A DNA stretch of 64,000 nucleotides, taken from the sequence record NC_028448.1. One strand, given 5' to 3'. Positions 1 to 64,000 of the stretch are shown here, in pieces. Position numbers and translations under genes: made by a program. Source of the stretch: Escherichia phage slur14. The notes beneath the pieces were generated by a model. The model saw nothing but the letters and a program-made list of their open reading frames with translations, made no database searches and had not been told where the DNA came from. The stretch's first letter is position 1. Each line of letters starts with the position of its first letter.

Positions 1-2691
1 ACTGCAAATGCCCATCTTTGGTTTGAAAATACAAATGGCTCAGAACGTGGCGTTTTATATTCAAAACCGCAGTCTGAAAATGAAGGCGTAATTACAATGC
101 GTGTTCGTCAAGGAACCGCTGCGGGAGCTCAAAATTCAGAATTTCATTTCATTTCTACTGATGGTGGTATCTTCCAGGCACGCAAATTAACTGCTTTAAC
201 TTCTATTAGTACACCAACTATTAGTGTTAATTTAATTAATCATGATTCTAAAGCCTTTGGACAATACGATTCACAATCATTGGTTCAGTATGTTTATCCT
301 GGAACTGGTGAAACAAACGGTGTAAACTATCTTCGTAAAGTTCGATCTAAGTCAGGCGGAACTATTTACCATGAAATTTGTACAGCTCAGACTGGACTGG
401 CAGATGAAATGTCATGGTGGACTGGTAATACACCGTTATTTAAACTATATGGTATTCGTAACGACGGTAGAATGATTATTCGCAATAGCTTGGCCATTGG
501 TACTGTGACGCAAGGGTTTCCGTCAAGCGATTATGGAAATGCTGGGGCACTAGGAAATATATTTCTTGCTTTAGGCGATAATGGAACTGGTCTAGTTTAT
601 AGAAAAACTGGTGTATTTGATTTCGTTGGTTCTGGTTTATCTTTGGCATCTATCACACCTGATAGTTTCCGTAGTACTCGTAAAGCAATATTTGGACGCT
701 CAGAAGACCAAGGTACAACATGGATTATGCCTGGAACGAACGCTGCATTTTTATCAGTTCAAACACAAGCTGATGAAAACACTGCTGGAGACGGTCAGAC
801 ACATATTGGCTATAACTCAGGCGGAAAAATGAACCACTATTTCCGTGGTAAAGGCAAAACTAATATTAATACTCAAGAAGGCATGGAAGTTAACCCGGGT
901 ATTTTGAAATTGGTAACTGGCTCTAATAACGTACAGTTTTATGCCGACGGAACAGTATCTTCAATACAAAGAATTAAATTTGATAACGGATTAGTTCTTA
1001 CTGGTGCTAGACCCGACGGTATTCAACTTGACGCTCCTACAACAACAGATGGCACTAAAACTATATTGTGGGCCGCCGGTACTCGCCCAGGTCAGAATAA
1101 AAGTTATCTATCTATCAAAGCATGGGGTAATGCCTTTAATGCATCTGGCAATCGTGCTCGTGAAACAGTTTTTCAAGTATCAGATGGACAAGGTTACCAT
1201 TTTTATTCTCAACGAGTTGCTCCCGGATCAGGTTCTACCGTCGGACCTATTCAATTTCGAGTTAATGGTGGTTTATTAACTTCTGGTGGTATTACATCAT
1301 CTGGTTCTATTGTTACTGAATCAAGTTTAGTTGCAAATAATGGATTATCTGTAAATGGTCAGGCTAAATTCGGTGGAACAGCAGATGCGTTGAGAATTTG
1401 GAATGCTGAATACGGCGCTATTTTCCGTCGTTCAGAAACTAGCTTTTATATTATTCCTACTCTTAAAGACGCTGGTAAAAGTGGTGGAATAAGTAATTTA
1501 CGCCCATTTACCATCAATCTTGCAAATGGCAGTGTTATGATTGGTAATCATACACAAGCTGGAAAAAATTTGCTTACTATTGATAATGTATCAAAATTCG
1601 TTCAGACTGATGTTAGACTTCGTGTTAACATGGATTCTGACGGTATTGTGCTCAACGCATCATCTCAAGCATCATCTAACTTTATTCAAGGACGTAAAGC
1701 AGATGTAACAAAATGGTATTTAGGTATTGGCGATGGTGGTAATGTTGTTCGTATGCATAATTACACTTACTCCCACGGCATTGCATTGAATGCTGATACA
1801 GTCGATATTACTAAGCCTCTTAAAATTAATAATATTCGAATTGGTACTGACGGTAACATCACAGGTGGTTCTGGTAATTTTGCTAACTTGAATACCACAA
1901 TAAATAACCTTAAGACGGATATTGTCTCAAGTTATCCTATTGGTGCTCCGATTCCTTGGCCTACTGATACACCTCCTGAAGGTTATGCCATAATGGAAGG
2001 TCAAACATTTGATGCTGACTTGTATCCTAAGTTAGCTGCGGTGTATCCTTCCGGCACTCTGCCTGATATGCGTGGTCAAACTATCAAGGGTAAACCATCC
2101 GGGCGTGCTGTATTGAGTACAGAAGCAGACGGTGTTAAGTCACATAGCCATAGTGCAAGTGCATCAAGCACAGATTTGGGTACTAAGACCACTTCTAGTT
2201 TTGATTACGGTAGCAAAACGACTTCAAGCTTTGATTATGGTACTAAGACCAGTAATACCACTGGTAACCATAGCCATACAGTGAGTGGTAATACTAGTTC
2301 CGCTGGTGCGCACCAACACTCACAAACCGGTCCAAGGGGTACTAATAATCAACCCACAGGAATATATCCTAATGGATCTACTCGAATTAGCGGAACCCTG
2401 GTTGTTGGTTTTGGCCTAAGCAACGGTGTTGTGCCTGGTACAAGCCAATATATTGCAAAGTCGTCAACAGAAGGTAACCATACCCATACTTGGTCTGGTA
2501 CTACTAGCTCTACGGGTAACCACGCGCATACTGTAGGTATCGGTGCCCATAGCCATTCGGTCGGTATTGGTGCTCATACCCACACGGTAGCTATTGGTTC
2601 GCACGGACATACTATCACTGTAAATAGTACAGGTAATACAGAAAACACGGTTAAAAACATTGCTTTTAACTATATCGTTCGTTTAGCATAA
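1..2691 (+). CDS. 37: Long tail fibre distal subunit gp37 (5'-partial; reading frame open from window start)
   Basis: Frame 1 is open from nt 1 to the stop at 2691. C-terminus carries His-rich GxHxH repeats and ends [11 protein letters not shown], as in the T4 gp37 needle domain. Followed by gp38 and holin t. Confidence 0.9.
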
Positions 2692-2720
2692 GGAGAGGGG
2701 CTTCGGCCCCTTTTTATAAT
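2691..2720 (+). promoter_or_regulatory. SD (AGGAG) + GGGGC-UUCG-GCCCC hairpin + U-tract between gene 37 stop and gene 38 AUG; split RBS and/or attenuator
   Basis: Perfect 5-bp stem with UUCG tetraloop at about 2697-2710, sitting between the only SD-like sequence and the gene 38 ATG at 2721. Confidence 0.6.
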
Positions 2721-3272
2721 ATGAAACTCTATCATTATTATTTTGACACTAAAGAATTTTACAAAGAAGAAAATTATAAACCATTAAAAGGCGTAGGATT
2801 TCCGGCTCATTCAACACCAAAAAAACCTTTAGACCCTAAAGAAGGTTACGCTGTTGTATTTGACGAACGTGAACAAGAATGGGTATATATTGAAGACCAT
2901 CGTGGAAAAACAGTATGGACTTATGATAAGCAAAAAATTGTTATTGACACTCCAGGTGCTCTTCAAAATGTTACTACAGAAGAACCTGGTGAATTTGACA
3001 TTTGGACCGACGACGGGTGGAAGGAAGATGAAGCATATAAACGCGTAGTTCAACGTGATAAGAAAATTCATGAACTCTATAAATTATTCAGTGTTTTAAG
3101 TTCTCTTATTGACGCAGAGGTTGCTAATAGAGAAGAAAAACGAAAATTTAAAGAGCTCAAAAAATTCTTTGCCCTTTTAGAAAAACATGAACATCTTGGC
3201 GGCGAATTCCCTAAATTCCCTGACCTTGAAAACAAATCTATTATCAAAGCGATTATAAATATCTTTAAGTAA
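2721..3272 (+). CDS. 38: Tail fibre assembly protein gp38 (T4-type chaperone, 183 aa)
   Basis: 183 aa, the same length as T4 gp38, and positioned between gene 37 and holin t. Confidence 0.85.
   Translation: MKLYHYYFDTKEFYKEENYKPLKGVGFPAHSTPKKPLDPKEGYAVVFDEREQEWVYIEDHRGKTVWTYDKQKIVIDTPGALQNVTTEEPGEFDIWTDDGWKEDEAYKRVVQRDKKIHELYKLFSVLSSLIDAEVANREEKRKFKELKKFFALLEKHEHLGGEFPKFPDLENKSIIKAIINIFK
3254..3261 (+). promoter_or_regulatory. Late promoter TATAAATA upstream of holin gene t
   Basis: Exact TATAAATA about 20 nt upstream of the t start, followed by an AAGGAGG RBS. Lies inside the 3' end of gene 38. Confidence 0.65.
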
Positions 3273-3281
3273 GGAGGTATT

Positions 3282-3941
3282 ATGGCAACACCAAAAGTGT
3301 CATTTTCGCCTAGTGATATTCTATTTGGGTTGCTAGATCGTATTTTCAAAGATAACGCTACTGGAAAGGTTTTAATGTCCCGAGTAGCGGTAATTATTCT
3401 TTTGTTCCTAATGGCACTAATATGGTACAAAGGAAGTATTTTGCTGGATTATTATGTAAGAGCTAAGTATGATACTTATACTGAAATAATCCAAAAAGAA
3501 CGAGCTTTACGTTTTGAATCTGCGGCTCTAGAACAACTGCAAATAGTTCATATCTCATCTGGTGCAGATTTTAGTGCTGTGTATTCTTTCAGACCTAAAA
3601 ACTTAAATTATTTTGTCGACCTTATAGCTTATGAAGGCAAACTACCTAGCACAATTTCTGAAAAGTCCCTTGGTGGATTCCCGGTGGATAAAACGGCTAA
3701 TGAATATATAATTCATTTAAGTGGCCGTCATTTCTCATCTAAATCAGAATTTGCATTTTTGCCTACAAAATCTAAGACTGCCGAACTTTCTTATATGTAT
3801 AGTTGTCCATACTTTAATTTGGATAACATCTATGCTGGAACTGTGACGATGTATTGGTATAAGGGGAATAATATACTTGAGGAAGATCGCTTAGCGGCTA
3901 TATGCAACCAAGCGGTCCGAATACTAGGAAGGGCTAAATAA
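3282..3941 (+). CDS. t: Holin t
   Basis: 219 aa. Near-identical to the T4 holin as I recall it (start SFSPSDILFG, end ILGRAK), with an N-terminal TM segment. Confidence 0.95.
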   Translation: MATPKVSFSPSDILFGLLDRIFKDNATGKVLMSRVAVIILLFLMALIWYKGSILLDYYVRAKYDTYTEIIQKERALRFESAALEQLQIVHISSGADFSAVYSFRPKNLNYFVDLIAYEGKLPSTISEKSLGGFPVDKTANEYIIHLSGRHFSSKSEFAFLPTKSKTAELSYMYSCPYFNLDNIYAGTVTMYWYKGNNILEEDRLAAICNQAVRILGRAK

Positions 3942-4214
3942 TTAGTTGTTAGAATACATCGCTAAATGACGATAAATATTTTCAAAACCTTCATTGAATT
4001 CACTAATCAGTGTTTTCTTTTCTTCGGCAGTTAAATTTGTAATTAGTTTTCTGAACGAATTCTGATTTAGCTGCCGACCATCTTTTTTAATTCCAATCTC
4101 ATTCAAGAATCCGATGAAACTTGCTCGGTCTTCAACAATATCTTCCCTAGAGAATTTAATCAAAATAGAAGCAATAGTAATAATTTCGCGTACGATTTCA
4201 ATGTCTTTATTCAT
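3942..4214 (-). CDS. asiA: Anti-sigma70 factor AsiA
   Basis: 90 aa; MNK..VREIIT.ASILIKFSREDIVE... matches T4 AsiA as recalled. Confidence 0.95.
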   Translation of the reverse strand: MNKDIEIVREIITIASILIKFSREDIVEDRASFIGFLNEIGIKKDGRQLNQNSFRKLITNLTAEEKKTLISEFNEGFENIYRHLAMYSNN

Positions 4215-4260
4215 AACGTTTTATTCATTCCACTTAGTTGATATGGATATAGTACCATTA

Positions 4261-4422
4261 TCAGTGTTGATTGTAAACGGCTTTTTCTACGCTTTTAACG
4301 TAATCAATGTAGTCTTCCTGTTCATACGAGTGTAAGGCCAAGAATGGAACTAATAGTTCATTATAGACTAAAGCCTCACGCTCACGTTCGGCCTCTACTA
4401 CGTTCTGAAGATTATGACTCAT
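4261..4422 (-). CDS. Hypothetical small protein (about 54 aa from an internal ATG with AGGAAC RBS)
   Basis: The track ORF 4261..4476 is trimmed to the ATG preceded by AGGAACAAT, which avoids overlap with the upstream gene. Confidence 0.45.
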   Translation of the reverse strand: MSHNLQNVVEAEREREALVYNELLVPFLALHSYEQEDYIDYVKSVEKAVYNQH

Positions 4423-4711
4423 ATTGTTCCTTATAACTATCAATGTAGTCCTGTATGTCGAAGAATGACATTTCATATTCTAGGACATTAAGAGCCCGTT
4501 CTTCAGTATAGTCAGAACCAAAGACGATAGTGATTTCACCAGGCTTCATGTGATTGAAATCGACACTAAAAGGAATACGAGAACATACTTCGTCTGCCAT
4601 ATCTACGATAACACTACGACACACTTCTCGGTTAACCTGATAAAGCTCTGCAAGTTCTTCACATCGAATAACAAGTTCAGTGGCAGGATTTTCTTTGATT
4701 TTAGTAAGCAT
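4412..4711 (-). CDS. Hypothetical acidic protein (possible Arn-like anti-restriction protein; unverified)
   Basis: 99 aa, strongly acidic, in the T4 arn neighbourhood; AAGGG RBS. Confidence 0.5.
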   Translation of the reverse strand: MLTKIKENPATELVIRCEELAELYQVNREVCRSVIVDMADEVCSRIPFSVDFNHMKPGEITIVFGSDYTEERALNVLEYEMSFFDIQDYIDSYKEQYES

Positions 4712-4785
4712 AGTCTTTACCCTTATGTTTTTGTTTGCGTTTAGATTGAAGTTCTGATTTCTTCTTGTCCTTATGGACAGAAGCC

Positions 4786-5010
4786 TTATTGAAATCGTGT
4801 TTTGCTACAAGATTGTTCATAATGATTTATAACCTCATTTAAACATTTGTCTGTGAAAGAAAACTTTTTAGCCACAGAACATTCGATAATGTGCTCTTTC
4901 AAATCTTTAGAGTCAGTATATCCCATCTCAGTAATAAAGTGACGAATTAAAGCTTTATTCTTATCATTAACAGAATTAAAATAATCTGCTTTAGAATCAA
5001 TTATTCTCAT
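4786..5010 (-). CDS. Hypothetical protein (74 aa)
   Basis: ORF with an AAGGAAA RBS 8 nt upstream of the ATG. Confidence 0.5.
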   Translation of the reverse strand: MRIIDSKADYFNSVNDKNKALIRHFITEMGYTDSKDLKEHIIECSVAKKFSFTDKCLNEVINHYEQSCSKTRFQ

Positions 5011-5278
5011 CGTCTAATTTCCTTAATTGATATTGAAACGAGCTAATAATTTCTTCGTTCATTTTAATATACATGTCGCGCAAGAAAGGTTTTAACCCAT
5101 CACGAATAATTGCTAACGTATCACCTTTACATAAATTAACCAAATAAGGATGGTCTAAAGCATCCCAACCAGGCTGATTAGCATACATACCATAATTTTC
5201 TTCCATCATAGCATTCAGGCGTTTGATATGATTAATGTGGGCTTCAATAGCATCAATCTGGAGTTGTTTAAGATTCAT
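4997..5278 (-). CDS. Hypothetical protein (93 aa)
   Basis: ORF tightly packed in the arn-motA interval. Confidence 0.5.
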   Translation of the reverse strand: MNLKQLQIDAIEAHINHIKRLNAMMEENYGMYANQPGWDALDHPYLVNLCKGDTLAIIRDGLKPFLRDMYIKMNEEIISSFQYQLRKLDDENN

Positions 5279-5739
5279 TAGTAAAGGTCCTCAGAGTAAA
5301 GTTCTTTTTCATTACCACCACGTTCAATACGTACTTGTCCAGCGTAAGTTGCAATAATCATTGCTTCTTCACGTGTCCAATAATTACTATATTGGTCAAT
5401 AAACCCTTGGTCATCATTACAAACTTGTTGAGTAACTAATTGAGGTTTAACTACATCTAAAACTTCTGCCATATCTTTAGAATAATGACGAGCACCTGGA
5501 ATAATAAGAGTTCGTCCATCTTTTAATTTAAAACGGTTGGCTGCACAGACAATTCGTCGTTGATACTTTTGGTTTTCATCCCAATACACAGTCTGCCAAC
5601 AGATTTCAGGAACTTCATCTAAAACATTTTGTTCTGTATATTCACCACCGTAAGAAGCTAATTTAGCAGCCAGACTTTCCGGAGTCTCACGCGACAAAGC
5701 TTTATCTAACAGAGCTAAACGTTCTTTAAAAGTTTTCAT
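5278..5739 (-). CDS. Hypothetical protein (153 aa)
   Basis: ORF with stop/start overlap to neighbours. Confidence 0.55.
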
Positions 5740-6065
5740 TTAAACCATCCTTTAATACGTTGCCACAAAGTTTTCTGTTGAGCTTTGTTAACACCAATTG
5801 AACGAATAACCGGTTGAGATTCCTGGAATTCTTTATAATCAGCAAGGTAAATTTCGTAAGCTGCATCAGTAAATGAACTTATCGCTGCCATAAAATTATT
5901 GCGAATACCTACTGGAGCATCTTTACTTTCACGAATAATCATGTATTTACCAGTCTTAATCTTTACGATAGTTCCAAGATAAGCTCCATGATACCAGATG
6001 TCCCACCCCTCTTGAGTGGGTTCTGCACAACGACGAAGTTCATTGACAATTTCTAACTTGTTCAT
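5736..6065 (-). CDS. Hypothetical protein (109 aa)
   Basis: ORF with ATGA-type overlap to the upstream gene. Confidence 0.55.
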
Positions 6066-6075
6066 TATTTATTCC

Positions 6076-6711
6076 TCACAGTTCAGATGCTACAGTGATT
6101 ACAGCTTCAATGTTTTCTGCCGAGCGTTTAATGTCAAGATACACATTACCGTTTTTAGCGATTTTACATGACATTCCGATATCAGTAAATTTCTGAATAT
6201 GATGTTCCATCATTTTGTATCCAAAAATTCGCATATTTCCATTGTTGTTAATTTCAAAATTACGAATTCCGTGAGTGCGTTTTTCTAAAATAGCGAGATA
6301 GTTACTGCGATAAGTTTCAACCTTTTTAAGAACAAATCCATTTTCATCTAAAAGTTTTAACATGAGGTCTTTATCTTCTTCCATATCGGAAGTAATCTCA
6401 CGAGCTTTACGAGTTGCTCGTTTTTTCAGCAGTTCCGGAGCATTTTCTTGTGCGTATAAAGTTGCTGCATTTGAAATAATATCCTGAGCTTCACCAGTAA
6501 TGATTAATCCATCACCAGATTTCTCCACCAGGCCTTTTTTAATCAATACCCCAATATTACTATTAACTACTGCGTTACCTAAATCTGGATGCACCTCACG
6601 AACTTCTGCAGCTGTAATGAAATCTTTCTTAGCAATAGTAATTAAAATCGCAGCAGTTTTTTCATTCAGAACATCGTTAGAAGCTTTGATGATGTAAGTT
6701 ACTTTAGACAT
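6076..6711 (-). CDS. motA: Middle transcription activator MotA
   Basis: 211 aa; MSKVTYIIKASNDVLNEK... matches T4 MotA as recalled. Confidence 0.95.
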   Translation of the reverse strand: MSKVTYIIKASNDVLNEKTAAILITIAKKDFITAAEVREVHPDLGNAVVNSNIGVLIKKGLVEKSGDGLIITGEAQDIISNAATLYAQENAPELLKKRATRKAREITSDMEEDKDLMLKLLDENGFVLKKVETYRSNYLAILEKRTHGIRNFEINNNGNMRIFGYKMMEHHIQKFTDIGMSCKIAKNGNVYLDIKRSAENIEAVITVASEL

Positions 6712-6752
6712 TTTCTAATCTCCGTAATTCTGTATCAGTAGTTGATAGTTGT

Positions 6753-6781
6753 ATAGTACCACAGTATGCTTTGGTTGTAAA
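6753..6781 (-). promoter_or_regulatory. Early promoter (T4-type; -35 TTTACA, 17-bp spacer, TGG-TACTAT -10)
   Basis: Minus strand reads TTTACA-N17-TACTAT with an upstream A/T tract. Member of the conserved early-promoter repeat family. Confidence 0.7.
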
Positions 6782-6801
6782 CCGTTTTGTGAAAAAATTT
6801 T

Positions 6802-6833
6802 AAAATAAAAAAGGGAGAGCCTCGGCTCTCCCT
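6802..6833 (-). terminator. Intrinsic terminator hairpin (GGGAGAGCC-loop-GGCUCUCCC + U-tract)
   Basis: 9-bp GC-rich stem followed by a T-run on the minus strand, directly after the stop of the 6838..6987 ORF. Confidence 0.65.
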
Positions 6834-6837
6834 AAAA

Positions 6838-6987
6838 TTACTGCATGAATGTGATAACTATCATGATAACACGTTGAATTCCGAACGCAAGAAGACCTCC
6901 TGCTACGGCTGGAACAACGCCTAAACCCGCCAGTAAAATGCTACCAGATACTAATGCAGCGCTTGTAATACCAATGAATGGACTCAT
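6838..6987 (-). CDS. Small hydrophobic membrane protein (about 49 aa; motA.1-like position)
   Basis: ORF found by hand (below the track size cutoff); its ATG overlaps the gene 52 stop (ATGA). Sequence is almost entirely hydrophobic. Confidence 0.5.
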   Translation of the reverse strand: MSPFIGITSAALVSGSILLAGLGVVPAVAGGLLAFGIQRVIMIVITFMQ

Positions 6988-8312
6988 TTGATTTCCTCTA
7001 AATCTTTGGTGTATTCTGTAACTACATCAGTAGTTTTCCAATATTCGTTTTCTTCTTTCTTAGCTTTAGCTTCTTCAGCAAGTTTCTTTGCTTCGTCGGA
7101 AGTCATATGAAAAATATTCATACCAACTAGTTTATCAACATAAGAAGAATACATCTCAATTTTAGAAAGTTCTTCGGTCAGTTCTTTACGAGTTTTACCC
7201 TGTACAACAATTTCACCTGAAATTACTTTCTTAATGAAATGCGCCTTGGCAAAGGCTAAACGAAATGCTGATTCAGTTTCTTTGATTTTGTTATCAATTC
7301 GTTTTTGGACATAAGTTTTACGAACTTCAACGAAGTCTTTGATTAAATCAACTACGTTATCGTAAACTTGCAGCTTTCCTTTCTCATTAATAACAGTAAT
7401 ATTCTGTGAACGACGCTCAATCAACCCGAAGTCTTTCATAATTTTAGCGTGACGTTCTTCTTCATTATCGCTCAAAGAGTATTCTTTGCGGAATTTAACT
7501 TTGAAGCCAAAACCATGCTCACCACAAGCATCATCCCACGTAATGAAGCCTTTATCTTCAAGCGGGTCTAAGATTTTACTCACATAAGTTTCACGATCAT
7601 ACTTATACGGAATCTCAGTGATATGCATTTGAGTTCGTGAAGTAAACTTATATGTTCCACGAATTTCATATTGCCCATCAATTTCAACGACTTCACCACG
7701 AAATTCTGGGAATTCTACCTTCGGTTTAGTTACTTTCTTTCCTTGAAGAGCTTGCAGTACAGCTTTCTTAACAGAAGAAACACTATGAGGAAGAATGTAA
7801 GTTGCATAACCAGTTGCAATACCGGAAACGCCATTAAGAAGAACAGTAGGAATAACAGGCAAATAGAAAGCAGGCGGAATGTGTTCTTTATCTTGATGTA
7901 CCGGAGCATATTCAGTATCTTTATATACGTTATAGAAATTTTTACTTACACGAGCAAAAATATAACGACTTGCTGCTGCTTTTTGAACGGTACGAGAACC
8001 AAAGTTTCCTTGACCATCTAACAGAGGAAAGTTATTATTCCAAGTATTAGCCATCAAAGCACCTGCGTCTTGCGCAGAGTTTTCACCATGATGATATCCA
8101 AGGTCCGCTACACCACCTGCAATAGAAGCGAGTTTGTGAAACTTATCTTTATTTCCTCGCGCCAAATCAAGAGCTCGAGCAATAACAAATCGTTGAACTG
8201 GCTTAAATCCATCAATCATATTTGGAATGGCACGATTTTCAACCGTGTACATAGCATAAGCCAATGCTTCATTATCAATGATACTTTTTAAATCGCGATT
8301 ATTCAGTTGCAT
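6984..8312 (-). CDS. 52: DNA topoisomerase II medium subunit gp52
   Basis: 442 aa, the same as T4 gp52; GyrA-like N-terminus. Confidence 0.95.
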   Translation of the reverse strand: MQLNNRDLKSIIDNEALAYAMYTVENRAIPNMIDGFKPVQRFVIARALDLARGNKDKFHKLASIAGGVADLGYHHGENSAQDAGALMANTWNNNFPLLDGQGNFGSRTVQKAAASRYIFARVSKNFYNVYKDTEYAPVHQDKEHIPPAFYLPVIPTVLLNGVSGIATGYATYILPHSVSSVKKAVLQALQGKKVTKPKVEFPEFRGEVVEIDGQYEIRGTYKFTSRTQMHITEIPYKYDRETYVSKILDPLEDKGFITWDDACGEHGFGFKVKFRKEYSLSDNEEERHAKIMKDFGLIERRSQNITVINEKGKLQVYDNVVDLIKDFVEVRKTYVQKRIDNKIKETESAFRLAFAKAHFIKKVISGEIVVQGKTRKELTEELSKIEMYSSYVDKLVGMNIFHMTSDEAKKLAEEAKAKKEENEYWKTTDVVTEYTKDLEEIK

Positions 8313-8316
8313 AAAT

Positions 8317-8457
8317 TTACCATACTAGTGAATGTAGTGCCATAATAACATCAGAAATGAAAAGCACGACTTGAATTAATCCGAACATTACTCCATAATA
8401 TAGTGCTATCAATAAAATAGCAAGGGCTAATGAATAGCCCAAGATTTTCTTAATCAT
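8317..8457 (-). CDS. Small membrane protein (about 46 aa; 52.1-like position)
   Basis: Hand-found ORF whose start overlaps the ac stop; hydrophobic. Confidence 0.45.
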   Translation of the reverse strand: MIKKILGYSLALAILLIALYYGVMFGLIQVVLFISDVIMALHSLVW

Positions 8458-8608
8458 TAGTAGATAACAACACAAATGTTAAATATGCACACATACCCTG
8501 AGCTAAAGCTTGCGAAAACACACTGCTGGCATCAATACAGATAGTTAAAACACATGCTACTATCCAACAAATAAATGAAATAACTCCTAATAATTTTGCA
8601 ATATTCAT
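8450..8608 (-). CDS. ac: Small membrane protein, Ac-like (acriflavine sensitivity)
   Basis: About 52 aa hydrophobic ORF with a GAGGAAAAT RBS, immediately downstream of stp as in T4. Confidence 0.5.
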   Translation of the reverse strand: MNIAKLLGVISFICWIVACVLTICIDASSVFSQALAQGMCAYLTFVLLSTND

Positions 8609-8615
8609 ATTTTCC

Positions 8616-8696
8616 TCACTGGCGTCCGAAGACGCCTTTGGTTTTAAGATTGTTACGATAGAACTGCATCACGTGTTCGTTATGGAAATTACTCAT
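8616..8696 (-). CDS. stp: Stp peptide (26 aa)
   Basis: Hand translation gives [26 protein letters not shown], matching T4 Stp as I recall it. Confidence 0.85.
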
Positions 8697-9154
8697 TAAT
8701 ATGCCTGCAAAACAAATTTAAAGTTATCAGCCAACATACGGTTCATTTCTTCAAGTGTTTGATACTCAGAATGATGATTACGAGTAAACGCCAAAGCTAA
8801 CTGACCTTTACCAAATCCCGTCGTCAGAGGTTTCATCTTAGAAGCAGGCAGATAAAATACTGTGTATGGAACATTGTTATTTGCAATAGTACGCGCAAGC
8901 TGAGACCGACGCTGACGAATATGACTTAGAACCGCACTGAATCCTTGCTTAGAACGCTGATTACCTACATAAAATCGTGCAGACACGCACGGATTACTAA
9001 ATGGACGACCATCTAATTTACACACTAAAAAGTAAAATCCAGGTTTAGATAAAATATCTTTATGTGGAACTCCCAAAAACCATTCACCGTTCTTGATTGT
9101 ACCAATAACGGTAGCGCCTGCGTTGTTCAGATCAGTAACAGTCATATATTTCAT
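8696..9154 (-). CDS. ndd: Nucleoid disruption protein Ndd
   Basis: Begins at the internal [16 protein letters not shown]... with a GAGGAAA RBS; matches T4 Ndd as recalled. The track ORF is extended upstream. Confidence 0.9.
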
Positions 9155-9214
9155 ATTAATTTCCTCTAAATTATTTTCTACTCCAAGGCCGCATGAATAC
9201 ACACGGCCATTAAA

Positions 9215-9430
9215 TTAATCGTCGCAGTCGACGCTCAATTCCCAGAATTCTTCTACGGTATAAGTTTCAGTATCATTTTCAATACAGAAACGTTCATTAC
9301 TATTATTTGCTAAAGTAGCATTAACTGTCGGTTTCTCGCTAGTGCTCTTAAGAGGTGAAATACGAATTAACTGATCACCGTTATCTAAACAAAAAATTTC
9401 ACCAACTTTTACATCTTTAAAACTTTTCAT
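9215..9430 (-). CDS. Hypothetical protein (71 aa)
   Basis: ORF in the ndd.x region. Confidence 0.5.
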   Translation of the reverse strand: MKSFKDVKVGEIFCLDNGDQLIRISPLKSTSEKPTVNATLANNSNERFCIENDTETYTVEEFWELSVDCDD

Positions 9431-9545
9431 AATTCACCTCAAGGAGTATAAAATCCAAATGCAGTTGTTGACCATCCCATCCAATATGGGAAATTTGCAC
9501 CAATGTAAAACATAAGAATATAAAACCAAATGTTTAGTAAATTCA

Positions 9546-9764
9546 TCATTTTACACCATTCCAAATTGTTTCAACTACGGATTTTAAACCATTTTGATGA
9601 ATATCAATTCCGACTACTGTCATCAAATAGATTCCAACTACAACTGAACCTAAGGCAAAAATCAGCATGAAAATGAATAAAGCCGGAAAAATATTATCGA
9701 AAAACCATTCAATAGATGTAAAAGCACTGCGTTTACGCTTCATATTTTCCTCACATAAATCCAA
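9546..9764 (-). CDS. Hypothetical small membrane protein
   Basis: Hydrophobic ORF; true start uncertain. Confidence 0.4.
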   Translation of the reverse strand: MDLCEENMKRKRSAFTSIEWFFDNIFPALFIFMLIFALGSVVVGIYLMTVVGIDIHQNGLKSVVETIWNGVK

Positions 9765-9864
9765 AGTAAACGTTTAATACATCAATCATTAAAACGATTG
9801 GGAATATACTCAAAACTATTAGTATTATAACTACATTCCATATAGCTTTAACAATCTTTTTCAT
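9751..9864 (-). CDS. Small membrane peptide (about 37 aa)
   Basis: Starts at the internal MKKIVKAIW... after a GGAGG RBS. The N-terminal part of the track ORF is a translated promoter. Confidence 0.4.
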   Translation of the reverse strand: MKKIVKAIWNVVIILIVLSIFPIVLMIDVLNVYFGFM

Positions 9865-9892
9865 TTTCTGTTCCTCCGTAGTTGATAGTTGT

Positions 9893-9921
9893 ATAGTACC
9901 ACAGAGGAACAGTCTTGTAAA
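9893..9921 (-). promoter_or_regulatory. Early promoter (conserved repeat copy)
   Basis: GTTTACAAGACTGTTCCTCTGTGGTACTATACAACTATCAACTACGGAGG on the minus strand. Confidence 0.7.
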
Positions 9922-10107
9922 CAACTTTTTTAAAAATATTCGTAATAAATGTGAATACCAACTACTACCGCTGAAACCTGTGCAACCCACCACGCACAAG
10001 CAATAAGTACAGAATTCAAAATTTTCATAATAACCTCATCACAAAAGTAAATGTTAAACAAATTAATGGAATACTAATTAACCAAACAAAACACCACCAT
10101 AATGAAC

Positions 10108-10371
10108 TCATAGTTCAATCTCAATGATTTCCAGGTGTTTTTGTTTTATTGCCTTTTTAACACAATCATGGACTAAATATGACCATGAATCATTATATTC
10201 TCCATTAACTAATCGTTGGAGATCTTCACGTGATGATAAGTAAGGTTGATCTGATTCCCATTTTGATAAAAATACTGCAGTAAAAATATCTCCTTCACCT
10301 GTAGTTGAAGTCGTAAATGCAATAAATTCACCGGTAATTTTATGTTTAGCGTAATAAAATTTAAATTTCAT
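10108..10371 (-). CDS. Hypothetical protein (87 aa)
   Basis: ORF downstream of an early promoter. Confidence 0.5.
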   Translation of the reverse strand: MKFKFYYAKHKITGEFIAFTTSTTGEGDIFTAVFLSKWESDQPYLSSREDLQRLVNGEYNDSWSYLVHDCVKKAIKQKHLEIIEIEL

Positions 10372-10398
10372 TTTTACTCCTCCGTAGCTGATAGTTGT

Positions 10399-10427
10399 AT
10401 AGTACCACGGTCCTTGTGGTATGTAAA
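10399..10427 (-). promoter_or_regulatory. Early promoter
   Basis: TTTACA-N17-TACTAT followed by CGGAGG. Confidence 0.65.
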
Positions 10428-10447
10428 CTGTTTTGTGAAAAAATTTT

Positions 10448-11005
10448 TTAAATGGAAAGATACCATCCGTTGTAGTTGCTTTTTCTTACAACCTTACGAA
10501 GGTCTTCTCTGTCACCGATGAACTTCGGAGTGTACTGGATGACACCTGAATGAATTTCTTTAGTGTTGAATATAATTATACAGTCAGCGACTTGATGATT
10601 TAGAATGGGCCCTAGATTTATTCCAGAACCGTATGGATACTCTCCGCTGCATCCTGTTGTTACAGAAATCCAACGTGAGTCAGTTTGGTGTGTCTTAACT
10701 TCTACACGAAGCCCGCAGTATCTTGGATGCGCCAATACATCCCATGCGTATGTATACGGGTCATTAACATCCTCTTGGCCTTTATTGACATATCCGCTTA
10801 GCCAATCTGCTACAAAAAACTCTGCGTACACAGCGATACGGCATCTTTCGATAACTTCTGCCTTATCCTGATTCGGATTTTGTTTTAAAGAGTATCTTGC
10901 TGTATCAGCAATTTTGACCTTCATTTCACTAGTCAAGTCACTGTTCGATAGGGTAAATGTCGGAATCTGAAATAGTCTCTGTAAACCCGGATTCGTTTTC
11001 TGCAT
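10448..11005 (-). CDS. denB: Endonuclease IV DenB
   Basis: 185 aa, the T4 denB length and position (between the ndd.x genes and rIIB); AAGGAAAG RBS. Confidence 0.75.
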   Translation of the reverse strand: MQKTNPGLQRLFQIPTFTLSNSDLTSEMKVKIADTARYSLKQNPNQDKAEVIERCRIAVYAEFFVADWLSGYVNKGQEDVNDPYTYAWDVLAHPRYCGLRVEVKTHQTDSRWISVTTGCSGEYPYGSGINLGPILNHQVADCIIIFNTKEIHSGVIQYTPKFIGDREDLRKVVRKSNYNGWYLSI

Positions 11006-11267
11006 TTAGACTTTCCTTTTTACCACTGAGATAGGCGTTATATACTTTAAGAGTGCCATAATAAATTCGGTCATTTTCATCTAAAGACTCGCGGTCAAGT
11101 TCATCGAGCTCCTTTTTATCCATGACTATAACATTATTACAGTAAAGAAACCCAAGTTTTTCGTGACCAAACTCAAATTTATTACAGTACACAATATTAG
11201 CGTGATGATTTCCGTGCAGTTTAATCTCTTTTATGTCGGAATCACCGATATTCATACAATAAATCAT
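10938..11267 (-). CDS. Hypothetical protein (109 aa) whose 3' end overlaps the denB start
   Basis: ORF with a His/Cys-containing N-terminal region; overlaps denB by about 68 nt in a different frame. Confidence 0.4.
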   Translation of the reverse strand: MIYCMNIGDSDIKEIKLHGNHHANIVYCNKFEFGHEKLGFLYCNNVIVMDKKELDELDRESLDENDRIYYGTLKVYNAYLSGKKESLNAENESGFTETISDSDIYPIEQ

Positions 11268-11279
11268 AATTTTTCCTTA

Positions 11280-11299
11280 AAACAAAAGGGCCGAAGCCC
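11280..11299 (-). terminator. Hairpin GGGC-UUCG-GCCC with U-tract
   Basis: UUCG-tetraloop stem-loop after the stop of the 11305..11499 ORF. Confidence 0.55.
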
Positions 11300-11304
11300 T
11301 TATT

Positions 11305-11499
11305 TTATTTGAATTGTGCAATTCTTTTCTCTAGACATTCAGCATAAGATTTCATTGAGATGAACTGTGAAAGTAGCAGTTCTTGCTCAACTGCACTAAC
11401 TGTTAGAAACTTTGCGCTTTCTAAAAATTTGCTCAGTGCATTAATTTTGAGCATTAATTGATCGTATTCTTCTTTTACTCGTGCTTGATAACCTAACAT
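11305..11499 (-). CDS. Hypothetical protein (64 aa)
   Basis: ORF with an AAGGAAA RBS, immediately downstream of rIIB. Confidence 0.5.
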   Translation of the reverse strand: MLGYQARVKEEYDQLMLKINALSKFLESAKFLTVSAVEQELLLSQFISMKSYAECLEKRIAQFK

Positions 11500-11515
11500 A
11501 ATTTTCCTTAGTTAA

Positions 11516-11527
11516 GGGCCGAAGCCC
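11516..11527 (-). other. UUCG-tetraloop hairpin in the rIIB to next-gene intergenic region
   Basis: GGGCCGAAGCCC directly upstream of the next RBS; no strong U-tract. Confidence 0.5.
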
Positions 11528-12466
11528 TTATTTAAATTGTTCAGTAACGTCTTCAACTACTTCGTATTGGCAGGTACGCATTTTAGCGTCGTTGTAATCA
11601 ATCGGAATTGATACTACATCGCGAGGATGTACTTTAACTTTTACGACTCGGCTGGTTGAACTGCCAAAGTGACGAATATAAGATTTAGAACACACATGCA
11701 GACCACGAGAACAAGTTTGTGTATCATCGTCATTCACACGAGTACGTGGCATTTTAACTACTTTACCAGGACTGTTATCAAAGGTATTTGAGTGACAGTC
11801 AAAGTAATTACTACGAACTACTTTCCAAGCATAGAAGTAACCATCTTCTGTAATTTCAATATCATTTGCTACCAAGAAATCAAAGAGTCGAGATACCGCT
11901 TTTTGGCTTGGGTTTTCCAACAGATTTTCCAAGAACGGAAAATAAAATTCAAAGTTTTCACCTTTTTCCATCGAGTCAAGAATACGATCAACCAAACCAG
12001 ACCGTAATTCGATATTTTGATAGAACAAGCTTCCGCCTTCAATTCGAACATCGCCGGAAATATATTTTTCAACAGCGCGACGAACATTAATTTTTTGTGC
12101 CGCTTCTTCCAACTTATCTGCTACAAGCAGATTAAGAATTTCCTGGAAGTTTGAATGAGTATTAGGAGTTGCGTTATAAGTTACACCGTCAACGGTAATT
12201 GAAATGAATTTTTTAGATGCATTCCAAATAATGTCAGATTTAGCAACTGGAGCAATAGCTGCATCGCTATTAACTTTAACTGTAATATCACCGCTAATAG
12301 TAACTTTAGAGCGTTTAGCTTCTTCAGCATTTTTCAAAACACGACGGATTGTGTCAACCGATACACCTTGCCAATCAGCCAATTCCTGCTGAGTGTAATT
12401 ACCACTTGAATACAGCTTAACAATTTCAGCTTGTTCGTTTTTGGTCAGGCATTTAATATTGTACAT
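11528..12466 (-). CDS. rIIB: rIIB protein
   Basis: 312 aa, the T4 rIIB length, immediately downstream of rIIA. Confidence 0.9.
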   Translation of the reverse strand: MYNIKCLTKNEQAEIVKLYSSGNYTQQELADWQGVSVDTIRRVLKNAEEAKRSKVTISGDITVKVNSDAAIAPVAKSDIIWNASKKFISITVDGVTYNATPNTHSNFQEILNLLVADKLEEAAQKINVRRAVEKYISGDVRIEGGSLFYQNIELRSGLVDRILDSMEKGENFEFYFPFLENLLENPSQKAVSRLFDFLVANDIEITEDGYFYAWKVVRSNYFDCHSNTFDNSPGKVVKMPRTRVNDDDTQTCSRGLHVCSKSYIRHFGSSTSRVVKVKVHPRDVVSIPIDYNDAKMRTCQYEVVEDVTEQFK

Positions 12467-12477
12467 AATTTTCCTTA

Positions 12478-14655
12478 TTAGGCCGCAAGGGCCTTCATAG
12501 TTTTAGCGATTTGGGAAACTTCATCATCACTTAAAGAGTTGCGATAACCAATGAAGTCGGAAACAATACGGAATTTCTTGGTAAACTCAGCAACCATTTT
12601 ATCACTATTTTTTGAAGCATTACGTGATAATTCATCAAAGAGATTAGTTACTGTCCAGATATCATGACCGATGGTATCTTTTCCACCATTGAAATACACA
12701 CCGCGTAATGAACTAACCATATTACCAAGTCGTGTATATTCTTCAGAAACTTCATCTGTACTGAAGTACTTCATCATAAAATCTAGTTCAGGATACTTGA
12801 TAATTTTATCAATATATCGTTGAGCTGAACTTGAATAACCTACATACTTATCATAATCTACATCATCAAAAGCATCTACATATAAATCACGCAAAGCTTC
12901 AAAAATACATTGGCACTGACCGAGTTCTTTTACCTTTTTCTGTAAAAGCGGACGAATAACATAAAATTCATTAATGCCAATAAGATTAGCCATACGAATC
13001 AAAATATTCATAGATGGATGACAAAGAGATGTAGTACCATCCATAGAGAAAATATCAGAACGATGCATATACGCTACATAACCAGTAATTTCATCTGCTT
13101 CTGATGTGAGCGTAAATAATTCCTCTTTTTCCCAGCGCCCATCTTTAATTTCAAATTTAAATGCTGTAGCAGCTTTAGGACGAGGAGCTTTACTTTTAAC
13201 TACCTTTGGAATATAGCTTTTAACTAAAGCTTCGATTTCTGACAAATAATGAATGTTAACTTCATCACTTTCAAACATCGCCATAATATCAGGAAGTAAA
13301 TCAATCTGCGATTCTACTTCTGGATTAATAAACAGAAGACGCTCGTTGTGATGAATATTTAAAGTGTTATTAAATTCACTATCATCTAACGCATGTGCTA
13401 ATCCACGAACAATATTAACACGATTTTTAATATTATCAATAACGATATTAATTTTTGTTGTATTAATACCAAACAGACGATAACTTGATGCAACGGCTGA
13501 AGTTTCATGACTTTGCTTAATGCGTTTCAGTCGAGGGTCAAGATTTACTTCATACACAACTCCTGCATTGCATAACTTACTGTCAGGTTCAAACATACTC
13601 TGCATCTTCTTATATGACAGATTTTTAGTCGTGAATTTGACTGAATTACTAATCATATAATCTCGAGCAGAATACCCCATCTTCATCAATTCACGATATG
13701 TGTGACGAGGAGATGTAGATTCTTTAAATCGTTTTACATCTTCATTAAATGCTTTCTCACTGAGTTCTTTAACTCGTTCAATGATATTTTTACGAGTGCG
13801 ATCATCCAGTGAAAGAGCCTCGCGAGATGGAGCAATATCAAGTGAACCCATTGGAAATTTAATGTAATTCACTTCATTGCGAATGCTTAGCCAGTTACGG
13901 TCTCTAATAACACCATCGATAGGATAAACAATACCGCCATAGATAGCATATAATCCACCACGATCAGGCCAGTATCTTTCTGGATTTACACCGTAATAGT
14001 CATCAAAATCCGGAAAATAATCAATTTCGCGGTCAAGACCATTAATGATAGCCAAATCTTTGAATGGTCGCATGATATAAGAAACTTCATAAGCAAAGTT
14101 TCTAAAGTCTTTTTCTTCAACTGGAACTACGATTTCAATACCAGTTTTATCATTTGGACCCATTTCTTTTACGAATGTAGGTTTAATTTGTGGACCATCG
14201 CCATCCATGTAAGCTACATAACCACGAATTTCGCCTTTATGATATGAAGTAATACTAAATGTATCAGTATAACTAAACGGAGATTTAGAACCTAAACCAA
14301 ATCCGCCAATGAAATCGTTAGATTCAGCCTTAGATGAACTAAAGTATGAATTATACAACCCAGGAGAATTATCATCACCTTGAATATCAAAATCGCTCAT
14401 ACCCGGACCAAAATCTCGACAAACAAATCGTGGATCTAAACGTCCAGGAACTTGTATGATAAATTTTTCAGGATTTCCATTGAGAGCATGGGCATCAATC
14501 ATGTTGGTAATCAATTCACGGACTACTGCGCGAATTTTGTTTGTATACAAATCAGATGACAGAATTTTAAATACTTTAGGAGATGCTGTGATGCTAAATG
14601 CTTTTGATTTAGAACCATTACCAAGAATTGTTTCTTTTTCAGTGGTGATAATCAT
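12478..14655 (-). CDS. rIIA: rIIA protein
   Basis: 725 aa, the T4 rIIA length, with an ATPase-like N-terminus (ELITNMIDA). Confidence 0.95.
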
Positions 14656-14665
14656 AATTTCCTCA

Positions 14666-14869
14666 TTAATTCATATTACGCTTAATAACTTCAGCAACTT
14701 CTAGTAGTTCATCTTTAGTTGCAGTGTCGGATTGAATTTTATCTCTAATATCCTTAAAGCGGTTTTTAAATTCTTCGGCTTCTCCCATATCGAAAAAGCG
14801 TTGAATGATTCTATATTCTCGATGAACTGCTTTATCAAAAAGTTCTAAATTTACTTTATATGATTTCAT
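14666..14869 (-). CDS. rIIA.1-like small protein
   Basis: 67-aa ORF with a GAGGA RBS directly upstream of rIIA. Confidence 0.6.
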
Positions 14870-14894
14870 TTCAATATCCTCATTTGCCCAATTA

Positions 14895-14924
14895 ATTATA
14901 CCACATCCTTGTGGTAAAGTAAAC
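14895..14924 (-). promoter_or_regulatory. Early promoter (TTTACT-N17-TATAAT, extended TGTGG)
   Basis: GTTTACTTTACCACAAGGATGTGGTATAAT on the minus strand; the -35 overlaps the gene 39 stop codon. Confidence 0.7.
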
Positions 14925-16744
14925 TACTGACTCATCCATTCTTTGCGAAGGTCAGCATTATCTCCCATGAGCATTTCAAAAAGCTCTTTCCAGTTCTCAG
15001 GAAGTTTAACAACATCATATACTGGATTTTGAATCATTTCACGATATTCAGATTTTTCCAAAGAGCCAAGTCCTTTAATATAACGGATGCTATGTTTAGG
15101 TAGAGCATCTTTGGCACTCTCATATTCAGCGACTGTATAAAACCATTCTTGTTTTTTACCGACCTGAGCGATGATTACAGGAGTTTTGACGAAGCGAATT
15201 CTTCCTTGTTCAAACAGTTCTGGCCAATTACTAAAAAATCCGAGCAGAGAAGGATAAATGCTTCCTAGACCATCGTGGTCAGCATCGGTCATAATAGCAA
15301 TATTATGATAATTCAAGTTTTCAGCCTTTTCACCAAGAACTAATCCAGTGATTGCGCAAATGTCAAACAGTTCTTTGTTTTTAAGCATATCGGCATATGA
15401 CATACCCCAACTGTTGAGAACTTTACCACGCAATGGATAACCACCATGAAGTTCTTTATCACGAACATCAATAAGATATCCGATAGCAGAATCACCCTCA
15501 GTCAAGAACAATGTAGTGTCAGCATCTTTACCGCACAGATTAGCTTTAATATGTTTATGAACCTTTGCCTTAGAAGCCTTTTTAGCTGCTTTAGTTTCTG
15601 CTGCTTTTTCTGCCGCCAATTTACGAGCCAAAGCAGCTTCAATAATCGGCATCAGAATTGCTTCATTATTTAGAATAGCGCGTGAAATCTTTTTAGCGTC
15701 AAGTTGAATATGACTACGAATTTCGCCAAATGGAGAAGTCAAACGCTCTTTAGTTTGAGAATCAAATCGCATGTTTTTCATATCACGAACAAACATAACG
15801 ATTGTCAAACATTCTTTTACACGCGCTTTAGTTACATCAATTTTGAACTTACGTTTGATTTGTGGAATAAGGTCTTCACAAATATCATCCATAACACAGT
15901 CAATGTGATGGCCACCATTCTTAGTGTGAATGTTATTCACGTAAGTTAATTGACGAAATCCATCCGGTGAACGACCAACCGCAATAGAACAATTTTCTTG
16001 TTCTTGAACGATAGCATGCTCATCATATTGGCGTGCATATTTCTTAAAATTGCCCTGAACCTTTTTACCATTAAAGGTAAATTGAATATCAGGATAAACT
16101 ACTGCAAGTGTCTGGAGACGATCTAGTGTAATGTCAAGATAAACTTGGGACAGCTCATTAGTTTCAAATGACATAAAATCAGGAATGAAAGTAACACGAG
16201 TTCCTTTCCATTTTCCAGGAATATCTTCCCATGATTTATTTTCCATGCCGTTTGAACAACGAACTACAATATTATTTTGACCATCACCAGTTTCACCGAC
16301 AAACATCACAGAAAAAATGTTTGTCAAACTAGAACCAACACCATTCATACCGCCAGTGACGCGTTCTTTATCATCGCCAAAGTTACCACCTGCTTTTGGA
16401 ATAGTCCATGCAGCAACAGGACCAGGAATTTCTTCACCGGTAGGTGTTTTAACCATCGCCTGTGGAATACCACGACCGTTATCTTCAACTGTTACTTGAT
16501 TGTTTTTAATAGTAACATTAATTTTATTTGCGAATTTAAACTTAGTACGAATACCTTCATCTACTGAGTTATCGATAATTTCATCAATAAGCTTAACAAG
16601 ACCAGGTACATACTGAACACTTTCCCATTTACCAAACAGAAAGCGCTCATGCATTTCATTAGCAGAAGAGCCAATGTACATGCCGCTACGCTTTTTGATA
16701 TGTTCAATATCGCTCAGAATTTTAATTTCATTCTTAATCATCAC
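14924..16744 (-). CDS. 39: DNA topoisomerase II large subunit gp39 (fused 39/60 form)
   Basis: 606 aa with a GyrB-like ATPase N-terminus and Toprim region; single uninterrupted ORF. Confidence 0.9.
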   Translation of the reverse strand: MMIKNEIKILSDIEHIKKRSGMYIGSSANEMHERFLFGKWESVQYVPGLVKLIDEIIDNSVDEGIRTKFKFANKINVTIKNNQVTVEDNGRGIPQAMVKTPTGEEIPGPVAAWTIPKAGGNFGDDKERVTGGMNGVGSSLTNIFSVMFVGETGDGQNNIVVRCSNGMENKSWEDIPGKWKGTRVTFIPDFMSFETNELSQVYLDITLDRLQTLAVVYPDIQFTFNGKKVQGNFKKYARQYDEHAIVQEQENCSIAVGRSPDGFRQLTYVNNIHTKNGGHHIDCVMDDICEDLIPQIKRKFKIDVTKARVKECLTIVMFVRDMKNMRFDSQTKERLTSPFGEIRSHIQLDAKKISRAILNNEAILMPIIEAALARKLAAEKAAETKAAKKASKAKVHKHIKANLCGKDADTTLFLTEGDSAIGYLIDVRDKELHGGYPLRGKVLNSWGMSYADMLKNKELFDICAITGLVLGEKAENLNYHNIAIMTDADHDGLGSIYPSLLGFFSNWPELFEQGRIRFVKTPVIIAQVGKKQEWFYTVAEYESAKDALPKHSIRYIKGLGSLEKSEYREMIQNPVYDVVKLPENWKELFEMLMGDNADLRKEWMSQ

Positions 16745-16768
16745 TTATCCTCGTTTGGTTTCGGGAAT

Positions 16769-16794
16769 ATTATACTCCGGTAATCATAAAGCTA
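16769..16794 (-). promoter_or_regulatory. Middle promoter (MotA-box-like TAGCTTTA, 12 bp, TATAAT)
   Basis: MotA-box-like element and -10 with 12-bp spacing upstream of the gene 39 start. Confidence 0.55.
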
Positions 16795-16796
16795 AA

Positions 16797-16808
16797 GGCC
16801 CGAAGGCC
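16797..16808 (-). terminator. Hairpin GGCC-CGAA-GGCC
   Basis: Stem-loop between the 16811..17080 ORF and the gene 39 middle promoter. Confidence 0.5.
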
Positions 16809-16810
16809 TT

Positions 16811-17080
16811 TTATTTAAAACGAATAGTTGAATCCTTAAAGAACAGCCCAGAACATACTGTTCCTTCTACTTTCTGCCCAGTAGGTCCAATAGCACGAAA
16901 TCCAGTATGTTGGAAATCATTTTCAGAACAACCAAACCAATTATATCCAGTGATTTCAATATTAGTAAAACCACTTGAAGATAAAACTTTGGTTGCATTA
17001 TCAGCATCAGTACATCCTGCTAAAGACACTGCTAATACTAATGCCGCGATAGAACGATTAATATATTTCATAATTTTCAC
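16811..17080 (-). CDS. Predicted lipoprotein (89 aa)
   Basis: Signal peptide with a LAGC lipobox. Confidence 0.55.
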   Translation of the reverse strand: MKIMKYINRSIAALVLAVSLAGCTDADNATKVLSSSGFTNIEITGYNWFGCSENDFQHTGFRAIGPTGQKVEGTVCSGLFFKDSTIRFK

Positions 17081-17448
17081 TCAAATTTAATGGCTTGAAG
17101 AAGACTAATAATTCTCAAGCGACTTCTTTCATCTTTAACTGTAAAAGAAAGGGGGTCACCAGATTTCATAGTAATGGTACATTCAAAATCAAAATCTTCG
17201 GAAACTTCTTTGAAGAAGTCAAATTCTTCATCATAAATTAGAACATTACTCTGACAACTATGAAGAATTTTTCCATCATTTCCAGATGCTGTACTAATCA
17301 TTGTAACATTATGACCTTTCATATCTTCAACGATAAATTCACTAGTCAATATTACAGCATTAATAGAACTATTCCTATTACTAGCAGAAAGTAGATATTT
17401 CTGTTCTTCACCTTCACGAATGCGATATTTCTTACCAATTTTAAACAT
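17077..17448 (-). CDS. Hypothetical protein (123 aa)
   Basis: ORF with overlapping stop/start. Confidence 0.5.
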   Translation of the reverse strand: MFKIGKKYRIREGEEQKYLLSASNRNSSINAVILTSEFIVEDMKGHNVTMISTASGNDGKILHSCQSNVLIYDEEFDFFKEVSEDFDFECTITMKSGDPLSFTVKDERSRLRIISLLQAIKFE

Positions 17449-17450
17449 AA

Positions 17451-17627
17451 TTACCCTTTAAGTAAGTCGTAAAAACCACCATTCACATGCTTAGGAGCAG
17501 AAGGCCGACGAGTAGACAAACGATGACATTTAGGGCAAACATCATTTTCTCGTTCAGAAATCTTTTTAATTTTTTCATATTCATGCCCGCAATCTTCGGA
17601 TTGGCATTTATAATCATACATTGGCAT
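17451..17627 (-). CDS. Small zinc-ribbon protein (about 58 aa, two CxxC pairs)
   Basis: Hand translation MPMYDYKCQSEDCGHEYEKI...CPKCHRL; below the track size cutoff. Confidence 0.5.
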   Translation of the reverse strand: MPMYDYKCQSEDCGHEYEKIKKISERENDVCPKCHRLSTRRPSAPKHVNGGFYDLLKG

Positions 17628-17629
17628 AA

Positions 17630-18049
17630 TTATTCCTTAAAGTGTGCTTTCAACATCTGATACAAGGACCATGCCTGTTCATTATTTTCAATAGTAACTT
17701 TCATGACTGGGAATTTTGTGAAATCTTCTATTTGTTCTTGCTCTTCCTGCTCTTGTTCTTCAGCTGCCTGATATGGATTTTCCACTTCATCAAAGAACCC
17801 AGCTTCGTTAGTAGAAAGCCAGATAAAGTTTTCGTCAAGGATATCACCATGTGTTGCATATCCAACTGTGCCAGTAGATGTCACAATTTTAGTAGGACGA
17901 CCAAGATGGTCAACATCTAAAATTTTAAAAGGATGCATACCTAAGCGGCGTGCATAGATTCCGTTATCAGTATGGTCTTTAATAAAAGCTTCTTGAGCTT
18001 GTTTATTTTTAAATTGATACCATTTATTAACTTCAAATTTAATAGCCAT
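17630..18049 (-). CDS. Hypothetical protein (139 aa) with an acidic [10 protein letters not shown] tract
   Basis: ORF in the 39-to-motB interval. Confidence 0.55.
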
Positions 18050-18264
18050 TAATAAATTTCCTTCCAGTAAGTTGTACCGTCTTCAGTGATTTCACGGAAT
18101 ACACCATAAATCGGTTGTTTATCACCAACCTTTTCATACACATAAACCGAAGTCAAGTGAGTAAACTTGATGGTGTGTTCCTTTTGAACTACTACCAAAT
18201 TTGGATCGAATAATACATCTTCAAATTCGTCATTAGTGCAGTTCTGAACAATTTTACGTTTCAT
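18049..18264 (-). CDS. Hypothetical protein (71 aa)
   Basis: ORF with ATGA-type overlap. Confidence 0.5.
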
Positions 18265-18277
18265 TACAATTTCCTCA

Positions 18278-18559
18278 TTAATTGAACAGTGGAGCGATGC
18301 GTTTCAGAAGAGTAGCAGCACCTTTGGCGAATTTTACATCATGAAAAACAGTTTCTTCTTCCGTTACAACACGAGCTTTAATGTTTTCACAATCCCAATT
18401 TTTACGAACAATCTTCAAAAGCTGCAGTAAATCTTTACATTCAGCAATATCGATAACACATCCACGAGAATCTTCCATTATCGCACGATAACCATAAGCC
18501 ATACCATAATCGTTGAAAGATTGCTCGATGATAATTAAGTTTTCCATTTTATTCTCCAA
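18278..18559 (-). CDS. Hypothetical protein (93 aa)
   Basis: ORF downstream of an early promoter-like element (18586..18620). Confidence 0.5.
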   Translation of the reverse strand: MENKMENLIIIEQSFNDYGMAYGYRAIMEDSRGCVIDIAECKDLLQLLKIVRKNWDCENIKARVVTEEETVFHDVKFAKGAATLLKRIAPLFN

Positions 18560-18644
18560 GTTGTTTTCTGTATCAGTAGTTGATATTGATATAGTACCAT
18601 AATCAACTACTGATGTATATAGTTTTATGAAAAAATTTTAAACT

Positions 18645-19136
18645 TTATGCATAACGAGCTTTGCTATAGTGTTTAATCCAGCTTTCAGGAATGACTTTGT
18701 ATGTTCCTAAAAATACCGTGTTGTACAACTTAACACCGTCTTCTACCCATTGATCGGTAATGTATGCACACATAGCGCGAGTACGGTTAACAACACCTTC
18801 CTCACCTTCAGTAAATTCAAACTCATAAGGAGCAACGAACTTGATAGCTTGACCGAGTTTCCACTTAAAGTCTACACCTACATGCGAAGTATCAATCGTT
18901 TCAATTCCTTTAGCGGGAACAGCTTTCAAAAACGCAGGCTCAAGAAATTTCCATCGAACATAACCAAACTGAGGTTTAGACATTCCATCTTTAGGAATGA
19001 TACGCACTTTTACTTCAGAATCTTCATCTTTAACACCATGTTTAAGCTGAATGCTTACGACTTCAACCAATTTTCCTGCTGCTTTAGAACGGGATTTATC
19101 AGATACACGAGCAATTTCACCGATATTAATATTCAT
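18645..19136 (-). CDS. motB: MotB-like protein
   Basis: 163 aa, about the T4 MotB length and position (between 39 and dexA). Confidence 0.7.
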   Translation of the reverse strand: MNINIGEIARVSDKSRSKAAGKLVEVVSIQLKHGVKDEDSEVKVRIIPKDGMSKPQFGYVRWKFLEPAFLKAVPAKGIETIDTSHVGVDFKWKLGQAIKFVAPYEFEFTEGEEGVVNRTRAMCAYITDQWVEDGVKLYNTVFLGTYKVIPESWIKHYSKARYA

Positions 19137-19209
19137 AATTATCTCTCACTTGTTAAAAAGATTTTATACTCCGCAGGACCATTATACTCTGGTCCCAAGA
19201 GTTTGTAAA

Positions 19210-19713
19210 CTAGCTTACACGAACATTAATCACTGCGCTGCGAGGAACTACAGAGTACTCTCCAGCATGAACTACATTAAGAAGTTCAACGCCATCTTCA
19301 ATCCACTGGTCAGTTACCCAACCGCCGACCGGATTCGCGAATGGACGACGAATGTAAACTGCCTTACACAACAAATCAGTCGGGTCTTCAATTTTTTCAA
19401 CTGGTGCCACATACATAGAAACTAAATCCATATCAATATGGGATTTTTCCTGTTCTTCTTTTTCAATTTCTGTCAATAGACTAAAATCTTTTTCATAAAT
19501 AATAAGCGATGACACCATTCCATAATAGTTTCTAATTTCAATATACATCATGCCGATAAGAATTCCGCTATTAACACTAATAACAGTAAAAGGATATCCG
19601 CCAGTTAAAGCAAGAAGTTCACAAAACTTATTATGAGCTGTATTAGACAGTACCGGAAAATTCTTAATTTCATCAAATTTTTTCAATTGATAAACAGCAT
19701 TATTTTTAATCAT
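19210..19713 (-). CDS. Hypothetical protein (167 aa) with a MotB-like C-terminal domain
   Basis: C-terminus VTDQWIEDGVELLNVVHAGEYSVVP resembles MotB ITDQWVEDGVKLYNTVFLGTYKVIP. Confidence 0.55.
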   Translation of the reverse strand: MIKNNAVYQLKKFDEIKNFPVLSNTAHNKFCELLALTGGYPFTVISVNSGILIGMMYIEIRNYYGMVSSLIIYEKDFSLLTEIEKEEQEKSHIDMDLVSMYVAPVEKIEDPTDLLCKAVYIRRPFANPVGGWVTDQWIEDGVELLNVVHAGEYSVVPRSAVINVRVS

Positions 19714-19723
19714 AATTTTCTCT

Positions 19724-20227
19724 TTAATCTAAGGTAATAAAGCCTTTTAGTTCGGCATGTGACTTGCGGAACATTACTTGATGCCCGCCAACGATAACTT
19801 GGTCATCTGGTACTTCGTATACAGCAAGATAAAATCCTTTCGAAGCTAATTCTTCACGCTCTTCTCGTGTGAACCATCTCATCATATCATATTCGCTAGC
19901 GAAAGCAAAATGATAAAGAGCTATAAACCATCCTGGAATATAGTGATCTACGCCTACATATTCTTCTTTCTCAAAATTAGTATTAATTGCTATATTAGCA
20001 TTTTTAACTAATAATTTGTCTTCATGCGGCACAGGAATTCTTTTATTATCATTACTATGATGCATAAAATTGGGTCTGTCATAACCTACGCGTAATAACC
20101 ACTCTTCACTCCATGAATCTATTATACTCCTGTACGGAGTTATTTGAACACAAAGATCTCGACGTATTGTTATAGCATCTTCATAATTAAGAATACTAAA
20201 TGATGATTCAACACGATAAATTTTCAT
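19724..20227 (-). CDS. Hypothetical protein (167 aa)
   Basis: ORF downstream of the early promoter at about 20255..20283. Confidence 0.55.
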   Translation of the reverse strand: MKIYRVESSFSILNYEDAITIRRDLCVQITPYRSIIDSWSEEWLLRVGYDRPNFMHHSNDNKRIPVPHEDKLLVKNANIAINTNFEKEEYVGVDHYIPGWFIALYHFAFASEYDMMRWFTREEREELASKGFYLAVYEVPDDQVIVGGHQVMFRKSHAELKGFITLD

Positions 20228-20254
20228 TTTATTATCCTCAGTAGCTATGGTGTT

Positions 20255-20283
20255 ATAATACCATAACTAACCGAGGAAGTAAA
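20255..20283 (-). promoter_or_regulatory. Early promoter (TTTACT-N17-TATTAT)
   Basis: GTTTACTTCCTCGGTTAGTTATGGTATTAT on the minus strand. Confidence 0.6.
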
Positions 20284-20290
20284 CAACTTT

Positions 20291-20974
20291 TTATCGTTTA
20301 ATTGGAAGAGATAGAGGATCGCATTCTTCCTCTGACGGAGCATCTTCAAGACCCATAGCGTATCGCAAAGCATACTTCATCATCAGAATGTCTTTCGCAC
20401 AGTCATGAATAGAATCATGTGCAACGAATCCATCTAAAGTTCCTTTTGGAAGAGGACACGTGGTCATATCACGAACAAGCAGAAGTGCTTCAATTCTGGT
20501 ACGAATATCACGCTGATTCCAGAATTTACAAGGTTCTAACTTAAATGTATCAAGCTCATTCTCGGAAACGCCGTTAAGACGTTGAATATCGCGAATGAGA
20601 TCGACTAAAATTGGAAAATCAAACGACATTCCACGGCACCAACCTTGAGATTTCCAAGGATCGATGTTATGTGCATTGATGTAATCATTAAATTTTGCAA
20701 TACCATCGATAGTGCTTACATCTTCATCGGATGGTGCAATATTTTTTCGAGCTTCAGGAGATTGATTCTTCCACCATTCGATAGTACTTTTAGTAAAAAG
20801 ACGATGTCCTTTTTGGCTTTTTAAATCAAATTTGATTTTAATGCCACGTGAAACTAATTCATCAAATGTTTCAACCACTTCTGGATTAGGGTCAAAAGCA
20901 ATTACAGCTAAATCAATAACCGCTGCTTTTTCACCACTTCCCATTGTTTCAAAATCTATAATAAAATCAAACAT
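20291..20974 (-). CDS. dexA: Exonuclease A DexA
   Basis: 227 aa, the T4 dexA length; DnaQ-like exonuclease N-terminus (DFETMG). Confidence 0.9.
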   Translation of the reverse strand: MFDFIIDFETMGSGEKAAVIDLAVIAFDPNPEVVETFDELVSRGIKIKFDLKSQKGHRLFTKSTIEWWKNQSPEARKNIAPSDEDVSTIDGIAKFNDYINAHNIDPWKSQGWCRGMSFDFPILVDLIRDIQRLNGVSENELDTFKLEPCKFWNQRDIRTRIEALLLVRDMTTCPLPKGTLDGFVAHDSIHDCAKDILMMKYALRYAMGLEDAPSEEECDPLSLPIKR

Positions 20975-21231
20975 TAAATTTTCCTCGCTAAATCACGAAT
21001 TTGACCTACAGTATAGTCTTGAATATAAACTTTATTGATAGGCTCATCAATAAATTTTGCCATAGATTCAATGTCTTTTTGTATTTCTTCAAGACTGTAT
21101 ACTATCTTTAAAGCTTTTTCGCGAATAGTAATATTTTCAGGACCCTGATTTTCTTTAATGACAGCTTTAACATTTGCCATAAGAGATTTAAATTGGTACC
21201 AACTTAATTCAATCATTAATAATCGCCTCAT
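20974..21231 (-). CDS. Hypothetical protein (85 aa), paralogue of the next ORF
   Basis: Shares LEEIQKD/LEEIERD and DY.(V/L)G(Q/E)I motifs with 21209..21469. Confidence 0.5.
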   Translation of the reverse strand: MRRLLMIELSWYQFKSLMANVKAVIKENQGPENITIREKALKIVYSLEEIQKDIESMAKFIDEPINKVYIQDYTVGQIRDLARKI

Positions 21232-21469
21232 AAAGATAGCTAATTTCGCCTAAAACATAATCATTAATTGTAACAGTTTTCACTTCACCGCAAAAGAATT
21301 CTAACGCAATTAAATCTCGTTCAATTTCTTCTAATTGAAGCATCAACTTACTAGATTCAATTTTTACAGTTTCACGATTTTTACCATGAGCAATTTCATA
21401 AATTTCGCTCACTTTATCTTGAAGCAGATAAAACTGGTCTTTAGTTATTTCCACGAATAGCTTCCTCAA
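21209..21469 (-). CDS. Hypothetical protein (86 aa), paralogue of the previous ORF
   Basis: See previous entry. Confidence 0.5.
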   Translation of the reverse strand: MRKLFVEITKDQFYLLQDKVSEIYEIAHGKNRETVKIESSKLMLQLEEIERDLIALEFFCGEVKTVTINDYVLGEISYLYEAIIND

Positions 21470-21701
21470 ATTTAATTAGTAATTTACAGACACTTTCATC
21501 TAGTGTAATTACCGTATCTGTATTACTGTGATATGATTGTTTTTCAATTCGTTTAATTGCTAATATAGTATCACTTATAAGATAAAGCTTATGAAGGAGC
21601 TCAGCTCCTGTTACCATAACATTAAGATTATCTTGCTTATTAGTATGCTTCCTTATACCATCTATTAGACGATTTAAATATTTTGAATTGATGTTAATCA
21701 T
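21441..21701 (-). CDS. Hypothetical protein (86 aa)
   Basis: ORF immediately downstream of dda. Confidence 0.5.
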   Translation of the reverse strand: MININSKYLNRLIDGIRKHTNKQDNLNVMVTGAELLHKLYLISDTILAIKRIEKQSYHSNTDTVITLDESVCKLLIKFEEAIRGNN

Positions 21702-21707
21702 ATAGCC

Positions 21708-23027
21708 TCACACATAAAACACATCATAACGACCACGGGTGACACCAACATAAAGAAGCTGCTGAGCTAGTTCAGCATCTGCATAATGAATACAAGGCGT
21801 ATAAATGAAAGCACGGTCTACAGACATACCCTGAGCTTTATGGAATGTTGATGCAGGAAGTGCTTTCACTTTACTAAACTGTGATTTAGCATCCCAAAAA
21901 TCACTCCACGGAGCTTTTCCGCCTTTGTTCCAATTTTTATAAGTTTCTGCCGTTTTACCTAAAAATAGGTTAAACTTATATAGCTCTTCATCAGATGAAA
22001 TTATTTTAATCTTTTCACGATAATATTCATCATCGCCGTAAGTTTCTACTGTTAAATCCCAATGACGAATTAAGTATTCTCCAGGAACACCACGAGCTTT
22101 AACAAATGTTGATGTATACTCTGCTTCTATAATACGAACTAATTGTCCGTTATTAAAAATAATTTCTGACACAGGCTTTCCATCAATTTTATATGTTTTA
22201 ATTAATGGTTCCTGCATTACAATAATTTCACCGACAATAAAATCTTTATCAGTTTCAAAAATCTTTTTACGAATAATGCTATTTAACTTATCAACAGATT
22301 TATTCGTAAATGCCATTACGCGATTTTCAAACAAATCATCTAAAGATTTGACGATTGAAAAATAATTTACCATAAAATCGCGTAAAGCGGTATCACCAGT
22401 AAATCCACGTACTCCATGCCCGTCAACAACTTTATCATAAATCCACTTACCATTACGAACGTCAGTAGCTACATCAATAATAGGAGCATTACTGCGTTTA
22501 ACTTCAGTGAGTTCACACTGATAAAAATCTTTATGTGTAAAGAACGGACTGATATAAGCAGTGTTTTCTCCTGGGTCAACAGGTCTAATTTGCTTATTAT
22601 CGCCTATTCCAATTATAGTACACCAAGGTGGGATAGTTGAAAGCAGAATTTTAAATAGCTTTCTATCATACATTGACACTTCGTCGCAGATTAATACCCT
22701 GCATTTAGCTAAATCTGGTACTTCCTTCTGCTCAAAAAGAACATTTTCTTCATATGTTACTGGGTTAATTTTAAGAATACTATGAATAGTACTCGCTTCT
22801 TTCCCTGATAGTTTTGAAAGAATCTTTTTAGCCGCATGCGTAGGAGCTGCTAAAATAATACCAGTTTCACCCGTAGATATTAAAGCTTCAATGATGAACT
22901 TAGTAAGAGTAGTCTTACCAGTACCAGCAGGTCCATTAATAGTTACATGATGTTTCTTTTCTTTAATAGCCCTCATAACGATGTTAAAGGCATTTTTCTG
23001 GCCTTCTGTCAAATCATCAAATGTCAT
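21708..23027 (-). CDS. dda: DNA helicase Dda
   Basis: 439 aa; SF1 helicase Walker A (GPAGTGKT); T4 Dda length. Confidence 0.95.
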   Translation of the reverse strand: MTFDDLTEGQKNAFNIVMRAIKEKKHHVTINGPAGTGKTTLTKFIIEALISTGETGIILAAPTHAAKKILSKLSGKEASTIHSILKINPVTYEENVLFEQKEVPDLAKCRVLICDEVSMYDRKLFKILLSTIPPWCTIIGIGDNKQIRPVDPGENTAYISPFFTHKDFYQCELTEVKRSNAPIIDVATDVRNGKWIYDKVVDGHGVRGFTGDTALRDFMVNYFSIVKSLDDLFENRVMAFTNKSVDKLNSIIRKKIFETDKDFIVGEIIVMQEPLIKTYKIDGKPVSEIIFNNGQLVRIIEAEYTSTFVKARGVPGEYLIRHWDLTVETYGDDEYYREKIKIISSDEELYKFNLFLGKTAETYKNWNKGGKAPWSDFWDAKSQFSKVKALPASTFHKAQGMSVDRAFIYTPCIHYADAELAQQLLYVGVTRGRYDVFYV

Positions 23028-23335
23028 CGGAAAGTCCCTGCAATTGGAATACTAACAATACGCCCAGTATCTAGAATTCGTTGATATAATCTTTGTGTAT
23101 CTACATCAGGCTTAACGTGTTTAACTTCTATTTTATTAAACCAAAACTTGCGTGGAGTCTCAACTAGTCTTCGAATTCCCATACCTAAAGCTAGTTTATA
23201 TTGGTCTTTGAGAGTAGTAAAAACTCTATCAGCAATCTCTCTTTCAAAAAATACAGCAGGACGATGTTCATCAAGTGGAACTGGCGCCGTAAATCCGTCT
23301 TTGTCTCGGTAAACTATCGCATATACATAAACCAT
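23024..23335 (-). CDS. Hypothetical protein (103 aa; dda.1-like position)
   Basis: ORF with ATGA overlap to dda. Confidence 0.55.
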   Translation of the reverse strand: MVYVYAIVYRDKDGFTAPVPLDEHRPAVFFEREIADRVFTTLKDQYKLALGMGIRRLVETPRKFWFNKIEVKHVKPDVDTQRLYQRILDTGRIVSIPIAGTFR

Positions 23336-23336
23336 A

Positions 23337-24083
23337 TTATCCTCGGATAAGTTTAAAAATTGAACAATTCAGCGGATATCCTCTTTTCAGTTTAAGTTTA
23401 TCAATAAAAGACAAGTTTTGATACCGCTCTACACCTTGAATAATTTTATCACACATATCATATTGCATTTCTGCTTCTGACAACTTTTTCACAATTTTCC
23501 AATCCGAGCCTTTAAGAAGAACGTTCAGTTTAACAACTTCAGCGCCTTCTGCTATGCGAGAACCATCAATACGAGCTTTAAGTGCTATAATCCTTAGCTT
23601 AATATCAGAGGTCTGTTTTGATTTAGAAAGCTTAGAAATGTGTTCAATTCGGTTTTCACGTTTTTTCTGTATAGCTTTAATTTGATTATAAGTCTTTTTG
23701 ATTTTAGCCCATTTCTTTTCATCTAAATTTAGTTTATGAACTTTTTTCGCAGATGAACGACCAATTCGCAAAGCAAACAAATCACGCTTTTCGATCAACT
23801 CTTCTAAAGTATAATCAGAACGAAATGTATTATACTTTTTCTTTACTGCAATAACATTCCCTTTAATGTATCCAACGTTATTATCAAAACGTTCTAATGA
23901 TAATTTCTCTCCTTCAATACGATTATCAAAAGGTTCTCCTGAGTAAGCACAAACTTTCTGATCTAAAATGTTCTTAATGTAATTGAAGTCTAAGTTAAAA
24001 TCTTTAGAACGTCTTTTTGCAGATGCCTGGGTATGCTCTAGACGACGTTTAATTTTACGAATTTGGTTATTAGACAGCTTCAT
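23337..24083 (-). CDS. srd: Srd-like protein (248 aa)
   Basis: Size and position (between modA and dda) fit T4 srd; sequence identity not verified. Confidence 0.55.
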   Translation of the reverse strand: MKLSNNQIRKIKRRLEHTQASAKRRSKDFNLDFNYIKNILDQKVCAYSGEPFDNRIEGEKLSLERFDNNVGYIKGNVIAVKKKYNTFRSDYTLEELIEKRDLFALRIGRSSAKKVHKLNLDEKKWAKIKKTYNQIKAIQKKRENRIEHISKLSKSKQTSDIKLRIIALKARIDGSRIAEGAEVVKLNVLLKGSDWKIVKKLSEAEMQYDMCDKIIQGVERYQNLSFIDKLKLKRGYPLNCSIFKLIRG

Positions 24084-24120
24084 ATTTTTCTCACATCTTA
24101 CGGACGGTTAACTACTTATA

Positions 24121-24148
24121 CTATAACATTTTTACTTTAACTTGTAAA
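24121..24148 (-). promoter_or_regulatory. Early promoter upstream of the srd-like gene
   Basis: TTTACA-N16-TATAGT on the minus strand. Confidence 0.55.
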
Positions 24149-24163
24149 CAACTTTATGAAAAA

Positions 24164-24188
24164 TGCTTTAAAACTTTCATGGTATAAT
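24164..24188 (+). promoter_or_regulatory. Plus-strand middle-promoter-like element (TGCTTTA, 12 bp, TATAAT), antisense to modA
   Basis: MotA-box consensus and extended -10 (TGGTATAAT) with correct spacing, on the strand opposite to the genes. Confidence 0.3.
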
Positions 24189-24205
24189 GAATCTAAGTCC
24201 TTCCA

Positions 24206-24808
24206 TTATAGATTAAATCCTTCAAAATCAAGAGTATAGATAGTGTATGTTGAATACTTTTTGTATTCATATCTATCTGCAATTCTAAATACACTTCCAG
24301 CTGGTATCATTACTTCTTGTTCATCTGAAACTAATTCCATATTACGATAACGATGACTATCCGGAAACTTAAAGTTTGGATTGTATTCTTTACAGCGTAG
24401 AGCTTTTATAGCATACTCCTGGAAATTGAACACCATAGGAGCTTTGAATTCAAAAATAACTTGTGTGTTATACTCTAAACCGGAAGCAAAATGTAGAGCT
24501 ATATTTTTATCATATGAAGCTGATACGACTTTATCAAATGTAATAATATCAATTCCTTGATTTAACACCTGCTTAGTCTCAGCTGGAACACCTCTCCAAA
24601 GAGGTTTATCGTTTGGAACCAAACGAGATTTGATTATTTCATTTAACCAAGTATGGTCATCTGGTTTGTTGGTAATACAATGAATTAAAAGTTCAATTTC
24701 AGATAAATTAAACCCTTCAGAAAGTAATTCTTCACGAATAGAAGCACGCACCGATGCATCCATTGATTTTATTTTAAAATCTTTTAGTTGCATTATTGAG
24801 TATTTCAT
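24206..24808 (-). CDS. modA: ADP-ribosyltransferase ModA
   Basis: 200 aa; ART motifs (WRGV, SAS, EQE). Confidence 0.75.
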   Translation of the reverse strand: MKYSIMQLKDFKIKSMDASVRASIREELLSEGFNLSEIELLIHCITNKPDDHTWLNEIIKSRLVPNDKPLWRGVPAETKQVLNQGIDIITFDKVVSASYDKNIALHFASGLEYNTQVIFEFKAPMVFNFQEYAIKALRCKEYNPNFKFPDSHRYRNMELVSDEQEVMIPAGSVFRIADRYEYKKYSTYTIYTLDFEGFNL

Positions 24809-25428
24809 TCAACTACCTCAATATCATAAACTTTAAATGTTCCAAATGAATCGTGTAATTTTTCTTTTGAAATAGAAGTTATTCTATACTTTCCAATTGG
24901 AATCATCCATTCTTGTTCACGCACAATCATCATTAAGTTATCAGTACGCTCTGAATCTAGCCCATCAGTATCTTCATACGTGTACTTAAACTCAGTATTA
25001 GGAGAAGAAAGTATAATATCGCTGATATGGTCAGAATAATTAAAAGCTTTATCAGTTTTTAAGCGAAGTATTATTTTAGTAAAATATTCAGCATAAGAAA
25101 AAGAACATGCTGTGAGTAAACTAGTAGTAAATGAATCTACCCTGTTCGTTGAAAACACTTCTCCAACTTGTAAATCTTTAATAAGTTCTTCTGTTGATTT
25201 TGATATACCACGATATAACTGATATGGTGATTTAGTTAAATGCTTTTTAATGATTTTATTCAATTGCCGATGAAGAGCTTCATTCTTTTTAGCTTCCATA
25301 CATTGCCAAAGAACAGACTGCTCAAAGTCAGTAAATTTTTCACAGACCTTTTTATACATATCATATTGAAAATCAACGCTTTCAGCTTTTATAGATAACT
25401 GTTCAACATCTGCAAGATTAATAATCAT
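24805..25428 (-). CDS. modB: ADP-ribosyltransferase ModB
   Basis: 207 aa; ART motifs (LYRGI, REQEW). Confidence 0.75.
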   Translation of the reverse strand: MIINLADVEQLSIKAESVDFQYDMYKKVCEKFTDFEQSVLWQCMEAKKNEALHRQLNKIIKKHLTKSPYQLYRGISKSTEELIKDLQVGEVFSTNRVDSFTTSLLTACSFSYAEYFTKIILRLKTDKAFNYSDHISDIILSSPNTEFKYTYEDTDGLDSERTDNLMMIVREQEWMIPIGKYRITSISKEKLHDSFGTFKVYDIEVVE

Positions 25429-25454
25429 GATAGCCTCCGTATACTTCAGAAGCT

Positions 25455-25483
25455 ATCATATCATCGTTAGAAAGGAAAGTAAA
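25455..25483 (-). promoter_or_regulatory. Early promoter (TTTACT-N17-TATGAT)
   Basis: GTTTACTTTCCTTTCTAACGATGATATGAT on the minus strand, upstream of modB. Confidence 0.55.
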
Positions 25484-25495
25484 CAACTTTTTGAA

Positions 25496-25678
25496 TTATT
25501 TTGCCCAGGGAGCCCAGGGCGGAGGGTCAAGATGGTATGAAGCTAGTTCTTCTAGAAGAGCATCTGGGGCTTCAATTCCATAATTCTGTAATACTATACG
25601 GTACTCTTTCTTATAATCACTAGAATCATTCTGGATATTCGTAGAATGATTATCTTCTAACATCTCAAATAAATCCAT
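25496..25678 (-). CDS. Hypothetical protein (60 aa)
   Basis: ORF. Confidence 0.45.
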   Translation of the reverse strand: MDLFEMLEDNHSTNIQNDSSDYKKEYRIVLQNYGIEAPDALLEELASYHLDPPPWAPWAK

Positions 25679-25686
25679 ATTAATTC

Positions 25687-26157
25687 CTAGCGATAAAAAC
25701 CAAAGTGACGATTAGCTTCAACAATCTTTCTTTCTTCTTCGGACATTCTCCAGCGTAGTCCAACATCAAAATGAGCCCAGACCATCCTAACAAATGCATT
25801 TATATCTTTAATATCTTCAATAATGAATGTTTTACTTTTAGAAGGTTGACTCGCTAATTTAACTTTATCGTCTTCAAACATGTCAAAAAGACCATATTCA
25901 TGAGCTCTTTTATAGCCTTTAATAGTTAAAGCTTCAGAAGAAGAAAACGGTGAATCAGTATTCTGCAAAATATCTTCAGTATGCTTTATAATTAGAATAA
26001 TATTTTCTGGATATTTTCTTTCTTTTATATCTTTAATTAAAATATCCGGATTTTCTGCTAAAGGAATAATTAACGAGCAATTTTTATCAAGTGTATTTAC
26101 TGATTTACCTTCTTTGGACATAAATTCTATTGAATAATGTTTTGCTACTTCAATCAT
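25687..26157 (-). CDS. Hypothetical protein (156 aa)
   Basis: ORF in the modA.x/mrh region. Confidence 0.55.
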
Positions 26158-26310
26158 GTGATTTCCTTTTGCCTACTAATGGACCGTCAGGAATTTTGTT
26201 TTCCTGGATATATTTCTCATTTTCTTCCATCATTTTACTGCCAATTTTAAGAAGCAAATCCAAGGCTTCATTTGCTTTTGCTTTGGCCTCTTCTAACGTC
26301 ATATCTTTGC

Positions 26311-26514
26311 TCATGATTTATCACCGTAAATATCTCTCATTAATTTAAGAGCTGAGCGCTCTAATTTCTTTTCTTGCTCAGCTTTAATCATAGATTTCAT
26401 CCACTCTTCTGATTCGTTCTGCATTTCTTTATTTGCTTGTTCAACCCAGCCATCATCAATATACATTGAGTTTGGTCTATTGAGCCATTCAAGAATCTTC
26501 TTCAGAACTTTCAT
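26311..26514 (-). CDS. Hypothetical protein (67 aa)
   Basis: ORF; charged, helical-looking. Confidence 0.5.
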
Positions 26515-26974
26515 TTATTTTACCTAAAACAATAGTAGGAGCATCGTCAAATTCATGAATTTTTAGCAAATTTGGTTTTAAATTATTCCATACATAATAA
26601 ATAAAGTATGATAAAGCATCTTCACTCGCAATTATAAATTTATTTCCTTCATTTATTTTCCAGTCATATACTGAATCGTACGAATAAAAAGATAAAGGAT
26701 TACCATTATATTGTTCTGCGCTAACATTAATGTATTCGGATTTAGTAAATGCTTCAATTGCTCTAAACGGACTATTTGGCACAGTTTCAATAATTCCGAT
26801 CTTTTTAAGTTTTATTTCAACATCTTCTGGAACTGGCATTGAAACGAAATTTTCTACGAGATACATAGGGTTACAATAACCCTTATCAATCACTACGGCT
26901 ACAGTAATTGGAACATCTTTAGCAAACGACATGCTATTACTGCTAATATACATTTCAAACAAAATCGCTTCCAT
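26489..26974 (-). CDS. Hypothetical protein (about 161 aa from an internal ATG with GAGGAAAAT RBS)
   Basis: The track ORF 26489..27007 is trimmed to the RBS-supported start. Confidence 0.5.
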
Positions 26975-26982
26975 AATTTTCC

Positions 26983-27315
26983 TCAATCGCAAGATGTAGA
27001 TGAACAACCAGAATCACAAGAACTTCCGCATGAATCACCTGCCCATACATGAACAGGGACATTTGTATCATATGAATCAGAACTAGACTGTGTATTAGAT
27101 GATGTAGTAGGTACTGACCAGCGCCAAGGATTTTTATAATATTCTTGGGCTTCTTCATAAGTCATAGTAACTGCTTCTACTGTTCCATCTCCCATATAAA
27201 CATATTCAACTACAGTTAAAGAGAGGTAGTCATTTGAAATAGGAACTACACCTTCTCCGGGAGTTGTAGAGAAAAAATCCGTAAAGAAACTTTTAAACCA
27301 ATTAAAGATAAACAT
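26983..27315 (-). CDS. Hypothetical protein with a Cys/Ser-rich C-terminal tail ([18 protein letters not shown])
   Basis: 110-aa ORF, TAATG-coupled to the upstream ORF. Confidence 0.5.
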
Positions 27316-27521
27316 TACAAAAAGCCTCTCTTGAATTCGACTTGCTTTTCGCCATAATCATATCGAATCTCTGCATTAAATTCGACAGAACCATCTGCGT
27401 ACATCATAAATGAATGCACAACAACTTCTGTAGACCATGGCTGTAGTTCATATTTCTTCATTACATGTCGTGAAATGATAATATCTAAATCTTCATTTGG
27501 TTTAATCCAGCGATTTAACAT
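27315..27521 (-). CDS. Hypothetical protein (68 aa)
   Basis: ORF downstream of the early promoter at 27545..27575. Confidence 0.5.
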   Translation of the reverse strand: MLNRWIKPNEDLDIIISRHVMKKYELQPWSTEVVVHSFMMYADGSVEFNAEIRYDYGEKQVEFKRGFL

Positions 27522-27544
27522 AGTGCTCTCCTCTATAAGATAAT

Positions 27545-27575
27545 TCTATTATACCATACTCATTTTGGAAAGTAA
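27545..27575 (-). promoter_or_regulatory. Early promoter (TTTACT-N17-TATAAT)
   Basis: GTTTACTTTCCAAAATGAGTATGGTATAAT on the minus strand. Confidence 0.6.
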
Positions 27576-27583
27576 ACCATTTA

Positions 27584-27611
27584 AATGAAAAAAGGACTCC
27601 CGAAGGAGTCC
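27584..27611 (-). terminator. Intrinsic terminator after soc (GGACUCC-UUCGG-GAGUCC + U6)
   Basis: 7-bp stem followed by TTTTTT on the minus strand, immediately after the soc stop. Confidence 0.7.
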
Positions 27612-27617
27612 TTGAAT

Positions 27618-27863
27618 TTATTCACCAGTTACTTTCCACAAATCTTCATTTGCAGCAATCCATTCAGTACGTTGATTTTCTTCATATACTGTAGAATATG
27701 CTGCTTTTTCTGAAGGGAATGTCTGATAATGAGCACCAGAAATTTTGTGAACGTCAGAATAAAGAGGGAAAGCTACAGAAATTTCCTTTCCTTCAATTTT
27801 CTTATTTCCATCTAATTTCTGCTCAAATGTTTTGATATTAACATAACCGCGAGTACTAGCCAT
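27618..27863 (-). CDS. soc: Small outer capsid protein Soc
   Basis: MASTRGYVNIKTFEQKLDGNKKIEGKEISVAFPLYSDVHKISGAHYQTFPSEK... matches T4 Soc as recalled. Confidence 0.95.
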   Translation of the reverse strand: MASTRGYVNIKTFEQKLDGNKKIEGKEISVAFPLYSDVHKISGAHYQTFPSEKAAYSTVYEENQRTEWIAANEDLWKVTGE

Positions 27864-27879
27864 GTAATTCTCCTTTTAT

Positions 27880-28089
27880 TTAAATTACATGATTATTTAT
27901 AATAAATTCTCGCGGAACGTTAAAATACCCAATTTTAGTTAATATAACAACATCGCCGTTAATAATTACCGGAGAATAATCTTCTGGAGCATTAAATTTC
28001 CAATGGGCTCTAATATTATATCCATCAGAACCAAATGCTCGACTAGCCGGTCTCCCGGCTTTTTGCCATGCATAAAAATCAAATTTCAT
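27880..28089 (-). CDS. Hypothetical protein (69 aa)
   Basis: ORF. Confidence 0.5.
   Translation of the reverse strand: MKFDFYAWQKAGRPASRAFGSDGYNIRAHWKFNAPEDYSPVIINGDVVILTKIGYFNVPREFIINNHVI
27894..27901 (-). promoter_or_regulatory. Late promoter TATAAATA for soc
   Basis: Exact TATAAATA on the minus strand about 30 nt upstream of the soc ATG. Confidence 0.65.
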
Positions 28090-28283
28090 TTTGAATGCTC
28101 TATAATTAATTTTAAAGCTTCTTCACTGACAAAAATTTCGTCAGGACCTTCTATAATTTCAACCATACGAAGTTGATTAGTTAAGAGCTCACACACGAGC
28201 TCTTTGTTATAATCTTTAAATAGCTGGTCAATACGTTTCTTATGGGCTTTCTTGAGCTGGCGTTTATTTAAACTAGCCATCAA
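28086..28283 (-). CDS. Hypothetical protein (65 aa)
   Basis: ORF with ATGA overlap. Confidence 0.5.
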   Translation of the reverse strand: MMASLNKRQLKKAHKKRIDQLFKDYNKELVCELLTNQLRMVEIIEGPDEIFVSEEALKLIIEHSK

Positions 28284-28798
28284 TAACCTCGGTCTTGACG
28301 AGCGAAGTTTTCAGCATTTTTCAGATAATAAAGTTTAAAGATTTCTTCAGCCGACATTCCAAGAGCAATAAATTTATTCATGAAAAAGTGAAATTGATCA
28401 ATCAGTTCAAATTTAATTTCAAGCTGATCTTCGGGAGATAAATCTTGAATTTTCTTGGATTGCATTTCAGAATAACGTTTCTTCCAAGGTTTCCATACAG
28501 CAGAAGCTTCTTTTTCACCATTACTCATACCACCAAGAGAAGTATATAGCTCGCGAGTTTCATCTGCGATATAATCGTCTTGGTTTCGCAACCAAGCAAG
28601 AACTTCTCCTGCAGTTTCAAGTGAATCAGGATGACGATTTGTTTCTGGCTTATCATTAGCCAAACGAATCTGTAAATGCCGCTGCATGTCAAGCATAACC
28701 TGCAATGGGTCAATACTGTGCATAATATACTCAGCATATGCACGATTTGCTTTATCAACACCTTCGATCAAATGAGCACATTCATTAAAGTGAGCCAT
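28280..28798 (-). CDS. 56: dCTPase/dUTPase gp56
   Basis: About 172 aa from the ATG with an AAAGGAAAAA RBS; the track start codon is not ATG in my reading. Confidence 0.8.
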   Translation of the reverse strand: MAHFNECAHLIEGVDKANRAYAEYIMHSIDPLQVMLDMQRHLQIRLANDKPETNRHPDSLETAGEVLAWLRNQDDYIADETRELYTSLGGMSNGEKEASAVWKPWKKRYSEMQSKKIQDLSPEDQLEIKFELIDQFHFFMNKFIALGMSAEEIFKLYYLKNAENFARQDRGY

Positions 28799-28858
28799 TA
28801 TTTTTCCTTTCAATTCATTAATAAGTTAAATAATTATATCATTTGAGTATGTAAGCAA

Positions 28859-30198
<1,340 letters not shown>

Positions 30199-30223
30199 TA
30201 TATCATCCTCAGCAATTTATTTT

Positions 30224-30252
30224 ATAATACCATAACAAGCTGAGAAAGTAAA
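30224..30252 (-). promoter_or_regulatory. Early promoter (TTTACT-N17-TATTAT)
   Basis: GTTTACTTTCTCAGCTTGTTATGGTATTAT on the minus strand. Confidence 0.55.
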
Positions 30253-30297
30253 CAAATTTATGAAATTTGTGATAAATATTAATTTAAAGGAGGACAT

Positions 30298-30498
30298 ATG
30301 GTACAAAAATTAATGGCACTTGTTAATGCCATAAAAGGTAATAAAAAACGTATAGCTTTTACTATTTCTGCTATGGTAGGAATTTTACTCTGGAACTTTA
30401 TTTTATCACCAATTGCAATTGCGCATGGTGTTAATATTCCAGTAGTTACTCTTGATACATTCGTAGATCTAGCATTTGCTTTAGTTGGGTTAATTTAA
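30298..30498 (+). CDS. Small two-TM membrane protein (66 aa), encoded on the opposite strand to the flanking genes
   Basis: AAGGAGG RBS 4 nt before the ATG; hydrophobic; stop codon overlaps the primase stop codon on the other strand. Confidence 0.4.
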   Translation: MVQKLMALVNAIKGNKKRIAFTISAMVGILLWNFILSPIAIAHGVNIPVVTLDTFVDLAFALVGLI

Positions 30499-31523
30499 AT
30501 CTTGGCATATTTAGATAGCCGCATTTTAGCCATCAACCCCTGGGCAATATTATTTTTCATATATTCCATAATTTGTTCAGGGGTTGCACCTTCCTTTCTA
30601 ATCATATCATTAACATCTTTTGATTTCCAGGGAGATTTATCCCAAAACATAACCCTTTCTCCTGCATCAACTAATTTAGTCATTCGTTTAATAGTGTCAG
30701 GGTGACGAGGTTCATTATCTAAAACCCACACTCGTCTATCTTTAAATGGAACAACTTCTAGGTCTAATTGACCACCCGTAATAGCTATACCATTTTCAAT
30801 AAAAAGTGAATCTATAGGTCCTTCTAGAACATATACATCACCATCTTTAACTCGTTCGACTCCATAGATTTTTGTTGCTTCAGGATAAGCTTTGATGGTG
30901 ATATATTTTTGAGGAGCATCTTTCTTTAATGCACGTCCTTGAAACGACTCAGCTTTTCCATTAGCATTATAAATTGGAATAACAAGACGAGGCTCAGAAA
31001 TTTCCTTTTTATATGTTCCCGGTGCTATGCTATTAACCAATTTAGGCCATTCGGTTGTAAACCAAAGATATTTCCATTTATCCTTTGGAATACAACGAGC
31101 TTTTACATATTTTATAATTGGATGGTCTTCCGCCAGTTTATCTAATCTAACACATGACGGAAGAGATTTAATTATTTTCTTCTCAGGTTGTTTAGGAAGT
31201 TCTTTAGGTTTTTCTACTGGACGACTTTTACCTTTTTCTTTTCTTATTTCAAAGATATACTCACGATATAAATCAGGTTCAAACTCCTTTAAATATATTC
31301 CGATTGGTGCATGATAGTTACAGTTATAACAATGAATATTTCCTTCATTATTATCACCATAATACCATCCACGGGCTTTATTTTGGTCGGTTTTTGAATC
31401 TCCGCAAACAGGACATCTAAACCGTAATTTAAAAGTTGAACTATTATTTACTTGTGTGAATTTAGGTAAATGAGCTAATGCACGGTATGCAAACTCATTA
31501 TCAATCCAAGGTATTGATGACAT
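30495..31523 (-). CDS. 61: DNA primase gp61
   Basis: 342 aa; N-terminal zinc ribbon (CPVCGDS...CYNC) and Toprim region. Confidence 0.9.
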   Translation of the reverse strand: MSSIPWIDNEFAYRALAHLPKFTQVNNSSTFKLRFRCPVCGDSKTDQNKARGWYYGDNNEGNIHCYNCNYHAPIGIYLKEFEPDLYREYIFEIRKEKGKSRPVEKPKELPKQPEKKIIKSLPSCVRLDKLAEDHPIIKYVKARCIPKDKWKYLWFTTEWPKLVNSIAPGTYKKEISEPRLVIPIYNANGKAESFQGRALKKDAPQKYITIKAYPEATKIYGVERVKDGDVYVLEGPIDSLFIENGIAITGGQLDLEVVPFKDRRVWVLDNEPRHPDTIKRMTKLVDAGERVMFWDKSPWKSKDVNDMIRKEGATPEQIMEYMKNNIAQGLMAKMRLSKYAKI

Positions 31524-31526
31524 TTT

Positions 31527-31691
31527 TACTCTTCTTTTTCTTTAGATTCCTCTTTTTTCTTTTTAGGAATCTGTTCAGGACCTTTATTTACTACAGCACC
31601 TGATGTTGTTCCAGTAGAGATATTTTCAGGATTACCACCTGAATCTCCAGCAACCATATCTTCTTTAATAAATTCTTTATATGTTTTCATA
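31527..31691 (-). CDS. Small Lys/Glu-rich protein (about 54 aa)
   Basis: Hand translation MKTYKEFIKEDMVAGDSGG...KKKKEESKEKEE; below the track size cutoff. Confidence 0.4.
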
Positions 31692-32048
31692 TTAACCTCT
31701 ATTCATAAAAGCATTAAAAATTTGGTCATCAATAGATGGAATAGCAACCTTTTCGGCATCATTTAGCAAATCATTAATTTCATCAGATATCATAACACAT
31801 GTGCCTTTATTTCCTGTAATTGTTACTGCACAATTACGAACGTTTTCTTTATCAAATTTTAGGTTAATATTTTCGTAGTGAAAATCCTTTAATGCCGAAT
31901 ATATCTTTAAAATGAAATTGTCTTTTACTACAATAAACCCAACTTCACTATTAAAACGTGGTTCATGGAAACTGTAATAAACCTTTTCATCTATGAAATC
32001 GTATGAAATTTTTTCCATTTTTAAATATGAAAATTCAGAACTATACAT
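31692..32048 (-). CDS. Hypothetical protein (118 aa), paralogue of the C-terminal half of the adjacent 208-aa protein
   Basis: Shares VG.I.VKDN and an identical C-terminus SIDDQIFNAFMNR(G/D) with 32050..32676. Confidence 0.55.
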   Translation of the reverse strand: MYSSEFSYLKMEKISYDFIDEKVYYSFHEPRFNSEVGFIVVKDNFILKIYSALKDFHYENINLKFDKENVRNCAVTITGNKGTCVMISDEINDLLNDAEKVAIPSIDDQIFNAFMNRG

Positions 32049-32049
32049 A

Positions 32050-32676
32050 TTAATCTCTATTCATAAAAGCATTAAAAATTTGGTCATCAATAGAAACATT
32101 TACTTTAGACTGTTTTTCAGATGGCAATTCATATCCACATATTACAATTTTATGATCAATATCAAAATACACAGAAGCAATATGATTAATGATATTTTCA
32201 GTGAAGTCTAAATCGACATCAATATCTTTTTGACCAAAGCCCAAAGGATAAATAATGCGAGTAATTCGATTATCTTTAACAAAGATTCCACCGACATACT
32301 CTGTACTGCGTTTAAAGTCTACACGCCGACGAAATGAAAAATATTCAGGCTCTTTATGAGCTCGGCTCATAGGACACAACGAGTAACTAGAATAAGAGAT
32401 GTCAAATCCTACGCCTTCGATATGAGCCAAAGTGTCATGATTAAACCAATTATAATCGTACGCCAAATCCATTAGATTATAATATGTAAAAGGCACCGGA
32501 TTAACATCATTAGTCACAAGCATGTAATTAGCAACTGCTATAATTTCATTATTTTTAACGAATACAAACCGTGATTGATGCGAATGACCTGGACCCGCGT
32601 TTTCACGATTAATGATATAACACTGGGCACCTTTATATTTGTATGTATCTTTGCACTTGTGCATTTGATAGAGCAT
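32050..32676 (-). CDS. Hypothetical protein (208 aa; 61.2-like position)
   Basis: ORF in the primase-helicase interval. Confidence 0.5.
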   Translation of the reverse strand: MLYQMHKCKDTYKYKGAQCYIINRENAGPGHSHQSRFVFVKNNEIIAVANYMLVTNDVNPVPFTYYNLMDLAYDYNWFNHDTLAHIEGVGFDISYSSYSLCPMSRAHKEPEYFSFRRRVDFKRSTEYVGGIFVKDNRITRIIYPLGFGQKDIDVDLDFTENIINHIASVYFDIDHKIVICGYELPSEKQSKVNVSIDDQIFNAFMNRD

Positions 32677-32969
32677 TATTCACCTACCACTTCAGCGATG
32701 ATATTTTTATTATTAAAGTTTTTATCGCAATACAGAACATAATTATACTGCATTACACCACCAGACTTAAGCTGTTTTTGCACTTCAGCTTTCATTTCAG
32801 GACGATCGCGCTCAACGATATTCATAATATCTGCTTCAATTTGGGTTTCAACTTCAGTCTGATCAGCAGTCATAGACCATTCGCACAAATCTTTATCATA
32901 ACCTGCCATAGCAGGCTGAGCAGCACAAGAAGCTAAAGCAAAAATTGTAGCAAAGATAAATTTTTTCAT
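32676..32969 (-). CDS. sp: Periplasmic protein, Spackle-like
   Basis: 97 aa with a signal peptide (MKKFIFATIFALASCAAQPAMA); size and position fit T4 sp. Confidence 0.6.
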   Translation of the reverse strand: MKKFIFATIFALASCAAQPAMAGYDKDLCEWSMTADQTEVETQIEADIMNIVERDRPEMKAEVQKQLKSGGVMQYNYVLYCDKNFNNKNIIAEVVGE

Positions 32970-33027
32970 GATAATCTCCTCAGTAGTTTATGTTTATAGT
33001 ATCTCAATTTCCAACAAAAGTAAACAG

Positions 33028-33327
33028 CTATTTTAAAACTTTTGCATAATCACATGTTACAAACTGTTTCTCTAGCTTGACGATTTTACGAAAGTATCTT
33101 TTGCATTGGCGAATCTGCCGCTTCGTAGGGCGAACAGCAAACTTAATAAATTCCACTCGACCAAATGGAGGACTTTCTTCTGCTGGAATATCTAATACCA
33201 ATTCCCACGTATCTGCAATAAGTGCTTTGAATTGTGTATTTTTCCTGACGTTATACGGAGTAGGTTTAAATAAAACAATATGCATATTATCCTCGGCAAT
33301 CCACTTCACATACTTTCTTGTCATCAA
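33028..33327 (-). CDS. Hypothetical protein (99 aa; 61.4-like position)
   Basis: ORF; basic. Confidence 0.5.
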   Translation of the reverse strand: MMTRKYVKWIAEDNMHIVLFKPTPYNVRKNTQFKALIADTWELVLDIPAEESPPFGRVEFIKFAVRPTKRQIRQCKRYFRKIVKLEKQFVTCDYAKVLK

Positions 33328-33469
33328 TGAAAGCTTTAACTAATGCTTTATTAACTTCAGCATACTGAGTAGTAGCCCATTGAACGTCATCTTTCATCAT
33401 TGTGATTTCTTTAGTAAACATGCTTTCATTCTTAAACCACCCCATAAAAACTACCTTTACCAATTCCAT
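33287..33469 (-). CDS. dmd: Dmd-like protein (60 aa)
   Basis: 60 aa, the T4 Dmd size, at the 61.5 position next to gene 41. Confidence 0.6.
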   Translation of the reverse strand: MELVKVVFMGWFKNESMFTKEITMMKDDVQWATTQYAEVNKALVKAFIDDKKVCEVDCRG

Positions 33470-33497
33470 AACAATCTCCTCATTTAACCAACAAGAC

Positions 33498-33527
33498 TAC
33501 TATACCATAGTCTTGTCAGCTTGTAAA
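33498..33527 (-). promoter_or_regulatory. Early promoter (TTTACA-N18-TATAGT) with the -10 inside an inverted repeat
   Basis: GTTTACAAGCTGACAAGACTATGGTATAGTAGTCTTGT on the minus strand. Confidence 0.55.
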
Positions 33528-34955
33528 CTAAAATTTTAATTCATTCGCCAAAGCATCTAACTGAGCTCGAGTCGATTCGTTTCTTTGATAGCGATTCTGT
33601 TCAGCCTGAATCTGTTGTGAACCTGCTACTTCGTTCACTTCAGTTGGAGTAGAATCTTGTTCAATTTCTACCCATTTCTGATTTCCTTTTTGAACACCCA
33701 TCAAAAACTTATTCCATTTATTCTTATCACCATATCGTGATTTGATTTGCTTAATGAGTTGTTGTTCAGCAGCTGCTAACTCCTCGGTTTCAATGACCGC
33801 AAGCATAAAATCAGCTGTCGCTGGAAGACCAGCAGATTCTGCGATATCACTCATGTTAACATCGGAAGAGTCCCAAGCTTGTTTACCAACCTGTGCTGCA
33901 GTCCAAAGAACAGTTTCAGTTTCAACAGCCAGAGCACGCAATTCTTCTGCGATGGCTTTAACAGTTGTGTAACTATTTTCTGAATAAACTCTGATGCGGC
34001 AAGATTTACAAATACCTAGATAGTCGACAATAATGATTGTTGGAACAAAATTTTTCTTGAGCTTCAATTCATTCAAGAGAGACCTGAATGTGTTAGCATC
34101 TGCCCCACCAGTAGGATACTGTTTAACGATTAAACGACCGAGAGTAGATTTCTCACGCCATTTTTCCATTTTTCCTTTATACTCAGCGTAAGAAATATGC
34201 CCATCATCAATGTCATCAAGAGAAACATCAAGCATATTAGCATCAATACGCTTAGCACAGACTTCTTCTGCCATTTCCATGGAGATGTAAAGAACATTAT
34301 GTCCGAGCTGCAAATAATCTGCTGCCAATGAACACAATCCTAATGACTTACCAACGTTAACGCCAGCCATTAAAACGTTCAGTGTTCCAGTCTCAGCTCC
34401 GCCTTTAGTAATTTTGTTCAGAATTCTGAGTTTAAATGGAACCTTACGAGCTTTATTCATATAAGATAGCCAACGTGCTTCGTAGTCATCCATCCAATCA
34501 TGACCAACGTAACTATCAAATGAAATTGATAATGCTTGGCGCATGATGTCAGGAATAGCACCAACATCCGGCATTTTCTTATTTCGTTTTTCCGGAGGAA
34601 GTTCAGCATTAGTTTGAATTTCGATTATTTTAGACGTAGCATTAAACATCGCCCTTTGCTGAACATATTTTTCTGTTTCTTTTATTAACCAACTGTGGTC
34701 TTCCGGAGAATCAGCCAGTTTTGAAATAAGTGTTTTTACACCAGAATATTCTGTTTCAGTAAATGAACTATTTTCTAATGCAACATTTAACGCATTAATA
34801 GATGGAACGCTATGATACTCATTGACATGAGATTTAATTAATTTGAATGTATTTTTAGCTGGACCACTTTCAAAATATTCTGAATCCATATATGGCCAAA
34901 CTTTTGAAAAATAAGCTTGATCAAATATGAGATGAGAAAGAATAATTTCTACCAC
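33528..34955 (-). CDS. 41: Replicative DNA helicase gp41
   Basis: 475 aa; DnaB-family Walker A (GVNVGKS). Confidence 0.95.
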   Translation of the reverse strand: MVEIILSHLIFDQAYFSKVWPYMDSEYFESGPAKNTFKLIKSHVNEYHSVPSINALNVALENSSFTETEYSGVKTLISKLADSPEDHSWLIKETEKYVQQRAMFNATSKIIEIQTNAELPPEKRNKKMPDVGAIPDIMRQALSISFDSYVGHDWMDDYEARWLSYMNKARKVPFKLRILNKITKGGAETGTLNVLMAGVNVGKSLGLCSLAADYLQLGHNVLYISMEMAEEVCAKRIDANMLDVSLDDIDDGHISYAEYKGKMEKWREKSTLGRLIVKQYPTGGADANTFRSLLNELKLKKNFVPTIIIVDYLGICKSCRIRVYSENSYTTVKAIAEELRALAVETETVLWTAAQVGKQAWDSSDVNMSDIAESAGLPATADFMLAVIETEELAAAEQQLIKQIKSRYGDKNKWNKFLMGVQKGNQKWVEIEQDSTPTEVNEVAGSQQIQAEQNRYQRNESTRAQLDALANELKF

Positions 34956-34964
34956 ACTTACTCC

Positions 34965-35309
34965 TTAAAAGAATTTAAATTTTTTCTTTGACCTTTTATT
35001 AAATGCATCTTGCAGTTGCATTGTAATACATTTTTCTACATGAGGAGCTAACTCAGCTTTTCTTTCTTGGTCAAGAACAGCAAAGTCCATTACAACCTTT
35101 CCATCAACCCAATCTAATTTTGTCACATACACAATGTGTGTAGAACCATCTTCTAGTTTAATGACAATCTCCTGGATAACATTTTCCATGGCAGATTTAA
35201 TTATCTTAAGAGATTCATTAAAAAGACGTTCTTTTCTTTCTTCTTCCCCCTCCGAAGAGGGGGATTCGTCGATAATTTCTAGATCTAAGTCTAAATCATC
35301 TTTATTCAT
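34965..35309 (-). CDS. 40: gp40-like protein (head assembly)
   Basis: About 114 aa from an internal ATG, between 41 and uvsX as in T4. Confidence 0.55.
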   Translation of the reverse strand: MNKDDLDLDLEIIDESPSSEGEEERKERLFNESLKIIKSAMENVIQEIVIKLEDGSTHIVYVTKLDWVDGKVVMDFAVLDQERKAELAPHVEKCITMQLQDAFNKRSKKKFKFF

Positions 35310-36483
35310 TAAATTCTTCCATATCACTTAACTGCTCGAGGTCAGTTTCTAAATCAGCTGCTGATTTACTTTTACTTTCTGGAGATTTAAATTTTTCAAC
35401 CTTTGAGTTAATCAATTCATCAACTTCAGCTTCAACAATTTCATTACTATCAATAGCACCTAACTGATAAGCACGTTTAATAGCATCTCGGAATGGTTGA
35501 TGCTTAAATAAAGGACCCCAGAATGTAGTGCAGTTGGTATCTTTTGCACGCCAAGATTTTTCTTCGCGAATCATCTCGCCGGTTTCTTCATCAAGAAATT
35601 CACGAGCATACCAGCCATTTTTAGGTTTTACCACGAATCCTAATTCTAGAGCCATATCTAACAATCCAGAATAAGGATCGATACCACCGTCAAATTTAAC
35701 ATCAATAAAGAATTTACTTTTTTCTTTAACGGTACGAGATTTTTCTACATTTAGAACAAATTGATACCCCTGAAGATCAGAACCATCTTTAATCTGACGC
35801 TTACCGATAATGAATACAGTATCAGCCGAATACATTACGCCTGTACCACCTGTCATCACGGTTTTACTAAACATTTCAATTGTTTCAATTGTATGGTTAA
35901 CCGCAACGCACGGAATATTTTTAATGCTAAAATAAGGAGTAACAATACGGAATAATGACTTCAGTGATTTAGCACGAGTCATATCTGCCACAGATTTTTC
36001 ATTCAAGGCATCTTCCGTTTCTTTCTTAGAAGCCATATTACCGATTGAGTCGATGAATACAATAACCTTTTCACCACGCTCAATAGCTTCAAGCTGGTTC
36101 ACCATATCAATTTTCAGTTGTTCAACTGACTGAATCGGCGTATGAATTACTCGTTCCGGGTCAACTCCCATGGATCGCAAATAAGCTGGAGTAATACCAA
36201 ATTCGCTATCATAGAATAGACAAACCGCGTCAGGATATTTGTTCAAATACGCCGCAACCATAGTCAAAGACATATTTGATTTAAAGTGTTTAGAAGGCCC
36301 TGCGAAAATAGTTAAACCAGACTGCATACCACCATCAATCGCACCAGAAATAGCAATATTAAGCATTGGAATTTTTGTACGAATTACATCCTTTTCATTA
36401 AAGAATTTAGATGTAGTCAGTTCAGCAGTCATTTTAGAAGTGGAAGCTTTAATCAAACGGGATTTTAAATCTGCAATAGACAT
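35302..36483 (-). CDS. uvsX: Recombinase UvsX (RecA family)
   Basis: 393 aa; RecA-like Walker A (GPSKHFKS). Confidence 0.95.
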   Translation of the reverse strand: MSIADLKSRLIKASTSKMTAELTTSKFFNEKDVIRTKIPMLNIAISGAIDGGMQSGLTIFAGPSKHFKSNMSLTMVAAYLNKYPDAVCLFYDSEFGITPAYLRSMGVDPERVIHTPIQSVEQLKIDMVNQLEAIERGEKVIVFIDSIGNMASKKETEDALNEKSVADMTRAKSLKSLFRIVTPYFSIKNIPCVAVNHTIETIEMFSKTVMTGGTGVMYSADTVFIIGKRQIKDGSDLQGYQFVLNVEKSRTVKEKSKFFIDVKFDGGIDPYSGLLDMALELGFVVKPKNGWYAREFLDEETGEMIREEKSWRAKDTNCTTFWGPLFKHQPFRDAIKRAYQLGAIDSNEIVEAEVDELINSKVEKFKSPESKSKSAADLETDLEQLSDMEEFNE

Positions 36484-36560
36484 TCATTTTTTCCATAGGC
36501 ATCATTATATTTTCCTCACTGGTTAAAGATAGAGTAATTATAACACAATAAATTTAGGCA

Positions 36561-37409
36561 TTAATCAACTGCTATTGGATGAATAGCATTAAACTTATGA
36601 AATGCTTCTGATTTTTCTTTACGAGAAACACACATGCGAAGAACCTTTAATGGCTCGTCTTCTTCACCCAACGATTTTCGTTTTTCAATATTAGAAGTTT
36701 TCCAACGAGCTTGCTCTGGAAACTCTCTATTGATTTGTTCAAGCGCTCTATTATGTTTAGAATTACTACGAATTGAACTGCACCCGCCGGGAGCGTGTGA
36801 TTTTCCAGATACAACTAGATATTTGAACAAGGCCAAATGCGGATAACCTTGATTAATTAAATTGAGAAATGCGTACATATCTTCACATAAATCAATTTTT
36901 CCATACCCAATTTGTTCTGTCGTAAGTTTTCCGAGGTCATACCATGTATTCGTGAATCCATATGAGTTTTCACGATAATTACCCCAAGATGAAGTAATTT
37001 TAAAAATTGGTAGACGAGCATGACCGTGATAATACCCGCAATCCATAGCATCCTCAACGTATTGAATTAATTCATAGAACTGTTCACGAGTTAATTGATT
37101 AATTTTATCTACGCGCCGTTTATCGTCTCTCTTTCGTATTGAACTCATACGAATAGTAGTATCATCATCAATCATCCAGATTCGTTGACCTGCATACATA
37201 TCAGTAATTGCTTTACGAGTACCGGCAATTCCATTAACATCATCAGGAATAGTTACAATTTTAGCTCTAGACCCATAAGCATCATAATAAGCTTTTTCTT
37301 CGTGTTCACGCACTACAATATGTGGTTCATAATCAGTCGGAAACATATCAAGGGCAGAAACTGCCCCTACGCGTTGATAGCTTGGAATTACGAATTGAAT
37401 CATTTCCAC
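36561..37409 (-). CDS. Glycosyltransferase (GT-A-like, DxD motif), in the T4 beta-gt position
   Basis: 282 aa with WMIDDDT; located between uvsX and gene 42. Confidence 0.55.
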   Translation of the reverse strand: MEMIQFVIPSYQRVGAVSALDMFPTDYEPHIVVREHEEKAYYDAYGSRAKIVTIPDDVNGIAGTRKAITDMYAGQRIWMIDDDTTIRMSSIRKRDDKRRVDKINQLTREQFYELIQYVEDAMDCGYYHGHARLPIFKITSSWGNYRENSYGFTNTWYDLGKLTTEQIGYGKIDLCEDMYAFLNLINQGYPHLALFKYLVVSGKSHAPGGCSSIRSNSKHNRALEQINREFPEQARWKTSNIEKRKSLGEEDEPLKVLRMCVSRKEKSEAFHKFNAIHPIAVD

Positions 37410-38140
37410 TCACCGTTATAATCTTTTTTCACAATATGAGTTTCGCCAGTATTCCACCAATGATCAACCAAGTAAAAATGACGAGAATATACATGAAGAC
37501 TTCCAACATTCCATATAATAGAACCTGCTTTATACTGACGAGTTGAATCGCCTGCATTCAAATCAGATACTAATTTATCTAATACGTATTTTTGCCATGC
37601 ATAATCATTACGGAATCCGAAGACCACGTCATTTGAGCGCATGCTTACTACTGCATTGACTTTCTTATCACGAATCAGGTACTGTACTGTATTCGTACAC
37701 ATGAAATCTGACATACCATCTTTATTGTAGTCAAATTGCATGGATGGACGAGTATAAATCATGATACCACGTCGAGAATCAGGATTTTGACCAAGTTCAG
37801 CTAAACACATATCATACTGAGCATAGTTATCTTCTGACCAGATAGCCCAACCATAATTCGAGTTAATTTCGCCTTTAGAAGATGCTACCTGCTGCCAAAT
37901 CTTCGGTGTTTCACCTGGAATATCTTTAACGAACAAGCTCTTAGATTTATACCATTCAAGTTCACGCTGAATGTATTCATCATTAAGAGCGCCAAAAATA
38001 AAAGGTTCATCTGCTACAAATGATGCACCAATAATTTCAATAGTTTTAACCCCGGTTTTATCAATTACGAAATCTTTTTCCTTTAATGCAAGACCCAAAT
38101 CAAGACGGATTTCTTCAACTGTCATATAATCGTTAATCAT
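37400..38140 (-). CDS. 42: dCMP hydroxymethylase gp42
   Basis: 246 aa; thymidylate-synthase-like. Confidence 0.95.
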   Translation of the reverse strand: MINDYMTVEEIRLDLGLALKEKDFVIDKTGVKTIEIIGASFVADEPFIFGALNDEYIQRELEWYKSKSLFVKDIPGETPKIWQQVASSKGEINSNYGWAIWSEDNYAQYDMCLAELGQNPDSRRGIMIYTRPSMQFDYNKDGMSDFMCTNTVQYLIRDKKVNAVVSMRSNDVVFGFRNDYAWQKYVLDKLVSDLNAGDSTRQYKAGSIIWNVGSLHVYSRHFYLVDHWWNTGETHIVKKDYNGEWK

Positions 38141-38293
38141 TTAAACCTCAATTGATGCATTCATATTTAATTTGTAACAGTAATAAACTCCAACCTAAAA
38201 TAATAGTTGGAATCATAAGAGGAACCGTTACACTATAGTATATACTTATTATAACCATCAAGATTAAAAGCAACACTGCTATAATTTTGCTTT

Positions 38294-38545
38294 TCATTCC
38301 TTCTCTCTGATGATAATTACCTGATTTGGCTGCGCAGACTTTTTAGTTTCACCTACAATTGACCAAATAAATGTAATAAACCAACCAATAATTGACCAGT
38401 TAAACAGTAAAGATGTGAAAAAGATTCCTACTGTCGATTTTGACCCACGCATCAAGGCGATAAACCATGGAAGCATGTATATAATAATAGCCAACACGCC
38501 TGATACTAAAACCATAAAAATTGAACCTGCTACTAAAGTTTCCAT
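38294..38545 (-). CDS. imm: Immunity protein Imm
   Basis: 83 aa with two TM segments. Confidence 0.9.
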   Translation of the reverse strand: METLVAGSIFMVLVSGVLAIIIYMLPWFIALMRGSKSTVGIFFTSLLFNWSIIGWFITFIWSIVGETKKSAQPNQVIIIREKE

Positions 38546-38552
38546 GTTTTCC

Positions 38553-38933
38553 TCACTTAGTCAAATTTTTTACGCATGAATTATAAGAATTCACTACATA
38601 CTCCATCGGAGCATTTTTACCAGTACGCCATTGGTAATTATTAGCCCAATTAGCCCAAATTTCGGCGCAGTAGTTTTCAATTTTTTCTTCGCGTGTAATT
38701 ACATCAGAATTACGATATGCTTGAGCAGATTCATCTGGACGAATAGCTTCGTCAAAATTCGCCTGCATTTGTTCGACTGTTTGCTTTGGAGCTTCTTTAT
38801 AACACTTGACATTAGGATTATAAAATTTGCTTGAACAGTTTACAATTTTTCCTGCATCAGACTGATTTACTACCGGTCCTTGAGCTACACAACCAGTAAG
38901 ACCTAATGCAATAACCAAAATAGCGATTTTCAT
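38553..38933 (-). CDS. Predicted lipoprotein (126 aa)
   Basis: Signal peptide with an LTGC lipobox. Confidence 0.55.
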   Translation of the reverse strand: MKIAILVIALGLTGCVAQGPVVNQSDAGKIVNCSSKFYNPNVKCYKEAPKQTVEQMQANFDEAIRPDESAQAYRNSDVITREEKIENYCAEIWANWANNYQWRTGKNAPMEYVVNSYNSCVKNLTK

Positions 38934-38943
38934 AATAATTTCC

Positions 38944-39180
38944 TCAAATACAAGTAGTAATTACTCCAGTAGTGCTTACACAGATATTACCTAATTGAAC
39001 ACCCAGCGTTCCATTAGTATTCACATGAAGATTATCATCAATTTTAACTGATATTTTACCATTAGTGTGAATAACGGTGCTAGATTCAATCACAGGTTGA
39101 GTATCATTTTCAACACTAACAAATGGAACTGCTGCTAATGCAACTAAACAAACTGCTAAGCATCCCATAACAATTTTCAT
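38944..39180 (-). CDS. Small secreted/membrane protein (about 78 aa)
   Basis: Starts at the internal MKIVMGCLAV... after a GGAG RBS. The track ORF is extended through the promoter. Confidence 0.5.
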   Translation of the reverse strand: MKIVMGCLAVCLVALAAVPFVSVENDTQPVIESSTVIHTNGKISVKIDDNLHVNTNGTLGVQLGNICVSTTGVITTCI

Positions 39181-39214
39181 TTTATTCTCCAAATCCGTAT
39201 TAGTTGATAATTGT

Positions 39215-39243
39215 ATAGTACCACAGAGGAACAGTCTTGTAAA
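39215..39243 (-). promoter_or_regulatory. Early promoter (conserved repeat copy)
   Basis: GTTTACAAGACTGTTCCTCTGTGGTACTATACAATTATCAACTAATACGGA on the minus strand. Confidence 0.7.
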
Positions 39244-39325
39244 CAGTTTTGTGAAAAAATTTTTAATGAATTTACAGGACCTAGAATCATCTATTTTTCC
39301 TAAGTATAGATTTATATTACTTGTA

Positions 39326-39348
39326 TGAAAAAGGGACCCGGAGGTCCC
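39326..39348 (-). terminator. Intrinsic terminator after gene 43 (GGGACC-UCCG-GGUCCC + U5)
   Basis: 6-bp GC stem followed by TTTTT on the minus strand. Confidence 0.7.
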
Positions 39349-39361
39349 TAGATTTATTCTA

Positions 39362-42058
39362 TCAGCCAAACAGGAAGTCTAACGAAGCTTTTTCTTCATA
39401 GTCCATACCAGCCGATTCACACATGCCCGCAAGCGGTTTAACAAACGATTTTTGGAACAAAGTTGAGTAGTCAATCCAAGATAGTACATCAGAACGAATT
39501 TCTTTTGGAAGTTCTGTGCCCGACGGCCAAGCAATGCACTTGTCACCAAATGGATTTCCTTCACGCAATGGAAGAACCATTACTTTATTTCCATCCAAAA
39601 TTGGAGCTACACCCAGACCACTAACAGCTCGACGATAAGTTAGCACACCGCGAATATGGAACGGACATTTAAATCCTGGCCAACCTTTATCATCATATTT
39701 TGCTATATCGTTCGCAGTTTTTACTTCAGCAATAACTTTATAGTCAAGTTGACGATATTCTTTCTCGAAGTTCTTGTAGTATTCTTGGACAGACTCTTCA
39801 CCTTCCTGAAGAATACGACGAATACTTTCTTCGAGAGCTTCTTGCACTGCTTTTGGTGTTGAACTCTGTTGAGTTTCCATACCCATGATTTTTAGATGCG
39901 GTTCAGCAAATCGTTTATCTTCCATATCATAAACGTTCAGAGCATAACGCTTTTTCGCTTTCCAAAATCCACCAACGCCCTTTGAACCAAGTGGAGGGCA
40001 AGAAATAGCTTCACGGTCCATATGCATCAGATGCTCGCGATTATTCATATAATCACATAACTCACGATATGCAACATCAATCATAGGTTCCATCTTTTTC
40101 TTACCAAACTGATTCATGAATTCAACTAAATCATTTTGTTCTTTAAAGCGGTCAAGACCTACTTTTTCAATTACTTTATCTACACAAACATATACCGAAT
40201 CAGTATCACCCGCGGCAATGAAATCTTCACCATCAGTTCCACATACTTTATTTAGATATTCATTAATTTTACGAGCAATCCACTGAATACCGACTTGACC
40301 GAAAATTGTGATAGCAGTAGCATTTCGCAAATCATAGTAACGGAAATGAATATTACCAAGAGCACCGTAAAGGCTGTTAATAAGAATTTTACGGTTCAGC
40401 TGATTTGTGTTAGCAAGTGTAGCCGCTTTTTCACATTCTTCAATCAAACTATTGAGAACAGATTCAGTATAATTCGATAGTTCATTTAAGAAATCATCAC
40501 TGAACTTAACATATCGTTCAACTTCAGGTTTAGTTGAACAAGACCCTGCGCCTTTCATAATAATCTTTTTAATAGCTTCGGCATTCATTTCTTCAGCGAA
40601 CATTTTCTTTTTCCAATCTTTACGCTGGAAAAATACTTTAGCGATTTCCTTTGGAATGATACCTTCTTGATGCTTATCGTACATCCATCCATTCGGAGAA
40701 CAAGAATATTCATCACTCGGTTTAGGAGCTGTTCCTGCGATATATTCATGAATTGGATGAACTTTAAACTGACCACGAATAGTCTCAGGACTAATGTTAA
40801 CCTGACGAATAATGCTCGGATACAGAGACGTCAAGTCAAAACTCATAATATATCGACGAGCAATTGGTTTAGGTTCAAATACAAATGCACCCGGAAAACT
40901 CTGTTTAACATGCGAACCTTGCTGAGGAATAACCTTGTGTTCACCTTTCAATGAGTTAAAAATAATAGCATCCCAAGTTTTAATAGGACTCATTACACCA
41001 GAAAAAGGCATTTTAGCATAATAAGACATACTTAAAACTAGATCGATAAACCCGCGAATTTTATCAATTGCTTGAACTGATTCTACGTCAATGATGTTAT
41101 AACTAATGTATCGTTGATGATTAGTCTCACGGAGTTTATTAATAGGACCGTCGTATGGTAATTTACCTTTTTTGGTTTCATGTTGAGCAACTGATTCCAA
41201 AGAGAATGACGGCAAATTAGTAAAAGCAAATTTCTTGTACAAATCTAAATAATCAAGAATAGATACGCCATCAATAGAATAAATTTCTTTGCTACCGTAC
41301 ATATTTTGAATTAGTTTAGATTTTACCCGACCGATTGGAGAGAAGCGTTTCATACTACGTTCACCGAGAACCATTTTAACGCGATTCATGATATACGGAA
41401 CGTCAAATCCCTCAATATTCCAACCAGTAAAAATAGCAGGTCGTTTCTGTTCCCAAAGATTGATATATTCCATGAGCATATCACGCTCATTATCGAATGG
41501 CATATAAATTACTCGGTCAAGAATTTCTTGAGGAACTTCATCACCACCTTCACAGTCAAGCTTAGCAGCTAACTTTGCATCCCATTTTGATACTGAACCG
41601 TACATTGAATTCAACAAATCAAAGACGTAAAAACGATCGTCAATTGAATCATAATGAGTGATAGCATCAATTTCATATTCAGCTTTCATTGGGTCAGGAA
41701 ATTTATCACCAGTAACCTCAATGTCACAGTTAGCTACACGAACAAATTTTCGGTCATAAACAATTTCTGAACCATATGTATCACTGATATAAGCGAGTTT
41801 AAAATCGTTCATACCGAGAGCTTCGAGACCGATGTCTTCCATTCGTTTCATCCAATCTCGAGCATCTTTCATTGATGGAAATTTTTGAGGAGCGCAGTTT
41901 TTACCATAGATGTCTTTGTACTTTGACTCTTCCTTACAATGCCTAAACATAGTCGGAAGATATTCTACTTCACGAGTACGTTCCTTTCCGTTTTCATCAA
42001 TATAACGTTCAACGATGTTATTTCCGACTGTTTCAATAGAGATATAAAATTCTTTCAT
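39362..42058 (-). CDS. 43: DNA polymerase gp43
   Basis: 898 aa; family B polymerase motifs (DxxSLYPS, YGDTDS) and N-terminal exonuclease domain. Confidence 0.97.
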   Translation of the reverse strand: MKEFYISIETVGNNIVERYIDENGKERTREVEYLPTMFRHCKEESKYKDIYGKNCAPQKFPSMKDARDWMKRMEDIGLEALGMNDFKLAYISDTYGSEIVYDRKFVRVANCDIEVTGDKFPDPMKAEYEIDAITHYDSIDDRFYVFDLLNSMYGSVSKWDAKLAAKLDCEGGDEVPQEILDRVIYMPFDNERDMLMEYINLWEQKRPAIFTGWNIEGFDVPYIMNRVKMVLGERSMKRFSPIGRVKSKLIQNMYGSKEIYSIDGVSILDYLDLYKKFAFTNLPSFSLESVAQHETKKGKLPYDGPINKLRETNHQRYISYNIIDVESVQAIDKIRGFIDLVLSMSYYAKMPFSGVMSPIKTWDAIIFNSLKGEHKVIPQQGSHVKQSFPGAFVFEPKPIARRYIMSFDLTSLYPSIIRQVNISPETIRGQFKVHPIHEYIAGTAPKPSDEYSCSPNGWMYDKHQEGIIPKEIAKVFFQRKDWKKKMFAEEMNAEAIKKIIMKGAGSCSTKPEVERYVKFSDDFLNELSNYTESVLNSLIEECEKAATLANTNQLNRKILINSLYGALGNIHFRYYDLRNATAITIFGQVGIQWIARKINEYLNKVCGTDGEDFIAAGDTDSVYVCVDKVIEKVGLDRFKEQNDLVEFMNQFGKKKMEPMIDVAYRELCDYMNNREHLMHMDREAISCPPLGSKGVGGFWKAKKRYALNVYDMEDKRFAEPHLKIMGMETQQSSTPKAVQEALEESIRRILQEGEESVQEYYKNFEKEYRQLDYKVIAEVKTANDIAKYDDKGWPGFKCPFHIRGVLTYRRAVSGLGVAPILDGNKVMVLPLREGNPFGDKCIAWPSGTELPKEIRSDVLSWIDYSTLFQKSFVKPLAGMCESAGMDYEEKASLDFLFG

Positions 42059-42102
42059 AGATATTCCTTAGTTTATAGCCCGAGTTATTAGGCTCTTGAT
42101 AT

Positions 42103-42132
42103 ATTATACTCCAAATAAGGGGCCGAAGCCCC
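42103..42132 (-). promoter_or_regulatory. Hairpin (GGGGC-UUCG-GCCCC) followed by a -10 TATAAT upstream of gene 43
   Basis: Stem-loop at about 42119-42132 and TGGAGTATAAT at about 42103-42112 on the minus strand. Confidence 0.5.
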
Positions 42133-42136
42133 TTGC

Positions 42137-42358
42137 TTAAATTAGTACTATTTGTCGGTGAAAAATTGTCATTCCATCTGCATTAATTGACTTAACGACT
42201 GCGGTAAAGTGTTTTTGTTCTGGATGAATTAATTTTTGAAATTCTACCTGAAATTTTAGTTGAAGGTTTTCTGGTAAATCAAAAAGTGTTTCTGTTGCAG
42301 AAAGATTATATTTTTCTTTAAGAGACGCCATGTATTCTTGCGGAGTTATAGCAGTCAT
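42137..42358 (-). CDS. Hypothetical protein (about 73 aa) between regA and gene 43
   Basis: Internal ATG one nt after the regA stop; the track ORF 42137..42400 overlaps the regA 3' end. Confidence 0.4.
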   Translation of the reverse strand: MTAITPQEYMASLKEKYNLSATETLFDLPENLQLKFQVEFQKLIHPEQKHFTAVVKSINADGMTIFHRQIVLI

Positions 42359-42359
42359 A

Positions 42360-42728
42360 TTAATTACCAATCGTATATTTAGGAACGAGCTTCCATTCAT
42401 GTTTTTGTTTAAAAGAAATAACTCGGAAGTTATTAGTTAAATCTTTCATAAAAGTTCTTTGACCAGGAACGATTTCAATCAGTCCCCAATCTTCTAACAG
42501 CCATGCAATCGAATCACGACGAACTTCATCTTCTTCTGTCATTTCAACTTGGCGACCATCCATACGAAGCATTTCTTTAAAATGAACGATATAGTATAGT
42601 CCTTTTTTCTGAAGAATATGACAGGACTGATACAGAACTTTATCTTTATTATTAGCAATTCCCATACGAGTCAAAGTTTCTTTTACTTTCAGAAAATCTT
42701 CAGGTTTTTTAAGAGTAATTTCAATCAT
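42360..42728 (-). CDS. regA: Translational repressor RegA
   Basis: 122 aa; MIEITLKKPEDFLKVKETLTRMGIANNKDK... matches T4 RegA as recalled. Confidence 0.9.
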   Translation of the reverse strand: MIEITLKKPEDFLKVKETLTRMGIANNKDKVLYQSCHILQKKGLYYIVHFKEMLRMDGRQVEMTEEDEVRRDSIAWLLEDWGLIEIVPGQRTFMKDLTNNFRVISFKQKHEWKLVPKYTIGN

Positions 42729-42729
42729 T

Positions 42730-43293
42730 TTACCATTCCAATGCTAGTTTTTTGAGTTGTTTCTGTTCTTTTACGTTCTTAGTCACTTCTTTCAAAAAAT
42801 CATCCGTGACTAAACCTTTTAGTTCTTTTAATACTAAAGGAAGTTTTCCATTTTTAGTAAGAATTGATTTATAGTTAATTGCATCATTTGTATTAACTTG
42901 ATACCGTTTAGCAAGTAACTTAATAATCAATACTTCGGTGGAATCTTCAACCAGTTTTGCCCATTTACCATATCTTTTACCACGAGGAACTGCAGCCATC
43001 AGATAATTAAAATGAGCTTCATCACTTAAACCTGATCCAATTAAATTCATAGCATATACAGCTGGCATGCATTCAGGAAATTGTGATAATGCATTCTCAA
43101 CCATGTATTTTGAATAATCTTTTTGAGCAATAGAGCATTTAGTTTTATTATTAATAGCTCCAATTATTTCAAAAAATTCATTTTCAGCTTTTTCTTTAAA
43201 AGAATCAGCAGCGGATTGGACAGCTGTCCAATCTTTTGAATACCAAGCAACTTGATGCTCGTTTAATTGAATATCATCTTCAAATAAGCTCAT
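42730..43293 (-). CDS. 62: Clamp loader small subunit gp62
   Basis: 187 aa from the ATG just after the gene 44 stop (TGATATG). Confidence 0.85.
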
Positions 43294-43294
43294 A

Positions 43295-44254
43295 TCACTT
43301 CCACTGCATTTCACATGCTAACTGAATGAAAAGATAAGCTAGATGCAATTCAGTATTAGCTGCAATACCATGATACTGGTTATTTTCACCAACAATTTCA
43401 TACATACGAATAATACTTTGCGGAGTTACGCGTGTATAGATTTCTTCGGCAAGTTTACCCACGAACCACGAATAATCAGCTGCATATTTTGGTGCTAAAG
43501 CTCTGAGTTGTTTAACATCTTTATTTTTGAGAGACTCAAGAACATCATCAATAGCACCACGATCGTTAGTAACCAGTGATAAAATACCAGCATCCAAAAC
43601 ACCTTTAGATGAATAACTATCGAGCTCGCCAATAGTTTTACGAAAATCAGGAAAATTCTTTTTAACCAAAGCTGCTACAACTTTCATATCAGCTATAGCA
43701 ATTCCTTCATGCTTACAGATTTCAGTCAATCGACGAATCATCTGCTTCATCATTTCAATTTTATCTTCATCGGTCGGTTGACCGAATGTAATAACTCGGC
43801 AGCGTGACTGAAGCGGTTTAATAATACCATCAATATTGTTAGCAGTAATAATAATACTACAGTTTGAACTATAAGCTTCCATAAATGAACGAAGATGTCG
43901 CTGAGACTCTGCTAGCCCTGAACGGTCAAATTCATCAATAACGATTACTTTTTGACGACCATCAAATGAAGCTGCACTGGCAAAATTAGTCAAAGGACCG
44001 CGAACGAAATCAATTTTACAGTCTGATCCATTTACAAACATCATATCAGCATTTACATCATGACACAATGCTTTTGCTACAGTTGTTTTACCTGTTCCTG
44101 GAGAAGGAGAATGAAGAATAATATGTGGAATCTTACCTTTACTTGTAATAGATTTAAAGGTTTCTTTATCAAAGGCGGGAAGAATACATTCATCGATAGT
44201 AGATGGACGATATTTCTGTTCAAGAATGTGTTCTTTTTCATTTACGGTAATCAT
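43295..44254 (-). CDS. 44: Clamp loader large subunit gp44
   Basis: About 319 aa from [17 protein letters not shown]; AAA+ Walker A ([10 protein letters not shown]). Confidence 0.9.
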
Positions 44255-44289
44255 AATTTCCTCATTCAAGTTTTAGTGTAAATTATAAA

Positions 44290-44301
44290 GGGCCGAAGCC
44301 C
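44290..44301 (-). other. UUCG-tetraloop hairpin in the 45-44 intergenic region
   Basis: GGGCCGAAGCCC. Confidence 0.5.
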
Positions 44302-44305
44302 TCTA

Positions 44306-44992
44306 TTAAAAATCGTGGGTAGAATCAGCTTCAAGAGCTACTACATAATTCGCGTGTTCACCTTCAAATTTAGCAGCACCTTGTTTACCTTTTGCCCAGA
44401 GCAGAAGTTTATAATTTCCTGGTTGCATTTTCATATTTGCCATATTGATAATGAAATTAAATGTATTTTCACCATCATAATCACCAAGAGTCAAAGAATA
44501 TTTAACACGGGTCAGAGCAGAATCTTCTACTTTATTAAAACCGTTAATTACGATTTTACCTTCTTTTACCGTGATAGCAATTGTATCAATTTGCAGACCA
44601 CGAGATACACGCAACAGTTGTTGAAGGTCTTCAGCTTTAATTTCAGTAACAACAGATGCTACCGGGAATGGAATTGGTTTATTAGGAGCAACTACTGTAC
44701 TCGGATCGGCTGCTGGCCAAAAAATTGTTGAACGAGCATCAGCAATTTTAATATTTCCATCTTCTGACTGGGAAATTTCTGCATCATCATTAACTAGAGA
44801 CAGAATACCGAGAAAACCGTTCAAATCGTAAATTGCTACATCAAAATCAATAACGTCAGAAATATTTGCTTCCGCATAAGTTGTACCATTAACTGCGCGA
44901 GTCATAATAAATTGACCGGATTTAAGCATAATGCCAGAGTTAATAGTAGCGAAATTTTTCAAAATATTCAGTGTATCTTTAGACAGTTTCAT
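44306..44992 (-). CDS. 45: Sliding clamp gp45
   Basis: 228 aa, the T4 gp45 length. Confidence 0.95.
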   Translation of the reverse strand: MKLSKDTLNILKNFATINSGIMLKSGQFIMTRAVNGTTYAEANISDVIDFDVAIYDLNGFLGILSLVNDDAEISQSEDGNIKIADARSTIFWPAADPSTVVAPNKPIPFPVASVVTEIKAEDLQQLLRVSRGLQIDTIAITVKEGKIVINGFNKVEDSALTRVKYSLTLGDYDGENTFNFIINMANMKMQPGNYKLLLWAKGKQGAAKFEGEHANYVVALEADSTHDF

Positions 44993-45047
44993 GTAATTTC
45001 CTTCAATTCAAATGAGATTTAATTTTATAACTAATTTAATAAAGCAA

Positions 45048-45437
45048 TTAACGATTAAAATCAGCCGCAATTGTTTCCGCAACAATTTGAGCAGCAACAA
45101 TTAGACGTTCATCTGCATTACCGCAATAATCATCTTCAAGACGTTCACCACATGAAGTCATAATAAATTTAGCACCGGCGTTTAGGGATTCTGTAGTATG
45201 TTTGCGCATTAGTTCAATCCATTTATTACTTACTTCACGATCGATAGCTTCATAATACGCATGACGAGCAGGTGCAGATTTAATTTTGTTCTGAATAACT
45301 TCCATTGCGTTATCAGAAAGAGACAAAACCCATGCTCGACGAATTTTATTTTGGTTTTGTGGATTTGATTCAGAACGCACGTGTTTTGGCTGAATATCTT
45401 TTACATCAACGTTATAATTCACAGTAATTTTAGTCAT
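45048..45437 (-). CDS. rpbA: RNA polymerase binding protein RpbA-like
   Basis: 129 aa, between 46 and 45 as in T4. Confidence 0.65.
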
Positions 45438-45446
45438 AATACACCT

Positions 45447-45635
45447 TTAGTCATAATAATCAGTAACAGTCCAAGCTTCATTTCTATTGGACATTATTTT
45501 TGTATATTCTGCTTTAAATGCATTCCTAAGCATAGATTCAGTAACTATATGCTCTTCATTAGAAAAATTATTTCTCAGAATATATCGTTTTATTTCAGGA
45601 ATAGTTAATAGATGCTGTCCAGTTGAATATTCCAT
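45447..45635 (-). CDS. Hypothetical protein (62 aa; 45.2-like)
   Basis: ORF with a GGAGG RBS. Confidence 0.5.
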   Translation of the reverse strand: MEYSTGQHLLTIPEIKRYILRNNFSNEEHIVTESMLRNAFKAEYTKIMSNRNEAWTVTDYYD

Positions 45636-45652
45636 GTTTTTCCTCCATAGAG

Positions 45653-45676
45653 ATTATACTCTAATAAATTAAAGCA
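45653..45676 (-). promoter_or_regulatory. Middle promoter (MotA box TGCTTTA, 11 bp, TATAAT)
   Basis: Exact MotA-box core and -10 on the minus strand upstream of the 62-aa ORF. Confidence 0.6.
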
Positions 45677-45690
45677 TAATCTCTTATAAA

Positions 45691-47373
45691 TTAAACCATT
45701 ACAGTAAATCGACCAACTTTCTTCATTTGAAGATGCTGACCGTATTCTTGCGGGTCATGGTCTTTATGCGAAATTATAAAAACATTAGTGTTTTTCATTG
45801 AATTTATAATATTAGCTACACCTTTAATACCTTCGGCATCAAATGACCCATCAAACACTTCATCGAGTATTAATGTACTAATACTAACACCAGATACAAT
45901 AGAAGCAATATCACGCCAAGTAAATAAAAGAGCAATATCAATTCTTGCTTTTTCACCTTCACTAAATGAAGCATAACTAAAATCTTCGCGACCACGGGAT
46001 TTAATTGTCTCATTAAATTCTTCATCTAATGTAAACACATAATCCGCTTCCATTATTTTAAGATAATGGTTAATCTGCTTATTAAATAATGGAATGTACT
46101 TTTTAATAATAGCACCTTTAATACCAGAATCTTTGAGCATATCAGTCAAAATTCCTCGGTGGTATTTTTCCATTACTAAATTAGTTTTTGTCTTAACAAT
46201 TTTATCAAGTTCTTCTTGAAGCAGTGCTATTTCATCAGCATGGTCAATAAACTCAGAAGATGCTTTTTCTATAGCCGCTTTAACTTTTTTAGCTTTATCT
46301 ACTGCTGCGATCAGAGATTGCTTTTTATTGCGAATATCATTTGCCAACGACTGCTGAGTTTTAATATTATCTCGGTATTCATCAACAAGAACTTTTAAAT
46401 TATCACGATGTGTTGAAAGCTGTTCAAACGAATGCGTGCATTCAGAAACTTTATCTTTAATTTTAGAAACAACTTTATCACCGGAACTCAATTGTGACAA
46501 ACAGGTTGGACATAATCCACCTTCGTGATACATATTAATGACTTTATTATATGAGTCAATTTTTGATTTAATTAAAACTGCTTCTTGACCGATTTTATTA
46601 AATGCATCAGTCGGGTCTTCATCTAAAACAATATTAACTAATCTTTCATTAGCTTCTTCTATTTCCGATTTTAGCGTTCTAGCTTCTTTTGCCAAATCAT
46701 CATACATATTTTGCAGACGAATAAGGTTTTCACCAGTTAATTTTTTCTGTCGTTCAACGTTATCATTATATATTTTAATTTGTTGGATAATACTATCTTT
46801 TTTAACATCAAGCACTTGGTTTTGTGAATTTAATTCACGTATTAGTGCTTTATTAAGCTTATCCATTTCAGCTAATGTTCCTACCTCGAGCAGGTCTTCC
46901 ACAAGCTTTCTTCGCGCAGGGGTCGACAAACCCATGAAAGGGGTATACCCTGCTGTACCAAGGACAACAATCTGCTTGAAACTGGCATATGACATTCCGA
47001 TAAGCTGTTCAAATTCTGCTTGGAAATCTTTACTGCTGGCAGATTCATTAAGACGTGTACCGTTAACGGTGATTTCGAAAACGTTTGGTTTTTGTCCTCT
47101 TTTGATATAGTACTTTTTCTCATCATATTCCATCCACAGTTCAACTAAAAGTTCTTTCTTATTTGTGCTGTTTATTAATTGACCTTTCTTTACATCACGA
47201 AATGGCTTGCCAAAAAGCCCAAATGTGATGGCTTCTAACATAGTAGACTTACCACCGCCATTTCGTCCAGTAATAAGAGTTTTTTGAACCTTATCTAGTT
47301 GAATGTCAATAGGATTTCCACCTACTGACATTATATTTTGATACCTAACTCGGTTTAGTTTAAAATTCTTCAC
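45691..47373 (-). CDS. 46: Recombination endonuclease subunit gp46 (Rad50/SbcC-like)
   Basis: 560 aa; Walker A (GRNGGGKST) and coiled-coil middle. Confidence 0.9.
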   Translation of the reverse strand: MKNFKLNRVRYQNIMSVGGNPIDIQLDKVQKTLITGRNGGGKSTMLEAITFGLFGKPFRDVKKGQLINSTNKKELLVELWMEYDEKKYYIKRGQKPNVFEITVNGTRLNESASSKDFQAEFEQLIGMSYASFKQIVVLGTAGYTPFMGLSTPARRKLVEDLLEVGTLAEMDKLNKALIRELNSQNQVLDVKKDSIIQQIKIYNDNVERQKKLTGENLIRLQNMYDDLAKEARTLKSEIEEANERLVNIVLDEDPTDAFNKIGQEAVLIKSKIDSYNKVINMYHEGGLCPTCLSQLSSGDKVVSKIKDKVSECTHSFEQLSTHRDNLKVLVDEYRDNIKTQQSLANDIRNKKQSLIAAVDKAKKVKAAIEKASSEFIDHADEIALLQEELDKIVKTKTNLVMEKYHRGILTDMLKDSGIKGAIIKKYIPLFNKQINHYLKIMEADYVFTLDEEFNETIKSRGREDFSYASFSEGEKARIDIALLFTWRDIASIVSGVSISTLILDEVFDGSFDAEGIKGVANIINSMKNTNVFIISHKDHDPQEYGQHLQMKKVGRFTVMV

Positions 47374-47633
47374 AAAAGATTCCTTTTAATGTATCTTTTA
47401 GACCATTCTATCATATCATCATAATCTAAAAAGTATTCATCAAATTCAGCCATGCAAACAACACCTTGTGCTGCTTTTGATGTGATATAAATTATTCCAA
47501 CATATCTAGAATCTTCTTCGGTGTAATCAATATTTGCTATGAATTCATCATTAATGTCAAATGTCGAAAACTTCACAGTATGCATCCTTAATACAAGATA
47601 CAGCCATATCTCGTAATGATTTAGGTGTGTCAT
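47370..47633 (-). CDS. Hypothetical protein (46.1-like)
   Basis: ORF; overlaps the next ORF, so the true start is uncertain. Confidence 0.45.
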   Translation of the reverse strand: MTHLNHYEIWLYLVLRMHTVKFSTFDINDEFIANIDYTEEDSRYVGIIYITSKAAQGVVCMAEFDEYFLDYDDMIEWSKRYIKRNLL

Positions 47634-47820
47634 TATCTAAAATGTTGAAGTTAAAAGATACAGCCCAGTCAGTGCAAACTGTAACCTTTTTAATACAATT
47701 ATCTTCAACCTCTAACGGTTCAAACCAATATTCAATAATTTCTTTATGCCCAATATCATCTTTTACTTCGCATTCAAAATGCTGACTCATCATAACATTT
47801 TTAAATTCATCAAAAGTCAT
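47557..47820 (-). CDS. Hypothetical protein (46.2-like)
   Basis: 87-aa ORF with ATGA overlap to gene 47. Confidence 0.5.
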   Translation of the reverse strand: MTFDEFKNVMMSQHFECEVKDDIGHKEIIEYWFEPLEVEDNCIKKVTVCTDWAVSFNFNILDNDTPKSLRDMAVSCIKDAYCEVFDI

Positions 47821-48836
47821 TGTGTTGCCTCTACATATAGCTGATTCGCATATTGAATAAGTGCTTCACGGTCAGAATCAGTGATGTCTGGAATTGCATT
47901 AATGTATTCTTCCATCAACGTCTGAAGAGATTGAACTTCAACTTCTTCACTGTCATCTGACTCGACAGAGTTATCAATTTTTGACACAACTCGTAATGAA
48001 TGCACAACTTTTTCTAGTTCAGATTCGAACTTCGTCAGATTTTTGTCTACCTCAGTTACTATAACACGTACTGATAGATTTGTAAAATCTTTATAGTCAA
48101 TTTTTCCTTTAAATGGATAATGAATTCTACGATGCCAGGTAGTATTGTTTGGAATAAATTCCATTCGTTCTGTTTCTGTATCAAACATCCAGAACCCACG
48201 AGGGTCATTCTCGTCACCTGCAGTTAGTGTCCATGGTGTCCCAATATATCTGACGTTTGCAGCCTCAGAGATAGTATGGAAGTGACCAGACCACACCTCT
48301 TTATAAGTCTTAAGGAAATCAGGTTCAAGACCGTGAGATTTCATTCCTTTATAAAAATAAAATCCATTCAGTTCCCAGTGACCAACACAAAAAGAAGCAG
48401 ATGAAGTTTTGATGTGCTCAAGAATTTCACCAGTATTTTCTTCGCACATCCAAGGAATTAAATCAATTAAACATCCGTCAAAATCGACTGTAGTAGGCTT
48501 ATCATATACTTTAACATTAGGATATTTAGCCAAAAGCTCAGTAGAGGCATTTGGATGCATTACATTTTTGTAGTGGAGATCGTGATTTCCTACAATAGTA
48601 TGTAATGTGATTCCAGCACCATCAAGCATTTGAACTATTTCACGGGCAAACTCCATAGTTTTATGTGTGATTGCTTTTCGCACATCAAAAATATCACCGT
48701 ATTGAATCCAGGTAGTAATTCCATTTTTCTTAGAATATTCTATCGCTTGCTTAATTCCATCAATTTGAATACCGCGAATCCACTCATCATCAGCTTTAAC
48801 GCCTAAATGCCAATCACCTAAATTTAAAATTTTCAT
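47817..48836 (-). CDS. 47: Recombination endonuclease subunit gp47 (Mre11/SbcD-like)
   Basis: 339 aa; calcineurin-like phosphoesterase motifs (GDWH, GNHD). Confidence 0.9.
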   Translation of the reverse strand: MKILNLGDWHLGVKADDEWIRGIQIDGIKQAIEYSKKNGITTWIQYGDIFDVRKAITHKTMEFAREIVQMLDGAGITLHTIVGNHDLHYKNVMHPNASTELLAKYPNVKVYDKPTTVDFDGCLIDLIPWMCEENTGEILEHIKTSSASFCVGHWELNGFYFYKGMKSHGLEPDFLKTYKEVWSGHFHTISEAANVRYIGTPWTLTAGDENDPRGFWMFDTETERMEFIPNNTTWHRRIHYPFKGKIDYKDFTNLSVRVIVTEVDKNLTKFESELEKVVHSLRVVSKIDNSVESDDSEEVEVQSLQTLMEEYINAIPDITDSDREALIQYANQLYVEATQ

Positions 48837-48971
48837 ATATCAAGAACCGTCATTGAAATGCAAAATAAAATTATTGAAATAAATCCATCTGGAGTGCTAA
48901 AGAACCCAATCCAACATGCTCTAGTGAATAGATAAAATGCAAGAAAAAGTATCACATATCCAAGAAATATC

Positions 48972-49011
48972 ATTATATCAAACTCCGTATAAAGCTAAAG
49001 GGCCGAAGCCC
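48972..49011 (-). promoter_or_regulatory. UUCG hairpin immediately followed by a middle promoter (AGCTTTA, 12 bp, TATAAT)
   Basis: GGGCUUCGGCCC directly after the alpha-gt stop, then a MotA-box-like element and -10. Confidence 0.55.
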
Positions 49012-49012
49012 T

Positions 49013-50215
49013 TTATTTTGTAATAATGTCAAACTGTTCTTTAAAACAGAAGCTTGAATCTTGATGCTGATACAAAAATTCATATGCTTTTTCTCGCTCA
49101 CGGTCATAAAGAGCTCGGTCAGATGACAGTTCTTTAATACGCTCGAATGTTGATTCCATGTCATTTTCATCAAACCAAATGATACCGCTATCATGCGAGG
49201 TCAAAGGAGTATTATCAACACGGAATTTTAAATTTTCGCCAGTAGATTTCCAGAAAACAGGAATTGTACCGCAAGCACCTAATTCAAGATGAGTATATTC
49301 TAGTGAGCGTTGTAAGTATTTCTGGTTAAGTTTACTCAACTGATATCCAAAGCCAGATTTACTCATTCGTTCAAGCATTTCACTATTAATATAACAATCT
49401 AGGATTTGTGCCGGTTGATTCGGCGTGAGATTCATTTTATCGATCTCACGATTACCGTAATATTCATACGGAATACCTTTTTCCTTAATTGCAATAAAAG
49501 CAGGGGAACGTTCAAGACCTTCCATTACAGTGGATTTACCAGCAGGTTTTAAGAATTTTTCGTGAAAATCAAACATCTGGTAAAAACCTTTCCATGTAGT
49601 CGTACGACCAATCCAACGATTGATATTCATGTTAATTTCAGAAACATCTTTCCAGTAGGTTGATCGAACTTTCGCAATATCCATAGGAGGCTGAAAGTTA
49701 TATACGGTCGGTGCTTCTTCAATATCATCAAACAGAGAAACAGTTTCCGGATACCATTCTTTCATCAAAACTTTATTAAAGTCACCATTATCAGAATGGC
49801 TAAAAATAACATCAGCTCGACGAACAGTTTCTTCTAATCCCAAATTTCGACGCAAAGAAAGAACAGAATGATCATGCTGATAAACTACAACACGAATAGA
49901 AGGTTTAATATTATCTAAAAGTTTTTTATAGTTATTAATCGTGGCTTCTTGAACGGAAGTAGCAGGAACAGAATTAATAATTAGAATATCACAATCATTT
50001 ACCAGCTTAAGTGCTTTATCGTATTCTTTAGCTAAAATAACTGGAATTGAAAATGATTTGTGGTCATGAGAACTTGTACGAGTAAATGATTTATCTTTAG
50101 CATAAACCAAAGTTACTTCATGACCATTCTTAATAAACCAATCACGTTGCTCAAGAGAAAATTTAGTTACACCACAACCTTCAAGACCTCGAGCCATAAA
50201 AATACATACTTTCAT
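49013..50215 (-). CDS. a-gt: DNA alpha-glucosyltransferase
   Basis: 400 aa; length, position and remembered N-terminus (CIFMARGLEGCGVTKFSLEQRDWF) fit T4 alpha-gt. Confidence 0.85.
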   Translation of the reverse strand: MKVCIFMARGLEGCGVTKFSLEQRDWFIKNGHEVTLVYAKDKSFTRTSSHDHKSFSIPVILAKEYDKALKLVNDCDILIINSVPATSVQEATINNYKKLLDNIKPSIRVVVYQHDHSVLSLRRNLGLEETVRRADVIFSHSDNGDFNKVLMKEWYPETVSLFDDIEEAPTVYNFQPPMDIAKVRSTYWKDVSEINMNINRWIGRTTTWKGFYQMFDFHEKFLKPAGKSTVMEGLERSPAFIAIKEKGIPYEYYGNREIDKMNLTPNQPAQILDCYINSEMLERMSKSGFGYQLSKLNQKYLQRSLEYTHLELGACGTIPVFWKSTGENLKFRVDNTPLTSHDSGIIWFDENDMESTFERIKELSSDRALYDREREKAYEFLYQHQDSSFCFKEQFDIITK

Positions 50216-50238
50216 TTAATATCCTCTTTGTTTTGGTT

Positions 50239-50284
50239 TATTTTATCAAAAATTTATAAAGCAATATAGGAGCCGAAGCTCCTA
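50239..50284 (-). promoter_or_regulatory. Hairpin (GGAGC-CGAA-GCUCC) followed by a MotA box (TGCTTTA) and -10-like element upstream of alpha-gt
   Basis: Same hairpin-then-middle-promoter arrangement as at 16769..16808 and 48972..49011. Confidence 0.45.
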
Positions 50285-50458
50285 TCCGCATAATACGCCA
50301 TACAGAGGCTCATTAGAACTTTTAAATTTTATGCGCTTATATGTTATAGTTCCTTCTGCTTTAGCTTTATCATGAGACTCTTTAAAGCGTCTCATCATTT
50401 CCTCTTTAGAGGAACGAATTTTATTATAATCTATTTCACAAGTCTGGGCGTTCATCTT

Positions 50459-50665
50459 TCACAGTTGCCACCATTTTTTGACTTGATAAGAATCAACCCA
50501 CACTTTCATATTAGGGTCTGCTCTTACAATAGGAGGATTAACTTCTTTAATTGAACTATCATGGTATTCTTTTTCAGAAATTTTCACGCAAAGATGACCA
50601 TTCAAAGATTCAGTAAATCCTGCATTAATTTTAAGACGCTTGAATTTTACGTGTGTAAGCATCAA
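50459..50665 (-). CDS. Hypothetical protein (68 aa)
   Basis: ORF. Confidence 0.45.
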   Translation of the reverse strand: MMLTHVKFKRLKINAGFTESLNGHLCVKISEKEYHDSSIKEVNPPIVRADPNMKVWVDSYQVKKWWQL

Positions 50666-50948
50666 TCATATCCTCAATTTGCGATCTAGTAGTCTTCCAA
50701 AGAATACTGATGAGTTCATCGTTATATGGCTGTTTTAGAATATCCCGACTTTTCTTGATAGCATATTCGTATTGAGCAAAATTATTGTTTTCAGCTGCGA
50801 TCTGAGCGTGCTTATAAAGACGATTCAGTTCGCGTTTGTTTTTAGACAATAACTTATTTGCTTTTCTTTCTGCTTCAAGACGGTTCTTTTCTTCAATAGA
50901 AGAAATAAGCTTTTCCACTTCATCATTAATTTCGGGTTTATCAGTCAT
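50631..50948 (-). CDS. Hypothetical protein (105 aa)
   Basis: ORF; charged, helical-looking. Confidence 0.5.
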   Translation of the reverse strand: MTDKPEINDEVEKLISSIEEKNRLEAERKANKLLSKNKRELNRLYKHAQIAAENNNFAQYEYAIKKSRDILKQPYNDELISILWKTTRSQIEDMIDAYTRKIQAS

Positions 50949-50949
50949 A

Positions 50950-51168
50950 TTATTTCTCTAATATAAAATAAAAATCATCATCTGTTAAATGATACCGATA
51001 GTTTAATTCTACACCATTAGATTTAAAAGCGGTATCATACGGATTTTCTGGATCAATATCAATGTCAAGAGCTAAAACTTCCCTGAGATACATTTTAAGT
51101 AAATAGGGAATAGCTTCAACTTCAGGTATTTCTTCCAAGAATCCGGAGAGGTTAATCGTTAGCCTCAT
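50950..51168 (-). CDS. Hypothetical protein (72 aa)
   Basis: ORF immediately downstream of gene 55. Confidence 0.5.
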
Positions 51169-51709
51169 ATAAAAAATCCAAACTAGGAGAATCGTCTACA
51201 ACACTTTTCTTTTCAGCCCCTGGTGTTCTATAGGTTGATTCTTCGTAATGCGTCATTTTATCGTAGATGTCTTGAATAAAAGTTTCATCTACTAACGCAA
51301 CCATATCGTCGTCACGACTGTCATAGACATTGTGAACGAAGTAACTATATTTCTTTGCAACTTCCTTACGTTCTTTTTTAATACGTTGGACGAATGCATT
51401 AAAACAAGCTTGAGTTATATACGCATGTGGGTTTTTATATTTCGTTTCATCAAAATTGTGAAGCCCCTTAATAGAAGCTTCTATACCATCTGCAATCATT
51501 TCTTGTTTCCAAGACTGGGTGTATCCTGAAAAGTTGAAACGTTTAGATAAGCCTTCTGCAATAAGCATAATGGCTAATCCGATAGTATCATTCTGACGAA
51601 CTACTTTATTTGGGTCTTTATTATTTGCTAATTCTGTTTTCCAATCAATAATAGCTTGTAAAAGCTCTTTATTGTTTACGTAATTATATTTAGGCTTAGT
51701 TTCTGACAT
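51152..51709 (-). CDS. 55: Late sigma factor gp55
   Basis: 185 aa from [23 protein letters not shown]..., matching T4 gp55 as recalled. Confidence 0.9.
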
Positions 51710-51787
51710 TTTCACCTCTTAGCTCAATTCATAGATCTATTATATCATAATATTTGAAGATCTATCTTAAAGCACAGAGGATATCAG

Positions 51788-52057
51788 TTATCTAAGTAAG
51801 CAGTATGCTTGGAACACTTTCTCCATCATCTTTTTAAATTCATGAATATCTATATAATGACTAGTTAAATCAGCATGATATAAAAAGTCTAAAAACTTTT
51901 TATGGGTATTAGAATATTTACTTCCAGTTAATTCAGAAACATGGCTTTCCCAATATCCAACACCAGTTTTATTTGGGAAAAATGAAATTTTCATGTATTG
52001 GTCAACATAGAAAATACCAAAATTTTCAATAGCAATAGAAATATTAATTAATTTCAT
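51788..52057 (-). CDS. Hypothetical protein (89 aa)
   Basis: ORF. Confidence 0.5.
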   Translation of the reverse strand: MKLINISIAIENFGIFYVDQYMKISFFPNKTGVGYWESHVSELTGSKYSNTHKKFLDFLYHADLTSHYIDIHEFKKMMEKVFQAYCLLR

Positions 52058-52599
52058 ACATTCATCAACTTAGCCGCTTCAAGAGCTGCATCTAGTGAAT
52101 CAAATTGGTCAACATATTCAATCAATTCGCCGTAATTGGCATATAACCACCATTGGCTAAATTCATACTCAAGGATGAATCCATTTCCTTCAATTTGAGT
52201 TAAACCAATGCCATTTGTATTTACTTCATATCCGGCAAGACGCAAATCGTTAATAAGAGCTTCGTTCATAATTATTACCTTAGTAATTTTCAGGTCTGCA
52301 AATTTTTTCTTGCGTTGATTTTTCATGCGACGAATAGTTTTATCGGAAATTTCATGCTTTTGATAAGCTTTAGATTCTACACCAAAAGCTTTAACATCAA
52401 ATTCTGACAAGATATATTGAACCAACAATTCACGGACAGTATTGCGTCCAATCTTCTGATCATTCTGTTTCATCATCTGATGAAGCTCTTTTTCCCATTT
52501 ATCCAAAATTTGAGGAGTTACAATATCGCCTTTTTCTAGCAAAGAAACTACTTTATCGTATGCGTAAGAATTAATGACGTTTTTAATTTGAATAGTCAT
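52054..52599 (-). CDS. Hypothetical protein (181 aa)
   Basis: ORF with ATGA overlap. Confidence 0.55.
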   Translation of the reverse strand: MTIQIKNVINSYAYDKVVSLLEKGDIVTPQILDKWEKELHQMMKQNDQKIGRNTVRELLVQYILSEFDVKAFGVESKAYQKHEISDKTIRRMKNQRKKKFADLKITKVIIMNEALINDLRLAGYEVNTNGIGLTQIEGNGFILEYEFSQWWLYANYGELIEYVDQFDSLDAALEAAKLMNV

Positions 52600-52634
52600 A
52601 CATTATCCTCAATTACGTTAAAATTTTATTATCC

Positions 52635-52651
52635 AAAAAGGGCCGAAGCCC
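52635..52651 (-). terminator. Intrinsic terminator (GGGC-UUCG-GCCC + U5)
   Basis: Hairpin followed by TTTTT on the minus strand after the 52652..52852 ORF. Confidence 0.65.
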
Positions 52652-52852
52652 TTAGCTAAACTTTTTGGCACCCTTCCAGCCTTCGTACATCATTGCGGCT
52701 GATATTAATATTGCTCCTGAGCAACTTGAATATTTGTGATTCCAAAACCAGTTCAGAAAAACTTCGTCATCAATACCTTGGGCTATCATATTTTCAAAGA
52801 ACTGACGACGAGCTTCGGCAATTCGTTGTGATAATTTAGATTCAGGATTCAT
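52652..52852 (-). CDS. Hypothetical protein (66 aa)
   Basis: ORF. Confidence 0.5.
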   Translation of the reverse strand: MNPESKLSQRIAEARRQFFENMIAQGIDDEVFLNWFWNHKYSSCSGAILISAAMMYEGWKGAKKFS

Positions 52853-52984
52853 TTAAATTTTCCAGTTACCGTTTTCATCAATAAATTTAATCCAGTCATT
52901 TACTGACCACTTGGTCGTATCGCCTTTTGGAGCAATATTTAAAGTGTATAATCCTTGTTTAAAAAGCATGCGTTTGATATTCAT
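52853..52984 (-). CDS. Hypothetical small protein (about 43 aa from an RBS-supported ATG)
   Basis: GAGGAAAAT RBS; the track ORF 52853..53068 is extended upstream. Confidence 0.45.
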   Translation of the reverse strand: MNIKRMLFKQGLYTLNIAPKGDTTKWSVNDWIKFIDENGNWKI

Positions 52985-52991
52985 ATTTTCC

Positions 52992-53285
52992 TCAGCTGTA
53001 ACGATAGCACTCGTTTGATTTACGCTTAGCAACTCGTTGAGAAGTATTGTAATCAAAATCATCGTCAATGTAAACTGATTTTTTCAACTTTCTTACTTCA
53101 CCGCGTAATTGACGATTTAGCTCATCTTTAACTTCTGAATCAATGCCTTTCATTCTACGCCATTTATCTGAGCGAAAAATGTTTTCAACCATATCTTTAT
53201 GACTTACCCCATCAGGAGCTTTACGCTTTCCGAAATAGTCATAATCACGCACTTTTAAGTCTTTACGACGATACGTTTTACCCAT
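52992..53285 (-). CDS. Hypothetical basic protein (about 97 aa from an RBS-supported ATG)
   Basis: AGGAAA RBS; the track ORF 52992..53330 is extended upstream. Confidence 0.5.
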   Translation of the reverse strand: MGKTYRRKDLKVRDYDYFGKRKAPDGVSHKDMVENIFRSDKWRRMKGIDSEVKDELNRQLRGEVRKLKKSVYIDDDFDYNTSQRVAKRKSNECYRYS

Positions 53286-53460
53286 GGAGTTTAATTTCCT
53301 TAGCAACTGAACTAAATACAGCACGATCACAAATCATGCGTTTATGTAACTTGAGTATAATATAGCAAACTTCAAAACTATTTACATGAGTAACACGAAC
53401 AGCATTACCATTAATGAGATAATACTGTCCCTTTTTAATTTCTTTATCAACCATAACCAT
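53278..53460 (-). CDS. Hypothetical protein (60 aa)
   Basis: ORF downstream of the early promoter at 53491..53519. Confidence 0.5.
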   Translation of the reverse strand: MVMVDKEIKKGQYYLINGNAVRVTHVNSFEVCYIILKLHKRMICDRAVFSSVAKEIKLHG

Positions 53461-53490
53461 ATCAATTCCTCAAAGGCAATTCATATGTTA

Positions 53491-53519
53491 ATAATACCAC
53501 AGTTTGAGCTCGTTGTAAA
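53491..53519 (-). promoter_or_regulatory. Early promoter (TTTACA-N17-TATTAT)
   Basis: GTTTACAACGAGCTCAAACTGTGGTATTAT on the minus strand. Confidence 0.6.
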
Positions 53520-53601
53520 CAACTTTGTGAAAATTATTTTAGGGAATGATAAGAAAGGAACGATAGCTTAGAATGGTAATATACAGAATGCGAGAAAGAA
53601 A

Positions 53602-53615
53602 GGCCCAGAGGGCCC
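53602..53615 (-). terminator. Hairpin GGCCC-AGAG-GGCC with a U-rich tail
   Basis: Stem-loop immediately after the nrdH stop. Confidence 0.55.
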
Positions 53616-53618
53616 GTC

Positions 53619-53927
53619 TTAGTCTTCTATGATATCTCTATCATATCCAAGTGAAATGAGAGTTTCTTTGAAGTGTTTAATGTTCTTTTGTCTGGAATCA
53701 TTGATGAAAATGACTGGATAACGAATGTTAAGAGATGTGAATCCAGCGCGTTTAGCAAGAGATACAATCAGTGGACGATCATACTCAATCTTACCATTAT
53801 TTGTAAGAACTTTATAGAAAGTAAAAGGAGCATTGAGCTCCTTTAGAAGTTTTGTAACTGATTGACATCCAGGACAACGACCAACTTCATCTGGAATTCC
53901 ATAGACTTCAATCTTATTTTGTTTCAC
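53619..53927 (-). CDS. nrdH: Glutaredoxin-like protein NrdH
   Basis: 102 aa; CPGC redox motif. Confidence 0.8.
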   Translation of the reverse strand: MKQNKIEVYGIPDEVGRCPGCQSVTKLLKELNAPFTFYKVLTNNGKIEYDRPLIVSLAKRAGFTSLNIRYPVIFINDSRQKNIKHFKETLISLGYDRDIIED

Positions 53928-53929
53928 AA

Positions 53930-54142
53930 CTATTCCTTACTAAGAGCAGCATTCAGCTTGTTAGTAATTTTATCCAGACGCTCATTGAACTCACTAGAAG
54001 ATAAGCCCTTTTCTGGAGAAATCAAACTAATCACGAAAAATATAGCAATAAAAGGAATAAGGAAAATAGCTCCAACTGCCATAAACAGAAAGAATGTTAC
54101 AGTTGTAAGAAAATCAGCTAAACCTTTACGAAATTTATACAT
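53930..54142 (-). CDS. Small membrane protein (70 aa)
   Basis: AAGGG RBS; two hydrophobic segments. Confidence 0.5.
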   Translation of the reverse strand: MYKFRKGLADFLTTVTFFLFMAVGAIFLIPFIAIFFVISLISPEKGLSSSEFNERLDKITNKLNAALSKE

Positions 54143-54257
54143 ATTTTACCCTTAATTGATTAACCAAGCATTGATAAGCACTAAACTATATTGGGAATAA
54201 AATTCTGGACCAAAATGAAAAATCATATCATTTATAGTATCCATAATGTAATTCAAT

Positions 54258-54728
54258 TTAATCATGTTTCCACACCCCATCGGTATTTGACCAAAGCCGC
54301 TGATTATCTGATCCTCGCCACAGCTTTTTAGTCGGAAGATTTTTCTCATACTTCCCATCAATAATAACATCAACATATTTAAGCATTTCTAGCTGTTTAA
54401 CATCTTCAAACTTATATCCTGTCCACAACCAAATGCTTTTATTGGGATAAAGATTTTTTACTGTTTGAACAATGCAATGAATAACATCTCGGTTATCAGG
54501 ATAGAGAGGGTCACCTCCAGTTATAGTCAATCCTTCTATATAATCATTATTCAAACATTCAATTAATTGCTCTAGTGTTTCACCAGTGAATGGAATACCA
54601 TTTCTAGCATTCCATGTTGATTTATTATAACACCCTTCACATTTATGCAAACAACCTGTAACGAAAAGAACGGTCCTGCAGCCAGGACCATTAATAAAAT
54701 CGCAAGGATAAAATCTATCATAATTCAT
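54258..54728 (-). CDS. nrdG: Anaerobic ribonucleotide reductase activating protein NrdG
   Basis: 156 aa; radical-SAM cysteine cluster (CLHKCEGC). Confidence 0.9.
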   Translation of the reverse strand: MNYDRFYPCDFINGPGCRTVLFVTGCLHKCEGCYNKSTWNARNGIPFTGETLEQLIECLNNDYIEGLTITGGDPLYPDNRDVIHCIVQTVKNLYPNKSIWLWTGYKFEDVKQLEMLKYVDVIIDGKYEKNLPTKKLWRGSDNQRLWSNTDGVWKHD

Positions 54729-56542
54729 TGGTGTTTAACCCTATGCATGATTTCTTTATTTTTGCCGAGATTAAATCCGCGTTCGTTCGGGTTTCCAAGA
54801 TAGCCGCATGTTCTTCTTATTGTGTTCATCTTTTTAGGATCAGTTTCTCCACAAATAGAACAAACAAATCCGTTTTCAGTAGGAGTCATTTCATGAGTGC
54901 TTCCACACGTAAAACATTTATCTACTGGCATGTTAACACCAAAATAATCTAAATGTTGTGCAGCATAATCCCATACAGCCTCAAGACCTTTTAGGTTATT
55001 TTTCATATCAGGAAGTTCAACATAAGAAATGTGACCACCTGTCGCAATGAAATGATATGGTGCTTCACGAGAAATCTTTTCAAACGGAGTGATATTTTCT
55101 TCTACTGAAACATGGAAACTATTAGTGTACCAACCTTTATCAGTAACATCTTTTACGCTTCCATATTTTTCAGTATCAAGTTTACAGAAGCGATAGCAAA
55201 GGTTTTCAGCAGGAGTAGAATACAAGCTAAAAGCAAAACCGGTTCTTTCGGTCCACTGTTTAAGATGAGCATTCATCTTAGTTAAAATTTCTTGTCCAAT
55301 ATCACGACCGACAAGAATATTCAATTCGTGAATACCAATGTATCCTAAGGACACTGAACTTCTACCGTTTTTAAATAACTCAATTATGTCGTCATCAGGT
55401 TTAAGACGAACCCCGAATGCACCTTCTTGGTAAAGAATAGGAGCAACAGTAGCTTTAACTCCTTTTAAGGAACTAATTCTACACATCAAAGCTTCAAAAC
55501 ACAAATCCATACGTTCATTAAATAGCTCAACAAATTTCTGTTCATTGAACTGTGTTCCAATATAAGAATCTAACGCGATGCGAGGAAGATTCAGTGTTAC
55601 AACACCAAGATTATTACGTCCATCAAGAATTTCATTACCAGTCGAATCTTTCCATACGCTCAAGAAACTACGGCATCCCATCGGAGAAACAGGAACAGAT
55701 GAACCAGTGATAGCTTTATTGTTCTTGGCTGAAATAATATCAGGATACATCCTTTTGCTTGCGCACTCTAGAGCAAGCTGCTTAATATCATAGTTCGGAT
55801 CGTCTTTGTAAAGATTAACGCCTTCTTCGACGAACATAACAAGCTTAGGGAAAATAGGAGTTATCCCATCACGACCAAGACCTTTAATACGATTTTTCAG
55901 AATTGCTTTCTGAATCATTCGTTCAGTCCAGTCAGTTCCCGTACCAAATGTAATTGTTACAAAAGGTGTTTGCCCGTTTGAACTAAAGAGAGTATTTACT
56001 TCATATTCATAAGCTTGGAATGCATCGTATACGTCTTTTTCTGTTTTAGATTGAGCATAATTCAACGCATCAGCGATTTGCCATTTTTCTGCATCCTCAA
56101 TATGTTTTGCATATGTGCGTTTAACATAAGGAGAAAGTACTTTATCTACATTCGCAAAAGTCGTTCCGCCATATTGATGGGAAGCAACCTGTGCAGTAAT
56201 TTGTGCCATAATTGCAGTAGCAACGCCAATTGATTTAGGAGTTTCAATCTGTGCATTACCAAGCTTAAATCCGTTCTCAAGCATTCCTTTTAAATCTACT
56301 AAACAGCAATTAGTAAATGGAAGAGCAGGGGAATAATCAATATCATGGAAATGAATAATTCCGCTTTCATGCGCTTTCATAATAAAAGACGGGACCATAT
56401 TTTTGGCAATGTGTTTAGACACAATACCAGCCATAAGGTCCCGTTGAGTTGGAAAAACACGAGAATCTTTATTAGCATTCTCGTTCAAAAGGTCTTTATT
56501 AGTTTTATGAATCAATCCTTCAATTTCTTTTTCAATTGTCAT
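54725..56542 (-). CDS. nrdD: Anaerobic ribonucleoside-triphosphate reductase NrdD (uninterrupted)
   Basis: 605 aa; C-terminal glycyl-radical motif (RRTCGY) and zinc ribbon; single continuous ORF. Confidence 0.95.
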   Translation of the reverse strand: MTIEKEIEGLIHKTNKDLLNENANKDSRVFPTQRDLMAGIVSKHIAKNMVPSFIMKAHESGIIHFHDIDYSPALPFTNCCLVDLKGMLENGFKLGNAQIETPKSIGVATAIMAQITAQVASHQYGGTTFANVDKVLSPYVKRTYAKHIEDAEKWQIADALNYAQSKTEKDVYDAFQAYEYEVNTLFSSNGQTPFVTITFGTGTDWTERMIQKAILKNRIKGLGRDGITPIFPKLVMFVEEGVNLYKDDPNYDIKQLALECASKRMYPDIISAKNNKAITGSSVPVSPMGCRSFLSVWKDSTGNEILDGRNNLGVVTLNLPRIALDSYIGTQFNEQKFVELFNERMDLCFEALMCRISSLKGVKATVAPILYQEGAFGVRLKPDDDIIELFKNGRSSVSLGYIGIHELNILVGRDIGQEILTKMNAHLKQWTERTGFAFSLYSTPAENLCYRFCKLDTEKYGSVKDVTDKGWYTNSFHVSVEENITPFEKISREAPYHFIATGGHISYVELPDMKNNLKGLEAVWDYAAQHLDYFGVNMPVDKCFTCGSTHEMTPTENGFVCSICGETDPKKMNTIRRTCGYLGNPNERGFNLGKNKEIMHRVKHQ

Positions 56543-57012
56543 TTTAAACTCTTTCTAAGCTGCTTCTTGAATGAAGCTATTAACTGTGTTTTTGTGTCAG
56601 ATTCATTATATTCAAATCCTCTTTGAAGCATCTCGGCCATCATTTCCTCTTTTCCTAAACGAGAAAATTCCTTTGATTTATCTCCAACAAAGTTAGGGTG
56701 AATATTATTTTGGGTGTAATCGGATTTTAAATAAGTAAGTAAATTTTCTAACCATTCAAGATAATCAACACCTTGTCCCTTTAAGCCAGAACGATTAAAT
56801 TTGTGCTTCATTTGACCTTCTGCGGCATTGCATAGATTACAAAGCAATCCACGTACCTTTCCTGCTTTTGGTCCATTTAATTCATGGTCATGATCGAGGT
56901 GATTAGCTTGAACATCAGGATTTAGTTCTCGTTGGCAAATTAAGCATTTACCATTTTGTGCATCATAAAATTTCTGTTTTTCTTCTTTATATAATTTGCC
57001 AGTCAATAACAT
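56539..57012 (-). CDS. 49: Endonuclease VII gp49
   Basis: 157 aa; MLLTGKLYKEEKQKFYDAQNGKCLICQREL... matches T4 endonuclease VII as recalled. Confidence 0.95.
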   Translation of the reverse strand: MLLTGKLYKEEKQKFYDAQNGKCLICQRELNPDVQANHLDHDHELNGPKAGKVRGLLCNLCNAAEGQMKHKFNRSGLKGQGVDYLEWLENLLTYLKSDYTQNNIHPNFVGDKSKEFSRLGKEEMMAEMLQRGFEYNESDTKTQLIASFKKQLRKSLK

Positions 57013-57053
57013 AATAAACCCTTACCTTAAATAGATAAGGGTATTTATTATTT

Positions 57054-57557
57054 TCAAGTATTGTAAAACATTTGATTCAATCGCTTATATTGCCGAATCT
57101 TTTGGTCAGAAAAAGAAATTTGAGTTTCAAGCCATTCAATATATTCTGCCGCAGCTTGCATCAGGTTACCTTCATAGCCATCGTTATTTTCTTGTGCAGC
57201 TAATTTAGCTAATGCGTATGAAATACGTTCACCTTGAAAATCGGCTTTAGGCTTCTGAACAACTTGATTAGTTCGCTCTACAACTTCTTCAATTTCGCCA
57301 TTTTCTACTGATTCAGTATTCCACAAGCACCAATACGTAATTGGCTTATCATAGATGTTAATAATCTTTCCGTCGGAAAGTTCAATTTCAATAATTCCAG
57401 TATCAGGCTCTATATCATCTTCACATTCTTTTGCAAGTTCACGAACTTTAAAGACAGTACCTGCACTAAGTTCCGGCCAGTAATTACACAGCCCTGTATC
57501 AGCACGATTAATTCTAAACCACTTATCTACTGTAATCATGTCCCATCTCCATATCAA
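57054..57557 (-). CDS. pin: Pin-like protein
   Basis: 167-aa ORF in the T4 pin position (between 49 and nrdC); identity not verified. Confidence 0.5.
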   Translation of the reverse strand: MIWRWDMITVDKWFRINRADTGLCNYWPELSAGTVFKVRELAKECEDDIEPDTGIIEIELSDGKIINIYDKPITYWCLWNTESVENGEIEEVVERTNQVVQKPKADFQGERISYALAKLAAQENNDGYEGNLMQAAAEYIEWLETQISFSDQKIRQYKRLNQMFYNT

Positions 57558-57661
57558 TTAAGTCATTTATCGTTGGTTCATTATATACTGTTTCTTCATC
57601 AGTGTAAACCGGTTCTTCCGGCTCTGGCTCTACAGTTTCCCATCTAACCGCCCACCAAGGT

Positions 57662-57871
57662 TTAACCCCGAAGCTTATTAAGTTCTTCATAATCAATCCA
57701 GGATTCTAGTCCTGATGGCAAATCAGATTCAATTTCCCAAAGAAGCTCTTCAATTTTCTGAAGACGATCTAGTTCTTCGGCTGGAATAGTAACCATTGAC
57801 GGAGTTCTTGATACACTAATATCGTAAATCATATTTACCCCAGTTTGACCATACAATCGCCATATTTCCAT
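57662..57871 (-). CDS. Hypothetical protein (69 aa)
   Basis: ORF. Confidence 0.45.
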   Translation of the reverse strand: MEIWRLYGQTGVNMIYDISVSRTPSMVTIPAEELDRLQKIEELLWEIESDLPSGLESWIDYEELNKLRG

Positions 57872-58050
57872 TTAGAAATAGACTTTTCACCGTTAGAATA
57901 ATAAACTTCGAGTTTAGCACGGTTATTTTTAATTTGAATAACTTTGGCTGTCATCAAAGTTCCATACCCGTAATAAACTGCAACCTCATCACCTACATAT
58001 ACCGCGCTTCCGCGGTAGTCATGGATATAATCAGTTCCTTCGAGAATCAT
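57835..58050 (-). CDS. Hypothetical protein (71 aa)
   Basis: ORF with ATGA overlap to nrdC. Confidence 0.5.
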   Translation of the reverse strand: MILEGTDYIHDYRGSAVYVGDEVAVYYGYGTLMTAKVIQIKNNRAKLEVYYSNGEKSISKWKYGDCMVKLG

Positions 58051-58310
58051 TTAAAGTATTCCCGCAATTTGTCAAATCCACCAATATAACTTCCATCAGG
58101 AGCAAATACCTGGGGCATTGTCAAGCCGATTTGAGTATCACGACCTAGTTTAGTCAGAAGCTCAGCGATTTTCTCATCATCAAAAACACCTTTTTCCGGC
58201 ATAATGTTGATAAATTCAAACGGTTGTTTCTTCACTGTCAAAAGACGTTTTGCATTATCGCAATACACACATTTGTGGATGTTGCTATCATAACCATATA
58301 CTTTAAACAT
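58047..58310 (-). CDS. nrdC: Thioredoxin NrdC
   Basis: 87 aa; CVYC active site. Confidence 0.9.
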   Translation of the reverse strand: MFKVYGYDSNIHKCVYCDNAKRLLTVKKQPFEFINIMPEKGVFDDEKIAELLTKLGRDTQIGLTMPQVFAPDGSYIGGFDKLREYFK

Positions 58311-58311
58311 A

Positions 58312-58554
58312 TTATTCCTTAATTCCTAGTACTTGTTTAAAAGTCTCGTCGTAATCAAGACTTTGGCCCGTTTGTTCTTTATGTTTGTATATAATATCAC
58401 TTACTTCTGATAGCATATTTTTATATGAACGAGTTAAAGCAGATTTAAGCACGCTGTATCTATCAGGAAATTTACCGTGTTCATTATAATAAGCTATTGC
58501 TAATTCACGGACTGCCTTTTCAGCAGTCTCCATATATTCTTTACGCTTGGTCAT
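58312..58554 (-). CDS. Hypothetical protein (80 aa)
   Basis: ORF. Confidence 0.5.
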
Positions 58555-58556
58555 TT

Positions 58557-58946
58557 TTAATCCAAAATATTATTAGGCATTGGTTGAACACTCGCAAGTT
58601 CTTTAAAGAACTCAGTAGAGTCAGGTAATTTAACCATTTCCGGAGCATGCTTACTAAATTTATGTTTGCAATGACGGCATTTATATTCAAGTTCCGGTTT
58701 ACGCCAGTTAATCAATTGAACTTGTTCAGTACCGCATTCAGGACAATTAGGAACGTTTTTAGAAGCCCTTTCGCGACGTTTAACCATAACCATAATAGCA
58801 TCCCAGGCTGGAGGTTTAAAATCTAAATCATCACAACCATGAATCTTTCCGCGCATTTCCAGATCGTCTTCTTCACCAGCCATAATAATTTTAATTAGAC
58901 TGGAATTACTTGAAGCTGCAATATCTTCTAATAGACGCTTTTTCAT
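58557..58946 (-). CDS. Hypothetical zinc-finger protein (129 aa; CPEC...CRHC)
   Basis: Two CxxC pairs near the C-terminus. Confidence 0.55.
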
Positions 58947-59872
58947 TTCAATACCTCAATAGCATTACGTAAACCATTTGCTTTTGCATTAAGAGCTTTT
59001 AACAATTTAGTGTGTTCGGCAATCTGAGCTTCAACTTCAACTAGTCGAGATTTGAGGTATTCACGTTCTTCGCTCAAGTTATCAATCTTTTCTACTTTAG
59101 GCTCTTTTACAACTGTCTTATATGTATTAGGGTTCTTCAGTTTAATTAAAATGCGTGAACTGTATAACATTGAACCATTATCTTCGGTTTCGTCATACAT
59201 TTCTACTACGTCCATGATTTTTAACATCATGCGGAGTTTATAAGATAACGAACGAATAGTTTTGTTGTGCTTATTAATTTCTCTAGAGTTCATGGTGCCG
59301 AGATTACGTGAGTAATAATAAGGAACCTGGATATTAATTAATACTGATGAACCACCTGGCTTGTGTGTTACTTCATCAGCAATAACCCAATCCTTAACAT
59401 GAACTGTATTTGTACGGTCATCGCCCGCGGTAAATAGTTTGCGAGCATGCTTAAAAAGCATATTCACTTGGTCATTGAATTGACAAGCAAATTTATCAGC
59501 AAATTTAGTTTCAGGAATGGTAGATAACCAATCAGCCAAATGGGTCTTTTTAACATCGTTAACAATAGTAAATTCAACCAAATCAGTTATAGATGTCTCA
59601 GATTTAATAAAGCTCGGCTTCATAAAGTTTTTAATGTTATCGCGAGCTACAGTAGAAGATAACATACGAGAACGTTTAAACCATTGAAGCAAATTGCCCA
59701 ACGAATGAGAATAAGCGTTTTGAGTATCTTTACAGATATGATTTTCCTGGCCAACATATTGAAGGAAATCACGAAGAATATTATTGATTACTGCTCTGTG
59801 TCCGATCTGATAATTACGGTGTTTAGTAATAAGACTGTCAAAATAATCAATATAATGTTTACGAGTTTTCAT
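58943..59872 (-). CDS. Hypothetical protein (309 aa) with a C-terminal coiled coil; member of a tandem array
   Basis: Heptad-like Leu/Ile periodicity over the last ~50 aa; N-terminus MKTR... like 60984..62009. Confidence 0.6.
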   Translation of the reverse strand: MKTRKHYIDYFDSLITKHRNYQIGHRAVINNILRDFLQYVGQENHICKDTQNAYSHSLGNLLQWFKRSRMLSSTVARDNIKNFMKPSFIKSETSITDLVEFTIVNDVKKTHLADWLSTIPETKFADKFACQFNDQVNMLFKHARKLFTAGDDRTNTVHVKDWVIADEVTHKPGGSSVLINIQVPYYYSRNLGTMNSREINKHNKTIRSLSYKLRMMLKIMDVVEMYDETEDNGSMLYSSRILIKLKNPNTYKTVVKEPKVEKIDNLSEEREYLKSRLVEVEAQIAEHTKLLKALNAKANGLRNAIEVLK

Positions 59873-59924
59873 GTTCTTCTCACTTGGTTAATGATTTATA
59901 CTCCGAGCCATCCTTGGCTTTAAA

Positions 59925-60977
59925 TTACTTAATTAACTGTAAAGCTTGTTCCAGACGATCAAGACGATTAACAGATTCTTCCCAAATCCTTTTAGCCTGC
60001 TCATATTCTTTCTGCGCTTTATTAGAAATTTCTAGAACTTCTTTATAAGCTTTTTCTAGTGCAATAACTTCTGGACGAATTTCTACCGGTTCAGGTGAAT
60101 CGTCAAGACATTCCATTAGTTCCTCAAGGGTAGTTTCTTCTTTAGGAGTATTCACAATTTCATCACATTTTTGTTGGTAAATTTCTTTATCAGTAGGTGA
60201 ATAAGCACATTTCACTTCACGAAGACTAATTACAATTTTATATCCTTCCCAACCGCATATATTCTTAAAAGGATAAGTATGAATATTTTCTACTGTTTCC
60301 ATACAAAGTAATGCGGTCTCTAATTGACGAGTTATAGTGCTAGCAATTGAGAAAAATTTATTAATATTCTTTTGGTTAGTTTCTGGTGTAAAAAATCCAT
60401 AATTCACAAAAATAGATACTTTATTTTTATCAAGTTCATATTCTTTTACGATAATCATATCAGAAGCCAAAGGATGAATTTGACGATAATCGCCATAACA
60501 TAATTTAGAAGCTGATTTTAGAATCTGTCCTTTGAAAAGTCTGAAATTACTAATCCAACGACGAGTAAAAATATTCTCAGGGTCTTCTTTATTATTAAGA
60601 TGATAAGAATTAACATCACCGAACCAATTATATCCTACTACATCTTTAGTTCGTTTAATTTCTTTCCCAAAATTACCAAGAATATCCCGATTAACCAAAT
60701 ATGAAAGAAGACGAGACTCTTTAAAGGTTTTCTTGATAACATCTTTATCTACACGACTAGAAATTTTACGAATTTCATGAATAAATTTAGTAGAAGAAAC
60801 AATACTTGCATCAACACTATTGAGCCATTGATTGATAATAGAAAGAACGATATTTTGACCAAACATCGGTATAGCTTTATCATCAATAACGCTATTGAAT
60901 GATTTGATATATTCGTTACGAGTCATATTAATCTCCTCAGTAGAAAGTAAGAACATTATACCACATCCTTGTGGCAA
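59925..60977 (-). CDS. Hypothetical protein (about 350 aa) with a C-terminal coiled coil; member of a tandem array
   Basis: Shares a QIL(K/S)(S/T)AS(K/R)L motif with 60984..62009; true start possibly an internal Met. Confidence 0.6.
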   Translation of the reverse strand: MPQGCGIMFLLSTEEINMTRNEYIKSFNSVIDDKAIPMFGQNIVLSIINQWLNSVDASIVSSTKFIHEIRKISSRVDKDVIKKTFKESRLLSYLVNRDILGNFGKEIKRTKDVVGYNWFGDVNSYHLNNKEDPENIFTRRWISNFRLFKGQILKSASKLCYGDYRQIHPLASDMIIVKEYELDKNKVSIFVNYGFFTPETNQKNINKFFSIASTITRQLETALLCMETVENIHTYPFKNICGWEGYKIVISLREVKCAYSPTDKEIYQQKCDEIVNTPKEETTLEELMECLDDSPEPVEIRPEVIALEKAYKEVLEISNKAQKEYEQAKRIWEESVNRLDRLEQALQLIK

Positions 60978-60983
60978 AGTAAA
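60955..60983 (-). promoter_or_regulatory. Early promoter (TTTACT-N17-TATAAT)
   Basis: GTTTACTTTGCCACAAGGATGTGGTATAAT on the minus strand. Confidence 0.65.
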
Positions 60984-62009
60984 CTAGTTCAGTGCATTTA
61001 GTGCATTGTTCAGTTTAGAACGTTGCTTTGTCAGATTTTGAACCCTTGACTGAGCTTGTTTTAACACCTTTTCAGCTTCTAGCACTTCATTAGTTGCTTT
61101 AACGAGTTCATCATCTACTGCCTTAAGAGACTTCTCAATCGCATCCGCGTGCCATTTTTCAACAGGTTTAAGACTCGGATTTTCAACAGGAAGAAAATTC
61201 ACTTTATTGAATTTCCATGCATCTTTATTACCTGAACTATACATCCAAAATTTAGGATCGTTTGATAAGTAATTGGATAAATTTAAATTTAAGTTATCTT
61301 GTACTTCCTGCTTTTTCTCTTGCGGGACTTCGTCCTTTCTCAAAAATTCATATTTAAATGAAACGATCATATCAAGTTCATATGATGTTGTATCTAACTT
61401 AAATCGTTCAAAACGAGGTAAAATCTTAGATTGAACAGCAGCAACAACATCCATATACTTAAATGCTTCTGTCAACTGTGATTTAAGGCATTCACAAATT
61501 GAAAGAGAATTTTTTGTATTAGGTTTAAAGCTAATTCGTGCAGTTCTATTATTTTCTTTTAACGGTCTTACTTCCATCTGAAGAGTATAACCATCAAATT
61601 TCAGGTTCTTTAAGTTAATATCAGAACCTTTTAATCGACTAGCAGTAGACAAAATTTGCTTTAATTGTTTACGGAATAGAGCAATAAATCTCCATTCAAG
61701 ACGATAATGATTTGGATTGAAAAATCCAGATGATAAATCAACCTTACTTTGACCAACGCCTTGAACAAATAGAGGATTTTTATAATCAATAGTTTTACAG
61801 AAATCGGTGAGCTGCTCACGAGCAGTCATTTGTGTAATATACCCAGCTTTACTAAAATGACGTAACCATTCACTGCTATTCATATACTTAAAGTGAATAT
61901 CACGATTAACTTTATCAGGGTCTAAATTATTTTGGCACAAAAATGTCATAACATCACGAGTATAGCTGGCATTACGAACCATATCTTCAATTTGAGAACG
62001 AGTTTTCAT
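60984..62009 (-). CDS. Hypothetical protein (341 aa) with a C-terminal coiled coil; member of a tandem array
   Basis: See previous array members. Confidence 0.6.
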   Translation of the reverse strand: MKTRSQIEDMVRNASYTRDVMTFLCQNNLDPDKVNRDIHFKYMNSSEWLRHFSKAGYITQMTAREQLTDFCKTIDYKNPLFVQGVGQSKVDLSSGFFNPNHYRLEWRFIALFRKQLKQILSTASRLKGSDINLKNLKFDGYTLQMEVRPLKENNRTARISFKPNTKNSLSICECLKSQLTEAFKYMDVVAAVQSKILPRFERFKLDTTSYELDMIVSFKYEFLRKDEVPQEKKQEVQDNLNLNLSNYLSNDPKFWMYSSGNKDAWKFNKVNFLPVENPSLKPVEKWHADAIEKSLKAVDDELVKATNEVLEAEKVLKQAQSRVQNLTKQRSKLNNALNALN

Positions 62010-62017
62010 GGTGTTCC

Positions 62018-62920
62018 TTAAGATTTAAGTAAATCAACAATTTTAATTAATTTTTCACGCTCAGATTTAGCTTTACTACTCAATCCAGATAGTCTGAAAA
62101 TTTCATCGTCATACTGTTGAATAGAAATATTCAGCTCTTCAATTTGCTTATTAAAATAATCAATTTGCTCAGAATGTTTTTCATTACTGCGAACTGGTAC
62201 AGGTTTTGTAGGCAATTTAGTTAAACTGGATTCATCCGGGCGATAAATTAAAATACAACTTGAACCAATCGGGCATTTAGCACCAGACACATATTCTAAT
62301 GTTCCGGCTTCTTTTAAAACTTCAAAAGCTAAACAGAGATGATGCCCCATATTAACATAATCTGTAGAGCGAGCTCTGACGTAATAATCATCGCCGCGAA
62401 TACTAAATTTAAAGCATTTAAGGTCTTCTGTATTATTGGTCTTAAAAATCATTTGTTTATCTAGACCTTTAGCTAATCGAGCGCCTAATGCTAATAATCG
62501 TCGTTGATTTTCCCACAAATCTGCGATCATTTGGTCAAATGATAATTTCGGCATTAGTCGACCGTAAAGATCATAGCCTTTATTATAATTGCGAAGAATT
62601 TCACTTGCATTAATACGAGACAATGCTCCAATTTTATTAAGGGCTTTCATAATGCGATTAGATAAACCCATTCCAGACCCGTTTGTTCGCTGCAAATGTT
62701 TTTCTAATCCAAATCCAATATCAACTTTAAATTTATCTAAAATTTCAGCATGAACATCTCTGTCAATAACATTCAAATCCAAAGTTGGGTTAAATCTATG
62801 AAAAAATTTATCTGGCTCTCCACGACGAAGTACAGTCCATTCATTTAATTTTTTATTAACTAAAGATTTAATTACTGCATTGACATTATTAATTACTACT
62901 GACATATTTTCCTCACTCAA
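62018..62920 (-). CDS. Hypothetical protein (300 aa) with a C-terminal coiled coil; member of a tandem array
   Basis: RRLLALGARLAKGL motif related to those in neighbours; coiled-coil tail. Confidence 0.6.
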   Translation of the reverse strand: MSEENMSVVINNVNAVIKSLVNKKLNEWTVLRRGEPDKFFHRFNPTLDLNVIDRDVHAEILDKFKVDIGFGLEKHLQRTNGSGMGLSNRIMKALNKIGALSRINASEILRNYNKGYDLYGRLMPKLSFDQMIADLWENQRRLLALGARLAKGLDKQMIFKTNNTEDLKCFKFSIRGDDYYVRARSTDYVNMGHHLCLAFEVLKEAGTLEYVSGAKCPIGSSCILIYRPDESSLTKLPTKPVPVRSNEKHSEQIDYFNKQIEELNISIQQYDDEIFRLSGLSSKAKSEREKLIKIVDLLKS

Positions 62921-63327
62921 TTTTCAATTTTAATTTTACTAAATACGCAGAATATGATGGAAAAGACTATATAAGCACCACACACAGATTGAACTAATAC
63001 CATTCCAAAGAACCAAACAATATTATCAAACAATGTCTGTTTTACGTCGAAAGGACGTAAACTTACAGTAATATTATCACCTTTTTCTATTGAAGAATAC
63101 ATCTCTGGGGAAATATATTCGCTAAATCTATAACCGTCTTTGAGTTCATATACGGCAATAAACGATAAACTAGACCCTTTTCCTTGTGTTCCTGTAATGG
63201 TATTAACTACAGTAACATCATAATCTTTATAATGCATATAATCATTAATTGCGTAATAACCATATGCAACTACTACACATAAACAACATATCAATAAATT
63301 CAATCTTTTAATTATCAACTGTTTCAT
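62917..63327 (-). CDS. Membrane protein (136 aa; N- and C-terminal TM segments)
   Basis: Hydrophobic termini; ATGA overlap with the downstream gene. Confidence 0.55.
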   Translation of the reverse strand: MKQLIIKRLNLLICCLCVVVAYGYYAINDYMHYKDYDVTVVNTITGTQGKGSSLSFIAVYELKDGYRFSEYISPEMYSSIEKGDNITVSLRPFDVKQTLFDNIVWFFGMVLVQSVCGAYIVFSIIFCVFSKIKIEN

Positions 63328-63356
63328 AATAATCTCAATTAAAAGGGCTTAGAACC

Positions 63357-63380
63357 ATTATACCATCCTTGGTATAAAGC
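63357..63380 (-). promoter_or_regulatory. Promoter-like element (extended -10 TGGTATAAT, weak -35)
   Basis: CCAAGGATGGTATAATGG on the minus strand. Confidence 0.4.
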
Positions 63381-63382
63381 GG

Positions 63383-63910
63383 TTATGCGAGTACCGTCTT
63401 TAACCGTTCTTCAAACTTCCGAAGAGTATTTTGGCGTTCAGCTCTTTGCTTTTTGTAAGTTTCAATACGCTCTGAAATGAGAGTGTATCGTTCATTTACT
63501 GATTCTTTCATAAAATCAGGAATTTCACGAGAAGCTTTAATCTCGTCAAATTTATCAATAACAGCTTGCTCTTCAGCAATTAAGTTATCATACATTAAAA
63601 TATCTTTCTTGATGAACTCAATATCTTCTTGAGTTACACGAGATAATTTAGATGCTTTATCCTTTTTGTACTGTTCGTTAGTATCACGAGACCAGTGCAA
63701 TGTACGATTTTTATTCGTATTTTTGTAAATTTCTACAATACCGATCTCATCAATAATAACGATCCAATTCCAACGGGATTTGTAAATTTGTCCTCCATCA
63801 ACAGTGATTTCACCTCCGATTGAGATGTCATTAAAGAACTTGCTTTGTGCTTCAGATTTAAATTTACCATCGTTGTAATTTACCAAGTTGAAAATATCTT
63901 TAGCGTTCAT
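63383..63910 (-). CDS. Hypothetical protein (about 176 aa) with a C-terminal coiled coil
   Basis: Starts at the internal MNAKDIFNLV... after a GGAGG RBS. The track ORF is extended through the promoter. Confidence 0.55.
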   Translation of the reverse strand: MNAKDIFNLVNYNDGKFKSEAQSKFFNDISIGGEITVDGGQIYKSRWNWIVIIDEIGIVEIYKNTNKNRTLHWSRDTNEQYKKDKASKLSRVTQEDIEFIKKDILMYDNLIAEEQAVIDKFDEIKASREIPDFMKESVNERYTLISERIETYKKQRAERQNTLRKFEERLKTVLA

Positions 63911-63938
63911 TTTGTGTTCCTCCGTAGTTGATAGTTGT

Positions 63939-63967
63939 ATAGTACCACAGAGGAACGGTCTTGTAAA
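63939..63967 (-). promoter_or_regulatory. Early promoter (conserved repeat copy)
   Basis: GTTTACAAGACCGTTCCTCTGTGGTACTATACAACTATCAACTACGGAGG on the minus strand. Confidence 0.7.
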
Positions 63968-64000
63968 CAACTAAAAGAAACTTCTTTCACAATTTTTTCC

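Follow-up and report, generated by a model that had tools for sequence, protein, structure and literature searches.

The distal end of gp37, the long tail fibre protein encoded at the start of the window (the whole stretch of 64,000 nucleotides of Escherichia phage slur14, sequence record NC_028448.1, that was analysed), is very probably a tip of the T4 type, with a needle shaft made of paired modules, eight predicted metal sites, a head of 47 residues for the receptor and a T4-type gp38. The tandem decapeptide repeat in this tip is not an independent feature but, judging from its sequence, the ascending counterpart of a 9-residue His-box repeat on the descending strand. Decapeptides and His boxes together would constitute the needle shaft, with the decapeptides, by homology, at the collar end and furthest from the host, and by alignment this predicted shaft has one repeat unit more per strand than that of T4. 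As far as its sequence tells, the tip is an ordinary member of the well-studied T4 "iron needle" family, in a phage that is sequenced and annotated.

The part of the plus strand from 1 to 2691 holds the C-terminal 896 codons and the stop codon of gp37, with frame 1 open from the first base and the stop at 2689-2691. The gene begins some 333 nt before the window (the gp37 CDS of phage slur03 has 1007 residues), and the ATG at 97 in the list of open reading frames is an artefact of the window edge, not the gp37 start. Over 1800-2700 nucleotide identity is 100% with Escherichia phages slur03, slur08 and BYEP02. In slur03, which originates from cattle slurry and was isolated on E. coli K-12 MG1655 (PMC4698387), the CDS carries the annotation long tail fiber protein distal subunit; a tail fiber assembly gene and the holin gene come after it, in the order 37-38-t of T4. 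Pfam reports the domains Gp34_trimer, gp37_trimer and Collar for this part of gp37; the tail fibre repeat PF03335 (Phage_fiber), for which many homologues have a precomputed match, was not reported here at E<=0.01. Scans for tRNA genes and Rfam families over the whole window found nothing. The features at the level of the genes are as follows.

1 to 2691, plus strand: gp37, distal subunit of the long tail fibre (open frame, nucleotide identity, slur03 annotation, Pfam)
2697 to 2710, plus strand: hairpin GGGGC-UUCG-GCCCC (folding, minimum free energy -16 kcal/mol, z = -3.1)
2721 to 3272, plus strand: gp38, T4-type tail-fibre assembly chaperone of 183 residues (T4 homology, Pfam)

With T4 gp38, gp38 shares 68% identity across 179 residues (E=1e-91), and it matches the Pfam family Caudo_TAP, bearing out the proposal of the sequence-only reading that it is a T4-type chaperone and not a T2-type adhesin. 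The T2/T6/S16 arrangement, in which a gp38 adhesin caps a cleaved gp37, was considered and rejected. There, gp38 has about 260 residues with glycine-rich motifs and hypervariable loops and gp37 carries a C-terminal intramolecular chaperone, whereas the gp38 found here is a homologue of the T4 chaperone with 183 residues and gp37 ends in a T4-type C-terminal strand. By analogy with T4, folding of the tip would need this gp38, encoded just downstream, and gp57A. The hairpin sits between an AAGGAG that follows the gp37 stop and the gp38 ATG. It was seen by folding and not flagged by a scan for consensus terminators between genes 37 and 38; it is conserved in T4, and phage JK42 has a compensatory change from G-C to A-U.

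The last 279 residues of gp37 (query residues 618-896) match the structure of the T4 gp37 tip, PDB 2XGF, with a phmmer E-value of 3.2e-90 over chain residues 2-242, so that the match spans the entire chain of 242 residues (T4 residues 785-1026). For T4 the domain limits have been given as 811-881 and 1010-1026 for the collar, 882-931 and 960-1009 for the stem, and 932-959 for the tip (Islam et al., PMC6957217). A global alignment of gp37 from the window with T4 gp37, cut at these boundaries, provided the per-domain identities and the following map.

1930 to 2139, plus strand: collar or knob domain (T4 D10, 811-881; Pfam Collar PF07484, E=2.2e-11, above the curated cut-off)
2140 to 2319, plus strand: ascending strand of the needle stem with three HxH motifs (alignment to 2XGF and T4 residues 882-931)
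2320 to 2460, plus strand: head (tip subdomain) of 47 residues, predicted receptor-binding part (corresponds to T4 932-959)
2461 to 2637, plus strand: descending strand of the needle stem with five HxH motifs (alignment to 2XGF and T4 residues 960-1009)
2638 to 2688, plus strand: C-terminal strand returning into the collar (T4 1010-1026; 17 of 17 residues identical to T4)

The T4 tip (D10, D11) has the same collar, HxH needle, head topology and C-terminal strand, and the protein of the window differs from it by a 10-residue insertion, a replaced head and a 9-residue insertion. The collars are of equal length and 80% identical, the ascending stem is 62% identical (60 versus 50 residues) and the descending stem 68% (59 versus 50 residues); at the DNA level identity to T4 reaches 100% over about 2618-2706. 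An alignment with T4 had been proposed as a check on the distinctness of the tip, and the two tips are indeed not identical, the heads having 47 versus 28 residues and sharing 17% identity. An AlphaFold2 monomer model of the 279-residue tip, built on an alignment of 70 sequences, reached a mean pLDDT of 52 and a pTM of 0.22 and was not used.

The tip contains eight HxH motifs, and all 16 histidines of the last 190 residues of gp37 belong to such pairs; in seven of the eight motifs glycine stands at position -2. Chance as their origin was rejected: when the last 187 residues were shuffled 100,000 times, 1.28 HxH motifs arose on average, six at most and never eight. The sequence-only reading had listed five His motifs, all of which are real, but the tally was short, as KSHSHS, GAHQHS and GNHAHT had been missed.

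2143 to 2151, plus strand: HxH 1, KSHSHS, aligned with T4 H883/H885
2269 to 2277, plus strand: HxH 2, GNHSHT, aligned with T4 H915/H917
2311 to 2319, plus strand: HxH 3, GAHQHS, aligned with T4 H929/H931
2479 to 2487, plus strand: HxH 4, GNHTHT, aligned with T4 H966/H968
2521 to 2529, plus strand: HxH 5, GNHAHT, by its position in the series T4 H980/H982, although pairwise alignments put the 9-residue gap here
2548 to 2556, plus strand: HxH 6, GAHSHS, within the 9-residue descending array
2575 to 2583, plus strand: HxH 7, GAHTHT, within the 9-residue descending array
2602 to 2610, plus strand: HxH 8, GSHGHT, within the 9-residue descending array

Each of the seven HxH motifs of T4 aligns with one in gp37 of the window, and one more is added. 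Seven iron ions are bound by the seven motifs of T4 gp37 (PMC6957217; PMC6116203). Alanine in place of the iron-binding residues H929 and H931 is lethal in T4 (PMC6957217), and the same HxH/Fe geometry is found in pyocin fibres and phage spikes (PMC6116203). The suggestion that the GxHxH motifs fit the metal sites of the T4 needle thus stands, given the homology to 2XGF and the match of seven out of seven T4 motifs. By this analogy the motifs would face the needle axis, where three symmetry-related copies place six histidines around one metal ion, Fe(II) at the His6 sites of T4, and the trimer encoded in the window would hold eight metal ions as compared with seven in T4. Octahedral axial sites made of three HxH copies are also known from the R-type pyocin fibre shaft, P2 gpV, the phi92 spike and Bas63 (PMC6116203; PMC12609058). 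Most of these other trimeric fibres and spikes have one or few sites, and we found no description of a paired 10-residue/9-residue repeat in them.

The shaft contains two repeat arrays, one on each strand.

2167 to 2256, plus strand: three tandem 10-residue ascending units (2167-2196, 2197-2226 and 2227-2256)
2533 to 2613, plus strand: three tandem 9-residue (27-nt) His-box units carrying HxH 6-8 (Tandem Repeats Finder)

The first array had been described as some 2.5 tandem decapeptide copies. Re-translation reproduces this count, with copies at 2179-2208 and 2209-2238 and a partial copy from 2239 (GTKT...), and in the other register, listed above, the array consists of three full units. T4 has two such units; the extra one is the middle unit, 2197-2226. 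Between the two full decapeptide copies seven of 30 nucleotides differ (77% identity in DNA), and the encoded peptides are 90% identical. Six codons are affected; five of these changes are synonymous, the remaining one causing a conservative exchange of Thr to Ser. The earlier statement that the copies use different codons was therefore correct. In the DNA this array escaped Tandem Repeats Finder, but the program detected the second one (period 27 nt, 2.4 copies, 2533-2598), which had not been pointed out as a repeat in the sequence-only reading. Here too T4 has two units, the extra unit of the window being the first one (VGIGAHSHS, 2533-2559); the last reads VAIGSHGHT. The copy number of the repeats is the same in slur03, JK42, mar007P3, SSE1 and APCEc01, and this constancy, together with the higher identity of the copies in protein than in DNA, agrees with the claim that the repeat is maintained at the protein level.

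How could the two arrays fit together in the needle? According to the architecture proposed here, the segment 1852-2688 would give rise to a collar, a trimeric beta-needle of six strands and a small head; each chain would climb the needle, make the head and descend again. Between the first and the second HxH the ascending strand has no histidine and would consist of units of the form x-(T/F)-D-(L/Y)-G-(T/S)-K-T-x-x, each lying alongside one 9-residue unit V-G-I-G-A-H-x-H-(S/T) of the descending strand, which would supply the metal site there. Expressed in T4 residue numbers, the antiparallel register would be i+j = about 1891, with 882 opposite 1009 and 931 opposite 960. This register reproduces the two published T4 contacts G921-F970 and G964-H929 (PMC6957217), and it pairs the T4 unit 891-900 with the 9-mer 993-1001 and the unit 901-910 with 984-992. 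H998/1000, H989/991 and H980/982 of T4 would then fill the His-free gap between the ascending H883/885 and H915/917, resulting in an evenly spaced file of seven sites. One more unit on each strand, as in the window, would add one more site at unchanged spacing, and the sites would follow each other from the collar in the order up, down, down, down, down, up, down, up. The length of the needle would change by whole modules of one unit per strand, three in the window and two in T4, and the shaft of the window is expected to be about one module, roughly 3 nm, longer than that of T4. This pairing of the units is inferred from homology, sequence offsets and covariation. Where a 10-residue unit faces a 9-residue one, each module would have to contain a bulge or take a longer route.

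The covariation was found by parsing the HxH spacings of homologues from a search of 5.8 billion proteins (120 listed of about 2,600 homologues), a library of representatives at 50% identity and IMG/VR, which together provided 171 distinct tips. Among the matches listed, the first HxH is separated from the next ascending one by 12+10n residues (22, 32, 41/42, 52, 62 or 72/73), where n, ranging from 1 to 6, counts the trailing 9-residue HxH spacings of the descending strand. This rule fits 170 of the 171 distinct tips among the matches listed, although the tips are related to one another and the counts overstate the number of independent events. Moreover, the HxH pair spaced by 14 residues beside the head is found on both strands, in zero, one or two copies each, or on neither. 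An apparent deviation (P0238) has lost the distal ascending HxH, and in two further tips (P0230 and P0231) an extra HxH lies within the ascending segment while the summed length still obeys the rule. The sole exception is an IMG/VR locus (L007, IMGVR_UViG_3300030021_000020) with three ascending units and two 9-residue spacings, which may be a tolerated unmatched form or intermediate, or the result of a 27-nt repeat that collapsed in metagenome assembly. The heads of these tips fall into 59 clusters at 45% identity. Seven of the 59 clusters hold more than one module number, and in all seven the strands are matched except for L007, which indicates that the module number varies, by change or by recombination, irrespective of the head and in both strands together. 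We found no statement of this pairing rule in the literature covered; the primary T4 structure paper (Bartual 2010), which lay outside that coverage, may describe the pairing. Searches for "His box" or GXHXH returned only papers on desaturases and ubiquitin proteases.

These observations also bear on the idea that the repeats arose by recent slippage of the DNA and represent a variable contingency locus devoid of structural meaning. Both arrays are tandem and in frame, and the 27-nt array is detected by Tandem Repeats Finder, as would be expected from slippage. However, the copies are only 77-78% identical in DNA with mostly synonymous differences, their number is identical in five phages of two genera, and the arrays, which are separated by about 300 nt, change together across homologues, something that slippage at one array cannot bring about. 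This explanation is hardly credible, and a slippage-prone locus was rejected as a candidate, neither near-identical copies nor variation of copy number among close relatives being found. The reading of the two arrays as matched partners in the shaft accommodates their joint change.

In 1996 Tetart et al. reportedly described T4 host-range mutants with duplications in the C-terminal part of gene 37. This was counted in favour of the view that the decapeptide repeat is a receptor-binding surface, the copy number of which directly tunes host specificity, and the decapeptides do lie inside what the 2XGF paper terms the receptor-binding tip. By homology, however, they start about 9 residues past the collar-proximal beginning of the stem, at the end furthest from the head, and they hardly vary among fibres that carry heads of 59 unrelated clusters. 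In addition, the receptor contacts of T4 map to residues 932-959 (PMC6957217), which speaks against contacts by the decapeptides. Because they sit in the stem and stay conserved next to unrelated heads, we rejected the repeats as receptor contacts, and a direct role in host range is very improbable. The sequence-only reading had assigned the decapeptides to the receptor-binding region; the repeat itself is real, but by homology it belongs to the collar end of the stem and would not contact the receptor. Likewise, the expectation that the gp37 tip determines host range holds, with the determinant predicted in the 47-residue head and in neither the repeats nor the His boxes.

Specificity should reside in this head, 2320-2460, and the closest relatives suggest which receptor it recognizes. 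The segment between HxH 3 and HxH 4 is identical to that of JK42 and mar007P3 at 50 of 53 positions and to that of SSE1 at 46 of 53. Since JK42 was found by RB-TnSeq to use OmpC as receptor on K-12 and O157:H7 strains (bioRxiv 10.64898/2026.07.23.740414) and the two heads are nearly identical, OmpC is most likely the protein receptor of slur03; it is our best guess, based on head similarity. The three substitutions relative to JK42 (T/P, R/Q and L/Q) could alter the specificity for receptor variants. T4 likewise uses OmpC, with a head of unrelated sequence.

The tips of mar005P1/mar007P3, JK42 and SSE1 share the entire architecture of the tip of the window, with HxH spacings of 42, 14, 56, 14, 9, 9 and 9 and heads identical at 46-50 of 53 positions. 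Slur03 belongs to the genus Tequatrovirus, whereas JK42, mar007P3 and SSE1 belong to Mosigvirus. In windows of 60 nt, identity to mar007P3 is 33-57% upstream of about 1840 and 92-100%, mostly 97-100%, from about 1930 through gp38. Taken together with the different genera, this pattern makes tip and chaperone look like a cassette shared between genera. Fibres of the same collar/HxH family are also encoded in prophages of E. coli, Shigella and E. fergusonii (P0007-P0010, L010). They have a related head (SQTGPR...KSSSEGN) but two stem modules as compared with three in the window, and short, unrelated N-terminal shafts, with total lengths of 300-470 residues.

Exchange of heads raises a further question, namely whether the segments coding for the His boxes serve mainly as homologies for recombination during head swapping, an idea of Tetart and Krisch, with the protein motif being secondary. 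Compared with APCEc01, nucleotide identity drops from 98% to about 42% at around 2320 and recovers at around 2470-2500, points that coincide with HxH 3 and HxH 4 on either side of the head. One head type can be found with two as well as with three modules, and in both phage and prophage fibres, and motif-mediated shuffling at the tail-fibre locus, as summarised in PMC3157838, fits this reading as well. On the other hand, the histidines are invariant in the protein while their codons vary, the solved structure shows them as metal ligands, and replacing H929 and H931 with alanine is lethal in T4 (PMC6957217). As the primary role of these segments, recombination is possible but unlikely. It is best seen as a by-product of conservation at the HxH sites, hence as an additional role rather than an alternative to metal coordination in the needle.

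It could further be imagined that the gp37-type needle is a quantised shaft of adjustable length, which is extended only by matched pairs of a 10-residue and a 9-residue unit and in which the module number acts as a ruler. For Bas63 fibres it has been remarked that the more di-His motifs a needle has, the longer it is (PMC12609058). We regard the idea of a quantised shaft acting as a ruler as doubtful. If true, the module number might be under selection for the reach of the head through O-antigen or capsule, and the pairing rule could guide fibre engineering and flag mis-assembled fibre genes.

The accepted picture of T4-type adhesins is left unchanged by this analysis. What is added is a domain map, the interpretation of the decapeptide as counter-strand of the His boxes, the extension by one module and the probable OmpC specificity of a head that differs from that of T4. 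For chimeric or length-altered T4-type tips the matched-module rule represents a design constraint, and for assembled genes it offers a sanity check. In the phage itself, the 141 nt from 2320 to 2460 should set the choice of receptor, with the repeats serving as scaffold.

In the needle stem of gp37, the distal subunit of the long tail fibre, a module consists of one ascending unit of 10 residues and one descending His-box (HxH) unit of 9 residues. Among 171 distinct homologous tips, collected by two protein searches and one IMG/VR scan, unmatched modules were found in a single case, the locus L007 (1501-2307 on IMGVR_UViG_3300030021_000020), which has three ascending 10-residue units and only two 9-residue His-box spacings. 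This mismatch may represent a genuine intermediate or may have arisen by collapse of a 27-nt repeat during metagenome assembly. Some other homologous fibres (P0114, P0125 and P0219) carry far longer needles: they count 5-6 modules, and their HxH motifs number up to nine or ten. Some ascending units of the long-needle homologues form a 20-residue super-repeat in which TDLGxK... and FDYxTK... alternate. Among the matches listed, several tip homologues (P0048, P0052, P0053, P0058, P0059 and P0070) have incongruous source names (terminase, tape measure protein, short-chain fatty acid transporter), and some have mixed Pfam domains; mis-annotation, or chimeric calling of genes on prophage contigs, seems to lie behind these entries.

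How is gp37 linked to the gene of its assembly chaperone, gp38? The junction contains a hairpin:

2689-2723, (+) strand, GGGGC-UUCG-GCCCC hairpin with its flanks, between AAGGAG and the gp38 ATG (2721)

The AAGGAG lies 5' of the hairpin, with its first base inside the gp37 stop codon. The hairpin is conserved in T4, and the version of the Mosigvirus phage JK42 shows a compensatory change from G-C to A-U. The hairpin could move a remote Shine-Dalgarno sequence near the gp38 start codon. T4 gene 38, with its ribosome-binding site split in this way, is a known case. Across the window (1-64000), the tRNA scan found no tRNA genes and the Rfam scan returned zero families at or above the gathering score.

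Comparison with T4 gp37 shows a strong mosaic along the gp37 shaft (1-1850): identity falls from 74% for T4 residues 131-400 to 58% for residues 401-600 and 24% for residues 601-784, and climbs again to 80% in the collar, the domain preceding the needle. Compared in 60-nt windows with the Mosigvirus mar007P3, the distal part of gp37 and the entire gp38 (about 1840-3292) share 92-100%, mostly 97-100%, nucleotide identity, whereas the shaft upstream of about 1840 shares just 33-57%, suggesting that a cassette of adhesin tip plus chaperone has been exchanged between Tequatrovirus and Mosigvirus.

Follow-up and report, generated by a model that had tools for sequence, protein, structure and literature searches.

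The junction between genes 37 and 38 of Escherichia phage slur14 (NC_028448.1), which we analysed in a window of 64,000 nucleotides, is with a probability of about three in four the orthologue of the split translation initiation region of phage T4 gene 38, in which a hairpin bridges the Shine-Dalgarno (SD) sequence to the AUG. The feature is real, conserved and already known from T4, and our site leaves current understanding unchanged. In T4 gene 38 mRNA, a 22-nt spacing between SD and AUG is cut to 5 nt by an intervening structure, and mutations that destabilise this structure reduce initiation (PMC3014915, citing Nivinskas et al. 1999). That description of a structure-bridged SD and AUG supports the hairpin-bridge interpretation here, and it bears out the sequence-only reading, which had pointed to a split ribosome binding site (RBS) of this kind described for T4 gene 38. 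By analogy with the T4 literature, the structure probably enhances gene 38 initiation in this phage, a Mosigvirus, as well. The features of the region are the following.

1 to 2691, plus strand: 3' part of gene 37 (long tail fibre distal subunit), an open frame of 896 codons before the stop, already open at window position 1; stop codon TAA at 2689-2691; Pfam matches Collar, gp37_trimer and Phage_fiber.
2689 to 2695, plus strand: SD sequence UAAGGAG, core AGGAG at 2691-2695, read directly and overlapping the gene 37 stop codon.
2696 to 2711, plus strand: C(UUCG)G hairpin A-GGGGC/UUCG/GCCCC-U, with arms GGGGC (2697-2701) and GCCCC (2706-2710), loop UUCG (2702-2705) and a sixth stem pair A2696:U2711; supported by folding and covariation, identical in T4.
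2711 to 2720, plus strand: U-rich spacer UUUUUAUAAU, with U5 at 2711-2715.
2721 to 3272, plus strand: gene 38, T4-type tail fibre assembly chaperone of 183 aa (open reading frame; Pfam Caudo_TAP), start codon ATG at 2721-2723.
3254 to 3261, plus strand: late-promoter motif TATAAATA ahead of gene t, with no other exact copy nearby.
3282 to 3941, plus strand: gene t (holin; Pfam Phage_holin_T, E = 4e-92).

The anatomy that had been proposed from the letters alone, with AGGAG at 2691-2695 followed by the hairpin, U5 and the ATG, agrees with ours base for base, as does the observation that AGGAG is the only SD-like element, some 25 nt from the start codon. With the stop codon included, UAAGGAG has 7 nt complementary to the 3' end of 16S rRNA, and the duplex has a computed energy of -7.8 to -9.0 kcal/mol. 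Counted from its final G, GGAG lies 25 nt from the A of the gene 38 AUG; canonical SD spacings in this phage and related phages are 4-6 nt. The SD is thus beyond the linear range of the AUG, and the 10 nt preceding the ATG, i.e. the spacer, contain no SD-like motif that could serve at canonical distance. Gene t, by contrast, has a canonical SD, UAAGGAGG, 4 nt from its AUG. On the minus strand at the junction no credible open reading frame or signal was found; the reverse hairpin there has a CGAA loop and a poor U-tail.

RNA folding recovers the expected hairpin, at -9.6 kcal/mol for the 5-bp core and -11.9 kcal/mol for the 6-bp form. It is stable, lies wholly between SD and AUG and brings their spacing into functional range: the effective distance is 11 nt if the 5-bp core is counted, which is the value given in the sequence-only reading, and falls to 9 nt once the A:U pair is added and to 7 nt if a further G.U pair forms. 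Freeing the SD and the start region while the hairpin is kept costs 7.1 kcal/mol and linearising everything costs 19.1 kcal/mol, so that retaining the hairpin saves about 12 kcal/mol. The most likely mechanism is the following. UAAGGAG, as the only SD, would be too far from the AUG, at 25 nt, to act as a linear site; the C(UUCG)G hairpin would stay folded in the 30S initiation complex, and its adjacent feet would leave a single-stranded path of about 7-11 nt (for 7, 6 or 5 pairs counted), short enough for the SD:anti-SD duplex and the P-site codon to be engaged together. The hairpin itself belongs to a G+C-rich UUCG class that this phage sets directly behind stop codons, and it predates the split layout. 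U5 probably pairs weakly with the SD, a pairing that the 30S subunit would have to displace, and probably also causes partial intrinsic termination, which would leave less gene 38 than gene 37 message.

Orthology with the T4 junction, which reads UAAGGAGAGGGGCUUCGGCCCCUUCUAAAUAUG, is seen at several levels. Both phages have the gene order 37-38-t, their gp38 proteins align with 66% identity (67.6% by tblastn), and they share UAAGGAG over the stop codon, the hairpin AGGGGC-UUCG-GCCCCU and the lack of any SD between hairpin and AUG. They differ in the spacer after the hairpin, UUUUUAUAAU (10 nt) here and UUCUAAAU (8 nt) in T4. As this spacer is 2 nt longer, linear spacing by our count is 25 nt here versus 23 nt in T4. 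Unlike its T4 counterpart, the spacer of slur14 starts with U5, which is predicted to pair with the SD and resembles a terminator tail. With an effective spacing 2 nt above that of T4 and an SD predicted to be mostly paired with the U-run, efficiency of initiation may differ between the two phages. Gene 37 of the window is 100% identical to gene 37 of slur03.

In each of the 24 phage and metagenome junctions read, gene 37 is followed after its stop by a G+C-rich tetraloop hairpin, and some 207 phage records show a match to 80% or more of the 60-nt junction. UAAGGAG overlapping the stop is invariant in every Tequatro-, Mosig-, Gapriver- and Dhakavirus junction read, and the order SD, hairpin, AUG is also present in PhiZZ30, Ge15, JK45, moha, VR7, SP18, TH54 and C6, as well as in G2469, ST0, mobillu and metagenome loci. 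Distances among relatives are nearly constant: the core stem is separated from the SD by 1-2 nt and from the AUG by 8-10 nt. The pair beside the closing pair of the stem is G:C, A:U or C:G among relatives, and the covariation score of the stem, 0.329, exceeds all slid controls (≤0.124) and is reached by 0 of 500 shuffles, in a small sample of 12-14 distinct sequences in which most pairs are invariant. Scans of IMG/VR and metagenomes for gp38 relatives gave 2-4 loci each, all near sequences from other sources. An Rfam search of positions 2000-3500 at a permissive E-value returned chance-level matches to unrelated families only. The examined record that carries RBS annotation (Ge15) has no RBS mark for gene 38. 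The 1990 sequence of TuIa (X55190) reads GGGC-UUCA-GCCC and lacks one base; this may be a compression error, and the sequence was given no weight.

Outside the T-even T4-type 37/38 module, the hairpin is accompanied by an SD on its downstream side (CkP1, Moon, T2, kv_tblp2, Melville). CkP1 and Moon share with our phage the gp38 N-terminus MK[IL]YH[YF]Y and use the same gene 38 AUG, which in them is preceded by a canonical SD. Presence of the hairpin where the SD lies downstream indicates that it is older than the split layout and was not built for a split site; and since it is kept where bridging is impossible, its conservation alone is no argument for a bridging role.

Another explanation is that the hairpin serves mainly as transcriptional or RNA-level punctuation after gene 37 (a partial Rho-independent terminator, an attenuator or a protector of the 3' end) that provides more gene 37 than gene 38 message, with the split SD as a secondary accommodation to a hairpin required at this place. 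We rate it at somewhat under even odds; it is compatible with a split RBS, and the two are not exclusive. It is consistent with the presence of a G+C-rich tetraloop hairpin after gene 37 in every phage read, even where gp38 is of an unrelated adhesin type and the SD lies downstream, and with the 12 G+C-rich UUCG hairpins of the window, 10 of which overlap a stop codon or begin at most 4 nt after one. In slur14 the G+C-rich stem-loop is directly followed after the core stem by a U-tract, UUUUUAUA, with 6 U in 8 nt, and U5 makes it the most terminator-like version among the junctions read. The equivalent hairpin in phage G2469 was annotated by its depositor as a putative terminator, and TransTerm placed a terminator after gene 37 in Aeh1 (PMC1524935, Additional file 6). 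For RB69, the TransTerm table of the same paper lists no 37-38 terminator. The site resembles Rho-independent terminators in its G+C-rich stem, its 4-nt loop and the five U right after the stem; unlike them, it has a short stem (5-6 bp), a U-run that is not conserved and a required gene without its own promoter 10 nt downstream.

The first 8 nt after the core stem contain 4 U in T4, 2 in CkP1 and Moon and 2-3 when T2 and Melville are included; the U-run is lineage-specific, and canonical intrinsic termination therefore cannot be the shared function. The junction of the two genes holds no exact TATAAATA, in keeping with such punctuation, which leaves gene 38 dependent on readthrough from gene 37; as this gene is needed for fibre assembly, termination at the hairpin can only be partial, attenuation at most. 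The 5' arm of the hairpin would moreover be covered by any ribosome halted at the UAA, which is 5 nt upstream. A terminator scan of the window did not list the 37/38 site, probably because a G-T extension of the stem uses up the T-run. It is plausible, if unproven, that the hairpin with U5 attenuates readthrough from gene 37. Published temporal classes of T4 RNAs, given as classes only, without quantities and with strandedness unstated, place gene 36 as late, gene 37 as middle and genes 38 and t as early (PMC9697503).

The same U5 enters into a second explanation, in which the extended stem GGAGAGGGGC:GCCCCUUUUU is mainly a repressor that sequesters the SD and keeps gp38, a chaperone needed in small amounts, low. 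Hairpins of this type are known at T4 gene e or I-TevI. In MFE and centroid structures alike, GGAGA (2692-2696) pairs with U5 through G.U and A-U pairs, and the resulting 10-bp stem reaches -15.9 kcal/mol, compared with -9.6 for the core (z = -2.96; 0 of 200 shuffles equally stable). This extension, which buries most of the SD in our phage, escaped the sequence-only reading. With U5 predicted to pair in this way, the SD is less accessible than in T4: its unpaired probability is about 0-0.3 in this phage and G2469 versus 0.4-0.9 in T4, and freeing UAAGGAG costs 4.35 versus 2.85 kcal/mol. Freeing it nevertheless costs less than the SD:anti-SD duplex gains, and the extension consists of G.U and A-U pairs. 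The lower stem shows neither conservation nor covariation, with an A.C mismatch in T4-type sequences, and we found neither an internal promoter nor an alternative transcript start that would relieve the pairing. For a pairing that is weak and specific to a lineage, a role as the main regulator is unlikely.

Translation of gene 38 could also draw on ribosomes that terminate at the gene 37 UAA, 29 nt upstream of the AUG, and then reinitiate. As the main route this is quite improbable, with the overlapping SD holding the ribosomes and the hairpin having no positive role. In its favour, the SD (UAAGGAG) includes the stop codon, an overlap invariant in the T-even module, and in Lv5cm, where the junction is duplicated, the full-length gene 38 comes after a hairpin that lacks AGGAG and directly after the stop of an 18-codon mini-ORF; Lv5cm is, however, one record only, whose duplication may have arisen in assembly. 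If coupling alone were at work, the lower initiation after destabilisation of the T4 structure (PMC3014915) would be unexpected, and gp37 and gp38 are not required in equal amounts. Chance assembly of an SD-like pentamer, a hairpin and an ATG without function, for which nothing but the shortness of the motifs speaks, deserves practically no credence and may be taken as already refuted by conservation and covariation, given 14 hairpins against 0.75 expected, a layout kept across four genera with compensatory stem changes and the mutational evidence published for T4 (via PMC3014915).

Returning to the hairpin as a bridge from SD to AUG, its parts may be combined into one history, which we offer tentatively and hold as a whole to be rather doubtful. 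An ancient hairpin after gene 37 would have existed throughout Tevenvirinae; in the T-even T4-type module the SD would have moved from its 3' to its 5' side and fused to the stop codon, co-opting the hairpin as an RBS bridge; in Mosigviruses U5 would have turned one 20-nt element into a partial terminator, a weak SD mask and a bridge from SD to AUG, and together these would set the gp37:gp38 ratio. The design of stop/SD, hairpin and AUG would also have recurred independently at the nrdB-denA junction. In Klebsiella T4-like phages (e.g. PKO111) that junction reads UAAGGAAAGGGGC-UUCG-GCCCCUCUUUAUU-AUG, at this one locus only. As at gene 38, a stop codon overlaps an SD-like UAAGGA and is followed by a UUCG hairpin, a U-rich spacer free of SD and a start codon; the gene pair and the genus are different. 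Such recurrence would suggest a reusable module for tuning of expression.

As a natural case of a ribosome that accommodates a folded hairpin between SD and start codon, the site is a clean one. Such starts are missed or mis-scored by gene finders and RBS predictors built on linear spacing. The relatives form a small natural series, with the same hairpin, an SD on either side of it and tails of 2 to 5 U, which suits tests of how spacing, SD masking and termination set chaperone-to-fibre ratios. A RegB/S1 site was also considered and rejected: GGAGAGGGGCU is structured and departs from the 11-nt, single-stranded consensus GGAGRAYARAA at positions 6, 7, 8, 10 and 11. RegB is reported to cut late intergenic GGAG motifs poorly (PMC1702504).

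The closest described parallel outside gene 38 is the split RBS of T4 gene 25 at the 26-25 junction, where a stem cuts the spacing from 27 to 11 nt (Malys and Nivinskas 2009, in PMC3014915). The principle of a stem between SD and AUG that shortens their spacing is the same; the gene is different, its sequence is unrelated and it lies outside our window. The gene 25 layout is limited to close T-even relatives and is absent from distant T4-like phages (PMC3014915). By its structure, the 37/38 hairpin belongs to the C(UUCG)G intercistronic hairpins of T4 mRNA (Tuerk et al. 1988, as recounted in PMC4371310), since its UUCG tetraloop is closed by C:G, its stem is rich in G+C and it lies between two cistrons. 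In the window this class far exceeds chance, with 14 UUCG hairpins of stem at least 5 bp versus 0.75 ± 0.87 expected. Unlike the other copies in the window with a gene start within 20 nt, which always have an SD-like motif in between, the 37/38 hairpin has none and is the only such copy. When all ATG open reading frames of the window of at least 60 aa were scanned, gene 38 was the only strong case of SD, hairpin and AUG in this order; the other match, a weak internal ATG at 41950 on the minus strand, was dismissed.

Over the 901 nt compared, the window is 100% identical to Escherichia phage slur03 (Mosigvirus, Tevenvirinae). The junction of genes 37 and 38 in slur03 reads as RNA UAAGGAG-A-GGGGC-UUCG-GCCCC-UUUUUAUAAU-AUG from the gene 37 stop to the gene 38 start, within the following genes.

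Genes around the junction (ORF reading and Pfam)
Gene 37, + strand: frame open from window position 1, stop TAA at 2689-2691; tail-fibre domains
Gene 38, + strand: ATG at 2721, 183-aa ORF; Caudo_TAP
Gene t, + strand: 3282; Phage_holin_T

Including the stop codon, the SD reads UAAGGAG; it complements the 16S 3' end over 7 nt, in a duplex of -7.8 to -9.0 kcal/mol. The 10 nt preceding the gene 38 AUG of slur03 hold no purine-rich motif, so the sole SD lies 25 nt away, whereas canonical SD-AUG spacing in this and related phages is 4-6 nt. The sequence-only reading, whose coordinates all proved exact against the junction sequence and ORFs, had placed AGGAG about 25 nt from the ATG with no nearer SD, and this stands. 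The folding check it proposed predicts that GGGGC-UUCG-GCCCC forms, at -9.6 kcal/mol for the core and -11.9 kcal/mol for the 6-bp form.

In T4 genes 38 and 25, an intervening RNA structure brings an extended, suboptimal SD-AUG spacing to a functional distance (from 22 to 5 nt at gene 38), and mutations destabilising the structure reduce initiation (PMC3014915). The T4 junction, UAAGGAGAGGGGCUUCGGCCCCUUCUAAAUAUG, has the same SD and hairpin as slur03; the review bears out the split site that the sequence-only reading had named for T4 gene 38. The slur03 site is thus the orthologue of the described T4 initiation region and in that sense already known, with a spacer that is 2 nt longer and richer in U. 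Linear spacing by our count is 23 nt in T4 and 25 nt in slur03; subtracting a 7-bp stem (A-U and G.U pairs included) leaves 5 and 7 nt, and subtracting the 5-bp core alone leaves 9 and 11 nt, the last agreeing with the effective distance of about 11 nt first proposed.

The SD-hairpin-AUG order is found in Tequatrovirus (T4, PhiZZ30, Ge15, JK45), Mosigvirus (slur03, G2469, ST0, mobillu, moha, ZQ3), Gaprivervirus (SP18, TH54, VR7) and Dhakavirus (C6), as well as in metagenome loci, and of the 60-nt junction 80% or more is matched in ∼207 phage records. Spacing varies little among relatives: AGGAG stands 1-2 nt ahead of the core stem, and the AUG follows the stem after 8-10 nt. The pair adjoining the loop-closing pair, mostly G:C, shows compensatory change to A:U in SP18, G2469 and ST0 and to C:G in CkP1 and Melville; the stem covariation score is 0.329, whereas slid controls go no higher than 0.124 and none of 500 shuffles attains it. 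Loops occasionally vary to UUCU (ST0 and L001, another sequence in the comparison) and UUAG (C6). The 1990 sequence of TuIa (X55190) reads GGGC-TTCA-GCCCC, with one G fewer than other T-even sequences and an altered loop, possibly a gel compression error in the G+C-rich hairpin rather than a true variant.

Folding energetics are compatible with initiation around an intact hairpin.

Free-energy costs from constrained folding over -32 to +27
Freeing UAAGGAG alone: slur03 4.35 kcal/mol; T4 2.85 kcal/mol
Freeing the SD and -3 to +13, 6-bp hairpin retained: slur03 7.1 kcal/mol; T4 6.11 kcal/mol
Linearising all from the SD to +13: slur03 19.1 kcal/mol; T4 18.10 kcal/mol

Retaining the folded hairpin saves ∼12 kcal/mol in slur03 and is the sole geometry putting SD and AUG within mutual reach; judging from the T4 literature, the 30S subunit should tolerate it there. 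A split ribosome-binding site at gene 38 is the supported reading. The tail after the hairpin is UUUUUAUAAU in slur03 and UUCUAAAU in T4. In the MFE and centroid structures of slur03, U5 (2711-2715) pairs with GGAGA by G.U and A-U pairs, which lengthens the stem to 10 bp (-15.9 kcal/mol). The SD is predicted to be largely base-paired in slur03 and G2469 but largely unpaired in T4. These lower-stem pairs show no covariation and are absent from T4-type sequences, where an A.C mismatch takes their place; we read the predicted pairing as a probable lineage-specific modulation, not a designed repressor.

The hairpin itself is more widespread. It still follows the gene 37 stop in two more distant T4-type modules, those of the Citrobacter phages CkP1 (Karamvirus) and Moon (Moonvirus), where the SD (GGAG or GAGG) is downstream of it, 5 nt before the same AUG. 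The hairpin with a downstream SD is also found where gp38 is of the unrelated adhesin type.

Junctions with adhesin-type gp38
T2: UAA-aa-GAGGGC-UUCG-GCCCUC-UAAGGAuuuuua-AUG
Klebsiella kv_tblp2: GGGGC-UUCG-GCCCC-aucuuu-AAGGAG-auauc-AUG
Salmonella Melville: GGGCC-UUCU-GGCCC-u-GGAGG-uuauu-AUG

Since distant T4-type and adhesin-type modules share it, a G+C-rich tetraloop hairpin after gene 37 is a positional constant of the subfamily, and since it is kept where the SD is downstream, its conservation is not attributable to bridging alone. On this sequence comparison, the hairpin predates the split layout, and the arrangement of the T-even T4-type module, in which the SD precedes the hairpin and is fused to the stop codon, is derived, a parallel to the review's account of T4 gene 25 (PMC3014915).

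At the nrdB-denA junction of Klebsiella phage PKO111 (KR269720, 252-284) we noticed TAAGGAAAGGGGCTTCGGCCCCTCTTTATTATG: a stop overlapping an SD-like UAAGGA, a UUCG hairpin, a U-rich spacer without SD and the denA ATG. The element, ∼89% identical to that at 37/38 and present in ∼160 Klebsiella phage records, looks like a second, independent split site. In the window, gene 38 has the only convincing SD-hairpin-AUG site among all ATG ORFs of at least 60 aa. We give a probability of about 0.3 to a three-in-one element, acting as partial terminator, weak SD mask and SD-AUG bridge, made by the SD moving across an ancient hairpin; its layout is seen again at nrdB-denA.

Whether the hairpin and U-tract measurably attenuate readthrough from gene 37 in slur03 is a separate matter, for which we see somewhat less than even odds. 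The core stem followed by UUUUUAUA has textbook intrinsic-terminator form, and the same 14 nt carry a putative-terminator annotation by the depositor of G2469; however, the stem is short, and our terminator scan did not list it, probably because a G-T stem extension absorbs the T-run. The tract also fades among relatives (U among the first 8 nt past the stem: 6 in slur03, 5 in Gapriverviruses, 4 in T4, 2-3 in CkP1, Moon, T2 and Melville), and a ribosome halted at UAA, 5 nt upstream, would mask the 5' arm. The sole exact late-promoter motif in the vicinity, TATAAATA (3254-3261, + strand), serves gene t. With none between genes 37 and 38, gene 38 is presumably transcribed by readthrough of the hairpin. 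As gp37 is structural and T4-type gp38 an assembly chaperone, a lower gene 38 message level would make sense. The motif occurs only twice in 64 kb, below every one of 100 shuffles (mean 10.3), one copy being inside the gene 38 3' end, 20 nt before the gene t ATG. In T4, RNA of gene 36 is classed as late, 37 as middle, and 38 and t as early, temporal classes alone being given (PMC9697503, Supplementary Table S2), while gp38 protein is late (PMC9697503). If those libraries are strand-specific (strandedness is not stated), early gene 38 RNA would be untranslated; antisense readthrough from adjacent early genes could explain the early class of gene 38/t RNA.

Less probably, gene 38 is translated by termination-reinitiation from gene 37: the stop codon forms part of the SD, and in the odd record of Salmonella phage Lv5cm the full-length gene 38 comes after a hairpin without AGGAG, directly after an 18-codon mini-ORF; coupling alone, however, leaves the reported T4 stem-mutation effect unexplained. 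In Lv5cm (MZ150757, ∼296-400), 77 nt comprising the hairpin and the opening 18 codons of gene 38 are tandemly duplicated. The first copy has SD, hairpin and mini-ORF, whose TAG stop falls at the foot of the second hairpin; this is either a natural reinitiation test or an assembly artefact. A RegB site is unlikely: the junction does not fit GGAGRAYARAA, the 11-nt single-stranded consensus, and poor cutting is reported for late intergenic GGAG motifs (PMC1702504). At 2692-2702, GGAG runs into structured G/C-rich sequence unlike this RegB/S1 consensus, which the canonical SD context of CkP1, GGAGAAAAUAU, resembles; that the split layout confers RegB resistance is speculation. Chance juxtaposition of SD, hairpin and ATG is excluded.

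No Rfam family covers the 37/38 hairpin. The 64-kb window (34.5% G+C) holds 15 UUCG hairpins with a Watson-Crick stem of at least 4 bp versus 2.8 ± 1.7 in Markov-1 random sequences, and 14 with at least 5 bp versus 0.75 ± 0.87. Stems are G+C-rich in 12, and 10 of these overlap the stop codon of the upstream long ORF or start within 4 nt of it. Besides the 37/38 copy, the other 11 are all on the minus strand, between early genes.

Other G+C-rich C(UUCG)G hairpins, minus strand (5' ends)
52653, 50285, 49015, 44302, 42134, 35264, 27613, 16811, 11530, 11301, 8636

Nine of the 11 overlap the upstream stop codon or start at most 4 nt from it, and most are followed by both an SD-like motif and the next start. 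These post-stop hairpins match the C(UUCG)G class first seen in T4 mRNA (PMC4371310).

Follow-up and report, generated by a model that had tools for sequence, protein, structure and literature searches.

At 9862..9945 on the minus strand of Escherichia phage slur14 (NC_028448.1; the whole stretch analysed, 64,000 nt, is referred to as the window) lies an early promoter cassette that precedes an ORF for a 37-aa Ndd.4-like membrane peptide. Read in the direction of transcription, it consists of an A/T-rich stretch (~9923–9945), a −35 element GTTTACA (9916–9922), a −10 hexamer TACTAT (9893–9898) with TGG before it, a Shine-Dalgarno (SD) sequence GGAGG (9873–9877) and an ATG (9862–9864). Such copies are named here by the first base of the −35 element on the minus strand, this one being 9922, and downstream genes are named by collinearity with annotated T4. 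A near-identical cassette precedes nrdC.8 (63908..63990, minus strand; −35 63962–63968, −10 63939–63944, SD 63919–63923, ATG 63908–63910).

Further members of the family, all on the minus strand, are spread over the window. Downstream of denB, the 10428 cassette (10369..10450; −35 10422–10428, −10 10399–10404, SD GGAGG 10379–10383, ATG 10369–10371) would drive an 87-aa ORF (MKFKFYY..., 10108..10371; phrog_2390), followed by ndd.6/ndd.5. The 39244 cassette (39178..39266; −35 39238–39244, −10 39215–39220, SD GGAG 39187–39190, ATG 39178–39180) combines the spacer of the repeat described below with a type-B leader, TACGGATTTGGAGAATAAAATGAAAAT. It precedes a 78-aa ORF (MKIVMGCLAV..., 38944..39180; phrog_4189, function unknown), which T4 lacks, and then imm.1/imm; an intrinsic-terminator-like stem-loop (39332..39349) is found 88 nt upstream of its promoter. 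The motA cassette (6709..6804; −35 6776–6782, −10 6753–6758, type-C leader, ATG 6709–6711) has a strong terminator-like hairpin of 9 bp followed by a T-run (6812..6833) 30 nt upstream of the promoter, and this hairpin is annotated as a terminator in the record of phage vB_EcoM_Lutter. A weaker member (18545..18642; −35 ATATACA 18614–18620, −10 18591–18596, ATG 18545–18547) precedes an 89-aa ORF that is partly absent from T4, and the asiA early promoter (4212..4278; −35 4272–4278, −10 4249–4254, ATG 4212–4214) is a diverged member. The motB.2 early promoter (20225..20284), which also carries a hairpin in the promoter, stands outside this family.

By sequence comparison, the window is Tequatrovirus genome. 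Three segments (9000–11500, 38300–39900 and 62800–64000) are each 100% identical to Escherichia phage slur03, the first of them also to slur08 and vB_EcoM_Lutter (genus Tequatrovirus), and all three show ~96–98% identity to T4-like phages generally. Collinearity with T4 (MT984581) runs through gene 37/38, asiA, motA, 52, ndd, denB, rIIB/rIIA, 39, motB and dda, and continues through modA/B, 61, 41, uvsX, 42, imm, 43, 45, 46/47 and 55 up to nrdC.8, with ~20 insertions, deletions or replacements breaking the alignment. The minus strand carries nearly all genes of the window, consistent with the negative GC skew. An Rfam search over the whole window returned no matches.

The 9922 and 63968 cassettes share a 49-mer, TCCGTAGTTGATAGTTGTATAGTACCACAGAGGAACRGTCTTGTAAACA, which occurs at 9875–9923 and 63921–63969 with a single R position differing (48/49 identical) and has a chance expectation of 0, no match being obtained in 100 dinucleotide shuffles. 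A preliminary description of this DNA had located the pair correctly at 63921..63969 but one base off at 9876..9924. Its diverged copies near 39196, 6741 and 10381 are present: the repeat search places them at ~39190–39266, 6728–6804 and 10374–10450, with weaker ones at 18566–18642 and 4206–4263. That search returned a 77-nt family of seven copies (6728, 9868, 10374, 18566, 39190, 53466 and 63914) and, as a second grouping, a 67-nt family of five, in which 63906–63972 is 97% identical to 9860–9926, and 39182–39248, 10366–10432 and 6720–6786 are 79%, 69% and 64% identical to it. When aligned without gaps to the 49-mer, the copy at 10381 differs at 13 positions and that at 6735 at 12. All copies have the core TGGTACTATACAACTATCAACTAC in common, and their minus-strand order is an A/T-rich AAAATTTTTTCACAAAAC, GTTTACA, a 14-nt variable segment, TGGTACTAT, ACAACTATCAACTAC, SD and ATG. 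Across phage records, the 49-mer was found in 541 records at 3264 places, or ~6 per genome; slur03 has 6.

Two details of the preliminary description need correction. First, the spacing had been given as GTTTACA-N17-TGGTACTAT, a literal pattern that matches no family member with up to three mismatches allowed; the true spacing is GTTTACA-N14-TGGTACTAT, whereas N17 is the gap between the hexamers TTTACA and TACTAT. Second, GGAGG had been said to follow each copy, which holds for 9922, 63968 and 10428 but not for 39244 and 6782, where a GGAG lies further downstream. A generic scan of IMG/VR with GTTTACW-N14-TGGTATWATA had unrelated environmental contigs among the matches listed.

The assignment of these repeats to T4-type early promoters, on the other hand, stands on every element. 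All five named copies (6782, 9922, 10428, 39244 and 63968) have GTTTACA, 17 nt and TACTAT, with TGG directly before TACTAT in every copy, i.e. an extended −10. An UP-like element at about −40 to −60, AAAATTTTTTCACAAAAC or a close variant, lies upstream of 6782, 10428 and 39244; that of 9922 reads ATATTTTTAAAAAAG, and that of 63968 is less typical (GAAAGAAGTTTCTTTTAG). Every copy is co-oriented with a prereplicative gene and sits directly upstream of its SD and ATG. The orthologous sites in T4 are annotated as promoters: the promoter, minus_35 and minus_10 features in X75802 coincide to the base with the −35 and −10 elements of 9922 and 10428, and the corresponding features in Z48569 with the elements of 6782. 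The Lutter record likewise has promoters at the equivalents of 6753–6782 and 10399–10428, and the fPS-2 record has a “promoter” annotated under the 49-mer. T4 early promoters have been described as UP/−35/TGn/−10 promoters with extra consensus regions (PMC2988021). In comparison with these, the slur14 cassettes share UP, −35 GTTTAC, TGn and −10 in the same orientation, and the downstream genes motA, asiA, the ndd cluster, imm.1 and nrdC.8; nothing essential differs, the variant block at the ndd.4 promoter and the ORFs after two promoters being the only departures. Lists of T4 early promoters are reportedly given by Liebig & Rüger 1989 and by Wilkens & Rüger.

From this correspondence we infer that transcription initiates at the cassettes in slur14. 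Each runs from UP through −35 GTTTACA, 17 bp of spacer closing with TGn, −10 TACTAT, a conserved start-site and leader segment ACAACTATCAACTAC and an SD to the first codon of a small early gene. As soon as infection has begun, host sigma-70 RNA polymerase would start ~7 nt beyond the −10 hexamer. Our literature search found no genome-wide transcription-start dataset for T4.

The 49-mer carries a further feature, unremarked in the preliminary description, in that it is an imperfect palindrome. In minus-strand RNA, CUGUUCCUCUGUGGU (spacer plus TGn) is predicted to pair with ACUACGGAGGAACAG (leader plus SD), which gives at 9922 a 15-bp hairpin (9868..9912, minus strand; 5′ arm 9898–9912, 3′ arm 9868–9882) with most of the −10 hexamer inside its 15-nt loop. 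This fold has a predicted energy of −23.2 kcal/mol (z = −5.8), and none of 200 shuffles was as stable; the fold at 63968 (arms 63944–63956 and 63916–63928) has −20.9 kcal/mol (z = −4.4). Spacer–leader pairing was found in 7 of the 18 early promoters of the window, including both identical 49-mer copies. The others are 20284 (motB.2; −23.7 kcal/mol, z = −6.5; arms 20261–20277 and 20235–20251, with the SD GAGGA in the 3′ arm), 18620 (−20.2 kcal/mol, z = −5.0), where a 13-bp outer stem (18602–18614/18572–18584) pairs spacer with leader and a short inner stem closes on part of the −10, 33528 (dmd; −18.9 kcal/mol, z = −4.0), 19210 (motB; −21.5 kcal/mol, z = −3.4) and 30253 (−12.1 kcal/mol, z = −2.7). 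The stems of these five are unrelated in sequence to the 49-mer. Folding of the family members 39244 (z = +0.9), 10428 and 6782 gave no such hairpin. The SD is inside the stem at four promoters (9922, 63968, 20284 and 30253); at 33528, 19210 and 18620 the 3′ arm covers +1 to +12 with the SD outside, and these hairpins may be doing something else. The motB.2 promoter is the best case of the spacer–leader hairpin design.

Spacers pair more strongly with their own leader than with others. Over the 18 promoters, the duplex of a spacer with its own leader averages −11.0 kcal/mol versus −7.8 kcal/mol with the leader of another promoter (permutation p ~1e-5). The same test in T4 gave p = 1.6e-4, a result not independent of the window, and in RB69 p = 0.004 when spacers of 16–18 bp were allowed (n = 9), against p = 0.06 in a strict search (6 promoters). 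Stems also differ between lineages at orthologous promoters. At motB.2, the 5′ and 3′ arms are UCCUCGGUUAGUUAUGG and CCAUAGCUACUGAGGA in Tequatrovirus, UCUCCUCAUG and CAUGAGGAGA in six contigs with 64–72% MotB.2 identity, and UCUCCUCUGGUU and AACCAGAGGAGA in RB69; among the three motB.2 lineages (Tequatrovirus, the L187–192 group and RB69), 10, 10 and 2 positions have changed on both sides and are still paired, in a register that is positional, set by spacer position, and is not a homology alignment. At nrdC.8, the SD-masking stem is that of the 49-mer in Tequatrovirus and UCUCCAGUAG with CUACUGGAGG in two divergent contigs. That orthologous promoters of other genera have stems of different sequence speaks for selection on the pairing. 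For 19210 and 33528, scans for MotB and Dmd orthologs recovered only close relatives (87–100% identity), too similar to be informative on covariation.

What might such pairing do? In the two identical copies, the complementarity of the spacer to the leader and SD would act as a third constraint, besides the two considered below. RNA reading through from an upstream promoter would fold and bury the SD, whereas RNA initiated at the cassette's own promoter would be without the 5′ arm and leave the SD free, so that masking would be confined to read-through RNA. Predicted accessibilities, which we averaged over four sequence contexts because single-context predictions are fragile, are in line with this. 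At 9922, the probability of the SD being unpaired is 0.00 in read-through RNA versus 0.78 in its own transcript, and for 9922, 63968, 20284 and 30253 together it is ≤0.02 versus 0.33–0.78. Among promoter-proximal genes, 8 of 18 had an SD predicted to be less than 10% unpaired in read-through RNA, compared with 4 of 59 other genes (Fisher p = 6e-4), and cutting the RNA at the transcription start raised accessibility by 0.30 in the former group versus 0.07 in the latter (p = 7e-4). For motB.2, predicted SD accessibility in its own transcript was 0.80 with 30 coding nt and 0.01 with 40. There is no terminator between the 10428 and 9922 promoters, whose cassettes are 506 bp apart, which makes read-through plausible there; the absence of an upstream terminator at 6 of 7 hairpin promoters versus 7 of 11 without hairpins is in the expected direction and not significant (Fisher p = 0.6).

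A precedent exists in the opposite phase of infection. The T4 genes e, soc, 49 and I-TevI have inhibitory RNA hairpins at their translation initiation regions with a late promoter inside (PMC3014915). The predicted slur14 hairpins resemble these in having the SD in the 3′ arm and a transcription start inside the structure, downstream of the 5′ arm. They differ in the promoter: in the e/soc/49/I-TevI family it is a late one (TATAAATA) and expression is delayed to late infection, whereas the slur14 hairpins enclose an early promoter of the sigma-70 type, and translation would be limited to immediate-early transcripts. If the structure predictions hold, the slur14 hairpins would work like this family while falling outside its described members, and an early promoter in a hairpin is plausible as a new variant of a known mode of T4 translational control. 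No early-promoter case appears in PMC3014915 or in the literature within reach of our search; older T4 literature may mention one. We put forward tentatively, and at less than even odds, that a subset of T4-group early promoters, the two identical 49-mers among them, is built inside a hairpin with the spacer as its 5′ arm and the leader or SD as its 3′ arm, such that only own-promoter transcripts are translated and read-through (delayed-early or middle) RNA is masked. The translational effect itself we infer from the predicted folds.

The chief alternative is that the spacer–leader inverted repeats act in DNA, or as RNA 3′-end elements, rather than as translational masks. Possible roles of this kind include cruciforms or endonuclease VII hot spots, supercoiling-sensitive opening, and terminators or stabilisers of upstream transcripts. 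Such roles would suit 33528, 19210 and 18620, with their 3′ arms clear of the SD, as well as the RB69 and L187-group stems, which are perfectly Watson-Crick and equally stable on both strands; moreover, the stem-loops of RB49 promoter cassettes have been shown to terminate transcription (PMC2839356). Against this, all seven Tequatrovirus hairpins have G·U pairs and are 2–9 kcal/mol more stable as sense than as antisense RNA, a strand asymmetry that favours an RNA-level role, no T-run follows the stems, and the predicted masking in read-through RNA is concentrated in promoter-proximal genes. We regard a DNA or 3′-end role as rather unlikely, while giving it more weight than any other alternative discussed here.

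Turning from the single cassette to the relation among copies, recombination and module shuffling among the cassettes, for which the preliminary description had proposed the long repeats as substrates, are supported by three kinds of sequence pattern: mosaic promoter/leader pairs, variant blocks common to two loci, and ORF indels at cassettes. First, across the window, T4 and contigs from IMG/VR, a single promoter core occurs with three or more leader types (A, GGAGGAACAG; B, TGATACGGATTTGGAGAATAAAATGAAAAT; C, TGATACAGAATTACGGAG) and with several spacers, variously combined, and the same promoter with the same 87-aa ORF has leader A in the window and leader B in three other contigs. Second, the ndd.4 promoter continues after TGGTACTAT with TACCCT in T4 and three contigs and with ACAACT in the window, Lutter and one contig, while the nrdC.8 promoter has ACAACT in most genomes and TACCCT in one contig; the C/T, CTG/CCG and ACAG/ACAC alleles are found at both promoters. 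These two promoters, 54 kb apart, are the 48/49 identical pair of the window, and the T4 pair differs at ~8 positions.

Third, ORFs come and go at the cassettes. At the ndd locus of T4, the promoter is followed by leader B and ATGAAAATCGCT, where the window has the intact 87-aa ORF. Over its ~49 nt, this T4 patch departs by one base from the promoter, leader and first four codons (12 coding nt) of T4 imm.1, and it runs into the final codons (GAGATTGAACTATGA) of the 87-aa ORF, the rest of which is deleted in T4. In the window, the 78-aa ORF is inserted at the start codon between promoter/leader and imm.1, with an 8-bp repeat, ATGAAAAT, at both ends. Junctions between window and T4 that lie in or adjoin cassettes are at 10134–10380, 38934–39166, 18340–18539, which lies just after the ATG downstream of the 18620 promoter, and 29726–30265, a 540-bp promoter-plus-ORF cassette that differs from T4 and adjoins the 30253 promoter. 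ORF insertion junctions fall inside the shared leader or at the start codon, and every cargo ORF falls into a phage protein family whose function is unknown. Many other indels between window and T4 are unrelated to promoters, involving homing endonuclease genes, a tandem duplication and terminator repeats.

Two forces would account for near-identity over ~50 bp: strong functional constraint on every promoter element, and ectopic homologous recombination with gene conversion between copies by the very active recombination system of the phage. The same recombination would move, insert, delete and swap the short ORFs attached to the cassettes.

The similarity of copies could in part reflect convergent functional constraint rather than recombination. 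In its strict form, this explanation holds that near-identity arises solely from selection for an optimal promoter, leader and SD, with no exchange and with the nearby indels coincidental. It draws on the extended consensus of all T4 early promoters (PMC2988021) and on the recurrence of the start-site motif CTATCAAC in other genera. However, it does not readily explain why, from genome to genome, two loci vary between the same ACAACT/TACCCT blocks and SNP alleles, why one and the same ORF can follow different leader types, or why copies agree even at spacer positions that the consensus leaves free. Nor does it account for the T4 ndd locus, which carries the imm.1 leader together with 12 coding nt that have no promoter role; in this ATGAAAATCGCT patch, flanking sequence devoid of function has been co-transferred from one locus to another. 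We give convergence without exchange little credence.

Slightly less probable still is that the 49-mer is an autonomous small mobile element, of the MITE/REP type or a mini-circle, moved by a site-specific recombinase or nuclease of its own rather than by general homologous recombination. In its favour, the unit forms an imperfect inverted repeat, ~6 copies are dispersed in each genome, and mini-circles have been detected in RB49/phi1, with a possible helper protein raised by the authors (PMC2839356). However, the positions of copies are orthologous across hundreds of genomes and not variable, no target-site duplications are found at the copies, junctions lie at differing points within shared homology or at start codons, and the unrelated hairpins in other early promoters mean that the palindrome is no signature of the family. 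The MITE-like transposon reading was rejected on the orthologous positions, the lack of target-site duplications and the scattered junctions.

Exchange of this kind is what the published modular-shuffling model of promoter-early stem-loop (PeSL) cassettes describes (PMC2839356, PMC4122927), cassettes defined in RB49/phi1 by Arbiol et al. 2010 (PMC2839356). There, promoter and terminator activity was shown, and mini-circles arose when neighbouring PeSLs recombined, the crossovers lying in the stretch from the −10 to the SD/ATG (PMC2839356). For T4 and PST, Comeau et al. 2014 gave the PeSL consensus TTTACW-N17-TAYWAT, illustrated an exchange of ndd.4/.5 between two PeSLs, and credited Repoila 1994 and Mosig 1998 with earlier T4 observations (PMC4122927). 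The slur14 copies resemble PeSLs in being promoter + SD + ATG cassettes in hyperplastic regions, beside ORFs inserted, deleted or swapped in close relatives; the T4/PST consensus fits them, and the worked ndd.4/.5 example is the very locus of 9922 and 10428. They differ in that the upstream terminator stem-loop that defines a PeSL is found at only two of the five named copies, 6782 and 39244, the latter having the PeSL layout since terminator and promoter occur together. A terminator-like stem-loop lies no more than 160 nt upstream of 5 of the window's 18 early promoters. None was found within that distance of 9922 or 10428, so the full PeSL layout is absent there; for 63968 the scan covered the 34 nt up to the end of the window. 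In addition, PST PeSL stems lie just upstream of the promoter, whereas the stem-loop of 9922 and 63968 spans the promoter itself, from spacer to SD. Taken as a whole, we are confident that the repeats are T4-type early promoter cassettes whose copies exchange sequence by recombination, as in the PeSL model, with the hairpin as an extra.

The open frames that run through some copies deserve a word. At 9922 and 39244 the real ATG is preceded in phase by the extension LFTRLFLCGTIQLST, and at 63968 by LFTRPFLCGTIQLST, bearing out the earlier suggestion that the repeats create artefactual N-terminal extensions in three ORFs. That these extended frames (LFTRLFLCGTIQLST...) are instead real N-terminal coding sequence, the repeat being a conserved protein motif, has a negligible chance and was rejected: although three copies keep the frame open and in phase and some database entries have the extended form (phrog_28140), the extension would start at a TTG inside the −35 element without an SD, a canonical SD and ATG lie downstream in each extended case, conservation is at the nucleotide level and reaches the intergenic upstream element, the remaining copies have the frame shifted or broken by stops, and T4 annotates the short forms. 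In the Lutter record, a CDS covers the 9922 promoter, and PHROG 28140 is an 80-aa profile of which positions 44–80 match the 37-aa protein. The repeats explain recurrent annotation errors, namely ORFs that reach into a promoter or are predicted straight across one, and such errors have found their way into public records and protein-family profiles.

Published work on T4 and close relatives already covers the repeat phenomenon, down to the ndd locus, and the cassettes confirm in one more Tequatrovirus what T4 and PST show; what is added here is junction-level evidence of conversion and ORF shuffling in the slur14 genome, a record of the annotation artefacts, and the proposed early-promoter-in-hairpin design. 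If the hairpin proposal is true, synthesis of small host-takeover proteins would be confined to the first minutes of infection, by a simple sequence-encoded rule that parts immediate-early from read-through translation of one gene. In timing, this would invert what the late-promoter hairpins of genes e, soc, 49 and I-TevI do, and it would explain the co-variation of spacer and SD in the cassettes. The early promoter cassettes are both host-takeover switches and seams for the exchange of small accessory genes.

Besides the promoters discussed so far, rIIA.1 and nrdC.4 are preceded by a second near-identical early-promoter pair (14895-14926 and 60955-60986, 32 nt at 97% identity), with the sequence GTTTACT-TT(A/G)CCACAAGGATGTGG-TATAAT. 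The spacer of this pair holds a small inverted repeat of its own, CCACA...TGTGG, similar to the spacer of the promoter at 10428.

At 29638-30265, the window carries a promoter-plus-ORF cassette to which T4 has no counterpart. Over 38 nt, its promoter, at 30253, matches that of motB.2 at 87%. The encoded protein of 186 aa shows no more than sub-threshold Pfam similarity to the restriction endonucleases DpnII (E = 0.005) and BanI (E = 0.009), and it contains a D...EIK motif; a nuclease function is therefore possible. In RB69, imm and imm.1 are placed between sp and 61.4 (18654-19750 of the RB69 locus, L182), not beside gene 43, and each of them is separately preceded by a GTTTACA early promoter. 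This placement is the relocation of a whole cassette, and an inter-genus example of it.

Annotation artefacts in public data touch the ndd.4 locus at 9848-9961 (minus strand) and 9751-9999. The 37-aa CDS F10A_0274 in the record of phage vB_EcoM_Lutter overlies the 9922 promoter, and in the 80-aa profile PHROG 28140 the genuine Ndd.4-like peptide corresponds to the 37 residues at the C-terminal end. T4, for its part, has an 8-codon remnant ORF, ATGAAAATCGCTGAGATTGAACTATGA (MKIAEIEL*), on the minus strand at about 167005-167031 in T4 coordinates (about 9006-9032 of its locus, L004). The remnant consists of an imm.1-type start joined to the final codons of the 87-aa ORF, which is intact in the window.

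Near-identical copies of a terminator hairpin, (A)AGGGCCGAAGCCCTT, form a family in the window (11286-11311, 11514-11539, 16786-16816, 42115-42146, 44285-44316, 48998-49023 and 52638-52663). As the comparison with T4 shows, copies adjoin two insertions, 11020-11214 and 42141-42359, an arrangement reminiscent of the deletions ending at GGGC...GCCC for which the paper on the promoter-early stem-loop cassettes cites Mosig (1998). A tandem duplication with a period of 358 bp occupies 31688-32094, bounded by 49-nt repeats (31688-31736 and 32046-32094) of 98% identity; T4 has one copy of the unit, the alignment showing a 309-bp gap and a 49-bp overlap. Mobile elements of T4 are gone or substituted around 15260-15323, 27902-28316, 36472-37417, 50207-50230, 54708 and 56005, the elements concerned being the mobA/gene 60 split region, segF, segA with the neighbouring beta-gt region, mobB, mobC, and the nrdD intron with I-TevII.

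Finally, early promoters from several T4-like genera (those of the window, RB69 and the loci L187-L201 of other T4-like phages) repeatedly show the motif (C/T)TATCAA(C/A). It lies 4-12 nt past the -10 hexamer, across the expected start site, and occurs in promoters with and without a hairpin. The motif may represent an initial-transcribed-sequence or 5'-leader signal.

Follow-up and report, generated by a model that had tools for sequence, protein, structure and literature searches.

motB and motB.1 of a T4-like phage: neighbouring genes whose products share a C-terminal barrel on different N-terminal domains

Gene order around motB

The stretch of DNA analysed here (hereafter the window; 64,000 nucleotides) is, on sequence identity, that of a Tequatrovirus. 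Its positions 18200–20300 are 100% identical to Escherichia phage slur03 (LN881728 / NC_042129, Tequatrovirus) and 95–99% identical to many further T4-like phages. Every gene in the motB part of the window is carried on the minus strand:

17077..17448, minus strand: goF-like gene, 123 aa
between the goF-like gene and goF, minus strand: Zn-ribbon ORF
17630..18049, minus strand: goF
18049..18264, minus strand: cef
18278..18559, minus strand: 93-aa ORF (phrog_3720), between cef and motB
18645..19136, minus strand: motB, 163 aa
19181..19209, minus strand: promoter-like site of the T4 early type for motB (TTTACA-17-TATAAT, 11/12; consensus match only)
19210..19713, minus strand: motB.1, 167 aa, intact long form
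19724..20227, minus strand: motB.2
20291..20974, minus strand: dexA
20974..21701, minus strand: three small ORFs between dexA and dda
21708..23027, minus strand: dda

Comparison with T4 motB and its neighbours, as proposed in a preliminary description of this DNA, returned the same genes in the same order, cef – (93-aa ORF) – motB – motB.1 – motB.2 – dexA – dda. At the site of the 93-aa ORF, T4 has a 170-bp gap. The promoter-like site for motB starts directly after the motB.1 stop codon (consensus scan) and a GAGAG Shine-Dalgarno sequence precedes the motB ATG, while motB.1 follows motB.2 after 10 nt with a Shine-Dalgarno sequence of its own (both consensus matches only). Just 3' of the motB stop codon, at 18572..18614, lies a 20-nt inverted repeat with a 3-nt loop. 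An Rfam scan of positions 17000–21000 gave nothing above noise, and two plus-strand ORFs (18750..19208 and 19051..19425), antisense to conserved genes, were treated as not real.

Several neighbouring genes drew our attention in their own right. The goF-like ORF, a second GoF-like gene, falls into phrog_622, the PHROG that also holds goF; it further matches the MotB.1 profile phrog_2333 (7e-4) and an HMM of the MotB.1 N-terminal domain (NTD; 8e-3), so that within 2.7 kb the window has three genes with LSm-like NTDs. At this position T4 carries the short 39.1/39.2 ORFs only. The three tandem ORFs between dexA and dda (85–86 aa each) all match phrog_5263 and are paralogue-like; the T4 annotation lists two genes only (dexA.1 and dexA.2) in this place, and the label ‘dextranase’ that the middle ORF carries in RefSeq probably arose when the gene name dexA.2 was wrongly expanded. 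Finally, an 89-aa ORF at 16811..17080 (minus strand, phrog_902) has a signal-peptide-like start and a lipobox-like LAGC, and may encode a phage lipoprotein.

Domain architecture of MotB and MotB.1

The ORF at 18645..19136 is MotB, going by its sequence an early DNA-binding protein that remodels H-NS on DNA. It matches the Pfam motB family (PF17613) over its full length (321.6 bits, 1.1e-96, profile positions 1–162) and phrog_1671 over residues 1–163 (3.7e-76), is 86% identical to the T4-type MotB P0126, and belongs to the MotB orthologue group by this profile together with its synteny with T4 motB. The T4 protein binds DNA tightly and non-specifically, whether modified or not, co-purifies with H-NS and StpA, alters the H-NS footprint, gives a two-fold burst-size benefit and, when over-expressed, is toxic and de-represses H-NS-controlled host genes (PMC6070864; PMC7827196). 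Co-purification with H-NS required DNA, and the association may therefore be indirect. DNA binding, H-NS/StpA co-purification and over-expression toxicity are thus properties of the T4 protein, presumed for the window protein from the high identity of the two. Its neighbour, MotB.1, matches phrog_2333 over residues 1–166 (5.2e-82) and, like T4 motB.1, is encoded immediately upstream of motB, which places it in the MotB.1 orthologue group; it is 69% identical to the intact 143-aa MotB.1 of T4 (P0019) and 65% identical to the truncated reference form (P0026; see below).

The preliminary description held that the ORF at 19210..19713 ends in a sequence resembling the MotB C terminus, with unlike N-terminal parts and diverged DNA. 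Both peptides that it quoted are present, and formal pairwise alignment found the resemblance significant: BLASTP aligns the two proteins with 41.2 bits (16/31 identical, 22/31 positive, E=9e-10), and the local Smith-Waterman score is 98 against 29.1 +/- 4.6 (maximum 56) for 2000 shuffles (z=14.8). No similarity is seen between the N-terminal parts (MotB 1–87 against MotB.1 1–109), which score 20 against 24.5 +/- 4.3 (z=-1.1) and do indeed differ. As for the DNA, about half of the positions coding for the conserved core of the C-terminal domain (CTD) are identical between motB and motB.1, and there is no DNA repeat between the two genes, only short chance matches; the nucleotide sequences are diverged, as had been stated.

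Profile searches extend the similarity well beyond the BLASTP alignment. PF17613 (motB, ‘Modifier of transcription’; gathering cutoff 25 bits) reaches 33.3 bits on MotB.1 residues 122–161, using only its positions 114–153, while phrog_1671 matches MotB.1 residues 92–163 (3.7e-15) and the CTD HMM of each family recovers the other paralogue (43.6 and 38.1 bits). An alignment of the CTDs of both families covers the whole barrel rather than 25–31 residues. A first hhalign run had also aligned the N-domains; we rejected this alignment, as the MotB.1 family alignment used for it included Klebsiella-phage hybrids with a MotB-like NTD and the shuffle test on the window pair gave no NTD similarity. Both CTD HMMs, run against a six-frame translation of the 64-kb window, found no CTD copies beyond MotB and MotB.1.

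The domains of the two proteins are as follows, with coordinates in the window:

18936..19136, minus strand: MotB NTD (residues 1–67), small beta-barrel of KOW-like type, basic, conserved loop VS..SRSKAAGK
18876..18935, minus strand: MotB interdomain linker (residues 68–87), pLDDT <50 for residues 70–83
18648..18875, minus strand: MotB CTD (residues 88–163), five-stranded barrel with a long first hairpin
18666..18776, minus strand: MotB conserved CTD core (residues 121–157), AMCAYITDQWVEDGVKLYNTVFLGTYKVIPESWIKHY, where the BLASTP and HMM cross-matches fall
19462..19713, minus strand: MotB.1 NTD (residues 1–84), acidic, LSm-like / SH3-like fold of the GoF/MotB.1/Frd.2 family
19390..19458, minus strand: MotB.1 linker segment (residues 86–108, 23 residues), EEQEKSHIDMDLVSMYVAPVEKI, pLDDT <50
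19213..19386, minus strand: MotB.1 CTD (residues 110–167), five-stranded barrel homologous to the MotB CTD
19225..19335, minus strand: MotB.1 conserved CTD core (residues 127–163), NPVGGWVTDQWIEDGVELLNVVHAGEYSVVPRSAVIN

Structure prediction of both proteins, likewise suggested at the outset, gave C-terminal five-stranded barrels with the same order of secondary structures. The AF2 model of MotB (mean pLDDT 82) consists of a barrel at residues 1–67 (five strands, pLDDT 80–92), a disordered stretch at 70–83 and five strands between 97 and 157 (97–110, 115–132, 135–142, 145–150 and 154–157; pLDDT 80–94). That of MotB.1 (mean pLDDT 77) has an N-domain at 1–84 (strands 7–10, 42–49, 55–61, 67–73 and 80–83; helix 24–37), a low-confidence region at 87–107 and five strands between 118 and 165 (118–121, 129–139, 142–149, 152–157 and 161–165; pLDDT 85–93). 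In both CTD models the strands simply meander, and a helix of three residues precedes the last of them. According to these models and the family alignments, what the two proteins share is the C-terminal barrel in its entirety, with five strands and 58–76 residues in the window proteins, which corresponds to the C-terminal half of PF17613.

At the sequence level the barrel follows the pattern D-[FP]-x-x-x-L-[CG]-x-x-h-x-h-x-x-P..F, then a hairpin, then [YFW][IV][TS]DQW[VI]E.G..L.N.V..G.[FY].V. The first hairpin is 12–14 residues longer in MotB than in MotB.1 and in MotB carries Lys and Arg residues (KWKLGQAIKF, NRTR). Twelve residues are invariant across both families (L, F, D, Q, W, E, G, L, N, V, G, V), and include the acidic residues (D, E, D/E) around the Trp in TDQW.EDG. 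The core is the most conserved part in each family, with a mean pairwise identity of 0.74 against 0.58 for the NTD in MotB, and of 0.85 against 0.49 for the N-terminal domains in MotB.1. It is also acidic, with a pI of 5.5 in MotB and 4.2 in MotB.1, the whole of MotB.1 having a pI of 4.95 and a net charge of -7, while the MotB NTD is basic (pI 9.6, net charge +4). In the MotB family alignment this NTD has an invariant Ser/Arg/Lys loop, its invariant residues being G6, V11, S12, S15, S17 and G21, whereas the linker is the most variable region, with large indels.

The window MotB has no match to Pfam KOW (PF00467; gathering cutoff 22.3 bits) at E<=1, but two distant MotB orthologues, P0243 (24.8 bits) and P0252 (22.9 bits), pass the cutoff; the MotB NTD is thus best called a divergent KOW-derived barrel, and not a scored member of the family. 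These two KOW scores are direct sequence evidence that the MotB NTD derives from a KOW domain. [quoted passage not shown]

Among solved structures, the best Foldseek analogues of both models are tandem Tudor domains (53BP1, UHRF1), Spt5 KOW6-7, NusG and eIF5A; with E values of 1.5e-3 to 5e-2 these matches are weak, and the likeness of the two CTD models lies in their order of strands. With the profiles of both families, sequence searches of the PDB turned up no relative of known structure. Taken together, the AF2 models and Foldseek matches suggest that both proteins consist of two SH3-like small barrels on a flexible linker. A different fold has been published for the MotB CTD: by HHpred, MotB residues 69–149 were assigned to the cold-shock OB-fold DNA-binding family, with the eIF5A C-domain as the closest member (PMC7827196). 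That fold (SCOPe b.40.4.5) is a Greek-key barrel of five strands in which strands 3 and 4 are usually separated by a helix. The CTD models, compared by their order of secondary structures, are meanders with a helix only before the last strand, and eIF5A stands at rank 13 among the Foldseek matches. We therefore favour an SH3/Tudor/KOW-like barrel over the OB-fold for the predicted CTD, but do not consider the comparison decisive.

The linker segment of the window MotB.1 deserves mention. In family alignments, T4-type MotB.1 proteins (143–145 aa) have a single Pro in place of its 23 residues. It contains the motif I-D-M-D-L-V-S-M-Y, which in relatives lies either 16–20 aa or about 104–109 aa upstream of DPTDLL (188–190 in forms with two LSm domains). 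This variable spacing between motif and CTD, with one or more LSm-like domains in between, suggests that in some lineages an LSm domain was inserted between the motif and the barrel. The motif is also present in the KOW-type relatives P0234, P0237 and P0240.

Distribution, history and published forms of the family

Searches with MotB and MotB.1 yielded a set of 225 homologous proteins. Of the 103 among these that have a MotB-type CTD, 99 join it to a KOW-like NTD; the remaining four are 101 to 143 aa long, and three of the four are obvious fragments. The MotB.1-type CTD is joined to one to three LSm-like domains, but also, in six to seven Klebsiella-phage proteins, to a MotB-like (KOW-like) NTD. 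P0233, P0234 and P0237 mix signatures of both CTD types. A CTD-only profile run against 1.84 billion representative proteins recovered only 35 clusters at E<=1e-3. Two candidates with long multi-stretch matches (P0242, P0251) turned out to be repeat proteins that match through summed short stretches, and four others (P0244, P0246, P0248, P0250) were rejected for showing the same pattern.

The true distant members, P0243, P0252, P0253 and P0247, have a canonical KOW-like N-terminus, with P0253 at 15.1 bits lying below the Pfam KOW cutoff. The genes for P0243 (contig L005, 461..892) and P0253 (contig L006, 620..1027) lie on metagenomic T4-like contigs that keep the order motB – cef – goF/FRD2, and there is no motB.1 in the recovered stretch of either contig. 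The L006 gene at the goF position matches Pfam FRD2, and one of the two contigs runs dexA – 55-aa ORF – motB. Both distant members whose contigs were inspected thus sit on syntenic T4-like fragments, and the CTD family appears, on present sequences, to be confined to T4-like phages.

That KOW-like distant members occur in contigs with motB only makes KOW plus CTD the older architecture. MotB.1 arose, within a subset of the Tevenvirinae, by duplication of the CTD-coding part and its fusion to a different N-domain, and shuffling of N-domains and CTDs has happened more than once. The preliminary description had read the pair as the outcome of an old duplication, in which one C-terminal module sits on unlike N-terminal domains; CTD-restricted similarity, intermediate and hybrid sequences and motB-only contigs all bear this out. 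Overall, motB and motB.1 each encode two small beta-barrels on a flexible linker and are paralogous only in the C-terminal barrel.

These conclusions are correct but not new. A shared CTD, different NTDs and a probable duplication were described for T4 MotB and MotB.1 in 2021 (Patterson-West et al., Viruses 2021;13:84; PMC7827196, section 3.2 and Discussion), where MotB forms ‘Category 1’ and MotB.1-type CTDs on other N-termini form ‘Categories 2-4’. A 2025 study assigned the MotB.1 NTD, along with GoF and Frd.2, to an LSm-like fold family and saw no laboratory phenotype on deletion of T4 motB.1 (PMC12152347). The finding itself therefore adds nothing to the literature on either point.

The published T4 sequence of MotB.1 calls for caution, however. 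In the T4 reference (AF158101.6 / NC_000866.4; locus L002, AF158101.6, 1719..2151, minus strand) MotB.1 is a protein of 119 aa and 13.8 kDa (UniProt P39415) that ends ...WVTDQWIGRWR, with the remainder of the CTD in another frame as a 29-aa ORF. Eleven other T4 records, as well as RB55 and RB59, have an uninterrupted 143-aa MotB.1, and in a DNA alignment the difference is a single extra G in the T4 reference (GGATTGGAAGATGG vs GGATTGAAGATGG). Owing to this one base, the shared domain of the T4 reference protein is short of its final two and a half strands. The 2025 study reports a MotB.1 of 13.8 kDa, with NC_000866.4 as the source of its amber-mutant clones (PMC12152347); its expression constructs thus appear to encode the truncated form. 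We found no mention of the length discrepancy of T4 motB.1 in PMC7827196 or PMC12152347. The RB69 reference motB.1 (locus L007, NC_004928, 3877..4373, minus strand) is broken up in a similar way, its CTD-coding part running through three reading frames, and RB69p012, the ‘Category 3’ 29-aa peptide of PMC7827196, is the out-of-frame tail of this gene and no separate mini-protein. Tests of the shared domain, and any re-examination of negative MotB.1 results, need the 143-aa or the 167-aa form.

Function of the shared barrel and likeness to known systems

Charge and conservation suggest a division of labour between the two barrels. As the MotB NTD is basic and the CTD core is acidic and the most conserved part, the shared CTD is more likely to be a protein–protein interface, the N-domains contacting nucleic acid; we give this assignment about an even chance. 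The KOW loop VS..SRSKAAGK would then contact DNA, and the LSm-like barrel possibly RNA, while through the CTD the proteins would self- or hetero-associate, or would reach one partner in common, H-NS/StpA being an example. MotB.1 might in this way bring a different cargo to MotB's partner, or modulate MotB assemblies. The preliminary description's suggestion of a common binding partner, with different effector or regulatory parts, is plausible, and what speaks for it is indirect: the high conservation of the CTD core and its neutral to acidic character. Paralogy, architecture, history and mechanism taken as a whole, we think this account somewhat more probable than its being wrong. In a bolder form, which seems improbable to us, the CTD and the upstream I/V-D-x-D-h-x-S-x-Y motif would make up a portable adaptor carried on nucleic-acid barrels (KOW for DNA, one to three LSm-like domains for RNA), which either are delivered to one host target, for instance H-NS/StpA filaments, or lead MotB and MotB.1 to co-assemble. 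Were that so, MotB.1 would by analogy be a paralogue-type modulator of MotB, as truncated H-NS paralogues are for H-NS.

The roles of the barrels could also be reversed, the shared CTD itself binding nucleic acid, whether as an OB-fold or an SH3-like barrel, and the different N-domains recruiting different partners. Small SH3-like barrels with an exposed Trp, of the Sso7d type, can bind DNA. The HHpred assignment described above would agree with such a role, as would the presence of the eIF5A chain 8put_F among the Foldseek matches (rank 13) and the ‘transcriptional regulator’ label on some MotB.1-type proteins, a transferred annotation; the authors of the 2021 study considered that either MotB domain could bind DNA (PMC7827196). 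The basic residues on the MotB CTD hairpin might be read in the same sense, but they sit in a segment that MotB.1 lacks, whereas the part that the two proteins share is acidic both in its core and in several invariant residues (D, E, D/E), and the entire MotB.1 has its net charge of -7. With a predicted meander topology and top structural matches of the Tudor/KOW type rather than OB folds, a nucleic-acid-binding CTD seems to us rather unlikely, though worth keeping in mind.

It is quite doubtful that the CTD is a mere folding or scaffold unit, copied along and serving no shared partner, so that the two proteins act in unrelated pathways, MotB through the nucleoid and MotB.1, in the way proposed for GoF, through RNA. 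The MotB.1 NTD is a member of the GoF/Frd.2 family, for which a link to mRNA metabolism has been described (PMC12152347); this would suit separate roles, as would the separate promoter-like sites for motB and motB.1 and the single knock-outs of the two genes, which differ in phenotype or have none. Yet no N-domain comes close to the core in conservation, both paralogues keep the same invariant residues of surface type (D, Q, W, E, G, N), and the CTD is kept on at least three different N-terminal architectures, all of which points to a specific conserved interaction. As to whether the resemblance of MotB and MotB.1 might be chance or convergence on a short motif, for which the 31-residue span of the BLASTP alignment could be cited, the score against shuffles (z=14.8), reciprocal HMM matches of 38–44 bits, a Pfam match above the gathering score, alignment over the whole barrel, intermediate sequences, the adjacency of the genes and a common order of secondary structures leave it a negligible probability.

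Comparison with known systems places the window pair closest to the T4 pair of PMC7827196: the two genes, their order and the conclusion are the same, with MotB 86% and MotB.1 65–69% identical. The window MotB.1, in contrast, has 167 aa and a 23-residue linker segment that is lacking in T4, and the published comparison used the 119-aa frameshifted T4 form. For the N-domain the nearest system is the GoF / MotB.1 / Frd.2 family, in which the window MotB.1 NTD is orthologous to the T4 MotB.1 NTD (residues 1–82) and shares the bent five-stranded sheet, the window holding goF and a goF-like gene as well; that study covers the NTD only, describes the CTDs as ‘various structures’ and did not use the full MotB.1 CTD (PMC12152347).

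Likeness to other proteins is one of architecture. Tandem Tudor domains (53BP1, UHRF1), like both models, consist of two SH3-like barrels (Foldseek probability 0.99–1.0, E 1.5e-3 to 1e-2), but at 10–15% identity this is an analogy of fold only; the high rmsd stems from the undefined relative position of the two barrels. In the KOW tandems of NusG/Spt5, and in eIF5A/EF-P with a KOW-like SH3 barrel plus an OB barrel, a second small barrel comes after the N-terminal KOW barrel, as in MotB; they have no sequence similarity to the MotB CTD, and MotB is a non-specific DNA binder that is not known to bind the ribosome or RNA polymerase. With regard to function, known phage antagonists of H-NS include T7 gp5.5 and T4 Arn. 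MotB is akin to them as an early phage protein that alters H-NS–DNA complexes and, when over-expressed, relieves H-NS repression (PMC7827196); it has no relationship to them in sequence or fold, and differs in that it binds DNA itself.
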